A stretch of 63,420 nucleotides of DNA, counting the filler, from Craspedostauros australis (Eukaryota), in NCBI GenBank assembly GCA_030167865.1. It is 17 parts of 17 records of this genome, joined end to end, with 100 filler letters (N's around TTAATTAATTAA, not from the genome) between each part and the next. Parts side by side here need not be neighbours in the genome. Positions count along the whole stretch, not along the records: positions 1 to 3,831 come from JALAGF010002549.1; 16 more parts are not named here. One strand, 5' to 3'. Position 1 is the stretch's first letter. Every line of letters starts with the position of its first letter. Below the pieces are notes generated by a model. The model had not been told where the DNA came from. It was given only the letters and a program-made list of their open reading frames with translations, and did no database searches. Made by a program: the position numbers and the translations under genes. Positions 1-63,420 of this stretch are shown here, in pieces.

Positions 1-3000
1 CTCCGTGAACTTGTGGAACTTATCGTCTGCGAGTGGCTTCGTCCAGAGGTCTGCGAGCTGGTCGTCGGTGTCGATGGCGTAGATCTCGATGAGTTTGCGA
101 TCCACGTACGATCGAAAATGGTGGTATTTGATGTTGATGTGCTTTGTTCGTGGTCGCATCTTTGGAAACTTGGCGATCTCGTAGGCGCCGGAGTTGTCCT
201 CGAATGCATTGCAGTACACCCTGGGCTTGTACTTCTCTGGTACGATCTCCCTGGCGCACATTTCGTTGAGCAGGTTCATCATTGGAATCACGTCGCGCAA
301 CGCTGTTGATAGTGCGATCACCTCGGCTTCGGTTGTGCTCAATGCGATCTCCGTCTGCAAGCGCGATGCCCATGCGATGGGGCATCCTGCAAATCGAATC
401 AGGTATCCGGTCCTTGATCTGGCTGTGGCTGAGTCTTCGGCTGCTGTGTCTCTGTTCCACAATCCCGCAAAGTCCGCATCTGCAAAGCATTCGAATGCCT
501 TGTCGTTGGGATTCAGGATGATGCCTTCGTCTCTGGTTGCCATCAGGTACCGCCCGATGAGGTTCACCGCTTGTGAGTGCGATTTCTTCGGATTGGCGCT
601 GAATCTGGCTGCTTGGTGCACAGCGTACCCGATCTCCCCGCGAGTGGATTTCTCCAGGAAGTTGAGCTTTCCGATGACTGATCGGTAGCTCCAGGTCGCT
701 TTGTGCTCCTCGCCATTCTCGTCTGCATCCAGGATCTTCGTCGTCATTGCCGGCGTGTCCCTGGGTCTGGTGTTTGGACGAAAATTCAGGTCTTTTACGA
801 TCTGATCGATGAGATGGGGCTGCGACAGTTTGATGCGTCCGTCCTCCAGATGAGTGACATGCACACCCAGGTAGTCCGTGAGATCCCCTTCGTCAGTGAT
901 GTTGAACCGCTGTTGCATTTGATTGAGAAGCTTGTCAATCTCTTCTGCGCTGGGTCCTGCAAGGATGCCGTCGTCCACATACACCAGAAACATTGTCTTT
1001 CCGTGGTAGTAGACGCATTCGTCAACTTTGCTCTGTGTGAATCCGATGTCGCACAATCCCCGGTGCAGGTGCTGGTTCCAGACTCGCCCGGCCTGCTTCT
1101 GGCCGTACAGGTTCTTCACCAGCTTCAGGACATAGTCCTTCGTGTCTCCCTCCCCGATGCTCACTCCCACTGGCACTTCCATGTAGATAGTTGTCTCCAC
1201 TTCTGCCTGAGGGTATGCGAGCACGAAATCGATCTGTCTTGTGTGCCATTTGTGCAGGATCGAGAGGATGAGGACGAGTCTGATGGACATCCAGGTAACA
1301 ACCGGGGCGTATGTCTCCCAGAAGTTCACTCCTTTGACCTGCTGGCCTCCATGGACGTTGAGCCTCGCTTTCCACTTGTACACCTCTCTGGTCTTGATTC
1401 GGCGTTTCCGCTTCATGGACCATACTGATGCGACCACCTTGGTACCTTCTGGCACTTCTGATCTCGGGACGACCTCCCAGTGGCCATTCTCGTGGTGAGC
1501 ATTGAGCTCCGCTTGCATTGCCTCCTTGAACTTCATCCGATCCGGTTGCTTCATTGCTTGGTGATAGTACATGGTGTCAGGGTCGGCTGATGCGGCGAAT
1601 GCGATTGGATCTGAGGTCTCGTTGGTGTCGAATCCTCTTCCATTTTCGAATGTGTTCGCCACCTCGAATGCGCTGGGCAGTGCGACGACTTCGGTGTCGC
1701 CATTCTCCCTCACCTTTCTGGATGGTGTCCGATGCCTGTTCGATCGACGCAGTCCTGTTGATTGGTCCTGCTGATTGCTGGCTGGTGGCTCCGTGGTGGC
1801 TGTGTCGCTGGGCGCTTCACCGATGTCGATGTTGTCACCCATTGTCGCCGTCGTTGCTTCGAACTCTTCGTCACCTTCCGGTTCGTCTGTGTTCGTATGC
1901 TGGTTTGTTGGCGATGTTGGCGTATCCGCGTCGGAGGACCCGCGTAACCCTTCGGTTGCGGTCACTCCCTTGGAGCGCTTGATCACTCCAGGCTTGCTGA
2001 TGCCTGCCAATTGCTTCCACCGGCCATGATTGGTGCCTGTGGTACCCACCACTGTCTCAAACATATCATCACACTTGACGTGGAATTGCGGCGACACCAG
2101 TCCGGTCCTTGGGTTGAGGATGAGTGCTACCGATCTTGCGTGCCGAGGAGAGAGTCCGAGGTAGATCCCGATCCTTGCCTTCGACATCCATTTTGGCTGT
2201 GATTGGCCATTGGCGAGTCGAGGGTTCAGGACATACGTTGGACATCCGAACGAATGAAAGTGCTTCAGCTGGGGCTTGATTGCGGACCCAGAGAATCGTT
2301 CAATTGGTGTGATGTGATTGATCACTGGATTCGGGGTGGCGTTCATCACCTCATTTGCCATGCGCAGGGCATACGGCCACAGTGAGATGGATGCGGCCTC
2401 CTTCCATCTGATGTGCATGTGCAGCAGCATTGTTCGAGCTGCCTCCTGCAGATCCCTGATGCGTTTCTCCGCCACTCCGTTTTGGAAGTGGGCGTAAGCG
2501 GCGCAAAAGGTGATGGTCTGGCCTGAGCGATCGACGTGCGAGAGGAATTTGTTCTCTGCGAATCGACCGTTGTCGGCATGATAGTGCCGAATCGTCACTC
2601 CGTAAGTCTTGGCGTAAGCCTCGAATGCTTGTTTGGCATGCAGGGTTTCTTCGGCGTTGGTGCTCTTCTGAAGGTGCACGTAGCTGAATCGACTGTGATG
2701 GTCAGTGAAGATGGTAGCTGCTCGGTACCGCTGGGTTGTCAGTCTGCCTTTGATCTGCCCGATGAACCCCTGTGTTGGTGACTCCATTTGGTCCACCGAC
2801 ACGCAGTCCCCAGGCCTGTTGATTGGCACAAGCTTGCTCACTTGCTGGTTGCCTCCCTTGGTCCGCCATGGCCGTCTGGTTGCCTTGCCATACTCACATG
2901 ATGCGCATGCAGGCAGTTGGCAGTCCCGGAACTTCGCAGGGATCTCTCCCTTGGAAGCCATGGTCCTCATCTTGTTGAAGGATACATGCCCAAGCTTGTA

Positions 3001-3002
3001 GT
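1..3002 (-). mobile_element. pol: Ty1/copia pol (integrase-RT-RNase H), 3' part; open frame runs off the left edge of the window
   Basis: Manual translation of the minus frame ending at base 1 gives YKLGHVSF..CASC (integrase Zn finger), HADNGRF, FQNGVAEKRIR, WKARLNVHGGQQ, QIDFVLAYPQA, LVYVDDGIL (RT) and QLADLWTKPL (RNase H). IN-RT-RH order indicates copia. The ORF track shows no stop-terminated ORF in this frame. Confidence 0.95.
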
Positions 3003-3716
3003 TATCAACATCTAGATCGAAATTAAGGTACCCATCTCACATGACTAAAACGTGACTCAATATTTTTGATTCGACTCGATTGGAGAGTATAGTCGGATGA
3101 GTCTTGATTACACGGATGATATCCAGTCACTACTGTCATCGGTCCTGACGTAGTCACTGACATCATCAATGACATCAGAGGATCAGTCAGTGTGATCCTC
3201 GGAATCGAGATTATATATTAGTCATGGTATGCTGACCTGTCTAGCATGACCGAATGCATCATCGAGCACGTGGCAACAATACTTAGGATCCAGAACAACA
3301 TCGTCAGGGATGATGCAAGCACCCCGCCGACGTAGACGGATCAACCCTTATGTAATCAAACAGAGATCAAGGCAGACAGGATCAGACAGAGATGAAGAAA
3401 GACCCAAAGGCGAGAATAACACGAGATATCGTGTAGACCGACATGCCATCTTGGGCAATGTTTTAGGAAAGACTGCGAGAGAAACCACGAGGTAATCGAG
3501 CAGCACATTAGAAACCCGTGCAATAGGCACCATCATTAGCAATAGGAGATCATTATCTCATAATCCAAACTCAATCATCAATTGACACACCAACTAATAG
3601 CAACAACAACAACACCAAACACACCAACTCCACCTCTTGGCTTGATCACCCTGGCGGCGTAGTAAGTGCAGTGTTTGGTGCTCCCATCTTGTCCTGTGTG
3701 TAATTGCTGATTATCA
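3003..3716. mobile_element. 714-bp non-coding insertion, probable solo LTR with TA...CA termini
   Basis: Flanked by a 5-bp direct repeat GTAGT (2998-3002 and 3717-3721). Removing it plus one copy restores the host frame ADMLRLHY-KLGHVSF. TATA-like TTATATATTA near 3211. Confidence 0.85.
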
Positions 3717-3831
3717 GTAGTGCAGCCTGAGCATGTCTGCTGTTGGGGTAGAGCTGTACTCCGAGGTAGCATCGATGGGTGCTCTGTAGGGCACATCCCT
3801 GAAGTCGATCTGCGTAGGCTCCTTGCTGAGT
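3717..3831 (-). mobile_element. Upstream continuation of the interrupted copia pol (pre-integrase region)
   Basis: Translates LSKEPTQIDFRDVPY...PTADMLRLHY, which joins KLGH across the insertion. Confidence 0.85.
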
Positions 3832-3931
3832 NNNNNNNNNNNNNNNNNNNNNNNNNNNNNNNNNNNNNNNNNNNNTTAATTAATTAANNNNNNNNNNNNN
3901 NNNNNNNNNNNNNNNNNNNNNNNNNNNNNNN
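3832..3931. other. Artificial contig spacer 44N-TTAATTAATTAA-44N; first of 16, the others starting at 11405, 13359, 15640, 18028, 20817, 24325, 28296, 37959, 39206, 40591, 42711, 44667, 47149, 51099 and 60884
   Basis: Identical 100-nt layout each time, with stop codons in all six frames. Confidence 0.98.
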
Positions 3932-4264
3932 GACGACGTCGCCGGGAGAGGCGAATCCAAATGTCTCCGCCCTTTTTTGGTAGTCGGGTGGGAGGGCAGC
4001 ATCGCTGCTGGTGGTCTTGCTCACACTGTCATTTGTGTGAGAGCCAGAACTTGGATCGGCAGTGGCGAGGAGACCGAAGATTGACGCGGATGTGGTTGTT
4101 GGAGCTGACGATGCTGACGAGGATGGTTGCGAAAGCACGATGGATTGATCAGGCGTGACCGCTGAGTGATAACCGATGTATGGTTGAACGTGGAAGGCGT
4201 TGGACGAGGGCAATGACGCCATTGAAATCAGCAGTGCTGAAACGAAAATCATGGTGCTCATCAT
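3932..4264 (-). CDS. N-terminus of a putative plastid-targeted protein, truncated by the contig end
   Basis: MMSTMIFVSALLISMASLPSSNA-F: signal peptide with an ASAFAP-type cleavage site, then an S/T-rich transit peptide. Confidence 0.6.
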
Positions 4265-4986
4265 GAAGCAGAAGAAGAGAACGTTGATTGGATCCAGTGC
4301 ATGTATTATGAGGTTTGATGACCACGAGCCAAGGAAAATGGGAGTGGTGACGGCGATGCTGGTGATGAGAGAATGAATGATTTGTGTGAATGATTGCAAC
4401 AGGTCTCGAATGGATACAATTTGGTACTGGCGCGGCGTCAGCATGGTGTAAGACAGATGCAAACAGAACCTCTGCAAAGCGAAGAAACATGGAAAAACCG
4501 AACCTCCCGATGAGAGGCTCATACCCAGAACTCCATCGAACACGGGACTGAAAAAGGCCTACAGAATCATCCGATTCTCCTATTCGTGACCCATCACACA
4601 TCCGTGACTGATGTACATTCAACAAGCCTCGAAAGAACGGGAAAATAGAGGGACGGATCTTCACGCAACGACCCTATTCCCTCTGGTTCATTGGAATCCC
4701 CGACGCGTATCTCAACATCTTCATCAGCGTCAGCATCATCGGTATAGCCGCGGACATCTTGGGTATCCTCCAGAAGAGTGTGCGACAGTGCTCCGTCATA
4801 GCGGCCCGACTCCTTGTCAACAAGATCCGAATCAGACAAGCACCACCAACACGCACGCACACACACACGGACACAGGCACAGCTGGAAGAATCGCAGTGC
4901 TTTCCGATTGATTCTGCCGGTCTCCACCCACCGAGCTCCGCCACATCCCAAGTTCGAACGACAAAGTCGCGTGGAAAGATACTGAA

Positions 4987-5367
4987 ATGATGAGACGTTA
5001 CATCACAGTGCGAGTGATGGCCGCACTGGCGCTGTCATTCCCCGCCCATGATCTCGCATCGTGCTTTGTCATCGTCGCTGGCACGCATTCACATCCTCGG
5101 TCTCATACAAAGCTGGAGGTACCAACGCCAACCTCAAGCGCAACCCCAGCATCACCATGCGCAACAAGCACACCAGTGATGACGACTTTTTCCTCGCAAA
5201 GATCTCAACTTCTGTCGTGCCATTCAAAGGTCCAGTCGCGATCATATCAATCCCTTCTTTCGCTGAGGGCAACGGCTGATGATACGCCACTTGATGCTGA
5301 TGCTGAAACCACCGAAAACGCAGCGACTTTGCCTTCCATCCATACGTGGTTGGAGCTACGAGGATAA
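4987..5367 (+). CDS. Short ORF resembling a bipartite plastid presequence; possible first exon or gene fragment
   Basis: Hydrophobic leader ending ASC-F, an S/T/P-rich transit region ending LSLRAT, then only about 30 aa before a stop. Confidence 0.35.
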   Translation: MMRRYITVRVMAALALSFPAHDLASCFVIVAGTHSHPRSHTKLEVPTPTSSATPASPCATSTPVMTTFSSQRSQLLSCHSKVQSRSYQSLLSLRATADDTPLDADAETTENAATLPSIHTWLELRG

Positions 5368-5542
5368 GACTAGATGTAGAGTGTTGTAAAATAAATGTCT
5401 ACGTTCCGGAGCATTGAATAACGCTGCCCTGCAGAATTCATTCCCAGTTGCAGGTTGCTACTCACCACTCACCACTCAACACATGGATTACCCAAGCATG
5501 AGTATCGCGGCCACATCGTCATCATACTCGTATCCACCATGC

Positions 5543-8057
5543 TCATGGCTGCTTCGATCCCTCACTTTGGCTCTCGCCCGATCTGATCTTGGATGCATCG
5601 CCACTTTGGAACTGTTGATGATGATGCTGCCTCTGCTGAAGTTGTTGCAACACCAACACCTGTTCCAGAATGCCGGATGCCCCCAAGGCTGAGGGATTCA
5701 ATTGTGCTTGTGGCTGTGCCTGTGGCAATCCTTGCGAGGAACGGAGCAAGGATAGCGCAGCACCCGGAAGCTGCAGATGAGGTAGTCCTGGCGTGGTTGA
5801 TGCCGGTGGCTGCACTGCGGCTGGAGCTTGAGGCTGTGTGCCGTTCGCTGCACTTCTGAGCAACGCCACCAAGGCCGACGAATGCGATGTCGCACGTGGT
5901 TCTGCCGCGCTGAGACTTCCGGTTATGGTTGCGTTCTCCCCCGCGTTCGTTGCTGCGGGTGCTTGCGACTGCGACTGCGCTTGTGCTGAATGCTGCTGCA
6001 TTTGTTGTTTGAGCTGCTGAGCGAGGAGTTGAAGGTGCTGGGACTGCGACGATGGCTGTGGTTGCGTCTGCTGCTGCGCTGTGCCGCTTGCTGATGCTGA
6101 CGCGCCTTTGCTCGCGCTTGTGTCTTCCGCCGCGGCATTTATCGTTGTTGTCGCTTGGTGCTGCTGCTGTTGCTGCTGTTCCAGAAGTGCCTGCAACGCC
6201 GTTGACGTATCAGATGGAATCAACGGATTCGCAGAGCTGGCAAGAAGGTCACCGACGGATTGCTGCTGTGCCAGCAACAGTGGATTCAACCCACCCAATT
6301 GCTGTGCCAGAAGCAAGGACTGTTGCTGCTGTTGTTGTTGCTGTTGTTGCTGTAGAACGGACGCAAGCAACGATCGCTGTGTCGCCATCTCCGTCGGCTG
6401 TCCGAGTTGTGATAGTGCCAACAGCCTTTCCATAGAATTCTGCTGTGGTTGAAGATGGGCAAGCAAGGCACCGGGATTGCGTTGGAGCAAGCCAAGAGAG
6501 TTGCCGCCTGATAGCCGTTGCAGCAGCTGCTGTTGCGCAAGTTGCTGTTGGAGTTGGAGATGAAACGGAGACTGATTCTGTTGTCCCAACTGCTGCTGTT
6601 GTCCCAACTGCTGCTGTTGTTGCTGTTGTTGTTGCTGCTCCATGGCGACACCCCGAGCAAAGGCATCCAATGTCTGTTGTCGGGTCTGCTGTTGTGATTG
6701 ATTGTCAGATGGGAATTGAGACTGGCTGGCCGAGGCTGCCTGGACACGATGGGGGGTACTCGCGCCAGTCTCCGCATGCGCTGATCGCGGTGGTGATAAT
6801 GACGATGAAGACATTGCCACCGTCGCAGCGGCCGCACCAGTGGCGGCACTGGGCCTTGCCAACGGCGGTTCGTCCCTCACCTTCAGTTTCTCACGAGTGA
6901 TTCTGATGCATAGATCGATCCTGTCCTTGACGAAGTACGGATGCGATATGGAGCTTTGCTGACGTTTGCCACCTCTGGTGGCGTTGAAGCCCCAAAGGTT
7001 GAGTTGCCGTTGGAATGACTTGTACCGCGATTGCTTGAAGTAGCGTGGCACTGCTCATGTCAGAGCAATTCAGTGCATGGCGCACGAGTACGGTATTGGC
7101 ATCGAATGACGGTTGTGAGAAGGTTGCAATTTGGCAACGTTGTTGATACAAGTGCAGGTGCAGTTGGATGGCATTTGATTTCGTTCCGTTTGATGCCATG
7201 CCATGCGTGAGAAGTTGGATGTGATGCAAGGTGTGAGTTGGTTGTGAGTTGGTTATGAGTGATGTTTCAACACAGCGATTGCATGTTGCACCAGTCTTGG
7301 TCCCCAAGAAAGGGTCGCCACACGGCGTCACTGGCATGATGATCACGATCACGTTGGTCAATGTTGCATGTCCAGTCGTTTGCATCTCCAGTGGTCTCGA
7401 AACGAATGCCAAGCACCAATAGTCGGTCACCAATCGTCCAACGACCAGTCACCAACCAGCTAACTTACGGATGATATTCATGAATCTGTCGCGGTCTCGA
7501 ATGACGAAGGAACGGCCGTCAGGCGACCAGCCCACGATGTCATCGTCGCCCTCTGTTTCTGCGGCTTCCAGCATCTTGTGAAGCTTGAAGGGGAAATGCA
7601 GGAAGGACGGCGATGATGTTGGCAACGCCGTGGGAGGCGATGGGCCTGATGGCAATGCTGCTGCTGCTGATGATGATGGCATTGCTGATGCCACTTGCTG
7701 CCGCTTGTCGCCGCGAGCTCGATTCGTTTCGTATTCATCATTGCCACGATCGTGGACTTGATCGACGCTGCCGCTGGCAGATGTTGTCGGGGCGCTTTTC
7801 GCTTGCTTGAGTTTCTGCTTCTGCTTCTTCATCTTGAGCCGTCTCTTGTCCTTCTTCATCTTGATCTTCATCTTCGGACTGCCGTCCATGCGGGATTTGT
7901 TTGTTGGCCTTGCATCGCTCCCATCGTCATTGCTGCCATGGTCGTCATTGCTGCTGGAGCAGCTGTCTTCTTCGCCGGCCTTTGCAGGTCCTTTCTTTTC
8001 ATTCCTCGCAGCCATGGAACCGTGCAAGCTCTTGCGCTTTCTGCCGCCTTTGTCCAT
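5543..8057 (-). CDS. HSF: Heat-shock transcription factor (HSF DNA-binding domain), 2 exons: 8057-7469 and 7050-5543, about 698 aa, Q-rich C-terminus
   Basis: FPFKLHKML..IVGWSPDGRSFVI in exon 1 joins LPRYFKQSRYKSFQRQLNLWGF..HPYF in exon 2 across a 418-bp phase-1 GTAAGT...CAG intron (7468-7051). Confidence 0.93.
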
Positions 8058-11000
8058 GACGGCGTGGCTGTGATGTGGTGATGGGTTGGCTTGTCAGATC
8101 CTGCGAGCTAAGTGGAGTAGAGTACTCGAAGTAAGTGGTTGTCGTCAGGGTGGGCAGGGTGGTCAGGCTTGTCAGAGTTTGGTGCTTTCGTTGAGATAGA
8201 AGCGTCTGCTTATTGAGATGGTTGTGGCTGTGGGTGTGGCTGAGGAAGCAGGCAGCTTGATGGATGGACGAGGGTCCGAATCACAGGTCAGAGTGGATTG
8301 CAACCACGGCGCGTCGAAGTATCAACAGCAGCAGTCGCAGCAGCAGTAGGAGCAGCGGTGGGAGTATGGCACAACCTATGAAGATCCAGTGGTTGACCGA
8401 CCCACGCTGACAGGCGAGATGGGAAGGCAACTTGGAGTTGTACCTACGCTCTGCGAACGGAGATGGCGAAGCCGGAGAGCGAAGATGATTGTGACGGTTG
8501 TGAGGGAGTGAAGCAGGTGGGCACTTCAGAGCGTAGGATGCAGAGCGTAGGACGCAGAGCGTGGTGTGGAAGATAGGAGAGTGCAGGTATTCGTGTGTTT
8601 AGAGTGCAGAGCATGTAGAGTGCCAATACTTGAATACTTGGACAGCGCTCCACGCTCGTCTTGCTCTACTCTACTCGTACTCTGTTCGTGCTCTACCCTG
8701 CTTTACTCTGCTCTGCTCTACTCTGATCTGTTCGTTTCTCCTGGGTTTTGGGGACGGGTTCTTTGTTCCTCTGTGATTGCCGTTGACCCTTTGTGGTGTT
8801 TCGTCTTTGCTTTGTTCCTTGCTTTGTCTGTGTGTTTCGCCGTTGTGAATGCACGAGCTATCGCAGGTATGAGCATGGTCCTCTGCTCGTATGTTTGTAT
8901 GACATTGGTAACGGCGAAGGTGAGGGCGATGACCGAAAGAGAAAGGAGGCACAAGGAAGCCAGAAATAGGCAGAAAAGCCAAAACCAAGACCAACTTGCC
9001 TCGCAGTACTGCGTTATTGTTGTTGTTGTCGTTGTTCTGACTTTTCGTTGTTGGGAATCTCGTGGTTGTGCCTGCTCTATTCTCGTCCACTGTGCGAGCT
9101 ATTCCTCCGTCTTGTCGTCTTCGCCACAAGTTGGCTGGATGGAGAGAATGGTGAATGTTCGTCAACGGTTCCTGTATCGTGGGGTGACACGCGCTCTCCC
9201 ATGAGCGCCAACAGAACGTTACTCGGCGTCGCTCTTGTCCACCCACGCGGTATCTGCATTGATACGGGAATGTGCCCTCACTCGCCATGCGTACCAAACA
9301 CGATCTCAGGACAAATTGGCGGAGCCCACAACACCACCACCAACAACGACAACGACATCATCGCCATCGACAACCAAACCTGCAAAGGGCGATGGTAGAA
9401 AGCGTGCACCACCACAGAACACCGAATGGTCCATTGCGGCGCGAAGAACAAAGCCCAGTCCCTCCTCAAAGGAACCGGGAAAATGTCTCTGCGAAACCGA
9501 TTATAAACGCCCCAAACCACCACGTCAAACACCCAACAGAAACACAAGTAAACGACACCCATCGAACTCCAACCCCGCCAACTTCACCGAACAAACAACC
9601 AAATGATCAGACCAAACGATGACGAGATGGTCGAGAGGTTCGGGACACTCGAATAGATCGTACTTGACCAGGCCAATGGATGGACGCCTCTTGATCCATC
9701 CATCTCCCGACTGCCTGAACAAGTGACTATCATTTTTTTCCGTTTCGAACGGAGCATACTCGGTACCTGCGACAAGCGACAACGTCACTCGCGATGATGA
9801 TGAGGAGGAGGAGGAGGGAGACAGTGGTGTTGGTAACAGGGATGAGAGCAAATGGGGAGAAAAACAGCGAACTGCGAAAGATCGGAGAGTTCACCAGCGA
9901 GGCACTTTCTGAGGGGGCATTCCCCCATCATTTGAAAGTCCCGCGCGTATTTATGAACAAGGCGAAGAGGTCGCAACTCTTTCACGCCACACACAATCGC
10001 ACACACAATCAAGAACACAACTGCAACTCGCCCATGCTATGTACTACGAAAATCGCCACCTCAGAGAAGCCGTATAATTGTTGTGTCACGATGGAATTCG
10101 GAAAGGTCCAAAAACTCAGGTGGGTGCGTTAACACGAGACGAGTCATCCATTCGTTGTTCTGCTTCGCATAAAAGAGCTTCCAAGCGATTCAGACAGACG
10201 CTGGATACAATACGAATACCACACGAATGATGTTGGTCGGCGAAATTCGGTGGGAGATGATGTCGAATTCGACAAGCGAGGGAGAATGCGCAGTTGTTCT
10301 TGTCACAGTCCTGCATCGTCTTGTAGTGTACTGTACCACTGCACGCGGTGTCACATGGTGCTCTGCCCCGCTTTACCAGTACTCTCTTCTATTTTTGTTG
10401 TTCGTTTGTTATTGTGGGGCTATGGTCAGAGGGTGGTACCTCTTCATGGCACATCCACACTGTACTCAACTACTCGTATTAGCAGTCGTACGTAATAGGT
10501 TGTACCAGACATGCTTGTACTCGATTCCTATTGACGCAGCGCGATGCAAGATGAGATTGCCGAAGTGCTTCACTCCACGCTGCTCCGTCCTACTCCACCT
10601 CACTCAACCTTACTCCACTCAATCCGCAATGCAAACCAACAGAGGCCCTTCTTGTTGGTAATCTTCCATCGACCAGAGTCTCAGATGGTTGTTCTGCATG
10701 GACGGGAAGAGCTCGTGTGAATGAAATGCACGCGAGTACTCTGAGAAAGCGGGATCAAGTCTCGCGCAAAGCGCGGTTGGAGATTTGGTCCTTCGATGAG
10801 TCTCCAGCTTGACCTTGAGCTCGAGGTTAGGCATGGACTTGGATGCCGTGTTGTCTCTCCCGTTCTGCCGTTCATGGCAATGGCGACGGTGGCGGCGATG
10901 GTGGCCACATCGGCTCTGTCGCAACAGCAACCAACTACGACTGCTCATGTTCGGACCGCCCAACCTCTGTCTTTTCGCGACATTCGACATTCGACATCGC

Positions 11001-11504
11001 GACCGCGTTGGTAGGTAATCGTGAGGAGTACTCGGAAGTATGGCCAGGATGGTTACCATACACCCACTCCCATTCATGCTTACTTTGCAAGCCGTGCACC
11101 AGGAGTATGTACCATCGATCGTACGTAACAGTCTCGCACACGACAGAGCAACCCCCTTGCATCAATACCATACCAGCCGCTACTTCTATCGTCGAATGCG
11201 AACATGATGGAATGGATCCTACAAGCACCTTCGTCGCTCCATACCTCCAATCGCCACTACTCAGCGAATGCCACAGTCGCAATGGTATGCCCACTCGTAT
11301 CCAAAGATCAAGATATCAAACTCTTGGCTCCTCAGGTCATGTCTGTGCCAATGGTTCACTTCCTCTCTGATGCCATGGGCTTGGCCTCTCCTTCACGACC
11401 GCTCNNNNNNNNNNNNNNNNNNNNNNNNNNNNNNNNNNNNNNNNNNNNTTAATTAATTAANNNNNNNNNNNNNNNNNNNNNNNNNNNNNNNNNNNNNNNN
11501 NNNN

Positions 11505-13358
11505 GGCTGCTGTTTGCATTTTTCGTGATGCCTCGGTGTTGACGAGTGCACCTGATCGAAGTAGAAATTGCACGCGTCGGAAGGAGAGGTGCCCGAGTTG
11601 GTAGTGCCACTTGAGGAGTTCCTTCTGTGGTTGGCTCAGATTTTGGTTGTGTTGTGCCACAGAAGTGATGGTTGTTGTGAGCGCGGCTGGCACGTCGGAG
11701 AGGTCGCCTGTGCGGTAGGCACGTGATGTGGGAAGACGATTTGTTTTCCGGTTGTGGGCGATGATGGATCCTCGTTCTTCATTTCCTGGGATACCGCTCA
11801 GCTTGATGTTGGTAGCTTCCACGATGATGTTCTCTCCTTTGTACTGATGAAGGAGGCTTGTGGTGCTGATGAGTTTGACGGATGATCCAGGTACGTAGAA
11901 GGCCGGGAGACGCAAGGATCGTGGCTTGCCGTTGGTGTCGAGGATCGACCACTCNACTNTACCCTTCGTNTTGACTTTGGTGCGACGCAAGAACCCGTTA
12001 AGGAAGGTCGGTGTTGTTGGTGCAGAGGTGGGGCCCACAAAATCGTTCATGTCATTGGTGACACAGATGGAGGCACCGGTGTCCCACACTACATCGAAGG
12101 AGCCACCGCTTGGGATGACCTCCTCTACCTTGTGAGGCGCGGCGAAGGCGTGTTTACACCCGAAGATGGCCGTGAGGGTGTAATAAGCATTGGTAAATAC
12201 GTTGGTGTTTGCATGTTCACTTGATCGTGCTTCGCAGCGTTGGTTGGGTGGACGAGCGGGACTGGGCGTATGCTTCGCGCGACAGGAGTTTTGGCTTGTA
12301 CCTTTGCATCGGCGAACCCGTCGAGTTTTGTTTCGGTGGTTCGCACGTGGAGCGTCGAATTTTGCGATGGTGGTGCGTTTGTCGTGGAGGAAGTGTTTGA
12401 AGTCGTCGTTGCCAAACACAGAGTCGTACAGACTGTCTGCTGGCGTGGCTGGATGGTGGTAGAAGCGTTGGTGTGCTTTAAAACGCTTTCGTTGTTTCTT
12501 CTTCCAGACGTTGGTTGCATGGCTTGTTCGGGCCGAAGTGGGTTGGTAATGGCGTGGAACACTGGCGTGGAGGGCGAATAGCACAATGGCTGTTGTCATC
12601 CACATCATGGTACTCATCACGTACCAGCCACACTCAATGCCGAGCACGGCGATTTGCACTGAACAGAGGGCGAGGAAGGATCCGGTCAAGATGTTGACGG
12701 TGTCGAAGGAGGTGAAGGCTTTCCAAACGGCTGTCCACCAGGCAAGTTCGCTCACGTGTGCTTCCGCGGACAGGCAGGTCCAGGCAGCATGGTCGATTTC
12801 GAGCTGTGGGCTTTTGGGCTTTCGCTGGAAGTCGTCGATGTGGCCAGCTGTGCCGTGGGAGATGCGCCAGTGGCGGCACTTCGCACACCAGTGGAAGGTC
12901 TTGTCGTTCATGAGCTTCTGTTGTGGCTCACCCTTCCTTGGGGGTGTTGTGATCCAGGGGTCCTTCTTTGGTTGTGCTCTCTTCGTGGTTGACTTGTTCT
13001 TGGCACCCTGTCGCTTGCCTCCTCTGTGCTGTTCCAGAAGACGGGCTTCCTTCGTAGTTGAGGTGTGGTTTGCGTGCATGCGAGGGGTGTTTCGATCACG
13101 AGAGTGCCTGTTGGCGTGCCAGGAGTTTCCCTGTAGCTCGTCGAGATAGGCATTCTCAGCTACGCTGCAGATGTCCATCCAGGTGAGGTCCTCACGGAGC
13201 AGGTGAGGCTCCGCTCGCTCGTAGGTCTTGAGGGACTTGTCTTCGATCAGTCGTCTGAGTCGATCGCTGATGTTGAGGATTCGATGACGGTATCGTTCTC
13301 CTGACGTGGTTCTTCCTCCTGCCATGAAGAAGTTGTCTGTCATGGTACGGAGAAGCGA
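11505..13358 (-). mobile_element. Ty1/copia (CoDi-type) gag-pol fragment: Gag C-terminus, protease, start of integrase
   Basis: FHWCAKC..W..SH...H knuckle, VVWDTGASIC aspartic protease motif and QKELLKWHYQLGH in one open frame across the contig. Confidence 0.92.
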
Positions 13359-13458
13359 NNNNNNNNNNNNNNNNNNNNNNNNNNNNNNNNNNNNNNNNNN
13401 NNTTAATTAATTAANNNNNNNNNNNNNNNNNNNNNNNNNNNNNNNNNNNNNNNNNNNN

Positions 13459-13608
13459 GCAAACAGCAACATCGGACAGCACCAATCATGAAATGAGTGA
13501 GCAGCAACACAGCCAGCAAACAGCAACATCGGACAGCACCAATCATGAAATGAGTGAGCAGCAACAGAGCCAGCAAACAGCAACATCGGACAGCACCAAT
13601 CATGAAAA
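13459..13608 (+). repeat. 57-bp tandem repeat (about 2.6 copies visible), in frame in an ORF ending at 13735
   Basis: Unit GCAAACAGCAACATCGGACAGCACCAATCATGAAATGAGTGAGCAGCAACA(C/G)AGCCA encodes 19 aa (QQTATSDSTNHEMSEQQHS). The contig starts inside the array. Confidence 0.85.
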
Positions 13609-14866
13609 GAAAGCGGAATCGCCACAAACAGTCCAACCCACAAGCCAACAGAAACAAATACGAGACAACCCCCACAAAGACAGAAACAAAAAAGCGGAAG
13701 AGATGAAACCAACGTCGCAAGACATAATGAAATAGCCAACCACCCCATGCAACACAACATCGCAACTGTGCTGCGCTGAAATCAATAGTAACATGTTCGT
13801 CATCGGGAGTACAAGCCCATCAAACTGAACTAGTGAAAGTGTGGTCAAAATCATGACCCCAGCATCAGCTGGGGAAAGTCCAATGACGTGTGTTGGTGCA
13901 GATGGCAACCCATAGTATGGTATCCCATGTCGTTGCTAATCAAAACTCAGTACATGGTGCCAGTTGTCGCAGCAACTAATCCGTGACAAGCGCAATGGGA
14001 TTCATTTGTAGTCCTGGGAAATATAGGAAAACAATAACAGGAAATGCTGACATTTTCCCTACATCCGGGAAAATGTCGTCTATTTCCCCTGCTCCCTGGT
14101 GCAATTGTAGTCGGAACAGCACATCATGTGACATCACATCACATCAACGTTGACAACCATCGTGGTTTGGTGTGATGCTGTCATGCCATACCCACCACAC
14201 ATCAGACATCGGACATCGGACATCGCATAACATCGCATACATCATCCGACATCTTGACTTCCTCACACCACAAGTATTCTCGCACGTTGCCGTTCTGACA
14301 CTGTATCAAAAAAGAGTCATCGTCCGTACCGACGTTGCTTTGATCCATTCCATCCAACTTTGCTTCATCCCCAGTTCAGAACCCATCACCGTTTTCGTGC
14401 CAATCTCAACTGTTTTACTGTGACTGGTTGAAACAACAGGCAACACATCAACGAAACCGGTCATCGAACGAAACCAAGGCAGGTATTTTACATGCTACGC
14501 TCGTGGCATCATCAATCACACCCACTGGTTACGAAACGGGTCACTCTCAGCCAATAGTACACTCTCTGACACACCCGATCACACGAGGCATCAGTACGAC
14601 TACTCGAAAGCAATCCCCATCACCGTTCGTGCCAATACGCCAGAACGCTCCTGTTGGCTGCGGATCTCTCCAAAATCGATTCATCGTTCTCACAATTTCA
14701 ACTCAAGAACAACAACAAACACATCAACAGCAACAACACAAGTCAACTCAACCCAACTCAACCAACTCTTCGAACAAGCCATCAATCAATCACATACAAC
14801 AGCTTCAAACCCAAACATCACAATAACCTATTCCACAAACAAACAAACAAACACATCTATCCAATC

Positions 14867-15639
14867 ATGAAGTACACCAACCTCACCGTCGCTCTCATCT
14901 CCTTCGTTGTTGTCGCCGACAACATGGCATCCACAACTGCATTCTTCTCATCCGTCCTCACGTCGTCACCGGCGCGGCGTTCGGGAAAGCAGAAGATCCT
15001 CCCAGACCTGGGCAATATCGTCGAAGCACAGCATGAAGCCGTGCTGCAGATTGCACTCGACATCGGCAAGTCCGGGGAATCGTCACGAATGGGAATCAAA
15101 GGACTCACACTGGAGCTGCATTCCGAAGCGATCCCCAGCGACCAACCCTCCGTCAAATTGCCAGGTACGTACGAATACAACAAGAAGGGAAGGGAGGCTA
15201 TAGAGAGTCAATCGTATTCGTCATCTGTCCGATCGATGTTGGCTGGCGAAAGCCGATCGAAAACGTGAGCGCATTTGCGTTCACCGCCATTTGCTGACAC
15301 GTGTATTCCAATCCTCCGCTCTGCTCATCTCTATGCTCTACAAACGCCACTGCGCGACCTCCCTCCCGTTCCTGCTGCAACAGGCATCAACGGTCCTCAC
15401 CCAGAGCTCTCCAGCGGATCCAGACGCCTCGAAATTCAAGAAGAAGGTGGATTCGTCTCCCTCGGCGGCGCGCAGAAGGTGGGAATGAAGGACCCGTGCT
15501 GGGAGATGGTCTGGAGAGATGGCGCACCAGCAGGCTCGCTGGTGTGCGGATTCGATATCTCCGATGACTACCACCGCAACGACGCCACGCTCCCCAAGGG
15601 CAAGACGTACATCAGCTTTCCGGTCTGGACGACGGAAGG
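14867..15639 (+). CDS. Plastid-targeted protein of unknown function; exons 14867-15164 and 15384->15639 (3' truncated)
   Basis: Signal peptide ending TTA-FF. A phase-1 GTACGT...CAG intron (15165-15383) joins KLP-G-INGPHPELSSG...CWEMVWRDGAPAGSLVCGF. Confidence 0.8.
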
Positions 15640-15739
15640 NNNNNNNNNNNNNNNNNNNNNNNNNNNNNNNNNNNNNNNNNNNNTTAATTAATTAANNNNN
15701 NNNNNNNNNNNNNNNNNNNNNNNNNNNNNNNNNNNNNNN

Positions 15740-16155
15740 TGGAGGTTGTTAAGGGAGGAGATCACCGAGTGATCCTCCGGTTTCCGTTCATCCTCATTGA
15801 TCATGAGTAATGGAACATCATTAATAACAACACCAGCAGCTCGCATCTGATTCGGGCACAATAACGGGTGCTCAAGACGAGGAAAGTAGATCGATTGTGG
15901 GAAGAAAAGGACAAATGTTTGGTATGTTACGGGATCATCATATGCTATCGCTGCCGTGACGATTGGCACGTTGTCGATGTTCCCGAGTGAGTCAAGAAAG
16001 GGGGTTGCAGTCACAGTCTGGTTTGTGGTGTGCACAATGTACGCAGTGTCGCCAAAGCAACATGTGTCAGCGTGTGAGTCAAGCTCCGCTCGCGGAGTGT
16101 CAGACGACAAGGAGAGATGTACAGACGTGATCTGTCGATTCCCTCCATGTTGCGA
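15740..16155 (-). CDS. pol: Start of copia pol (protease), in frame with gag behind a single TGA
   Basis: AELDSHADTCC protease motif and LLCPNQMR..G..IND.P. 16155-16110 = 45, so the frame is the same as gag. Confidence 0.88.
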
Positions 16156-17637
16156 TCAGGAACGGTTGTTTTGGTTGCGGCGAGACATCATGGAACCAAT
16201 CCCAGCGGTTTGGTTGGTACCAGCATTGTTGTTCTGGTTTGGTGGGGTTGGAGGCCCATAATGGCCGTCCGTATCCTCACGAGTGCGTTTTGCCGGACTG
16301 CCTCGGCCAACAGACATCACACCACGGCGTTTGTCACGTGCGCCGCGCAACTCCAGTGCGCGTCCCTTTTGGGCGGACGACATGACTGCCCACTCCTCAG
16401 GGAGATAGTGACGGTCAGTGATGACCATGTTGGGGTTGTACTGTTTGGTTCGCCCTTGGCCTCCACGTCCTGGTTTGTTGGCGCGATAATGGCCGCCTCG
16501 GCCGCCACTGTTGTTGTTACGTCCCATGGACGAGATCTGACGCGTGGGGGTCGTTGCCTGTTTGCGGCCGATCACTTCGCTGAGTGCATTCACGGTGGCG
16601 GGGAAGCTGGTACGGATGCTTTCGTTGAGCATGATGGCATCACACGCGGTGGTCAGATGTGGCACACGAATGCCATGCATCAGGTGCCGGACTTTGGCAT
16701 CCTCGACAAGCGGTTCACCACATGCAGCCATGTCTTCGAAGGCAGAGTTCAAGCGTTGGGTGTACGTTTCGAATGTAAAGTTGCGTGACTTGCCATCGTA
16801 GAAGGTGTTGTTGATGATGCCGGTCGCGGTTGCCTTGGTTCGGACTTGGTAGGAGTCACCACGGTAGTGTTCTTGGAGTGTCAGGTATGCAGTGCGTCCG
16901 TCTCGGGACCGCTCATTGCCTTGCACCCAGTTCCATGCTGGACCACCGTGAGTCACATGGCGGATGACCTGCCATACGGCTGCATTGTCGGCTTTGTGTT
17001 TGAGGCCTATATGGGTGGCTCGGTCGATGAGCTCCTCTTTGAGGGACGGGGTGCCGAACGGAGTGTTGACTGCTGGCGACCGGTCTTCCGGCTTGAGCGG
17101 ATTCTCACGGATGATGTATGATAGTGGAGCGTCACTTGCTCCAAGCGTGTTCTCGAGGTAATTCGCGATATCCTCAAGGGTCTCGCGGACGTTGTCCACG
17201 CGCGTGAGGGGATCGGGCAAGTCCATCGATGGGGCGTCTTTCGCGCGCACTTCCTCCTCAAAGAGGGACCAGAGCGCGTTGAGGCGCTCAATCGGTGCTT
17301 CGGCAGCAGAGAAAGGGCGTTGGATACGATCGAAGTGGAAGCGCACATAGCGGAGCTTTCGAAGCTTCAGCTCGTGCACCCATCCGATGGTGACTCCAGG
17401 ATCCTTGATTTGTGCCGGAGTGGTAGAACGATTGCCCGATGTCTGTGCTGGGTTGGCGACAAGGCCGCTTCCCTTACGGATACGATCACAGAGCTTCTCC
17501 AAGTCTTTGTCGGAGAACATCAGAAGGTCGTCGAAGGTGTTGAGCCCTTGTGCACTGAGTGCTTCACCGATGTCGGCCTTGGTGAAACCCATGACGTTGG
17601 TAAGGTAGTTGCGGATCTCATCGCTGTTGGTCAACAT
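16156..17637 (-). CDS. gag: CoDi-type copia Gag (493 aa)
   Basis: LGASDAPLSYIIRE, DNAAVW, DGRTAYL..HY.G, FYDGKSRNFTFETY motifs; directly followed by a protease frame. Confidence 0.85.
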   Translation of the reverse strand: MLTNSDEIRNYLTNVMGFTKADIGEALSAQGLNTFDDLLMFSDKDLEKLCDRIRKGSGLVANPAQTSGNRSTTPAQIKDPGVTIGWVHELKLRKLRYVRFHFDRIQRPFSAAEAPIERLNALWSLFEEEVRAKDAPSMDLPDPLTRVDNVRETLEDIANYLENTLGASDAPLSYIIRENPLKPEDRSPAVNTPFGTPSLKEELIDRATHIGLKHKADNAAVWQVIRHVTHGGPAWNWVQGNERSRDGRTAYLTLQEHYRGDSYQVRTKATATGIINNTFYDGKSRNFTFETYTQRLNSAFEDMAACGEPLVEDAKVRHLMHGIRVPHLTTACDAIMLNESIRTSFPATVNALSEVIGRKQATTPTRQISSMGRNNNSGGRGGHYRANKPGRGGQGRTKQYNPNMVITDRHYLPEEWAVMSSAQKGRALELRGARDKRRGVMSVGRGSPAKRTREDTDGHYGPPTPPNQNNNAGTNQTAGIGSMMSRRNQNNRS

Positions 17638-18827
17638 GTTGGCTGTCGTATGGTTGTTGAATGCAAAAAGGAGAGGAAAAGCGGCAAGTTGTTGGATTGT
17701 GACAGAAATCGTCGCTGGGACAGAGCGTGTTTCGTCGTGTGAGTCTTCGGAGTGTGTGTGTCGATGTTTTCGACCCACGTTGAGAAGCACGGATGTGGCA
17801 ACAAGGCACACAATCTTTCACTCATTAGGAGCGCGTGTCTCAGTAGGGGTTCCGCGTGGCCTGCGGTTGGTGCGTCCACCTGTCTTGCCATCCGCACCAC
17901 GCCAAAGCGAACGGTGGGAGTACATCCCTCTGGCACCGGCCAAATGCACCAGAACATCATTGTCAAAGGGGATGCAACACGATTCCAAGCTGTGCCGGCT
18001 CACGGCGGTCCACCCTCGGAGCGGGGTNNNNNNNNNNNNNNNNNNNNNNNNNNNNNNNNNNNNNNNNNNNNTTAATTAATTAANNNNNNNNNNNNNNNNN
18101 NNNNNNNNNNNNNNNNNNNNNNNNNNNCCAGTGCCATTTTGTGGGATCAGCCAAGAATGCCTTGATGAGGTCAGTGGCATCAGGCCCATTCTTGTAAAGA
18201 TGGGGATCGGATCCCACCATTGTGGAGTTTCTGCAATGTTGTGCTGTTGAGTTGTTGGTTCAATGTGTTGATGTGTTGATGTGTGGCTACATGGATGCGC
18301 CAATGTGCGAATTATGGGAATATTCCAATGACCCATATTCTTTGTGACCATGAGAATGTTCAAACTGTGTCATGGACGAATTTGCCCCAGTCTCAAATCA
18401 GTCACGATCCAGGGGAACAATACGCACCAAAATTTCAACAATGTTCCTTGTGTGTTGAANNNNNNNNNNNNNNNNNNNNNNNNTCCAGATCAATGGTGGA
18501 TCCGGAAGACTATCGCACAACCAAGTATAACATCAGAGTATAATTGTGACCCCAACACCGAAATATGAATAACATGGTGCATCATCACAAAGTAAGCTGA
18601 ATGAGGATGATCATGGCCAGTAACATGGGAGATGCTGCTGACTCTGCATCCTGCAATCAGACAGAAACACATCTCATCATCAGCTTGTACTATCTAAGAT
18701 TGAGTGATTCTCAACAACCCAGATAAGTTGGCAACTAACAACTACAATTTTACCGCCAAACGGAGCCCACGATCTGACCACTGCACACACCAGGCTAACA
18801 GTTCTGACATCTGGACCAAAGTAGCAC

Positions 18828-20816
18828 AAATGTGTTGATGCGTTGATTTGTGGATGCATGGATGTGCCAATGTGCAAATGTGTTGGTGAACCAATGTGCC
18901 GATGTGCCAATGTGTTGATGTGCCAATGTGTCGATGTGTTGATGTGCGAATGTGCTGATGTGTGGATGCTCCAATGTGTCGATGCTCCAATGTGTCGATG
19001 CTCCAATGTGTTGATGCTCCAATGTGTCGATGCTCCAATGTGTCAATGCTCCAATGTGTCGATGCTCCAATGTGTCGATGCTCCAATGTGTTGATGTGCC
19101 AATGTGCTGATGTGCCAATGTGTCAATGTGTTGATGTGCGAATGTGCTGATGTGTGGACGTGTGGATGCGTTGACTCGTGGATGCGCCAATGTGCGGTTG
19201 TATTGATGTGTGAATGTGCTGATGCGTGGATGTGTGGATGTGCCGATGTGCTGATGCGCCAATGTGTGGATGTGTTGATTTGCGAATGTGCTGATGCGTG
19301 GACGTGTGGATGCGTTGACACGTAGATGCGTTGACGCGTGGATGCGCCAATGTGCGGATGTGCTGATGCATGGATGTGTGGATGCGCCGATGTGCTGATG
19401 TGTTGATGCGAGGACTAGTGGATGCGCCAATGTTTGGATGTGTTGATGTGAGGACGAGTGAATGTGCCAGTGTGCGGATGTGTTGATGCGAGGATGCGCC
19501 AATGTTCAGATGTGTTGATGCAAGGACACGTGGACATGCCAATGTTCAGATGTGTTGATGCGAGGATGAGTGAATGCGCCAATGTTTGGATGTGTTGATA
19601 TGAGGATGTGTGGATGTGCCAATGTTTGGGTGTGCAGATGTGTTGATGTGTGGATGCTCCAATGTTTGGATGTGTTGATGCAAGGATGAGTGGACATGCC
19701 AATGTTTGGATGTGTTGATACAAGGACGAGTGGATGTGCCAATGTTTGAATGTGCAGATGTGTTGATGTGTGGATGTGTTGATGTGCCAATGTGTCAATG
19801 TGTTGATGTGCGAATGTGTTGATGTTCGGATGTGTTGATGTGAGGACGAGTGAATGCACCAACGTTTGGATGTGTTGACAAGAGGACATGTGGATGCACC
19901 AATGTTTGGATGTGTTGATGCAAGGACTAGTGGATGCGCCAATGTTTGGATGTGTTGATGTGAGGACGAGTGAATGTGCCAGTGTGCGGATGTGTTGATG
20001 CGAGGATGCGCCAATGTTCAGATGTGTTGATGCGAGGATGAGTGAATGCGCCAATGTTTGGATGTGTTGATGCGAGGACGAGTGGACATGTCAATGTTCA
20101 GATGTGTTGATGTGAGGATGTGTGGATGTGCCAATGTTTGGATGTGCAGATGTGTTGATGTGTGGATGCGCCAATGTTTGGATGTGTTGATGCGAGGATG
20201 AGTGGACACGCCAATGTTTGGATGTGTTGATGCAAGGACGAGTGGATGTGCCAATGTTCGAATGTGCAGATGTGTTGATGTGTGGATCCGCCAATGTTCG
20301 GATGTGTTGATGCGAGGATGAGTGAATGCGCCAATGTATGGATGTGTTGATGTGAGGACGAGTGGATGCACCAATGTTTGGATGTGTTGATGTGAGGACG
20401 AGTGAATGCGCCAATGTTGGGATGTGCAGATGTGTTGATGTGTGGATGCGCCAATGTTCGGATGTGTTGATGCAAGGATGAGTGCATGCGCCAGTGTGCA
20501 GATGTGTTGATGTGTGGATGTGCCAATGTTTGGGTGTGCAGATGTGTTGATGTGTGGATGCTCCAATGTTTGGATGTGTTGATGCAAGGATGAGTGGACG
20601 CGCCAATGTTTGGATGTGTTGATACAAGGACGAGTGAATGTGCCAATGTTTGAATGTGTTGATGTGTTGATGTGTGGATGTGCCAATGTTCAGATGTGTT
20701 GATGAGAGAACAAGTGGATACGCCAATGTTCAGATGTGTTGATGTGTGGATGTGCCAATGTTCGGATGTGTTGATGTGCCAATGCACCGATTCGTTGATG
20801 TGTGTGTGTGTGTGTG
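18828..20816. repeat. About 2-kb octamer-based satellite (GATGTGTT / GATGYGCC / AATGTTTG variants) with 16-bp and 40-bp higher-order units, ending in (TG)n
   Basis: 8-bp periodicity throughout. The 16-mer TGTGTCGATGCTCCAA repeats at about 18965-19090, and the 40-mer GATGTGTT-GATGCGAG-GATGAGTG-GATGCGCC-AATGTTTG from about 19500 on. Confidence 0.95.
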
Positions 20817-22007
20817 NNNNNNNNNNNNNNNNNNNNNNNNNNNNNNNNNNNNNNNNNNNNTTAATTAATTAANNNNNNNNNNNNNNNNNNNNNNNNNNNN
20901 NNNNNNNNNNNNNNNNTCATTGACGCATGATTGTTGCGATCATTGCAATACTTTCATGATACTGTCGAGTGGAAACAGCGGAAGGAGTGGAAGCAAAGGG
21001 TGAAGTATGTATTATAGATCTTACAGGACTGGCAGAAGAAGGAGCAGCATGTGGTGTGATATGCTCATGGATGAATAGATGGATGAATAGATGGATGGAT
21101 GGATGGAAAGAGGGATGAGCACTCACAGCGTGCCATACACTGATGACACGCGCAGGCCAGCAGACAAGCAGATCAGCGGCCCGCATCGCATTCCCTGTTG
21201 CGTCACGGTACTCAACGCAGCATCACCCATTTACCTGCCTCGTGAAGGCACACAACTCAAACAAAGCCCACCCATCGCCGCAAGCCACCATCATCCGCAT
21301 TCATCACCGCCGTCGATGCCAGTGAAAGATACGACGGTTCATCTCGACCGCCTTCCCGCAACACAAGAACCCCGCATGCTCTCCTTCGTGAGGTTCCTAA
21401 CTGCACTTGCGCATTGATTGCTGCTGTCAGCCACCACGATCTTTATCCTTGTGATGCAACGGGATGGTAACTGCTCAATCGAATTAGATTAATTGTGACC
21501 AAGAAACGCAGCTACGCTGGCGACTTTCACTTTTCGGAGCTTTCATTCACATTCACATTCACATTCACATCCATGCCTCATCTCGGTGCTTTCGAGGGAA
21601 TTTCACTTGGCAGCATCGATCTTGCAGATGCAGCGGCTATCCAGTAAGCATCGGCCATGTTGGTCTTGTCACTCGGAGTGGCGGTGGTGGTGGCAGGTCT
21701 CTCTCGCTTGGGACCTCCGTGTTGTGTTCTCTGGGTGGATGGATCTCGCATTATGCACGACTGTGGTTAGGCACATTTTGGCGCGCCTATGCAGTCCTCC
21801 AGATCACAACAAAACTTAACAAATCTAACTTTGCGAGCATGTGTGTCGATGCTCGCGCGGAATCCGTGTCACAAAAACAACAGTTGTATCACACAAAACC
21901 GTACCAACCACAATACACACGAGAGTACATACGCACAACTGATTTGTTGATCCACTGTCGATTTACTGTTTACTTCTGAGTTGCGTCATCTGGGGCTACT
22001 ACTCGTA

Positions 22008-22283
22008 CTACTTGTGCTTTGCTGCTGCCGATTGTGCTTGTGCTGCTCTCGATTGCGCTCTCCCAGCTTCCGCTCGTGTTGTTGTCGCTTGTGATCTGGC
22101 TGCTGCCGATTGTGCTCTTGCAGCTGCTGACTGTGCATGTGCTGATGCCGACTGTGCTCTCCCTGCTGAAGCTTGTGCTTTTGCTCCGTGTGATTTCGCT
22201 GCTGCCGATTGTGCTTGTCGTGTCGATGTTTGCGCTTTTGCTGCTGCCGACTGGGCTTTCGCTGCTGATGCAGTTGCTTTCAT
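22008..22283 (-). CDS. 91-aa basic, Ala-rich heptad-repeat (AQSAAAK/R) protein
   Basis: ATG in ACCATGA context. The 21-nt repeats vary mainly at third codon positions in this frame (gca caa tcg gca gca gcg aaa / gca cag tca gca gct gca aga). Confidence 0.6.
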   Translation of the reverse strand: MKATASAAKAQSAAAKAQTSTRQAQSAAAKSHGAKAQASAGRAQSASAHAQSAAARAQSAAARSQATTTRAEAGRAQSRAAQAQSAAAKHK

Positions 22284-23656
22284 GGTTCGACGTAGCTTCT
22301 GTTTCTGTTTCTGTGGATTGGCGGGTTGGATGCGTACCTGATGGCTGGATCTGTGGGTATTGCGTCCTGTCAATATTGTTGTCCTCCCAAGATCGCTGGC
22401 AGAGTTGCTGTTGTACTGCTGAGAGAGAGAGAGTCAGGAACGTCGCTATTGCCGGGCTGCAGATGTTGGTGGGGAAAGAAGAAAGGGGAGAACACCGCAA
22501 CGCAAAGGAGATCTGATCGTTTTTTCGATGGCGGGCGGGCCAAGTGGGTCAATCAGCCAAGCGGCGTAGAGGGCGTGGGTATCCGTACTCGTGATGAGTG
22601 AGAGGGACGATTGCTGACAACTTGTGACCTCGCTGGATGTTTGTTTCGGTGCTTGTCCGATTTGTGGGCAGAAGTGAACTTGTGGTTGAGAACGATGTTT
22701 TGCAAGCGCTCGCCCGGTTGGGTGTTGTTGGAAGGCTCCGCGCACGGAGAACGATGGAAGTAGCACTCTCTTTGGCTGAAAGCGTTTCTGTTAGTTGTTA
22801 TCGATTCTTGATGTTGTCTTGGTTGTCGTTGTTCTTGTCGTTATTCTCTCGTTGTTGTCCTCGTTGTTTTCTGTTGTTCCAGTGTCGGGTTTTGTCACAT
22901 CTGGTGGATTGTTTAAACTTATTTCATTCTCTGTAGACCTGGTAAGGAAGGTCTTGAGGTATCTTGCAGGTGGCGGATACTGTTGTATCTGTTGGTATCG
23001 TGGTATCGTCGTGGTATCCGCTCTCAATTTTGGTGCAGGTGTGACGTCAGCAGTTTGGGTCGTGATTGTTCCAACAAATGTTCCTGATGGCGTACAAGCG
23101 TGACTGATGCACATACATATCAGGAATCGGGTGTTATGAAACACCAAATTGCCGCACCTCCCAAGAGTAAGGAGTAGAATGTCATTAAGTGATGCATTAC
23201 CGCAACTCACATATGTGGATCTTTGTGACAGAAAATGTGAGCTGCACATGTCTTGCGGTGGAGAACGCCACGTGCCGAATGCAAACCAGACTTTGGTGTC
23301 CGTGACCTCAATGCAGGAATGCGAATCACATGTGCATGTCGCAGGGGGCAGGGATGTTGGAATTGTGACCAACATCATGATACACGTGACTACGGCCCCC
23401 ATGTCGCAACCAATGAAAAGAGAGTACTCGAGACAGGCAAGTGTCACAAAGTGTGAGATGGCCTGTGAACGGATCACCAATAATGAACCAGCAAAGGATC
23501 GGTGAAGTGTCAGTGATGTATCGGAGATGATCGGAGATGTGCGATGATGAGAAGCTGAGGGAGAGCAACCAACCAAGCTGTTCATGTGAAGGATGGGATG
23601 CTGCGATCCGATCAAATGGACCAAGCCAAGTGATGCCTGCGACTCAGCGATGTCTA

Positions 23657-24324
23657 TAATAGAGCTAAACTAGTAACTACCTCAGTGGGAGCCACTACGA
23701 ATCATCCAACTAGATGGCAGTCCAGTAGATCGAACCCACGTCCCATCAGCAACCACGTTTGGGGACAGATCCAGATCATTGAAGCAGATCTTTGGAACCC
23801 ATGTCAAGGAAATCAGAGGGTTCCGATGACCCAGGTCACCAGAACCCCTCCCCACCGAAAACTTGATGCCGATACATGACTGCTGGATTGACGGTACGGT
23901 TCCACGTGGGAGTACACGCGAGATGACCTTTGCCCAGCTTCCAACTCCATGAAGGAAACTCTCCCATGGTACTGGAGCTACGCAAACCCTACGGCCCTTT
24001 TCTGACAGCAACCCAACGAAAGGGCCTGTCAGGAATCGAGGGTACGACTCTGTCGGAAAGATACCCATGATTGCCGCAACTCCCAACATTATTTGTCACA
24101 CCTTTGGATATTATTNGTCACACCTTTGAATATTACACATTCCACCCACGACACGAATCACACGGGAATGACCTCAGTCTTACCAAGAAAACAAGCCTGT
24201 CCTCTGTGAACAAAGAAAAGGCCACGATATCTAGATCAAAGTGAAGGAAGATGATGACCGACACATTGATGATCACCCCATCTGGAGATCATGGCACGTG
24301 TCAGCCAGGGACTAGAACAACTCA
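23657..24324 (+). mobile_element. LTR-like sequence starting TAATAGAGCTAAACTAGTA, related to the LTR at 29513; runs to the contig end
   Basis: First 19 nt identical to 29513-29531. Shared blocks CCACGTTTGGGGACAGATCCAGA, TTGAAGCAGATCTTTGGAAC and AGGGTTCCGAT. Similarity starts abruptly at TA. Confidence 0.8.
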
Positions 24325-24424
24325 NNNNNNNNNNNNNNNNNNNNNNNNNNNNNNNNNNNNNNNNNNNNTTAATTAATTAANNNNNNNNNNNNNNNNNNNN
24401 NNNNNNNNNNNNNNNNNNNNNNNN

Positions 24425-25707
24425 GGCTGTGTGGTCGTGCTGACCACCTTGATGATGACCTTGAAACCAAACACGATCTGTTGAAAGCCTGCGTCATGCG
24501 AGGTCAACGACTCGAGACTCTCTTCAACGGTCATCTCGGTGGTTTGACTCCCTGTCACGGATGATGCGAGGGGACCAGCGTCCCCGTCCGAGTGCTTCAG
24601 GGATCCATGGATGCTTGATCTGTTTGTGTTGCGCGTGCCGAAGTCATACCCAACAGCAGCGCGGTTCGTTCCATCAGGATCGACCTTGCTCATGAGCTTG
24701 GCCAGCCCCGGGATGATGCGGTACGACAGCTTTCGGCGGGTCGCATCCAGCTTCTCGCAGATGGCGGTTGCGATACGCTCGCATTCTTTGATGTCGCTGG
24801 GCTCGTCCGAGTTGGCCAATTGGAGGAAGAACTCTGAGAATGCTTCCGTGACAGCAGATAGCGTGCCGCCAACATTGAATTGATCGTATTTGCCCTTGCA
24901 CAAGTAGCACGGCTTCGCGATAGATTGGGTAGCAGGCTTTGGCGTTGCTTGTTCTGTCGATGGTGTTGTTGCCGTTGTTGTCATTGTTGCCGATGCGGTT
25001 GCTGTCGGAGTTGGTTTCGATATTGACGTTGGTTGCGCTTCGTCATCATTTGTTTCATCCTCCTGTTCGGTGTCGGCGGCTTTCGGTTGCTTCGCTTTCG
25101 TTAGAAGGGGGCGGACGAATGCTTCCACCAATGCCGATTTGCCCGTACCAGAGTGGCCATGAACCAAAACGACTTGCATCTCCTTGCTGACTTCCGTGTC
25201 CGGTGATGATGTTACTGATTGCTTGCGACATAGCCGGCCATAGATCGATCTCAGCTTTTCCAACTCATCATCCCGACCAACGAATCCGGAATGAAGAAAG
25301 TCGAGCTTGTTCCAGGACGATGATGCATCATCGATGTCATCTTCGTCGATGCCGCCGCCGTTGCTGCTGCTGTTGTCTGGTCCCTTGTATTGGTTGGAAC
25401 TGTGGCTGAACATGTCATTGCCGCCGCGACTTGAATCCGTATTGTCCATGCTGTATATCTCGTGCTTGGACTCATCCTCGACTGACGATCGATCGTCGCC
25501 GATGGTGGTGGTGGTGGTGACGGTGGAGATGGTGGTTGAGTTACCGGAACGCACCGACGCGGTGGTGGCATCCTGACCCTGTCCGGACCGAAAGGAAAGC
25601 AAAGCTCTTCTCGGCAGCCGATTGTTTGATGCGGGATTGCTGACATCGCTTTTCGTGCCAGTCGCCACATTGGTGGAGGTGATATTGTCGGTGGTTATGG
25701 TCTCCAT
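24425..25707 (-). CDS. STAND/AAA_16-type ATPase (COG3899-like), N-terminal part, truncated by the contig end
   Basis: FVGRDDELEKL, Walker A VLVHGHSGTGKSALV and KGKYDQ..LSAVTEAF; paralogous to 52218-56339. Confidence 0.85.
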
Positions 25708-26499
25708 GTTTGCAGATTATGGGATCATGAAGCGCTGGTTGATGAGCATGTACAACCAGAGAGGAATGTGATGTCTCTTTACTTCCCTGCCGCGGTACCA
25801 CACGAGTACGCGTACGAGTAGGCTATGGCTTGTGTCTTCTCTCTCTCTCTCTCGCTCTTTCCAATGCGATTGAGTGGGCCTCCCCTGTCTTTCCACCACC
25901 ACCGCAAACTCTGTGCTTCTTGTGTCATCGCAAGCGCAGTCCATGTTGGCATTCTTCATGGCTGTCATTGCTGGCATCTCTTCCATCGCGTGCGCTCGTG
26001 AGTTGCTGAGTGGAGATGGAGGTGTGAACGGCCGATGACGTGAATCGCTCTGCTCACCACGTATGGTCACGACTTGGATACGTTTGTTGAGGTACAATCG
26101 CGCACGAACACAGAAGGTTCGTCATCGTAGTGTTCGCTGAGTACTTTGTCCGTCCGTCGTTATTTTGGCTTCCACAACAAAGTCAGCTTAATTCGTTGCA
26201 GTTGGGCATGTCCAAGTCGCGTGAGTGACGTTTTGTCGCGCATCCACAACTGGGATTCGGCGAAATTGTGGTAACCGGTATTGTTGGCACTTCTTGGTCT
26301 GGACGTTTGTCCGCTTCATATTGCGTTCGGGTGGATCTTTTTGCTGACACCGGGTTCGCAAAGTGATGTTCGAAAGGAAAAGAGATCTTCGCAGAGCAAC
26401 GTCCACAACGCCACACGCATGTCAGTACCCGGCCATACAATCACCACCTCCACAAAGATCATCAACATCGCAAAGTGCACCACATCAACAGCTCCGACA

Positions 26500-27423
26500 A
26501 TGAGGCTTCCCGTGGCCGGCTACGGACACCTGCTCTGTCTCTCCCTTGTGGTCCTGCTTGGCGCCCCAGCAGTCTGCTTTCCTCTTTCGCCATCTTCGCG
26601 CACCGAGGCGGGACATTGCGGCAATATCAAGAAGAATGAGGATGAGAATCGTAATGGGGCTGGGGCTGGCAACATCAGCCAACCCACTGAGACAATCAGT
26701 GTATCAAGGAGAGGCTTGTGGAACCAAGCCATCTCTGCCGTTGCCCCGGTTGCTACGGTTGCTGCCATGACAGCAATCGCATTGAATCCAAAGTCGGCCC
26801 TTGCCGCCGAGGCCAGCGGTTCGGCGCCCGCCACGCTGCCTTTCCAGTCATCGGCCAAGATCTCAGCATGGCCAGGCATCGAATACCTGGAGCCGCTGGT
26901 CGAGCTCAAGCTCTCCGTGCAGGCCTTGTCGCAGGCCAGTGCTGACACGTCCAAATATCCCCTGCTTCAAAAGCGCATGGAAAAGTTCTTCCGCGGCGGT
27001 CTAATTTCGGAAAAGAACTACTACGTCGGCCTATCCTTTCAGTACATGAAACAGATCCAGTACGACAAGAATGAGCTTGGGGAGTACGCGAAGTTGGATC
27101 AAACGGAGCGGATCAATAGCATGGAGGACACCATGAAGTCGTTGCAGGCGTTGTTGACGACACTGCAGGAAAGCAGCAAGACCTCGACAGAACAGCAGCA
27201 GCAACCGTACGTCCAAGCGTATGCGCTGCAGGCCAAGCAGAATTTGGACCGTTGGTTCGCGCTGGTGCCATCAGCCGATGTGGAGAAGGCGGAACGGCTG
27301 TTCGTCGCCACACGTCAAGCGGATGCCAATCGCAATGGGAAGTTAGAGGAGTCGGAGCTTGCCACTATGGATGAGGAGAGTCGGGAGGTATGGAAGAAAC
27401 GTGTCGCTCTTGTCGGAGACTAG
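26500..27423 (+). CDS. Putative thylakoid-lumen protein (307-aa precursor) with C-terminal EF-hand
   Basis: Signal peptide ending AVC-F, transit region, twin-Arg SRRGLW plus hydrophobic stretch and ALA cleavage site. EF-hand loop DANRNGKLEESE. Confidence 0.8.
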   Translation: MRLPVAGYGHLLCLSLVVLLGAPAVCFPLSPSSRTEAGHCGNIKKNEDENRNGAGAGNISQPTETISVSRRGLWNQAISAVAPVATVAAMTAIALNPKSALAAEASGSAPATLPFQSSAKISAWPGIEYLEPLVELKLSVQALSQASADTSKYPLLQKRMEKFFRGGLISEKNYYVGLSFQYMKQIQYDKNELGEYAKLDQTERINSMEDTMKSLQALLTTLQESSKTSTEQQQQPYVQAYALQAKQNLDRWFALVPSADVEKAERLFVATRQADANRNGKLEESELATMDEESREVWKKRVALVGD

Positions 27424-27933
27424 AGGATGCAGAGCCATCCGTTGGAGAAGATAGCGCGATGGAGCTCATCGAAGTTGAGCACTTGAAGATGAATCGAGTT
27501 CTTATTTACTATCTGTCAATGATTGCAACGTGTTGGTATGGACGGCGTTGTCATTTCGCTGCGGTTCGCTGCGAGCATCTTGTTCCAGAGTAGTGGCTGG
27601 TGTTCTCATGGCGATAGCAGTAGCTTCTACTATGTATGGTCCCATCGTGGCACATCAGGCAATGCCTGATACTTTACTCCCTGTCTCGGTGAAACCTCTT
27701 TCCATATATATCCTCGTACGAGGAGACAGAGATCCCGCTGGTATGCATAGTCTACGAGTGCGCAGAAGACTGTATCCGAATAGAGAGAGAGAGAGAGAGT
27801 AGTGGTACGTTCTATACAATTTCCAAAAGGAACCAAAATTCCGGAAGAAATTGTCGCAGCAAACACACACGAATAAACAAATCAAAGAAAGACAACAGAC
27901 AGCAAAAATAACCAGTAAAACAACGAACCAACG

Positions 27934-28295
27934 ATGACGACACCGAGGAGCAAGATGACGAGACCGTCAGGCCAAATGCCGATGGAAGCGTACATCCGAG
28001 GAGCAATCAACAACAACAAAACAACAGGAGTGGAGAGAAGAGAAGGAGAGGCGCAAGATGGATTGAGCAGGAGAAGAATTGGACAGGAAACGGGCAAGAA
28101 CGATGGAAAGCAAGGGAGAGGTGCACGAAAAGTCGAGTGCGCAGCGGGGAAGTACTGCAAGGGAAGAGGAAGGGCGGCAGCAGCAGTCAGGTGCATCACG
28201 TGCGGAGAGCCGGCACACAGAGAGTGCAGGGCATGGATTCGGCCAGAGGAAGGGCTGACAACACCAAGAGGGTTCCCGGTGATCTGCAACCAATG
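27934..28295 (+). CDS. Truncated ORF with PHD-like Cys/His cluster, possibly the first ORF of a non-LTR element
   Basis: CAAGKYC..CITC...AHREC...VICNQ spacing. Purine-rich, and preceded by an A-rich leader that begins after (GA)n at about 27782-27799. Confidence 0.4.
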
Positions 28296-28395
28296 NNNNN
28301 NNNNNNNNNNNNNNNNNNNNNNNNNNNNNNNNNNNNNNNTTAATTAATTAANNNNNNNNNNNNNNNNNNNNNNNNNNNNNNNNNNNNNNNNNNNN

Positions 28396-28816
28396 GTCAC
28401 CACGTCGACAGCTGTCTCCAAGTCAGAGCAGGAGGCAAAGATGCGATGACCCATGAAGATCATGGATACTGAAGGTGAATTTCAAATGGTAAGTACTCAT
28501 GGAGTAGAAACCAGTACTGAATGAACAGAGTGTCGAATGCGGAGTACGCATCGAACACGGAGTATCGTGTAGCACGAGCACACGATGTTGAGAGAGAGAG
28601 AGAGAATACAGAGAGGAGCGAGAGAGGATCTCGCGTACCGACTCATAGTCGGAGACTGAATCTACGAAACAGATTGAAGCGCCGAGAGCATCGGGCAAGA
28701 GAACGAACGGACACCGAGAGTATCGGAGTGCCAACATAATGAAATAGCAAACAGACGACTATCAACCAACACCATCTTCCACGATCGTAGGTTACCGAGA
28801 GCGGAACTTGCCAACA
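28396..28816 (+). mobile_element. 3' portion of an LTR of the family at 39306-42152, ending ...GCCAACA
   Basis: Reverse-complement match to 40083-40513 and 41468-41883. Beyond CCAACA, and one further shared C, the sequence is unrelated copia coding DNA. Confidence 0.85.
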
Positions 28817-29512
28817 CACGAGTGACACCTTTCGATCCAGTCACCAGAACTCACCGGAGCAGTACGGTTCCATCGGACTACGCGCAACTACCCAACGACA
28901 TGGATGACGGAGACCATCACAATCCATACAACGAAGACGGAGTTCACGAAGACGACGACGACGGCAGCTTTGACGACGAGATAGCTGCGGCAGCCGTGGA
29001 GCAGCTCCACGAACTGAGCACCAGATACAAGGACAAGGTCAACAAAGACACCTGGCTCGCCGACAGCGGAGCTTCGTGTCACATCGTCAACTCGGACGCC
29101 GCTCTCTTCAACGTGCGGTACATCAAATCCTTCGTCCAAGTGGGAGACAGCACGAAGCTGGATTCTCCCAAGATGGGATCCATTTGCTTGAAGGTCAAGC
29201 AACAAGACAACATTGGCCACATCATCCAGCTCGATGATGTGAAGTACACACCGAAAATGGCGGTGAACCTTTTCTCTACGAACAAGGCTCTGTACAACGG
29301 TTACCAGCTTGGTAACAACGGCATTCTGATGGACATCATCAACAGATCCGGAACAAAGATCGTGTTCGATCGAGTCTTCCCCACATCCAACGAATTCATC
29401 ACGGGAGTGCAGATGCATCCCATCATGCCAACCGACGACGATAAGGCTTCCACAGCCATCATCAAGAACCCATCCAAGGAGATCAACGCGGTGAACTTGC
29501 ATCGAATGCTCG
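28817..29512 (+). mobile_element. Copia pol fragment (protease to pre-integrase), cut on both sides by other LTR elements
   Basis: TWLADSGASCHIVN, VKYTPKMAVNLFS and LHRML|, broken just before the expected GH. Confidence 0.88.
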
Positions 29513-30044
29513 TAATAGAGCTAAACTAGTACCCATATTAGAGAGAGAGACTACGAATCACCCGACTCGTCAGCATTCGAGTAGATCGAACAAATACTTC
29601 ACTGGCCCCCACGTTTGGGGACAGATCCAGAACCTTGAAGCAGATCTTTGGAACTCGTGTCAGGGAACCAATAGGGTTCCGATAACCAAGTTTCTGACAC
29701 CCACCATCGCCAAAACGCCGACACATGGAAACAGAACCCCAGCAACGCGCATCATCGCCCATTGTCTCTCACGGAACTCAGACAACGGATCTCGATCCAC
29801 AGTACTTGGGCTACATGACCCATACGCATTGTCATTCAGGACACCACAGGAGATCCTCCCTGCAGGGAAGAACCATAGCACTAATCTCATAATCCGCACG
29901 TGTCTTCACCCATCATTAGTATTCTCAATTGACTACTTGTGATCCTGAAGACTCTTGTTCAGACCCGCTTGCCAATCAAGCCTCTACAGCCAACACCAGC
30001 TAACAAGTGATAAGCCATAACGTCCAGGCTCTATTAGATTATCA
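29513..30044 (+). repeat. 5' LTR of nested copia element; starts TA, right end either 30036 (..GCTCTATTA) or 30044 (..GATTATCA)
   Basis: Left edge defined by the break in the host ORF and by the related copy at 23657. 9-bp inverted repeat TAATAGAGC/GCTCTATTA. GATTATCA matches the TSD-defined end of the 3003-3716 insert. Confidence 0.8.
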
Positions 30045-30081
30045 GCCGAAAAAGATTGTCAAGCTCTTAGACCTCTACAAG

Positions 30082-33000
30082 ATGACCGTCACCAACCACC
30101 TCCATCTCTCCAACCGGCCACCTCCCAAGAGGAACCCAGGAGACAGGACCCAAGCCTTCGAGACCGTCCCCGCAGACCCGAAGGACCCAAGCCTCTCCGC
30201 CATCCTCGATGGCACGCCAGGCTACCCAACGGCTGGGCCATCCTCGCTCTCCTTCATGGAGATTGGAGATAGCTTCGTCGAAGTCACCTTCCGACACCCC
30301 ATCATTGTAGATGCATGGAATCGAAAGGAGAGAACCTATGAAACCGAAATCGTGCGCCACGTCCACAAGACTACCTGGAACGCGTTCACGGAACTCAAGC
30401 AGGAGTTCAGGATCAGCATCGAAACCGCCATGATCTTCGATCTCTTCCCACCCAAGACCCTCGCAGAAGAGAAAACCATCTCCCAACTGTTGAGCACTAT
30501 CCACAAAGAAACCACTGACATGACCCTGGCATCAATCATGGTCAACTTCAAGGACCCAGACGACGTTGCAAGAAACTATGAGATGGAACTCTTCATCTAC
30601 CACATTGGAGAATGGGTCAGATCCATCGATGTGGAGGAAGAATCCACTCTCGAATCCACCCTTGACGCGATGTTCGCCAACATGGCCACCACCGCCAAAA
30701 CCATGGCAGACTTCAGCCGTTCCGAAAGATGCGGAAAACGCCACCACAGCAAAGCATGGACGGACGCCATCGTGAAACACAAGGAGCTACTCTCAAGCGC
30801 ATCCGCGACCAGCATCTCATCTGGGTCAGAGGCATCTACCTGCAGAACTGGACGCGACAACGACAGTCACCCAGGAGGAACTCCATCTGGGTTCTCTCTC
30901 ATGCTCGGTGGGAACACCCTGCACCGTACCCCACCCGACTTCCCGAACGAAACCCAACTCTCCAGCATCGCCAAGCAAGGATCACCAAACACGTCCCCAG
31001 TAGCCATCGACACTCGCGGTACCACCCCGCCCAACGAAAGTACCGAACCAGGCACTGACTACAACCAACACCCTGGTAACAACAACATCGCAGAAGTACC
31101 TGCCAACCGCGGCTCCACAGGACGGAACAGACTTTTCCCCAACGTGGACCCAGCAACGATCGGTGACTACGATCGTAACCCACCCGGCGCCAAGGCAGTA
31201 ACCTTTGCCCCCGAAACAACCACCAGAGGTCCAGGAGGCACCAACGCACCCCGGATGAATTACCCAGAGAACGATGGGGACCGTCCACCTCACGATCGGA
31301 ACCCGCATCCCTACCATGGTACCGCGGACACACCAGCCTCACATGGCACGGGTAACTATCGAGGTAACAACGGGCACGAGCCCGTAAACCGAAATCCTGC
31401 CGGTAACCCAAACGCGAACCATGGGACAAGCTGCCCGCACTGTGACAACCATGGACCACCAGGTAACCATGGACACAACGGAAGCAACCCTTATGGGCAC
31501 CCCCTAACATGGGGAATCATTTCCCTCATGGTCCACCGCTTCCGATGTACCATGGAACCCACCCAGGAGGATTCCCACCCATCGGAATTCCTATCCCCAT
31601 GGGCCATTTTCCCCCTGGAACCGGAGGCTTCCCAGTACCGCAAGGAGCCTTCACCCCTGTTGGACATCCTCACCCTGGGTATCCGCCACGACCACCCGTG
31701 TATGGGTACCGCCCAACCGACCCCAATGGAGGCTTCGAAAGGCATGACTCACACAACATGGGCCCGAACGTCCAACACGGGCAACGCGGATCCGGGTATG
31801 CATCCCATGAAGGATCCACCCACAACGAACCACCAATCGCCCAGGCCAAGCTAACGAAGCGACGCCCCATCCCTGACTCCGTCAAGTTCACGAGTGATGC
31901 GGCATCCTTCCAAGTGGTGAAACACCAAATCCATGCTCATCTCCTTGGAAACAACATGGCGTACCTGATCAACGATCAGTTTTGGCACAAGTATCATCCC
32001 CAAGGAATCCACGCGATCAGGGAATATATTGATCCAGTGACAGGGGTGTCAACAACCACCTCCCCAGAGCAGGTTGCGAGCGACGTCAGGACCTTATTTG
32101 CAGGACTATACTCCGTCTTCGCCGGCGGCCCAGCACATGGACTTGCCACCAGAGGACTTCTCACCGAGGACGGTATCCTATTCTGGAACGAGCTCCTAAA
32201 CACCTACGATAACGACTGGATCCAAGGAATGGAGGTCGACTCTCTGATGAAGAGGGTACACGACTTCAACCCCAGCAGACAGGACCTGGGATCCTACGTG
32301 AAGGAAATCCAGGATATATTCGCGAACGTGAATTTCCTGGCGACTAACCCGGATCAACAAGTCTCCGACGCGCAACAACGCCGCACGCTCCTTAACCATC
32401 TCATCGGTTGCGACGACATCAATGTACGCACTATGGTCCGGAGCATCGAGCGAAGCCCGGACATGCAGTCAATGGGAACCACCTGCATGTACCTCATCTC
32501 CGAGTCCGCCAGAGACACTGCGGTAGCCAACAACCAGCGGGGATCAAGGTCCGGCAAACGCAGGATCTTCAAGGCAACCGCCGAAGCCAACCAAGATCAA
32601 GCTGAATCCAACACCGAGATGGTCATCAATGCCATCTCGAAGAAGCTACAGGAAGATCCCACCTTCATCTCGCAAGAGGTATTCGATGGACTACCCGAAA
32701 AGGTCCGTCGAGTGATCATGAAACTCCGCAGCTCCCTCCGTTGGGCCCGCCACAACAATGACCGGAACGGATCCGGGTTCACCCGCGTCGAGAACAAGAA
32801 GGAGCAGGATGACACCCAACCACCTGCCAGCGTGAAGCCCCCAGAGAAAGGGGAGGAAACCAAGCCACACAAACAGTATGGAGGCGTCACTCACGCGAAC
32901 CTGGCCAGGTACACCCCGGAATCTACCGAGGGAACCGAACCCCAGGACGAGAATGGCTCAGATCTGTCCTCAATTGACGCCTCGGAACTTGCCAAGTTTC

Positions 33001-36000
33001 TTGTCGACTATGGAGGATACGAGCACAATGGCAACGACCGGCTCGTGAAGATGATCACAATGAGTGATTCATCTGACGCCACAAGCCCCGTCGACCCACC
33101 AGCATCCAAACAACGCCAATCAGTACCCGAACAGCTGATCAACCTGGCGACCTTTTCCCCGCAAACATACGCAGTATGCGACGGCGGCGCACAATGCTGC
33201 GTCATTGGGAACAAGGACCGAGTCTGGAAGATTGACTACGTATACCCGCATCGGACGTACAACATCGTCGGCGCCGTGGCAAGCACGATGAGGAAGAACA
33301 ACCTCGCGGTGGTTGACGCGAGCGTCAAGGCCAGGACCAGGGAAGGCAACGAAGTGATCCTCCGGATCTACGAAGCCGCCCTGAACGACGACAGCCGGGT
33401 AACGCTGCTCTCCGACCACCAAATCCGGGCCAGTGGAACCGTCCTCGATACGGTTTCGTCGGAACACCGGGCATCGTTCTCGACACCAGGCACAGGAAGA
33501 CAGTGCCTGATGCCTGACGAGGACACGACGATCAACTTGGAGATGCGAGACGCGCTGATGACGTTCGACGTTTTCCCCATCATGGAAGACGACGAAGGCC
33601 TACCCACACACGACATCACTCCAAAGCAAGGATGGAACCCTTCGGATCACCAAGGAGGACACGTATGCAACGTGCCCATGGGTTGCTACCTTACCAGGGA
33701 CCCAATCGGAGGAGAAAAGGTAGTTGATTGGGATGGCCGACCTGATGCACCGCATGACGCTGGAGCAATGGATACAGGCGCCCACAACGCATCGATGGAC
33801 CCCATGGAACCCAGGACAGGCCAGGCCAAGGACGGCACCCCGGATAGTCCCATAGAGGGACGAGAACCCATGGACCCCAACGCCTGTCATCCAGATGAGC
33901 ACGCCACAGGAGACCCCAACCATGTGAACCAGCAGTACCCCAAAGTGGACGCATTCCTTGACACTCTAAGTCTCGAGGAGCTCATCGGAATGTCACATGC
34001 ATTTGACACGGTAACGTTCGCGAAATCGGCCACCAACACGGCCATCTCGATCCAAGGCACCCTCTTCGACCTGGTGGACAATCTCTCTGCGGGAGACATC
34101 GATCACCTATACAGGAAGCTAGGCATCGATCGCAAGGCTAACGCGGTAGGAACGGACCAAAAAGGATACACCGAGCCAACCAACGTACCACCAACAAAGG
34201 TACCAGACCTGGATGACGAGGCAGACAGCGCCATCTCATCCTTACACTCGGTAGGATCCGAACCGGCGTTCCAGAGAAATCGGGAGACATTTCGCATTCC
34301 CAACGAGATTGGCGTGACCAAGGCAACACGCGCTGACACCCTCCGGGGTGACCCACGAAGCATACCTAAATACCATGGGCACACCAAAAGCGAGAACCCC
34401 GCCGGCACTGATGACCCGGGAAAGGATAATCCCATGAACACCATGGACCGACACCCTGCGGAAGCCATGACCGAGTACAGCCACCAAGGGTTTCCTTTCC
34501 GAGCTAAGTGGAAGTCCATCGATCTTCACAAGATCCGACCGTACCTCGGGTACCTACCCACGCACGTGATCAAACAGACCCTCGTCAGAACCACACAACT
34601 CATGCGGGCAGTGATCACCTACCCTATGCAACGACACAAAAAGTCCAGGTTCGAGTGGATGCGACGACAACGAATCCGGGAAATCGTGGCGACAGACACC
34701 ATATTCTCCAACGTCAAGTCCTTTGGAGACGGATACTCCATGGCGCAAATCTTCTACGGGACATCCTCCCACATGATCAACGCATACGGCCTGAAGAAAA
34801 AGGAAGGGGTTTTCGTTGCCTTCCAAGATTTCATCAGAACAGAGGGAGCACCATGGGCCTTCCACAGCGACAACGCGAAGGAACAGACCGGAGAGAAGGT
34901 CCTCAAGCTTCTTAGGGACCTCCACATCAAATCAAGGCTGACAGAACCGCACAACCAGCAACAGAACCCGGCCGAGCACAACGCCATCCTGTACATGAAG
35001 CGATGTGTCACGACNCTCATTGACCGGACAGGGGCACCACCAAAAGCATGGTTCCACGCTTTCCGATACATGTGCTACGTGCACAACCATACATCAGACC
35101 CGTCCCTACGGTACGCAATCCCGTACACCGTACGACACGGAGAGACTGTTGACATCTCTGCGCTCTTGACTTTCCAATTCTACGAGAAGGTCCCGTACCA
35201 TGACCCCAACGCTACCTTCCTGAACTCGAAGGAGAAATCAGGATACTGGCTTGATGCAGCAGAGTCCCATGGGGATTTCCTCACCTACCACGTGCTGGAT
35301 GATGAATCTTGACGAGTACTGGTACGGAGCGTGGTCCGCCCCTTCCGGAAGGGTATACACAACAACAGGCGTGTCACCTTCGACCAAGACATGGACCCCG
35401 AGGCGGATAACCCCAGCACACGGACCCCGCTGGAACTGTCTGGTACCCCACAAGGATGGAAGACCAAGATCCCACCGAAAAGAGGGTATGCAGCGACGGC
35501 CAAGACGACACACCCACGGACATGGGAGAACAAGGCCAACAGGACGACACGACCCGGCGGGATCCCGGACTCAGGGGAGGCACGGAACACAGGGCCCGTC
35601 ACCCAATCCCAAACACGGACCAAACGGACGACAAGACACCCACGACACGCACCGCCGAGAAGGACAAACCGCAAACAAACCGCGATACGCCAGACAGGGG
35701 AGACTCCACCCAGGATCTTTGTACCTTCCATGTTCGTCGGGACCACCATCATACCAGCGCATGGATGACGGCCCCGAAGAAAGGGGAGGGAATAAGAGGA
35801 CCAAGCAAAACAAATGATCCGTTTTGTCCACAGGCACCAGGAGAGGCATCCCATGGAAGAACATCATACATGGAACAATCAGATCCATAATCCAGACCAT
35901 CTCAGCGAATCCAGTCACGACAGGCGTGAATACCGCGCCACCGCAAAGGGTACCCACCCTAACAAACCATCCAGGGAACCCGAGGCACAACCCACCAGGG

Positions 36001-37958
36001 TGTTACACGAACATCCCATGGGACACGACATCCATCTCTTTTGCCTGCAACCTCACAGCAACAGAAGTCAACCAACTTGCATACCTGGCCCAGTGTGACC
36101 AGTACACCGAAAGAGACAACTTCATCCTCGATGGAAGGAACCTCAACTGGAAGGCAAGGGGAATCACCTGCCACCATCACGAGACACGAGAGGATGGGAC
36201 TACCGAAGAAATCCTAGAGATCCTATGGATGAACAGAATGCAATCATGGTGCAGGATGGGAGATCTAAGGGCCCAACAGCCGGACATCATCATCGATTAC
36301 ACCGAGCAGAACCGCTTACAGGACCAGAAAGGGTTCGAATGGGTGGAACTCCACATAGCAAGGAACCAACACATGTGATCAATGCTAGCCACCAAACTGG
36401 CGAACCACCGCCCAGGAAACAAGTACAAGTTCGGCACCCTGGTACCCAACAGCCTGAAACACGCCATGGCTATCGACAGGCTCAACGGAAACGGATTTTG
36501 GAGCGAAGCCATCAACAAGGAACTGGACCAGATCAAGCGGTTGGGAACCTTCAGACAACCAAGACCGAACGAAACACTCGACGGATACACCAAGATCCCA
36601 TACCACATCGTATACGATGTGAAGTTCGACCTACGTCGAAAGGCGAGACTAGTGGCAAACGGAAACAAGACATCCCCACCAACGGAAGACGTATACTCAG
36701 GAGTGGTAGCATCAGATACCATTCGAATCGCCTTCGCCATCGCAGCAGCCAATGGACTGAGGGCATACGCAGGCGACATAGGGAACGCGTTCCTATACAC
36801 AGATACCCTCGAGAAATGCTACATCCAGGCAGGACCGGAGTTTGACGACCTCGAAGGCAAACCCCTCATCATCCAAAAGGGACTCTACGGCCTGAGGACA
36901 TCAAGTGCGAGGTTCCACGAACACTTCGCGGACACCCTTCGAACCATGGGATTCCTACCCTCCAAAGCCGATAACGACATTTACACCCGAGAAGCCGACG
37001 ACCACTACGAGATGATCACCACATACGTGGATGACGTACTGGTCTTCAGCAAGGATCCCATCCCAATCATCGACAACCTCAACAAACGGTACACCATGAA
37101 GCAATGCGGTGACCCAGAGTACTACCTTGGCGGAAACATCGTCGACCTTCCCAAGAACTGGAAGGACAGGGGAGTCAACATCGGACTCTCGGCCCAGACA
37201 TACATCGGAAACGTCATCAAACGAGTGGAGCAACTGGTAGGGAAGACAATCCCAAAGGCATCCACTCCCATGGTAGAGGCCTGTCACCCAGAAAGCGACA
37301 CCTCGGACTTCACAAGCGCTGAAGACGCCAGGACCTACCGATCAATACTGGGTTGCCTCAATTGGGTCGTGACCCTCGGGAGGTTGGACATCCAATATGC
37401 CACGACGACTATGGCGCGGTTCGCTATGGCACCAAGGGAAGGACATCTCCTGACCATCCAACGTATCATTGGGTACCTCAAAGGTTGAGAAAGGGGAGCC
37501 ATCCTCTGCGACCCCAACCCCGTGGACCACACAAACATCAACACTACCCTCTCAAGCCATTGGAGAGAATTCTACCCTACCGCAGCAGAAGTCACCCCCG
37601 TATCAGTACCAACACCAAAAGGGAAACCGATCCAAATCACGTGTTACGTGGACGCCGACCATGGCCATGACCAGGTCACACGGAAGTCCATGACGGGCGT
37701 GGTACTATTGATCAACAACACCATCGTCAAGACCATCTGCAAGCGACAGAACACAGTGGAGACATCCACCTACNGATCCGAATTGGTAGCNGCCAGNATA
37801 GCTACCGAGGCGGTCACAGGTCTGCGCTACATGCTGAGAGACCTCGGAGTCCCCATCGACGGACCCGCAATCATGCTCGGAGACAACAAAGCGGTGGTAC
37901 TCAACACTACGGTCCCATCCTCGACACTGAAGAAGAAACACTGCTCATTGGCTTTCCA
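30082..37958 (+). pseudogene. Near full-length CoDi-type copia gag-pol, disrupted (frameshift near 31500, shift(s) in 35400-36000, TGA at 35310, 36376 and 37486)
   Basis: Gag core (DGILFWNELL..YD), protease AVCDGGAQCC, integrase VATDTIF/HSDNAKE/QNPAE, RT KYKFG..RRKARLVANG..YVDDVL and RNase H YVDADHG..KRQNTVETST..GDNKAV..LKKKH. Confidence 0.93.
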
Positions 37959-38058
37959 NNNNNNNNNNNNNNNNNNNNNNNNNNNNNNNNNNNNNNNNNN
38001 NNTTAATTAATTAANNNNNNNNNNNNNNNNNNNNNNNNNNNNNNNNNNNNNNNNNNNN

Positions 38059-39205
38059 CACTTTTGTGTCTCAGTGTGCGAGGAGCATACTTTCTCAGTA
38101 TCAGGCAGCTTGATGTGCCAGAGTCTAGCAGGACACGCATTCGTACCAATTCGCCTTTGCTATCAACCGTTTCACCAATAATTTCGGTGGACATATGGTT
38201 ATGCTTACTGCGCTTGGCCTTTCGACTAGCCAGACTATAGCAAATTGCTGCACATTTGTGTGTAGGCGTTGAGTATTCTGTAGATGCGCTGCTACTAGAG
38301 CGGTTATCATTATTGTCCTGGTTCAATTGACGCAGGTAGTTGGCATTTTCATCAACTACATCGGCAATGCGACGCTTCTTCTTCAGATTCCTCTTGCTTG
38401 GTAAGGATTGGACGAGTTGATGAAAGACCTCTTGGGTCAAGACCACATTGAGGTTCTCATCACTCTTATTGGAAGCCTTTTTGTCTTCGGACGGGACGCG
38501 CCAACCGCTTGGGCGGAGGCTTGCGTTCTTCGGATCATTCCAGCACTCACTGGTTTCGTGTCCGATTCTGCCGCATCTCCCACATTTGGGAATGGATTTG
38601 CCGTGACTGAATTTTTGGCGTTTATTGTCGTTATTAAGGCGTTTACCGCGCCTTCCACGACTGCGTTCGTCGCTTACGCTACGCTTGCCTTTCTTGGCAC
38701 CATTGCCCTTTTTGAAGGGGCGACAGCTGTTTGCCACATCAAGGAGGCGACGATAGAGCTCCTCGAAAGAGTGCTCATACACCTGATACCCACTTTGGAG
38801 TAGGGCACGGCTGTANTGTTCTGGACTTGCTCGGTCCAAGATCTCGACCAGCTCAAAGTCTGGGAATGCCGTTGGTGTAATATTAGCTCCTGGCTTGGGC
38901 ATGAATGGAAGGTACTGATTTAGTTCCAATAGCCGAGCACGGAAGCTTGCTAGTTCACCATGCTTGAATGAAGCATGTTGGCGCATGTAATTGCGCTGGC
39001 GTCGCCAAGCACTCGTTGGGTGTCCAAAGAATGGAGCACCCACAGCATTCAGTCCCTCCTGGAGCTTGCTGCTGGCTGATGAGGTGGTATTGCCACTGAC
39101 TGCTTGCACTGCTGTCGCAAATCGATTCTGCGCATCCCCCATCAACAAGTTGTTGAGGTGGATCATCTTCTGTGCTGCAGTGGTCATTCTCTTTGCTGCC
39201 ATGAG
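38059..39205 (-). mobile_element. Ty3/gypsy-like gag-protease fragment
   Basis: AWRRQRNYMR..RLLELNQYLPFMP Gag signature, CCHC knuckle CGRCGRIGHETSEC and protease VLLDSGTS. Superfamily assigned from motif style only; RT/IN are not in the contig. Confidence 0.75.
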
Positions 39206-39305
39206 NNNNNNNNNNNNNNNNNNNNNNNNNNNNNNNNNNNNNNNNNNNNTTAATTAATTAANNNNNNNNNNNNNNNNNNNNNNNNNNNNNNNNNNNNNNN
39301 NNNNN

Positions 39306-40590
39306 TGGATGGCCTGCTTACCTTTTCCTTTCTCTGCATCCATCATGAGGATCAGATCACTGAAGCAGTCACATCCCAGCTTGTAGATCTCCTCCATCGC
39401 TTCCTTGTCTTCATCGGCGGCTGCCGCGATCTCACTCACTGTTGGCACCTTGGTCTTGCCCAACATCACGTCTCTCGTCTTCTGTGCACGAGCGTATGCC
39501 TTNNNNNNNNNNNNNNNNNNNNNNNNNNNNNNNNNNNNNNNNNNNNNNNNNNNNNNNNNNNNNNNNNNNNNNNNNNNNNNNNNNNNNNNNNNNNNNNNNN
39601 NNNNNNNNNNNNNNNNNNNNNNNNNNNNNNNNNNNNNNNNNNNNNNNNNNNNNNNNNNNNNNNNNNNNNNNNNNGCCTGTTGTTGCGCGGAGATTGTTTT
39701 CGTCACAAATTCTCCTCCTGGTGGTGTCTCACTTTTCCCACCCTGTTTGGCTGTGCGAATGCTCTTTGTCACACCAGTCTCCTCTTGCTTGACCGCCTTG
39801 GGAATCCTCTTCTCCTCACGATGTAGTCTTGCGGACCGTTCTTCTTCGGTCTCGTCGATCGCGCTTGCGTCTGCGCCTGATAGGACAGTAGCCGCGGCTG
39901 CTTCCTTCTCTTGTCGTGGTGGAGTCTCACTCGCACCTTCTTCTCTCTTGATAGTCNGATTGGACAGAGGGATGTCTTTCAATTCCTCTTCCTCGCTCAT
40001 TCAGCCTGCTGCTCTTGAATGATGTTGGTCTTCCTCGCACGATACGATTAGCGGGCTCGCCCTGATCTATCGTTTATAAACGTGTTGGCAAGTTCCGCTC
40101 ACGGTAACCTACGAACGTGGAAGATGGTGTTGGTTGATAGTCGTCTGTTTGCTATTTCATTACGTTGGCACTCCGATACTCTTGGTGTCCGTTCGTTCTC
40201 TTGCTCGATGCTCTCGGCGCTTCAATCTGTTTCGTAGATTCAGTCTCCGACTATGAGTTGGTACGCGAGATCCTCTCTCGCTCTCTCTGTATTCTCTCTC
40301 TCTCTTTCTCTCTCACTATCGTGTGCTCATGCTACACGATATTCCGTGTTCAATGCGTGCTCCGCATTCGACACTCTGTTCATTCAGTACTGGCTTCTAC
40401 TCCATGAGTACTTACCATTTGAAGTGCACCTTCAGTATCCATGATGCTGATGCCCTTTGGTCATCGGATCTTTGCCTCCTGCTCTGACTTGGAGACAGCT
40501 GTCGATGTGGTGACATGTTGACATCTTGTCGACGTCAGTGGGCGTCCTTCTGCTCTCCAGATGTCACGTTCCATTGGTGATGCAGTAGTC
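39306..40590 (-). mobile_element. LTR retrotransposon copy 1 (probably copia): partial 5' LTR 40590-40083 plus gag start 40000->39306
   Basis: Near-identical to 40691-42152; contains an internal N gap. Confidence 0.8.
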
Positions 40591-40690
40591 NNNNNNNNNN
40601 NNNNNNNNNNNNNNNNNNNNNNNNNNNNNNNNNNTTAATTAATTAANNNNNNNNNNNNNNNNNNNNNNNNNNNNNNNNNNNNNNNNNNNN

Positions 40691-42152
40691 TGGATGGCCT
40701 GCTTACCTTTTCCTTTCTCTGCATCCATCATGAGGATCAGATCACTGAAGCAGTCACATCCCAGCTTGTAGATCTCCTCCATCGCTTCCTTGTCTTCATC
40801 GGCGGCTGCCGCGATCTCACTCACTGTTGGCACCTTGGTCTTGCCCAACATCACGTCTCTCGTCTTCTGTGCACGAGCGTATGCCTTNGCTTGGGACTCC
40901 CATGCGCTGTAGTCTTCCTGTTCACCGCTGAACATTGGCGCCTTGATGCGTCGCTTGTTCATGTTGGCTGATGTCGCCATGTTGGTTTGTTGTTTCGTCG
41001 TTGGTGCGCTCGCGCCCTTGATTTCCGTCAGTTTCTGTGTTGTCACTTTTTCGATTTTTGCCTGTTGTTGCGCGGAGATTGTTTTCGTCACAAATTCTCC
41101 TCCTGGTGGTGTCTCACTTTTCCCACTCTGTTTGGCTGTGCGAATGCTCTTTGTCACACCAGTCTCCTCTTGCTTGACCGCCTTGAGAATCCTCTTCTCC
41201 TTACGGTGTAGTCTTGCGGACCGTTCTTCTTCGGTCTCGTCGATGGCGCTTGCATCTTCGCCTGATAGGACGGTAGCCGCGGCTTCTTCCTTCTCTTCTC
41301 GTGGTGGAGTCTCACTCGCACCTTCTTCTATCTTGATAGCCGGATTGGACAAAGGGATGTCTCTCAATTCCTCTTCCTCGCTCATTCAGTCTGTTGCTCC
41401 TGAATGATGTTCGTCTTCCTTGCACGATCCGATCCGCGGGCTCGCCCTGATCTATCGTTTATAAACGTGTTGGCAAGTTCCGCTCACGGTAACCTACGAT
41501 CGTGGAAGATGGTGTTGGTTGATAGTCGTCTGTTTGCTATTTCATTAGTTGGCTACTCCGATCCTCTCGGTGTACGCCGTTCTCTTGCCCGATGCTCTCG
41601 GTGCTTCAATCTGTTTTGTAGATTCGGTCTCCGACTATGAGTCGGTACGCGAGATGCTCTCTCGCTCCTCTCTGTATTCTCTCTCTCTTAACATCGTGTG
41701 CTCGTCGCGCACGATACTCCATGTTCGATACGTATTCCGTATTCGACATTCCGTTCATTCAGTACTGGCTTCTACTCCATGAGTACTTACCATTTGAAGC
41801 TCACCTTCAGTGTCCATGATCTTCATGGGTCATCGCATCTTTGCCTCCTACTCTGACTTGGAGACAGCTGTCGACGTGGTGACATGTTGACATCTTGTCG
41901 ACGTCAGTAGTCGTCCTTCTGCTCTCCAGATGTCACGTTCCATTGGTGATGCAGCAGCCTGTCAGATGATATTGTCATCTGAGGCTTAGTTGGGAAGTAC
42001 CTTGAGATTCTCTTGGTACCATTGATGGATGGACGGACGATCTTCTGATTCTCTCAGAAATCGTCATTTGCAAATTTCCTCCAGAAATCTTGCCCCTTTT
42101 TGTGTGTTCCGTTTCCCCTGTAATTCTGACGAATCACAGCATACTATCGACA
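40691..42152 (-). mobile_element. LTR retrotransposon copy 2: about 685-bp 5' LTR (42152-41468, TGTCG...CCAACA) plus gag start 41385->40691
   Basis: Gag N-terminal motif PMFSGEQEDYSAWESQ.KAYA. LTR right end fixed by the third copy at 28816; left end inferred from TGTCG/CAACA termini. Confidence 0.8.
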
Positions 42153-43031
42153 CGAGTGTAGTTATACCGTCCAAGTGTGTATGAGAGAATAGCGGGTGAA
42201 CGATGCACATATACACGTACATTTTGACGTATACTCACATGTACATCTCGACACAATCATCGCGGTGTCGATGTTGCCATTTCCAAGAGGAGACATCAAT
42301 TTCGTGACGGTCGGAGAGAGAGTTTGTTGTTCACTCTCNNNNNNNNNNNNNNNNNNNNNNNNNNNNNNNNNNNNNNNNNNNNNNNNNNNNNNNNNNGGAC
42401 AGGTCATGTCACGCCCATAAGTGGCGTGGGATGGCCCGATCGCCCAAACCCAAATTCAGCGGACACGCGACATCGTCTGAAGTAGAGCACGATTCGAGGG
42501 TGGGACCCCATCCCACCGACATTGAGTCACGCTTCAATCCCGCTCAAACTCTGAGCAGTCGGTCATTTGATTAACTCGACTAAATCTTAACACGACTAAT
42601 GGGAATACTAGTTTGAGCTAATATGAATCATGATTACGTCCCTGGTGGCCGAACGCAACACGGTTGGATACGATCGATCTGTTCTTCGTTGGTTGCCATT
42701 TGGAGTTGTGNNNNNNNNNNNNNNNNNNNNNNNNNNNNNNNNNNNNNNNNNNNNTTAATTAATTAANNNNNNNNNNNNNNNNNNNNNNNNNNNNNNNNNN
42801 NNNNNNNNNNGCCAGACAGATGATGGACGGATGAATGAATGAATTTGTACCGTATGTTAGAATGCTCGTGGGATTGCGCAGGGCGGAGGGGCCGCTCCGA
42901 GACAAACAGACCATCAGTGATTGAAAACGTTTGGCACTCATCGCACATATTGTGCAACGGCGAGCTGGTATCCGTGCATGCATGATCAACCCAACTGAAT
43001 CCTCAGAGTGACTGGGCAATGATTGACCTAC

Positions 43032-43217
43032 CGCAAGATCGCTCTGCGCTTCGATATCATAATTGCGGTCTGTTTTGTATCTGGCGTCGGTGTCGCCGAG
43101 ACACGGTTCGCGCCAAGGATCGCCGCACTTGGCGGATGCCACATGCCTCACGTTGACGATACCAATGATGGTTGCCAGGAACAGCGGAGAAGCTTGGTTG
43201 ACGATGGGGAATTTCAT
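43032..43217 (-). CDS. First exon (62 codons) of a secreted protein, copy/allele A
   Basis: Signal peptide ending VASA, then KCGDPWREPCLGDTDARY. Donor GTAGGT at 43031; the intron-like sequence runs to the contig end. Confidence 0.65.
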
Positions 43218-44987
43218 GGTATGAACGCCGTTGTGAGTTTCGAGTTGCGAGTTGGTCGGCGGTCGTTAATTGATGAGTGGAGGAAGTCGAGATTATGACA
43301 TCAATGAAAGATGCACCATGAATCTGTGTCTGTCGTGAGCGTGTATGGTACCATGGCTTTCCAATCATCATCGTGGCTTCATCTTCCTTGCACGAGTAGA
43401 GTGTACATGTGTCCAGCTATCTCGGTGCATACTGTGGTGTCGGTTTGATGTTGAGGATGCTTGTTCTCAATGTCAATCTTGATCTCGCAATGCGACAGGA
43501 TTGTAGCCGGTCAAAACATTCACACCGGTGACTTTCACGGTTTGAAGCCTTCGTTCATTCACATCTCATTTTGTTGTCTGTGATGGTAGGTCAACCGGTG
43601 CCATTGGCGCTGAAGATGCAACGGTGATCCAGGAGCCATGGGTCATGGTCGTTTGATTACTTGCAGCAGCGGTGGAGTGGTGGCGACTCTCCCTCTATTG
43701 GTATCTCTCTCCCAAGATCTTCATCTTGTCTTTCCATCGAATGGGTGGTTTGTGATGGATGCGATGCGCTGTGTATCACAGTTGTTGTGCATCGCTGTCA
43801 CTGTTGGTATCGTGGACATGGTGCAGACAAGCGCACATACAGATGGATCTCTGCCAGCCATCACCATCACCATTGCCATAGCAACTGTCATGATTGTGAA
43901 CTCCGCTCTTCATCAACGCTCGTCAATTGCATTGGTTGCTGATTCCACCGTCATCCGCCCGCTGCGTCCCATGACACATGCTCATCTCATCTCCATTCCG
44001 GCGAACAAGAAGAACAACCACAAGTTTGGCGATCTCGCGCGCCATTTCCATTCTTGTTTGGTCGTGTCCAAATGAGTCACGTCTTTCCACGATCGAAGTG
44101 TGTGATTCACTCCTGCGAGTCGAGAATCGAGTGTCAAAAAGGAATTCTCCACTTGTCGAGATGAACTCCACACATCACAAAAACCCAATTTCTCGTGTTG
44201 GTCTCACCTCTCAGCGCGCTTGCGCATCTCCTTCCTTGTTGGTTGCTGCCTTCCTGTCGGAATCGGTTTTGTGTCGACCATCAATCCATTTTGTGAGCGC
44301 ACGAAACCAAGACTGGCAACTCGTGACTCGAATCCGAACATCAGATCCGAACCACGAAACCGAACATCGATTGAGCAAACACAAAACAACAAAAACAACA
44401 ATCGGCCAATTCGCGCCAAAACGCACTCAACCAACACCTTCCATCGTCAACCTGTGCGCTGAGAAGGTGCCTTGCACATCCAACGCATGGTCCGTTCGTG
44501 GGACCATGCCCTAAGTGCTAAGCTTCGTACGGATGGCAACGCAACAAAGAAGTCGTTCGTCTATCTAAGTTCGTTCATGGAGCGTTATCCTGTCAAGGTC
44601 ATCTTGCTGAACTCAACAAACTTCGGCCAGCGAAATATTCCCAATCTCGCTCCATCTCGATCAACANNNNNNNNNNNNNNNNNNNNNNNNNNNNNNNNNN
44701 NNNNNNNNNNTTAATTAATTAANNNNNNNNNNNNNNNNNNNNNNNNNNNNNNNNNNNNNNNNNNNNGCCAGACAGATGATGGACGGATGAATGAATGAAT
44801 TTGTACCGTATGTTAGAATGCTCGTGGGATTGCGCAGGGCGGAGGGGCCGCTCCGAGACAAACAGACCATCAGTGATTGAAAACGTTTGGCACTCATCGC
44901 ACATATTGTGCAACGGCGAGCTGGTATCCGTGCATGCATGATCAACCCAACTGAATCCTCAGAGTGACTGGGCAATGATTGACCTAC

Positions 44988-45173
44988 CGCAAGATCGCTC
45001 TGCGCTTCGATATCATAATTGCGGTCTGTTTTGTATCTGGCGTCGGTGTCGCCGAGACACGGTTCGCGCCAAGGATCGCCGCACTTGGCGGATGCCACAT
45101 GCCTCACGTTGACGATACCGATGATGGTTGCCAGGAACAGCGGAGAAGCTTGGTTGACGATGGGGAATTTCAT
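44988..45173 (-). CDS. First exon of the same secreted protein, copy/allele B
   Basis: Same translation as 43032-43217; upstream DNA differs by SNPs and indels. Confidence 0.65.
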
Positions 45174-45856
45174 GGTATGAACGCCGTTGTGAGTTTCGAG
45201 TTGCGAGTTGGTCGGCGGTCGTTGATTGATGAGTGGAAGAAGTCGAGATTATGACATCAATGAAAGCTGCACCATGAATCCGTATCTGTCGTAAGCGTGT
45301 ATGGTACCATGGCTGCCCAACCATTCATCATCCTTGCACGAGTAGAGTGTGCACGCGTCCAGCTCTCCCGATGCGCACTGCGTGGCCGTTTGATGTTGAG
45401 GAGGTTTGTTCTCAATGTCGATCTTGATTTCGCAATGCGACAGGATTGCAGCCGGTCAAAATATTTACACCGGTGACTTTCATGGTTTGAAGTTTTTGCT
45501 CATTCACATCTCATTTTGTTGTCTGTGATGGTAGGTCAACCGGTGTCACCGGTGTTGAAGATGCAGCGGCAATCCAGGAGCCATGGGCCATGGTCGTTTG
45601 ATTACTTGCAACAGCGGTGGAGTGGTGGCGACTCTCCCTCTATCGGTATCTCTCTCCCAAGATCTTCATCTTGTCTTCCCATCGAATGGGTGGTTTGTGA
45701 TGGATGTGGTGCGCTGTGTATCACAGTTGTTGTGCATCACGGTTGTTGTGCATCACGGTTGTTGCGCATCACTGTCACTGTCACTGCTGGATTGTGGACA
45801 TGGCACTGACAAGCGCACCTACAGATGGGTCTCTGCCAGCCATCACCGTTGCCATA

Positions 45857-47148
45857 GGACCCCACTTAGTGAGTCGACCTGCACTTTGTTACGGGACTCC
45901 AGAACTTTTGTCTCAGATATCCAAGCAACGTACATATTCGTATTCTCCTACCTCTCCTTATAAATAATTAACCATTACATTTTTGAGATAGATCCTATTT
46001 TAAGTTTTATGGACACGTCAATGTGCGCATTTTTAGACTGCTTTAGGGACTCGGCCGTCTTCTCCCGACTACATCGATCCAATTTAACCCTTTGCTGTTC
46101 TTTGTTTCAGCGACTTGGTTCCGATTTTGAATTGTTTAGTCTCTTTTTCAGGTGTTCGGATGAGACCATCCAACAGTCCATCCACGATAGCACTAGTTGT
46201 AGAATGTTGGGGGAAGCGGTGAACACGCGTTTACATTCATTCCATCATGTGCTTGTCCAATCCGTCATCGACGTCACGAAACTGGATACTTCGTCATCAA
46301 ACACCAATGATATCACGATGAGCAATATCATCAGGTCTGCTTCGTCGTGGCGAAGTGGTTGAGTGGGGTTGGTACTCCTCGAGTGTTTTGTGTTGTGGTC
46401 TTTTTGGACATTCGGTACAATTGGAGGTAAATCTCCACATCCCCCAACATGTGAGGCTGGTTGAGAGTGGCAAACTCGACACACCAACATGGAAGTGGAG
46501 CAACACCAAAAAAATACCACAATGGCCGTCGAACGGTATGCTTGGCGCCGCAACAACCAGCCGGCCAATTCAAGATCCAAGCACATCGCTGTCATCTCCA
46601 CGCAACGTTTGATGGGTGTACGAACGGAGGTGGGGAGAGGGGTTGATTTGGGGCCGTCGTAGGCCCCAGAAATACGATCACAATTTGGCCCCAAATCGGC
46701 TGGTTGGTTTTGGCCGACGTGTGGCACACACAGGCCATATCAGCGCCTATGGATGCGCAGGATGCCTCAAGAAGGCCAATATGAAGGCACCCTCGAAGTT
46801 TGAGGGTCGCGGAGCACCGGGAAGGTGTCCGCGCAGAGGCAAAGGTGGTTTTGAGGAGTTTTGGTTGGGGCTCGCGCAGCACCGGTCGCGTGGCTTTGGC
46901 AGTGAGGGGCGATGGGACGACGCCCCTCAATCGTCAAGCCACCCATACAAGATGCGTGCGGCATCAATTGAAGATGCACGTCGTGAAGCATGCTCTGCTC
47001 AAGTTGTCTGGAAGACGCTGCAGCCAACCATATCTGCGGAATGGTCATGTTCGGTTGGAGCAAGAAATGCACCACCACATCATCATATGGAGGTGCATCA
47101 CGTCGGCCATGCACTCCCAGCCCAGTCTGGATGCATCCGCGTGTCGCC
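45857..47148. mobile_element. Insertion (probable DNA transposon) beginning TA|GGACCCC, absent from the sister contig
   Basis: Alignment with 42811-43880 breaks at GCCATA|. The first 85 nt match the reverse complement of 51199-51283. No transposase recognised, and the right boundary is unknown. Confidence 0.65.
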
Positions 47149-47248
47149 NNNNNNNNNNNNNNNNNNNNNNNNNNNNNNNNNNNNNNNNNNNNTTAATTAA
47201 TTAANNNNNNNNNNNNNNNNNNNNNNNNNNNNNNNNNNNNNNNNNNNN

Positions 47249-50200
47249 CTGGATCTGATTCTCCATGTGATGTGGCTACCAGGTCAGATAGTGCATGCAC
47301 AACGGGTTGTCTAGCTTTAGGTGTGCTGTCACCGTCGAAATCTTCTGGATTTACGGTTTCGCTAGCTTCGTCACCCATGTCACCATCCTCCCCAGAAGCA
47401 GGCAGGGGGTAGTCTGCCCGTAGGTTTCGCGCGTCATCAGACACACGTCGGATGCTGGAGCGCGGCAACAGCCGTTGCGTTGCATCATCCAGTACCCAGA
47501 ACGTCAGTTCGTCACCCTTGTGCTCGCACGGTCCAGCCCAGCGTCCACGCCGTTCCTGCGTGGTACCTGGGAAGGCAGCGTGTCCGACCTTGTAGTACAC
47601 TGGCTCCCACCAGTGGAAGCTGAGGTACTTGCTCACATCGGGACGTTGGCCAGTGGCGGCTTGGATGGGCGTGATGTGACCCGCCGTGGACTGTGACAGG
47701 TGGTTGAACAGCCCCACGACATACAGAGTGCAGATGAGCCAGAACCTGGCAGGAGTGCCAGTTCTGTCCATGACGCCGTTGGTGGTGCGCTTGATATCCT
47801 GGATGCGTCGCTCGACAGGATTCTGATGTTGGTGGTGTGGCTCGGACTGGTGGTCCGCGATGCAGTACTGCCGGAGGATGTCCTTCATCTCGCCTCCGAT
47901 CTGCGCTGTGGCGTTGTCGGACATCAACACGTCCATGGCACCATACTCCCGAATGAAGTCTCGCACAACATGGGGAACATGGGATTCGCTTGCCAGAGGG
48001 TACGCCGCTGTGAGGCGCGTGTTGGATCCCACAAACACCTGTACCATGGTACATCCNNNNNNNNNNNNNNNNNNNNNNNNNNNNNNNNNNNNNNNNNNNN
48101 NNNNNNNNNNNNNNNNNNNNNNNNNNNNNNNNNNNNNNNNNNNNNNTGCGGGGAATCTAGACTTATAGTGTTTACGCATGGGATAACGCTCAGACATGCG
48201 GTACCACTGGGTAGTACATGCAAGAGTGTCGCGCACGCGGTCTGCTGGAATCCACCCGAAGTACGGCCGTAGCGCATGGAAATTGGGCGCTTTACCCACG
48301 ATGTTGCGTGGCCCGGCCTTGGTTGCCTTCTCCCCATCCCCGAGCGTTGCAGCGGATTGAACGTGCTGAACACACTTGGAGATGGTGATGTCGATGTCGT
48401 CGTCTTCGCCGCGTTCGGTCGCGGGAATGTTGTCCAGATCAGCCTCCCCGTCCAGGACAGATGGGTCCCATTCCTGGTCGGAGGTGAAGAACACGTGTGG
48501 CAGATCGTCCAGCTCTGCTTGAGTTGGCTTGTGCATGTCCATGTATGCGAGGCCTTGACGCACGGTGAGCGGGATGATGAATCCGTCTGGCGTGACGATG
48601 GTCTGCCGACCGCCAGGGAGGTTCTTGGGTCTCTCGTTGACATCCAATCCAAACGCCGCGAGTTGGTTGGCAGAATGGATGGTGCGTCCTCTCCCGTAGT
48701 TGGCGTACTGATGGAACCAACCGATCACCGGTCCTGAGGTGGTCTGGATGACAGCGGTGGCCGTGACCAGCGCCAGATCCTTGATTTCCGCGTCACCGAT
48801 TCCGGAAACATCAGCACGGTTGCACGTGGACTCCATCACCAGCATGTCCTCACCAACGAGACCGCCGTTCGCGCCTCCATCCACCAATGCGCCTTGCACA
48901 GTCACGTTCGTGTTGTTGAACTTGTACGATACGTTCGTGTGAGACAGGGTGTAGGTGCGACCGTCAATGACGAGGGTAGTCGGCGGGCTCCCGGACGCGC
49001 TAGACATGGCGTTGGAAAGCATACGGTTGATTGCTGTTCCAGCGGTAGAACTAGATTCGTTATTGTTACTACCTTTGTCGTTGGTCTGGGTGTCCTGTTG
49101 GTCGTTCTGGTTGGATGTGGATCCACTGCGGTTGGTGTTGTTGACGGAACGCCGGGGCTTGTCCTTCTTACCACGTCCAGATTTGGCCCGCCGGGCTTGG
49201 AGGAAGTCGCTGCGTTGCTTGTCAGTCAGCTTGTTGAACTCCCCACGTGGCAGCCGTTCTCGTGTCTCCTTGCTGTAGTCCTTGTTGGGCTTCCAGAGAT
49301 TGGGTCCGTCGTCCTTATCCTTCCCGCGTTGCTTGCGCTGGTCGGCATTGTTGGCTTGGCGCGGCGGCTTTGGCTTGTTGGCGTCGTGGCCATCGAGTTG
49401 GACAGCGTACGAACGGACGAGCTCAACGAGGGTATCGAACTCCATGGTGGTCGCGGACGTGCCGGGTGAGTAGGCCAGGATCGCGGTCTGCAGGTAGTCA
49501 GTCTGGAAGATAGACTGGTACAGAGCCTTGTCTGCTTCGATGGCGTTCGTCAACCACTCCTTCTTCGTTGCGTCGTCGATCGGATCATCACGCAAAGCCT
49601 CAAGTTCGTGAACCTTGTGTTGCCACAGGTCCAGGAACTGTTCACGAGTCTTGCGCCACTGCTTGTCCAGCTTGAACTTGATGATGTCGTCGCGGATTCG
49701 TCGGATGGTGTTGACGGCAGTAGCACCGGTGGTATACTCGCGAACCAGCATGCAGTAGACAGCTTGGCCGTCACAGATCGATTCGTACGGCGTGACACAC
49801 TTCCTACTCTTTGTGGTCTGCAGGTTGGATACAAACACGTTGAACAGGAAGGTGGACTGCACTTTGAAGAGCTCGGCTTGTTCATCGGGTGCGACGTAGT
49901 CTACATCGAGAACATTGGAGATGCCATGAGCAGCAGCAGTGGCGCGCAGACGACGATGGAACGTAGCGAAGTATTTATCATCAGACAACTTTGGGTAGTC
50001 GCTAATGTTACGCTTGATGCTACGGTTGAAATCTGCAGCGAGGTCGCGTCCGGTCTTCTCCGTTGGTTCGGTCTTCGTTGGTTCGAAAGGGAATGCGCTG
50101 GTGGTTGCGTCAGGCATGGCGGCTGAGGATGCGGGCGAGGGTGTGAACGTCCGGGCAATATACTCCATGTATGAAGCTTGCTTGAGTTCTCGCCATGTCT

Positions 50201-50480
50201 CTACAGTGGGATTAGGTTGAACACTGAACCAGCCAATGGCATTTGAGAATTTCCGGATTGCTACCTTAGACAGTTGGGCTACGTAGTCGGGTTCTGGATC
50301 AGGCACCTGGATGGTGGCGCTCATATCAAGCATGTCTCCGCGATGGAGCGAAGCGAAATCCATGATGGTTCGGATCTCTTCGGTGTGCAAGATAAGCCAT
50401 TCAGTAGACGAGTCGTCATATCCGAGAACGCTGAGGACGTGCGCCAGGATGGTGTCGTTGATTGGGATAGGATCGGGCAT
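47249..50480 (-). mobile_element. CoDi-type copia gag-pol (Gag, protease, integrase), uninterrupted frame apart from an N gap, truncated before RT
   Basis: DFNRSIKRNISDYPKL..AAAHGISNVLD Gag, ALVDGGANGG protease, and LMSDNA..SEPHHQHQNPVERRIQ integrase. Confidence 0.93.
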
Positions 50481-51198
50481 CGTGTTGCTGGGAGTTGCGA
50501 GTAGGTGGTTGTTGGTCCAATTTGTTGCTATTATTATCGGACGAGTATTTTCCCGCAGCTCCCAAGAAAGTGGTCACACTTGGAAATGACTGCACCGTTC
50601 GCTGTGATGTCGAAGTGTTCGCCGGGATGTGACGGTGGATTTCTGCGCTTGTCGGAATTCGTCGGGAATGGAAGTGGTGCCGGATGCAAAACGCCAGTGA
50701 TGGCGAAGGCGTCAGCGGTAGTGTGATGTCACGAGTGGACTGCCGTTAATCCGTGCGCGATGTCTCGAATTGTGACTGACTGACGGATGGAAGGCCAGAC
50801 GGGACCGTGTGAATTTCCCGATTGATGAATGCGAAGATGACCGTGCTTAACCCGAGGCGAAGGATGACCGATGGAAAAATGTCAACCAGGACCGTGTGAA
50901 TTTCCGGTTTGGACGATGTGTTGGCGCGCGACCCGAAGTCGGATGAATGACTGGAACGGCGAAGGAGTTGTGAACCGGTGTGACGCGCCAGTGATGGTAC
51001 GAACCGAAGGAATGCGTAGCCAATCAGAAGGTGGACTGAGCGCAAATGGCTGTTGTTGATGGAACGATTGTTTGTTTTGTTGGTCTTGAAACGATGAANN
51101 NNNNNNNNNNNNNNNNNNNNNNNNNNNNNNNNNNNNNNNNNNTTAATTAATTAANNNNNNNNNNNNNNNNNNNNNNNNNNNNNNNNNNNNNNNNNNNN

Positions 51199-51283
51199 AC
51201 GAATATGTGCTTTGTTTGGATATCGGAGACAAATGTTATTGAGTCCCATGACAAAGTGCAGGTCGACTCACTGATCGGGCTCC
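51199..51283. mobile_element. Terminus of the same putative DNA transposon family (…GGGCTCC|TA)
   Basis: Reverse complement GGAGCCCGATCAGTGAGTCGACCTGCACTTTGT... matches 45857-45941; similarity ends at the TA. Confidence 0.7.
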
Positions 51284-52010
51284 TAGAAGAGTGAAAGTAC
51301 TCTCGACTGGAACAAGGATTGGCACCGTCAACGAACATTCCGCGTTGCCGCGATTGCACTCGTGTGATGTTGGAACCAAGCCGGCGTGGCTGTGTTCTTC
51401 TTCAAGGGTAGAAAGTGCGAGGGGGAGAACTCTTCAATGCACCATCATGGCAAGGTTAGGGAGAGAGGCGCAAGAGCTGCTTCGCCCTGTAGAATGCTGT
51501 GGGAAGCGGAACCACGTTGACATCGACAATGACCCACCGGAGAAAAGCCAACTCGAACACCCACGTCCCCCGTTCTGCGCTCGTGCTCGTGAGCGGTATT
51601 CGCTTGATGGCGGCAAACTGAGGTTCCTTTGTGCCACTCACAATTTCGTAAAGCGTAAAGAACCTCTCCTTCCCTGTTTTCGGGACCAACACGCGACAAA
51701 CAACGACGCAGTTTCGCCATGACGTGCTAAGATGCAACAAGAAACATCGGGTCAAGCCAAACAATCACACCAGCCACAACACTTCGGGCGCAAATGGCAG
51801 AACAGCCAAGAAGACTGCAAGGAAGCCACTGGGATAGAGTAGATCGTAGCCACCAGACACGAACAAACCATTTCCTTCGTTGTGATAAACTCCAAACAGT
51901 CCTAACATACCCGTGCTCAAGTCCATGGATCATCAACAGAGCAGCCTCGATCCATCGTCAACATAAAGTGTAGACGGCAGCAGCAGTTATCGTTGCACAA
52001 CATCCCCCCT

Positions 52011-52200
52011 TCACTCCACTCCACTCCACTCTGCTCCACTTCACTTCACTCTGCTCCACTTCACTTCACTCTGCTCCACTTCACTTCACTCTGCAAGCGA
52101 TTCGATCGAAGCAACGGCTCCTCCGCAAATCACAAACCGCAAATCATAAATCACAACTTACAGATCACAAACCACAAATCACAAATCACAAACCAAAAAC
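52011..52200 (+). repeat. Pentamer (CACTY/TGCTC, 20-bp super-unit) and heptamer (AATCACA) microsatellites upstream of the ATPase start
   Basis: Read directly from the sequence. Confidence 0.8.
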
Positions 52201-52217
52201 CGCAGCAGTCCATCATC

Positions 52218-55200
52218 ATGGAGATACATCGACCATCCAACATGAACGTGACAGCCCCCAGCGTCGCCAACATGAACGATGCCACCAAGCCCATCAGACC
52301 AGGAACCATCAGCAATGGCAATGCCGACAGCAGTCGCAACAACAAGCAATCCAATGGAGACAACACCAAGTCAATCGACTTCTCCAATCTTCACTTCATC
52401 GGTCGCCAGGATGAGCGCAGGCAGCTCACAGAAGCGTACGCTAATGTCGTGCGTCGAAGCGCTTCGGAGGACGCACCGAACAAGCACGGTGCGATGCCAG
52501 CGGTCATGGTTTGGGGCCAGAGCGGCACGGGAAAGTCCTGCCTCATCAAGCAGTTCGTTGATGATGTGTCCTCACCACTTGCCTCGCCTCGAACTGCAAC
52601 GGCCAACATGGCCGCAGCGGCTTCCTCCACTCAACCGCAACCGCAACTGCAAGCGCTGCAAACACCGAGATCGTCGGGACCGTGCTACTTCATCCAAGGC
52701 AAGCATGATGAACACACTGGCGCGAGCGATCCATTCTCGGCGATCACGCAAGCGCTCAAAGGTCTTTCCGACCTCCTGCGATCAGAACCCGAGAAGGAGG
52801 TGTCACGGGTGCGACACTGCGTGAAGGAAGCGCTGGGTGACGAGGCCACGGCGGTCGTGTCGATGGTGCCTGCACTGTCCATCCTCTTCCAGGATTCCTC
52901 CGGCGAGTCCCATTTGGGACAGAGCACCGCGGGCTTGTCCTCCTCATCCGCCGAATCGAGCTCAGCATCCGAGGAAGTCCAGGCCGTGGCCGCTGCGCTC
53001 GAGCGCAACAACGTCACCAACGTCTCCTGGAAACGTCTGCAGTACACCTTCGTCACCTTCATCCGAGCGCTGGCCACGTCGGAACGGCCGCTCGTCCTCT
53101 TCCTCGACGACCTGCAGTGGGCCTCGCGGGTCACCACCGAGCTGCTGTCCACCCTGCTGGCGGATCCGGGCCTCAAGTACTTCTTCTTCATCGGCGCAAT
53201 CCGTCAGGACGCCAACCCTCATGGAGAGGATGCCGATGCCGTCCTGCCATTGCCTCATGATGCGCCCGTGTCCGTCATGCTCGATGGCCTGCGTGATAAG
53301 CACCGCCGCCTCATGCTCGACGTCCATCTCTCCAACCTCAATCCATCCCAATTGACGGCTTGGATTTCGACCATCCTGCAAGAAAAGGACGGGGACGCCG
53401 AAGCTCAACAGAGCATCGCCAAACTTTCGCGACGGTTGCATTCCAGAACCCACGGCAACGTCTACTTCACCATCCAGGCGTTGGAACAAATGTACCGCGC
53501 CAAGATGATCTTTTACGATCACAAGAGGTCTCACTGGAATTGGAAATGGCCGCAATCCGCCCACGCGGCGCGACACCAGAGCAGCGACGCTTCCCACGGA
53601 TACACCGTCAGCACCGCAGCCAACACCAGCACGCACGACGACGACTTCGATGGTGGCGCCACCTTTGAGCTGAGCAACAACATCATCGACATCATCGCCA
53701 ACAAGTTGCGTCTCTTGCCACCTCGGATTCGCACAGCCTTGACGCTCGCGTCCTACATCCGCAGCAACTTCGATCTGGACGTGCTGCAAGCCGTCATGGA
53801 TTCCGAGTTGCGGCATGGGGACTATGCCAAGATGAACGATCTCGTCTTCCACGACGACACTTCGGAGAACTCCCGCCCTACACCCTCCGCCAACAGCGTC
53901 GACCAGGACGGGGAAGCCGCGAAGTCAGCATCCGTCCACAATTCTAGCCTGGAATCGCTTCTCGAGAAGGCCGTCCTGGAGGGACTGCTCAACAATACGA
54001 TCGGAGGGACGACGTACCGGTTCGCTCACGATCGCATCAAGGAGGCGGCACAAAGCCTCATTCCCCTCTCCATCGATCGCGCAACCAAGAAGCATGGTAG
54101 CACCCGCACTCGCAGCGCGAAGAACTTCGCCACTCCCACTGTCAAAGCGAGGCACTCAGAGCCTACCGGAACGCGCCTCAACAACAGACAGAGGCTCAAG
54201 TACCGCATCGGAAGATGCCTCTGGAAGTACTGCCAAGAGAAGGAAAACACCGACGATCTCGATGACCATGGTCTGATGTTCGTGGCTGCCGACCACCTCA
54301 ACAGCGTCCCTTCCAAGACCTTCGCCTTCATGGCATCCGTTAATCTGGAGGTTGGCAAGAAGGCACTGAGCTTGGCGGCCGTCATGTCAGCGTCCAATTA
54401 CCTTGACCAGGCTGATGCTGCTCTGCGCTCGCACCAGCGCAAGTCGTCCACATCGGGTGGGATGTGGAAGGAGAACTACGAGCTGGCACTGGAATTGTAC
54501 CGTTACCGAATCGATGCAAAGCTCGCACTGGGTAACTATGAGGTCGGGTACAAGCTGAGCGAAGTGCTGATGGAGAATGCCCGCAACGTCGAGGACAAGC
54601 TGCACACCTTCTCTTCCATGGCATCAGCGATGGGCGCGCAGCACCGTGATGCTGACAGCCTCAAGCTCAGCATGCAGGGCGCGCAGCAGCTGGGCATCTA
54701 TCCCAAAAAATGGTTCCTCCTGCATGCCATCAGCGGCATGATCAGCCTCAGGCGTTTCTTCCGCACCCATACCGACGAGGATGTGCTCGAACTCCCCGCC
54801 AGCACAGACTCCAAGGTGCTGGGAGGCATGCGTTCCATCACGCACATCGTCATCCGGTCGTTCTTGCAGAAGGACATCCTGACTATGATCGTGGCCGTCT
54901 GCAAGTTGATGCAGCTCTCGATCCGACACGGCGTCGCCGATGCCACGGCATTCGCCATTGCCAGCTACGGCGTCATCTGCGCGTTTCAGCACGAACAGCA
55001 GGCGGCGATGAGATGCGTGGGGCTGTCCCGCAGATTGCTGAGCCGGTTCAACGACAAGCGTCTGTACGGATGGACCAACTTTTACAACGTCTTCTTCGTT
55101 GAGATTTGGTGCTGCCCCGTCGAGCACAGCCTTTCGCGACTGAAGGAGGCGTACACTACGTCCTTGGAGGTCGGCGAATTCGAAGTCGCCACCCTTTGCT

Positions 55201-56339
55201 GGTTTGCTTCGCTCACGACGACATACTTCGACAGCAAGTTGCTGCAGCCGTTGATGAAGATAGGTGAAGATCTCCTCAACCACAAAGTCATGTTCAACGT
55301 GGATACGTTGGGGTCCTTCCCCGGCGAATTCGTCGTGACCATCAAGCGAATGGCCGGCGTTCTCCCGTTGGATTGGAAGGAAGCCCAGGAATTCTCGGAA
55401 ACCGACATCGCCAAGGCCGATCGCTACAACCTTATCGGCGGAGCATGGTCCAGGCTGAACCTCGCCGTCTACTTCCTGAAGCACGAGCTGACGGAGAAGC
55501 TTTGGACGATCCTGATCAAGGTCGGAGTCGACGATGCGTACACCATGCTGACGCCGATGATCTTCGCGGGTGGCATCATGGCAGCTGGGCGGTACCGACA
55601 AACGAAGAAGAAGAAGTACCGGAAGATGCTGAAGGAATGCAGGAGCAAGCTCAAGACGATGGCCTTCCAAAGCGGCCCCAACTGCTTGCACCGCAGCCTC
55701 ATCCTGCAGGCCGAAGAGACGTCGTTCAAATCCAAGAAACGAAGTCAGACCGCCATCATGAACCAGTACGACACCGCCATCGCCGTGTCCAAGAAGGGTG
55801 ATCACATGCAGGAATCGGCGCTGTGCTGCGAGTTGGCAGGCGACTACCTGCTCTCGACGAAGAAGGCTGCCAACAGGGCCCTGAGCATGAGCTACTTCAC
55901 CCACGCATACGAACTGTACAACGACTGGGGTGGCATGGCGAAGGTGAAGGACCTGGAAGCTCGGCGCGGAGGCTGCATCAAGAAGACAGTCATCGCCGAG
56001 AAACGGAAGGAGCATGCGGATCGCCTTCACAAGGCAAACAACATGGTCGAAGGAAATGATACCGAAAACATCGTTAGCTTGCCGCTCACGTCGGGCGGTT
56101 CCCTGTCGCTGGACGGTCCATCGACGTTTGGAGGAGCCGGTCTAGGACAAGGGGTGATCTCGTTGGCGATGGAGACCCGCGAAACCCACAGCAAGATGGA
56201 GAGTGCGTCGAAGACGACGTCTGGGTCAGGAACCAATCTGGGTAGCAGCGTCGAAAGCAAGGGTATGATGAGCGGTGGCGGGCACAACGAGACCGATGAT
56301 GATGTCTCCATTCTCACGACTGACTCACAAGAGGAGTGA
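52218..56339 (+). CDS. Intronless 1373-aa STAND ATPase (COG3899-like) with helical/TPR-like C-terminal region
   Basis: FIGRQDE, Walker A GQSGTGKS, Walker B LVLFLDDLQWAS, THGNVYF, YRFAHDRIKEAA (MHD-like) and YNDWGGMAKVKDL end motif. Confidence 0.9.
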   Translation: MEIHRPSNMNVTAPSVANMNDATKPIRPGTISNGNADSSRNNKQSNGDNTKSIDFSNLHFIGRQDERRQLTEAYANVVRRSASEDAPNKHGAMPAVMVWGQSGTGKSCLIKQFVDDVSSPLASPRTATANMAAAASSTQPQPQLQALQTPRSSGPCYFIQGKHDEHTGASDPFSAITQALKGLSDLLRSEPEKEVSRVRHCVKEALGDEATAVVSMVPALSILFQDSSGESHLGQSTAGLSSSSAESSSASEEVQAVAAALERNNVTNVSWKRLQYTFVTFIRALATSERPLVLFLDDLQWASRVTTELLSTLLADPGLKYFFFIGAIRQDANPHGEDADAVLPLPHDAPVSVMLDGLRDKHRRLMLDVHLSNLNPSQLTAWISTILQEKDGDAEAQQSIAKLSRRLHSRTHGNVYFTIQALEQMYRAKMIFYDHKRSHWNWKWPQSAHAARHQSSDASHGYTVSTAANTSTHDDDFDGGATFELSNNIIDIIANKLRLLPPRIRTALTLASYIRSNFDLDVLQAVMDSELRHGDYAKMNDLVFHDDTSENSRPTPSANSVDQDGEAAKSASVHNSSLESLLEKAVLEGLLNNTIGGTTYRFAHDRIKEAAQSLIPLSIDRATKKHGSTRTRSAKNFATPTVKARHSEPTGTRLNNRQRLKYRIGRCLWKYCQEKENTDDLDDHGLMFVAADHLNSVPSKTFAFMASVNLEVGKKALSLAAVMSASNYLDQADAALRSHQRKSSTSGGMWKENYELALELYRYRIDAKLALGNYEVGYKLSEVLMENARNVEDKLHTFSSMASAMGAQHRDADSLKLSMQGAQQLGIYPKKWFLLHAISGMISLRRFFRTHTDEDVLELPASTDSKVLGGMRSITHIVIRSFLQKDILTMIVAVCKLMQLSIRHGVADATAFAIASYGVICAFQHEQQAAMRCVGLSRRLLSRFNDKRLYGWTNFYNVFFVEIWCCPVEHSLSRLKEAYTTSLEVGEFEVATLCWFASLTTTYFDSKLLQPLMKIGEDLLNHKVMFNVDTLGSFPGEFVVTIKRMAGVLPLDWKEAQEFSETDIAKADRYNLIGGAWSRLNLAVYFLKHELTEKLWTILIKVGVDDAYTMLTPMIFAGGIMAAGRYRQTKKKKYRKMLKECRSKLKTMAFQSGPNCLHRSLILQAEETSFKSKKRSQTAIMNQYDTAIAVSKKGDHMQESALCCELAGDYLLSTKKAANRALSMSYFTHAYELYNDWGGMAKVKDLEARRGGCIKKTVIAEKRKEHADRLHKANNMVEGNDTENIVSLPLTSGGSLSLDGPSTFGGAGLGQGVISLAMETRETHSKMESASKTTSGSGTNLGSSVESKGMMSGGGHNETDDDVSILTTDSQEE

Positions 56340-56822
56340 GGTGAAGATCCGACCAGCTCTTGGCCTTGCTGATCGTCGCGTCATGTAAACAGCACAGTAC
56401 AGTACAGCACAACACAGCACTATGTACACACGTAGAGACGTATCTACGATACGAACCATGCAAGTACCAAGACAAGCATAACATCCATAATAGAATATAC
56501 AACAGCCTTTGCAAGTACAAGGATTACCGGGATTGTGGACGCATCCGCAGCCACACAGTCCTCTGTAGCGAAAGGGATTACGAGGCATTCAAATGCATCG
56601 CCAAGTGCTCTACGCTAGTCTTGTCGATGTGTCCACGCCACGCTCTGTTCGAAAGCACTCCGCCGCTCTTCCGTCCTCTGTGAGATCTCCAATTTAGGAT
56701 GCGGCTGTCTCCCTTTTCGAGAAATGTACGTAGGTATGTCCACCTGGCAACGAACAATTCATGAATCAATGCATGCCCAATCTGAGGATGAATGCGGCAC
56801 TCCGCTGTCGCTCTGTTGCTGT

Positions 56823-57617
56823 TTACTGCTCTTCTTCCACGCGCTTCCACAATGCCAGACCGCCGCCTCCGCCTCTCGCCGTCGCGATTTGATCATCAGC
56901 GCTGATCCAATTGAAGAAGGCGCGCTTGCCCTTCCTGTTCAACTCTACATTGTTCTCGCTGCCCAAGCCCGACTTGGCGCCCAGATTGGCAGCCTCCCCG
57001 GCCTTGAGCTGGACGTCGAAGGTGTTGAGGATCTGAATCTTATCAAAGTCGAACGTCACCTTCGTCATGCCATTCTTGGAGGCCGTCCAATCGAAGTCGC
57101 CGCTGAACTTGAGGAGCGGGAAGTCGCCGACGTAGATTCCATTTTGAATCTTGGCATCGCCAAAGGTTTGCACGGCCTTGATGGGGAAGTAGTTGATGCG
57201 ACCAGAACGCTTTTGGGTGTTGATGGTGCCCGTGGTGAAGACGAGGCGCCACGAGTTCGGCGCGTCACTGTCGCTGCTGGACAAGGCCTGCAGCGTGCGG
57301 TCGGCTTGCTGGGAATCGTCGCGATTCTTTTGCCTCATGAGCTTCTCCAGATCCAGCAGGGCTTGCACGACCGTGTCGCTGTTTTCCGCCTTGGTTTCGG
57401 CGGCGCGGCAGAGGATGGATTTGGCCTCGTTGATGGATTCGTCGATCGCTTCCGTGGAAGTCTTGGAAAGGAACAGTCGCGTCGTTCTGGCTGTCGCTGC
57501 GCCGGTGGTCGCCGTGGATTGCACCGTGAACGACGCAGCCGGAACCGCCGCCAGCAACAATGCCAGGGCGAGGCTCAGTGCGCACATCTTGCGTGCGTTG
57601 CGGCACTTGGAAATCAT
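56823..57617 (-). CDS. Plastid-targeted PAP/fibrillin-like protein (264 aa; alternative start at 57587)
   Basis: Signal peptide ending AAS-F, WRLVFTT lipocalin-like motif and a C-terminal IATARGGGGGLALW resembling the fibrillin R-G..G motif. Confidence 0.75.
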   Translation of the reverse strand: MISKCRNARKMCALSLALALLLAAVPAASFTVQSTATTGAATARTTRLFLSKTSTEAIDESINEAKSILCRAAETKAENSDTVVQALLDLEKLMRQKNRDDSQQADRTLQALSSSDSDAPNSWRLVFTTGTINTQKRSGRINYFPIKAVQTFGDAKIQNGIYVGDFPLLKFSGDFDWTASKNGMTKVTFDFDKIQILNTFDVQLKAGEAANLGAKSGLGSENNVELNRKGKRAFFNWISADDQIATARGGGGGLALWKRVEEEQ

Positions 57618-58648
57618 CTTTGGCGTCACGAGAGGAGACGAGTTGCTTTGATTTGGGTTGCTGTCGGTATGGGTATGGGTGTGGGTATGGTACGATGGAT
57701 GATGAAGATGGAGAGGTGTTGTCCACGCTGTCCACAATGATCGTGCGTGATGATTGTGCTTGTTGCCAACGAAGGTGTTTGGGTTTGTGCAGCGGCGGAG
57801 CGTGTCATGGCGCGAACACGTTCTGGCTCAAAAGATACGGATTTGACCGTGACGTCATCATCGCCGCAACCAACAACCAGCCCTCTTTTCTCCATCCTGG
57901 TTGCGGCTCACGCACCAATCATCAAACACGACATGGTGTCCACTGCCGTGAGACCAAGGACGCGATGGTACTCCATTCCGACATGGGCGGTCAAGAAGCC
58001 GATCAAGGGGCTACACTGCTCGAACGTCGCATTCGAGAGTGCAATTGGAAGCTACGATTGCTTCCTCTCTGCGACCATTGGGTGATGCATCAGCAGAAGA
58101 GAAGTCGTGCGCGGGTTTAGGACCAGCAACCATCACAGCAATCAGAATACCCCACTGCGAGTATGAACAAGGCAATGTCCAAGGGCAAGCTTGTGTGTCC
58201 GTTCCCACCCATCCCATTTTCGGCCGACGATTCGGATACACACCGGCAAACGAGAATGCAGAGGAATTGAAAGCCAAGAACACGCAACTGCAGATGTGTG
58301 ACATCTGCTGCGGTCCCACAACAAGAATTCACTTCAGGCCGCGGCATTGGTGTCGAACGAATGCCAAGCACGACCTATGCGTCTTCCGTGCTATTGCTCC
58401 AGGTTCACTCAATGCCACAGTTAGGTTGGTGTCAGCGAGCTCCATGATGACACAGACGAGACACGCGAAAGGCACGCAAGTAGAAATGTCATGAATTCTG
58501 GGGGTGCCTACTCATTACTCGGAAGTGCTGATGGAATTGACCATGCTGCGGGCTTTTCCATCTCGGGGTGATGCAATACAGGACGCGCGTGTTTCATCGA
58601 GCGCGGTTGTATCGCTCACTGCTTGTTTTGTGTTGGGCGTGCAACTAC

Positions 58649-59578
58649 CTACGCATCGCGCGGCAACAAATACAGCATGTGCCTGCGATGCGTCTCCGCA
58701 CGCAGTGATGCAATGGACTCATGTTCTGCCAATGTCGCATCGCGGAAGAGGCCGGAGATGAAGGTGCTGGTGATGGTCTGGTTGCGAGTAACGGCCTCGA
58801 CGAGCCGCATCCAAAATCGATCATCCACGGAGTCCCGCTTGTCCGCGACGTCAAGCTCCACCAGCTTGGCGGATGCCTCGACCGCCTTGCCCAATGCCTG
58901 CCCATCGATAGTGGTTTGGAACAGTTTGAGCACTTCGACCTTGGAAGCTTGATCGTCCAGGTGTTTGCAGAGCGCAGCGCCGCAGTCTGAGAAAGTGCAA
59001 TTCATGAGCTGCAGCGTGATAGTGTGGTTCACCAACCATTTGCATCCCGCCCGGCTGATGTTCTCCATGGCATCTATGTTGATGTAGTCGAGCTCCTCGA
59101 TGTCGCTGGACATCAGCATTTCCAACAACCACGGAGCGTACACATCGTTGATGACCTTCACGCGAGAGTTGTCATTCTTGAAGCCCTGGATGAGGATGCG
59201 CATGGCGCGCTTGATCTCCTTGAGCAGAGTTTCGTTGCACAGGTCAGTCTCCTTCACTTTCACTCTTACGTTGTGAAAGGTAGTGAGATGGAACAGACCT
59301 GGCGTGGCTGCCTTGTGGCTGGTGTGGCAGAAGACGAATGGGCCCATCTCGAAGAACGGTTGCTTAAGCACGATGCGGCGTTTGACTTCTTTCTCCACGT
59401 CAAGAGTGGTGCGGTCCATCATTTTCTCGATGGCGACGACCTTGGTGATTCTCGTCATGTCTCGGCCAGAATCTGCAGTGAGAAAAAGATAAACCGCGGC
59501 TGCCACGCCAAGGGTGGATGCCACGATTTCACCGAAGAGCACGATACCGGGGTGTCTGCAGATGTTGAAGGCTGCCAT
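58649..59578 (-). CDS. 309-aa protein with N-terminal membrane anchor and degenerate RNI-like leucine-rich repeats
   Basis: Hydrophobic IVASTLGVAAAVYLFL, then IEELDY, ITLQLMNC, VEVLKL, LVELDV and NQTITS repeats. Confidence 0.6.
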   Translation of the reverse strand: MAAFNICRHPGIVLFGEIVASTLGVAAAVYLFLTADSGRDMTRITKVVAIEKMMDRTTLDVEKEVKRRIVLKQPFFEMGPFVFCHTSHKAATPGLFHLTTFHNVRVKVKETDLCNETLLKEIKRAMRILIQGFKNDNSRVKVINDVYAPWLLEMLMSSDIEELDYINIDAMENISRAGCKWLVNHTITLQLMNCTFSDCGAALCKHLDDQASKVEVLKLFQTTIDGQALGKAVEASAKLVELDVADKRDSVDDRFWMRLVEAVTRNQTITSTFISGLFRDATLAEHESIASLRAETHRRHMLYLLPRDA

Positions 59579-59873
59579 GGCCGTAGAGACGTTTTAGTTT
59601 GATTGCTCTCTGATTGGTATTGGGAGATGTTGGCTCAATGCATATCAACTGAGAAGAAGGATGTTGTGTGCAGAACGACGTCAGAGAGTCTGGATGCGTG
59701 TTCGAGATTGATCGCACCCTGTCATTGCATTTGCATTCGTCGCGGACCGGAACACGTGGGCACCTCCAACAATGACAACATCGGATTGGCACTCAATGCG
59801 ATCATGACATTGGTCGCACAGCTGTGAACATTGTGAGGTCATGACGACTTTGTGGTGCTGCAAGTGTCAGACA

Positions 59874-60146
59874 TGTTGGAGGAAACCCTTCGTCGCACGT
59901 TGCAAACGGACTACAGGCCAACCACTGTTGGTGCATCAGGCCAAATTGTGAGAGGCGAAGGCACGAAACCGCCAATGACCCGTGACGTCACCAAACGGTG
60001 CGAAACAACAGCAGGCAGCCACCACCAGCACCACGCAAGCAAACCAAGGGAAAACAACAGAGACAGCAACAGCAACAGCAAAACAGACATAAAACCAATT
60101 CAAAGTATCTGATTATACACACCCACACCAATCTCACTGTACNACA
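59874..60146 (+). repeat. Candidate 5' LTR (TGTTG...CNACA)
   Basis: Canonical-looking termini 92 nt upstream of a gag ATG; no second copy in the window to confirm. Confidence 0.45.
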
Positions 60147-60238
60147 TCTGGATTGACCTTCGGTTGATAGCCGGGTAGCATCCGGTGTTGAGCAGTTGCC
60201 TCAACATACTTTGAATTGGTTTGCGCTTCGTCGTCACG

Positions 60239-60883
60239 ATGAGCACAGACACAAAGGTCAAGCCGACGAAGCCGAAGGGCGAAGGAGGCAAGACAAACAA
60301 CAACAACAACAACAAAAATCGATCGCCGTTCGTCAAGGCGGTCAAGTTCGAAGGAGCATGCACCGACCTAAAGGGCATGGTGTTTGACTGTGTGACATCA
60401 CGCACCAAACAAGCCGAGGACTTCAAACAGACGCTGGAGGCCGTCAAGGTCTACGCCGGCACCACCTACGGTCCACGAGTCGCACACGCCGTCGAGTCGC
60501 TCACCACACCAGTCATCGACGAGCCAGAGGACTACCCTGATGACGCCACCCCCATCATGAAGAAGAAATGGGAGAAGAAGTACAGCAAGTATGAAGACAG
60601 GGTGGAACGGATGAACGAGGACATGCAAAAGCTGTACTCTGTCGTATGGGGCCAATGCTCGGACTCCATGCGGGCCTGAATACAGGAGACCAACGGGTAC
60701 GAGGAGATCAAGGAAGAAATGGATGTGATCGAGCTGATCAAGCTGATCAAGAACATCACTTTCAACTACAACACGCACAAACACCCCATCGTCGCCTCCC
60801 ACGAAATGCAGAAAGCATACTTCACCATCAAGCAAGGAAAGCGACAGAGCGTGCAGGATTACCATGAGGCGTTCACCGCCATC
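60239..60883 (+). pseudogene. gag: Copia (CoDi-type) gag with an in-frame TGA at 60677, truncated by the contig end
   Basis: KFEGACTDLKGMVFDC..LYSVVWGQCSDSMRA*IQET..DVIELIKLIKNI..KQG.RQSVQDYHE.F continues in frame past the stop. Confidence 0.85.
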
Positions 60884-60983
60884 NNNNNNNNNNNNNNNNN
60901 NNNNNNNNNNNNNNNNNNNNNNNNNNNTTAATTAATTAANNNNNNNNNNNNNNNNNNNNNNNNNNNNNNNNNNNNNNNNNNNN

Positions 60984-63420
60984 GATGACATCGCTCTCAT
61001 CACAACCGACGAGCCGATGTCCATGCCCATCAACGAAAATGTGGTCGGCATCAAAAATGTGACCAACGCGAAATTTGTGGCCATCACCGAAATCGCGAAC
61101 AACGACCAAAAATGTGACCATGAGAAACCACACGGCGATGCGCGACGACAACGCGATCACGAACAACATGGCACTCGTAACAATCAACAATGATGGGGTT
61201 TCCGGCTTCGACAGCGGAACACCAGTCAACGACTACGAGTGGACCAGGGAGGAGATAGCTGAGTACACTCCAGGAGTGTATAGCTACTACGGGTCTACGA
61301 ACGATCACGATGGAGTGGATCAACAGACAACCCTTTTCATCCAAGAATGAAGAGGAAGACGGCAACGCCAACTACAATGAAGGCGAAACGAGTGATGAGG
61401 AGCACAGAGGACTGCATATGGATGCAGGTCCGATCTGCCTCTTGGCTCGATACTCGTTGAGCAGCATGACATCTGCCAACGATGTGTGCGTCGAGCTTTC
61501 GATGATCTGCTACGAAGCGATCGACGAATTCGAGAGTCGACTGTGCAGATGAGTGCACCCATGTGGGTTGCACTACATGATGCATAAGCACTACATGATG
61601 CATGAGATTGGCGTGCGGAGCGCATTCGACGTGGCTCGTAATGTGTACGCAATCAACGACATGCTGGAGAACAGCAACCTCGCTCCAATCCAACAGATGC
61701 TGATTGGATATAAGAGTCGCATGCAAGCGGTATGGACCGCACGAGTGAACCTGGTGATGACCAGGATCCTAATCACGATGAACGTGACATGGATGAATAC
61801 GTCATGTGAGCAATTCGAGAGTATGGAGAATGCCAGCAGGTCAGTACTGACAGACCTGGGAGATGACGACTCTACTTCAGGGATGAGTACCCCAGATAGA
61901 AGAGTGACTTGGGAGCGACGTGCGGATACCATCTGAAGCATGGAGACCGACGACGCTGATCAGAGCAGAAGAGCCGGAGAGGATACAGATACAGAAGACA
62001 CTGCTCGAGGGCAAGATGACTTGCTCCCTACCCAAGGGGATGAACCATCGGACGATGATGACGACGATGAATCCGGAAGGGACGATGAGACGGGACAAGA
62101 CGAGTTGGTCGAGAACGCACCAAACACAGTCCCAATTGCAGAACCTGTCGTGCACATGCCGAGGATGCTGAGTGCTCTCGTGGGATGCAACAATGCACCC
62201 ATCCGAAGGAGGAGCGAGAACTCGGATCAGGTGGAGAATCAGAATCAGAGAATGATGAGGGGTATGAGACCACTCGAGAGATGACTACCACACTACCTGC
62301 GACAGGAGGACCCAACTTTCACACAGAAGGGTCAAGATTCAACAGAGATATCGCAGGCATGACGATTGACACCACTCATGAGAAGATGAGCCTGGGTGAC
62401 TTCATCACTGCGAACCAAGCATTGAACTACANACAGAACGAAGAGAGGGATCCGAGCAACCAAATGTCGCAATGATGCTGGATCCAACCACAATTGACGA
62501 ATGACGGGGTCATGTGGATCCCGAGAAGAGCAATGAATGGCGGGAGGCCATGATGGTACGGTTCAGTGATATAGCCATGGCATGAGCATGGCAGATGATC
62601 AAGAAGAACTGGATGCTGAATGATCGGCGAGATACTACAAGCACAGACATGAGATCGATGTGCGATAAGAATGAGATCGATGAGAGAGAGAAACTCGAAT
62701 CTGGAAAGGATACAGCTATGAGAGCGCGAGCCAATAACGGCGGATTCCAGATACAGTGAGCCAAGACGCATCGATATACGATCAATGAGAGAAACGCGGG
62801 CATGTCGGATGAAGAATCGAATGACAGAGCCGGAAGGGAGGAACCTCAGATGAATGGAGGATGAATGGCAGGAGGCCACCAACAACTCCCATGATGAAGA
62901 AGCTGCAGCATGATGAATCGATGCTATCCAGAAGAGGATGAAGGGGATCGACAGCGTGGTTGCAAGGCAACACGACAACAGAGCTGGCAGCTAACCACAA
63001 TATGCCAATACCCAACGAGGGTGACGAACGAAGCATCAGAATCAGGAGATGACGATGGCTGCGCAACTGCACAGGAGACGAAGACTGCTCCAGTGGCAAC
63101 AGACGGACCCAACTTCGAACAAGACGGGTCAATCATCAACAAGGACGTCGCAGGCATGAGGATCGATGCTATCCAATGNNNNNNNNNNNNNNNNNNNNNN
63201 NNNNNNNNNNNNNNNNNNNNNNNNNNNNNNNNNNNNNNNNNNNNNNNNNNGTGCACATCAACACTGGAATGATGCCGAGTCTATGAGCGCCTGAGGAGTG
63301 CCAGGATCATGTGGATCCTGATGATCGGAAGGGACAAAGTACGAGTGACCCGGAGGCAATCGCTGAAAGCGAGGACCTTGAGTACTCTCCCATGAGACCA
63401 GTGGCGAGGATGCCACGGAT
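60984..63420 (+). pseudogene. Degenerate acidic coding-like sequence, possibly a decayed retroelement spacer, with an internal diverged duplication of about 800 bp
   Basis: Codon-like purine bias with many stops. GGACCCAACTT..GGGTCAA..TCAACA..TCGCAGGCATGA at about 62307-62362 and 63104-63159; TCATGTGGATCC at about 62510 and 63307. Confidence 0.4.

Follow-up and report, generated by a model that had tools for sequence, protein, structure and literature searches.

Among LTR retrotransposons, Ty3, Ty1, Ty5, Tf1 and the Dictyostelium element DGLT-A have integrases whose insertion is steered to genomic features through host-protein tethers, the tether sites being tRNA genes, heterochromatin or promoters. 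Insertion at a fixed site inside another repeat is seen with non-LTR elements: R1 and R2 in rDNA, and Tx1L in Tx1D. To our knowledge, no target-specific LTR element aims at the coding motif of another retrotransposon. The two nested insertions described here, from the Craspedostauros australis assembly GCA_030167865.1, both lie in the codons of the first zinc-finger motif of a copia integrase. R1, R2 and Tx1L use a sequence-specific endonuclease and enter one site in one orientation, whereas these insertions are of the integrase type and occupy two positions in both orientations. Among the leading full-text matches of a literature search, none concerned the targeting of integrase zinc-finger codons by an LTR element.

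The closest descriptions of nesting come from plants and diatoms. In 12 plant genomes, according to the accessible part of the survey, LTRs and the integrase domain are where nested LTR elements are rarest (Jedlicka et al. 2019, PMC6911290). The insertions reported there resemble those found here in that an LTR element sits in an LTR element, the duplications are mostly 5 bp and the distribution along the host element is non-uniform; in that part of the survey, however, whole regions are favoured (3' UTR, inter-domain spacers), whereas here there are two hits in one 18-nt integrase motif (PMC6911290). Diatom CoDi elements, whose diatom-specific copia lineages are CoDiI and CoDiII, also nest in each other, for example CoDi2.3 in CoDi5.3 with the duplication ACAAG, and 3 of the 26 CoDi families (CoDi3.2, 4.2 and 4.3) lack TG/CA termini (Maumus et al. 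2009, PMC2806351, in the sections available). Those sections contain no site preference within other elements, no integrase devoid of the HHCC zinc finger and no GATTA[A/T]CAG primer site (PMC2806351). The invading element described below is likened to the CoDi elements by description only.

The window, the whole 63,420-nt stretch that was analysed, consists of 17 small contigs joined. On the first of these, insert A (3003-3716, plus strand, 714 bp) interrupts target T1 in antisense orientation. Its first letters are TATCAACATC and its last letters GCTGATTATCA, and direct reading shows a perfect 5-bp repeat, GTAGT, on either side (2998-3002 and 3717-3721). The upstream piece of T1 (3717-3831, minus strand) is an open frame that translates as ...TPTADMLRLHY up to the junction. 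The downstream piece (1-3002, minus strand) resumes as ...DN/YKLGHVSFNK... in a frame of 1000 open codons, running from the YKLGH of the integrase zinc finger through reverse transcriptase (RT) and RNase H and off the contig end. Deletion of the insert and one GTAGT in silico restores MLRLHYKLGH. An initial annotation had described a 714-bp insert splitting LRLHY/KLGH with this duplication, and its junctions and duplication are exact.

Judged by its sequence, T1 is a canonical copia polyprotein. It matches RVT_2 (1.6e-44), SH3_retrovirus (2.8e-07) and, under the Pfam cut-off, gag_pre-integrs (3.2e-04; residues 2-39 against profile positions 30-66). It has 1149 relatives at E<=0.001, the best 61% identical and one named from the diatom Epithemia. 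Among the N-termini of 120 T1 relatives, several ORFs start just past the motif; this was rejected as a trace of insertion, since a break anywhere further upstream would leave the ORF to begin at the next Met.

The second target, T2, begins with an LTR/5' UTR part (28396-28817, plus strand), of which inverted copies with 92-93% identity lie at 40082-40514 and 41467-41883. In those copies, on two other contigs, gag comes next; in T2, unlike there, it is absent, presumably through an internal deletion. The part that follows (28818-29512, plus strand) encodes the protease barrel and the start of the integrase (Pol_BBD, 2.8e-14) and ends NAVNLHRML plus one base, that is ...KEINAVNLHRML plus one base at 29512. 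T2 has 973 relatives at E<=0.001, of which the 14 that extend to its end were aligned across the motif. All 14 carry a His where T2 has its own, followed by another five residues on. The form LH..LGH is found in ten and T/N/F variants in four, and eight reach the C-x2-C downstream. This His pattern places the T2/B junction between the L and the G of LGH. BLASTP of T2 against 120 T1 relatives gave no match; the two targets are unrelated copia families.

Element B starts at 29513, a position fixed by the exact onset of homology to the copy at 23657. The claim that an element starting there cuts an unrelated copia after NLHRML is borne out by the Pol_BBD match, the homolog alignment and the exact LTR start. 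Because the far junction of B lies off the contig, we infer both the GH with which T2 would continue beyond B and the target duplication, presumably GCTCG (29508-29512), by analogy with the 5-bp duplications of A and of the metagenome relative L049; one copy is present on the contig. The joint might instead be a chimera of the assembly or a product of recombination, leaving A in T1 as the one true insertion and no coincidence to account for. One side of B is all that the contig holds, the draft assembly is of low quality, with single Ns and several frame breaks within the internal part of B, and T2, which lacks gag, is itself rearranged. The joint nevertheless falls exactly at the first LTR base, which is set independently by the 23657 copy and by a 6-bp inverted repeat, and its two sides have no sequence in common that an assembler could have bridged. 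An artefact or recombination at this joint is improbable.

The 5' LTR of B (29513-30036, plus strand, 524 bp) is bounded by the 6-bp terminal inverted repeat TAATAG...CTATTA, and its end is set by this repeat together with the primer-binding-site (PBS) motif right after it. That PBS-like motif, GATTATCAGCCGAAAAAG (30037-30054, plus strand), matches GATTA[A/T]CAG at the LTR/internal boundary. The internal part (30055-37958, plus strand) encodes a Pro/Gly/Asn-rich ORF1, a protease-like region, integrase, RT and RNase H, and runs off the contig end, so that the 5' LTR is the only one present. The integrase (about 34400-35310; its relatives match 34362-35423) precedes RT in the polyprotein. RT was identified by RVT_2 (2.6e-24 at 36379-37488) and by relatives that match 36052-37956 in tblastn. 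Integrase relatives occur among the proteins of Nitzschia sp. Nitz4 and Fistulifera solaris, and B is assigned to a diatom-specific copia branch. A second element of this lineage, B2 (47346-50273, minus strand), was recognised by a tblastn match to P0149 (1021 residues, 36% identical); the region upstream of it contains GATTAACGGCAGTCC near 50755, with no junction visible.

The integrase of B lacks the HHCC zinc finger. Pfam found neither gag_pre-integrs nor rve in the ORF that contains it, and in an alignment with 48 relatives, no H/C pattern was conserved ahead of the catalytic core. (This 49-sequence alignment was too diverse to yield search patterns, for which a 13-sequence alignment was used.) In the AlphaFold model just two short helices (161-182) precede the core, and nothing recognisable as a targeting domain was found ahead of it by Pfam or in the model. 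The core and C-terminal domain match the integrases of PFV, MMTV and RSV (4e7k_A, E 5.8e-10), suggesting a retroviral-type core. The B lineage is thus without the very motif that it interrupts.

Neither invader has TG...CA termini: those of B are TAATAG...CTATTA and those of A TATCA...TATCA, so the earlier observation that both begin with TA holds. Starts in the TA-LTR families are TATCA[AG]CAT and TAATAGAG. The metagenome relatives L035 and L049 have TATCAG...GTGATA/GTGTTA, and L038 apparently TGTCAG...TTAACA. In the window GATTA[A/T]CAG is found at two places, each of them an element end, and GATTAACAG[TC]C stands at the LTR/internal boundary in nine metagenome relatives. GATTA[A/T]CAG is the conserved start of the primer-binding site of the lineage, which explains why GATTATCA had been noted in both elements at or near the right LTR end. 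That placement is correct for A; in B the octamer (30037-30044) opens the PBS and follows an LTR whose last base is 30036.

Insert A is probably a solo LTR that belongs to this lineage, the membership being read from its termini (TATCAACAT...GATTATCA). Its start, TATCAACAT, agrees with TATCAGCAT of L035 and L049 at 8 of 9 positions. Its right end, GATTATCA, is identical to the PBS-start octamer of B and may be compared with the LTR end of L038, GATTAACA. A has no internal part, and its longest ORF is 81 aa. No second copy of its LTR was found in the window or among the 75 loci fetched. The LTR bodies are not similar: BLAST found no similarity of A to the LTR of B or to the 23657 copy, and the A-B alignment score was equalled by 42 of 300 shuffles. 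A full-length A element would carry the primer site GATTATCAG and an integrase without HHCC. The initial proposal of a single lineage has therefore gained ground, firmly for B as a diatom copia with an HHCC-less integrase and, for A, through the LTR start and the PBS octamer only.

As had been claimed, the two insertions fall in the same H-x-x-L-G-H motif a few nucleotides apart. The duplications lie at motif nucleotides 2-6 (A) and 9-13 (B, presumed), an offset of 7 nt, with A antisense and B sense to their respective targets; their centres, at nucleotides 4 and 11, are symmetrical and the inserts opposite in orientation. The flanks of A and B share no nucleotides beyond the motif codons, and no convincing palindrome or common sequence was seen at both sites. 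A Pol III box-like sequence at the T2 site was also considered and set aside. Since T1 and T2 are unrelated, as are the LTR bodies of A and B, two independent events took place, and the long open frames of T1 and T2 indicate that both targets were hit while young.

The window holds one further TA-LTR and one further canonical motif. LTR C (23657-24324, plus strand) is 77.5% identical to the B LTR over its first 178 nt, the first 19 being the same. It had been said to lie outside recognisable integrase DNA, and no recognisable copia was found in its left flank. A third canonical copia, T3 (contig 11505-13358), comprises gag, a DTG protease and ...LLKWHYQLGHLSF. Its motif, WHYQLGH (11589-11609, minus strand), is intact and unoccupied, though its GCACTAC is the same as in T1. 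Thus two of the three TA-LTR events coincide with two of the three canonical HHCC motifs, and canonical copia, about 14% of the window, is the site of two of the three events. By our own arithmetic, uniform insertion into copia elements of 5-6 kb would bring a second insert into the 18-nt motif hit by the first with a probability of about 0.003, uncorrected for multiple windows.

We favour, with a probability of about one in two, two ordinary, independent nested insertions co-located by chance. A diatom-specific copia branch with TA LTRs, a GATTA[A/T]CAG primer site and an HHCC-less integrase would have inserted twice, once into T1, where a solo LTR (A) now remains, and once into T2, with its gag deleted, where the insert (B) is a full element. 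Each insertion would have broken the target integrase at its first zinc-finger motif. The shared motif would be a coincidence in repeat-rich DNA that tolerates hits in dead or dying elements, with no homing involved. The 7-nt offset, the opposite orientations and the absence of common flank sequence beyond the motif codons count for chance, as do LTR C outside copia, the empty T3 motif and the relatives L049, L035 and L038, which give no support to targeting. The searches of relatives' flanks described below and the published nesting in plants and among CoDi elements were counted on the same side. The figure of about 0.003, the copia share of about 14%, the independence of the families and the youth of the targets count against it.

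A real site preference is a tentative reading, in which an HHCC-less intasome would be guided to DNA encoding the canonical copia HHCC motif, either by the DNA itself or by something bound there, and would integrate a few bp to either side according to orientation. The two-of-three overlap on both counts argues for it, as do the independence of both target and invader families and the B integrase without a zinc finger, on which Pfam, the 49-sequence alignment and the AlphaFold model agree. Symmetric duplications with opposite orientations could be produced by a tether of fixed geometry. Against it, there are two cases 7 nt apart that share no nucleotide pattern, no targeting domain was identified, and the same position and orientation usual for site-specific elements are not seen. 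LTR C and the relatives L049, L035 and L038 lie elsewhere, T3 is empty although its site DNA matches T1, and A is joined to the lineage by termini alone. Nor is a mechanism known that would let an integrase recognise a motif of such loose DNA conservation. Extending such a preference to element-on-element parasitism, in which a zinc-finger-less lineage homes into the zinc-finger DNA of canonical copia, disables competitors at a single conserved point and, having lost the motif, is itself immune, is likewise tentative; deliberate targeting of the integrase motif is possible.

Relatives outside the window bear on the same question. Of 68 metagenome loci, most had no flanks and were LTR-collapsed contigs. 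Among the 43 loci of at least 3 kb, 12 had any long direct repeat, mostly terminal overlaps (111-127 nt) of the kind that collapsed LTR assemblies give. L049 is complete, with both LTRs and the duplication TGTTA; L035 has one 40-nt flank and L038 one 1073-nt flank that is stop-rich. None of these three has recognisable integrase DNA at its flanks. The L038 flank reads ...SYEWH up to the junction, a resemblance to the motif that was dismissed as chance in a 24-residue frame of stop-rich DNA. No match to gag_pre-integrs, rve, RVT_2 or Pol_BBD was found among 119 flank ORFs from 22 loci, and tblastn of 120 T1 relatives and the T2 ORF against the relative loci gave matches confined to RT and RNase H of the elements themselves. 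These metagenome negatives are weak because assemblies break where a repeat sits in a repeat.

In viral contigs, neither the LTR start of B and C nor the LTR end of A gave a match, and an integrase alignment yielded no confirmed locus. A prokaryote genome collection contained seven contaminant contigs; L072 (12.4 kb), the sole long contig among them, was without a clean LTR pair. Among 150 T2-related representative proteins, three (P0215, P0230 and P0311) end at or one residue past the first His. This weak lead toward a site preference was set aside as a sign of insertion, as it is not significant against 65 C-termini over 150 positions.

If the preference were real, we would know of no earlier case of an LTR retrotransposon directed at a coding motif in other retrotransposons. 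Every hit would kill a competitor's integrase, competition between elements could shape integrase targeting, and a natural integrase aimed at a short DNA region would be at hand. If chance is the cause, these are ordinary nested insertions that still aid annotation of a little-described diatom lineage, through its TA-ended LTRs, its tRNA-half type primer site and its integrase without a zinc finger.

Priming by a tRNA half is known from Drosophila copia and yeast Ty5, in which the PBS is complementary to the anticodon-arm region and not to the 3' CCA end. In the B lineage the primer would probably be a tRNA fragment whose end lies in the anticodon arm. CTGTTAA, which resembles an anticodon loop, is part of the complement of GATTAACAG. 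Such a loop would carry GTT or GAT, unlike the CAT of initiator Met. ARAGORN detected no tRNA gene in the window.

Insert A, a 714-bp probable solo LTR, lies at 3003-3716 inside the canonical copia element T1, and GTAGT is read directly on both sides of it, at 2998-3002 and 3717-3721. The minus strand of T1 translates as ...TPTADMLRLHY upstream of the insert and as YKLGHVSFNKMRTMASKGEIPAKFRDCQLPACASCEYGK... downstream, where 1000 codons are open; within L-H-Y-K-L-G-H, the duplication takes in the Tyr codon and all but the first base of the His codon before it. These exact junctions bear out the initial annotation, in which a 714-bp insert with a 5-bp GTAGT duplication splits LRLHY/KLGH. T1 matches RVT_2 (Pfam, 1.6e-44), SH3_retrovirus and, below threshold, gag_pre-integrs on residues 2-39, and its polyprotein has 1149 relatives at E<=0.001, mainly from aquatic metagenomes, with one named from Epithemia. 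The insertion of A is a clean integrase-type event, and T1 was intact or nearly so at that time.

The second target, T2, has a protease-to-integrase frame at 28678-29512 (+) on contig 28396-37958, with a Pol_BBD protease beta-barrel (Pfam, 2.8e-14). The frame ends in ...NPSKEINAVNLHRML plus one base, followed directly by the start of element B, TAATAGAGC..., at 29513. Residues 101-278 of the T2 ORF matched 973 proteins at E<=0.001 in a full HMMER search, and 14 that reach the query end were aligned. The His column of T2 is His in 14/14, and a second His follows five residues later in all 14, so the cut falls between L and G of LGH, placing the break after NLHRML as had been proposed; C-x2-C continues the motif in 8/14. 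Because the 3' LTR of B and its far junction lie beyond the contig end, the GH continuation of T2 and a GCTCG duplication are predicted rather than read. That this one-sided joint is an artefact or a recombinant is improbable. T2 itself is a damaged element with a probable internal gag deletion: its first 422 nt recur on two other contigs as inverted copies of 92-93% identity that lead into a gag ORF, whereas at 28817/28818 the T2 5' UTR directly adjoins the protease region and the gag ORF is absent.

Two inserts in one integrase motif are thus confirmed, and the observation is sharpened: as claimed, the sites are a few nucleotides apart, the duplications lying at nucleotides 2-6 (A) and 9-13 (B, predicted) of the 18-nt motif. 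T1 and T2 give no BLASTP match, as expected of the unrelated families they had been taken for, and the LTR bodies of the invaders are not alignable (the A-B score was reached by 42/300 shuffles, and that of A with L049, a metagenome relative of B, by 105/300). Since both targets and LTR bodies are unrelated, the two insertions were independent events. By our own arithmetic, a second insert would hit the same motif with a probability of ~0.003 (uniform inserts, elements of 5-6 kb), and canonical copia makes up ~14% of the window. The co-location was singled out post hoc in a very large scan, and we favor, with a probability of about 0.5, the chance co-location of two ordinary nested insertions. 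The ~0.003 figure and the independence of the events argue for a real preference of the TA-LTR lineage for the zinc-finger codons, but the inserts differ in orientation relative to their targets (A antisense, B sense), and this flip, like the site offset, is not what exact site recognition gives. Moreover, a third canonical copia, T3 (motif at 11589-11609, minus strand), has LLKWHYQLGHLSF intact although its site DNA, GCACTAC, is that of T1. Such a preference is a tentative reading, and causes other than these have a small share.

The left end of B was set by LTR C, a related copy at 23657: homology starts at the same T while the flanks differ, the first 19 nt are identical, and identity is 77.5% over 178 nt. 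The B LTR opens with TAATAG and closes, at 30036, with CTATTA, two hexamers that are inverted complements of each other. Among relatives, the L035 LTR starts with TATCAGCATATGAG directly 3' of a polypurine tract; L049 has the same start next to unrelated flank and is bracketed by a 5-bp duplication, TGTTA; and L072 starts with AATAGAGAG after its G-run, resembling TAATAGAGC of B. A starts with TATCAACAT, an 8/9 match to TATCAGCATATGAG. Because these starts are alike, the TA start is a lineage trait and A most likely belongs to the lineage of B. Maumus et al. 2009 (PMC2806351) report TG/CA missing in 3/26 diatom CoDi families. Against a preference for integrase codons, LTR C, previously noted as outside recognizable integrase DNA, lies in DNA without copia signal, and L049, L035 and L038 lie outside recognizable integrase DNA.

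A scan of both strands of the window finds GATTA[N]CAG just twice: once at A's right end and once at 30037, immediately past the B LTR. Its counterpart GATTAACAG[TC]C stands at the LTR/internal boundary in nine metagenome relatives (L024, L027, L030, L035, L038, L046, L049, L061, L062), and for this reason GATTATCA is the conserved start of the lineage's primer-binding site. Its reported position at or near the right LTR end of both invaders holds for A; in B it is the primer-site start, after the LTR end. The complement of this start includes CTGTTAA, or CTGATAA in the case of B; this resembles a tRNA anticodon loop and suggests priming by a tRNA half, the mode used by Drosophila copia. The window contains no tRNA gene. 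The L038 LTR ends in GATTAACA, which its primer site repeats, and the right end of A implies the same arrangement. In relatives, duplicates of the primer-site octamer lie in or close to the LTR end (GATTAACAGATTAACAG; L038:117-140, L049:1408-1447), and L049, L062 and L065 each have a second copy 31 nt upstream; this doubling suggests that primer-site sequence has been copied into U5 repeatedly.

Forty-nine relatives of the B integrase were identified, among them proteins from Nitzschia sp. Nitz4 and Fistulifera solaris. The 1281-residue ORF that encodes this integrase has no Pfam match to rve or gag_pre-integrs. When B and 48 relatives are aligned, the D, D, E core is present (ATDT, SDNAK, QNPAE), and the conserved stretch before it has no His/Cys pattern. 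In an AlphaFold model from that alignment (mean pLDDT 71.9; residues 160-420 mostly >90), a pair of short helices (161-182) precedes the core, which is RNase-H-like and leads into a small beta domain; by Foldseek, the model resembles the integrases of PFV, MMTV and RSV (4e7k_A, E 5.8e-10). With no Pfam zinc finger, no His/Cys pattern and only short helices before the core, the B lineage does not encode the motif into which A and B inserted. B2, another member of the lineage at 47346-50273 (-), has no visible junction. B is at least 8.4 kb, large for copia; its ORF1 (30004-31854; 616 residues, Pro/Gly/Asn/His-rich, no Pfam match) overlaps the next frame by ~390 nt. Integrase-encoding contigs L069-L075 of this eukaryotic lineage are binned in bacterial MAGs (Bacteroidota, Nostoc, Moorena, Sphingobacteriaceae), probably as contamination.

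Further junctions were sought in 68 metagenome loci of B relatives, 43 of them of >=3 kb; 12 of the 43 have a long direct repeat, mostly 111-127-nt terminal overlaps. Queries of 120 T1 relatives plus the T2 ORF in tblastn reached nothing beyond the RT and RNase H of the elements themselves, and no copia domain was recognized in 119 ORFs (>=70 aa) taken from the outer parts of 22 loci. Together with the flanks of L049, L035 and L038, these negatives weigh little against targeting because repeat-in-repeat is rarely present in short-read assemblies. Among the 150 best T2-related representative proteins, 65 have C-termini inside the 239-position protease-to-integrase profile; three of these stop exactly on the first His or on the residue that follows it (P0215 ...DVNNLH, P0230 ...DINRFH, P0311 ...NQLHK), which is not significant at 0.43 ends per position.

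Target-specific LTR elements include Ty3, Ty1, Ty5 and Tf1, and the site-specific non-LTR elements R2 and Tx1L reside in other repeats; to our knowledge none of them targets another retrotransposon's coding motif by integrase. The top-ranked results of a full-text literature search likewise held no LTR element so aimed. Diatom CoDi elements nest within each other (PMC2806351). LTR elements often nest, with regional bias; across 12 plant genomes the integrase domain is among the least-hit regions (PMC6911290), in contrast to A and B, both in an integrase motif.

The 17 contigs of the 63,420-base window are separated by artificial linkers, N44-TTAATTAATTAA-N44. Their source appears to be a diatom, judging by the Epithemia relative of T1, the Nitzschia and Fistulifera relatives of the B integrase and two HSF-type ORFs. 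Neighboring contigs 39306-40590 and 40691-42710, which carry LTR and gag of the T2 family, have identical starts and then 84-100% identity over long stretches, as do 42811-44666 and 44767-47148; both pairs may be haplotypes or recent copies. Contig 18128-20816 holds a ~2-kb array of 8-bp period at 18785-20700 (TGTGCCAA / TGTGTTGA-like units) with strong GC skew. The two ORFs at 5546-8093 (-) encode DNA-binding domains of the HSF type (1.5e-08 and 6e-05), a family expanded in diatoms, and a 1477-residue open frame at 51906-56336 (+) has an AAA_16 ATPase domain (1.9e-19) as its one recognized domain.
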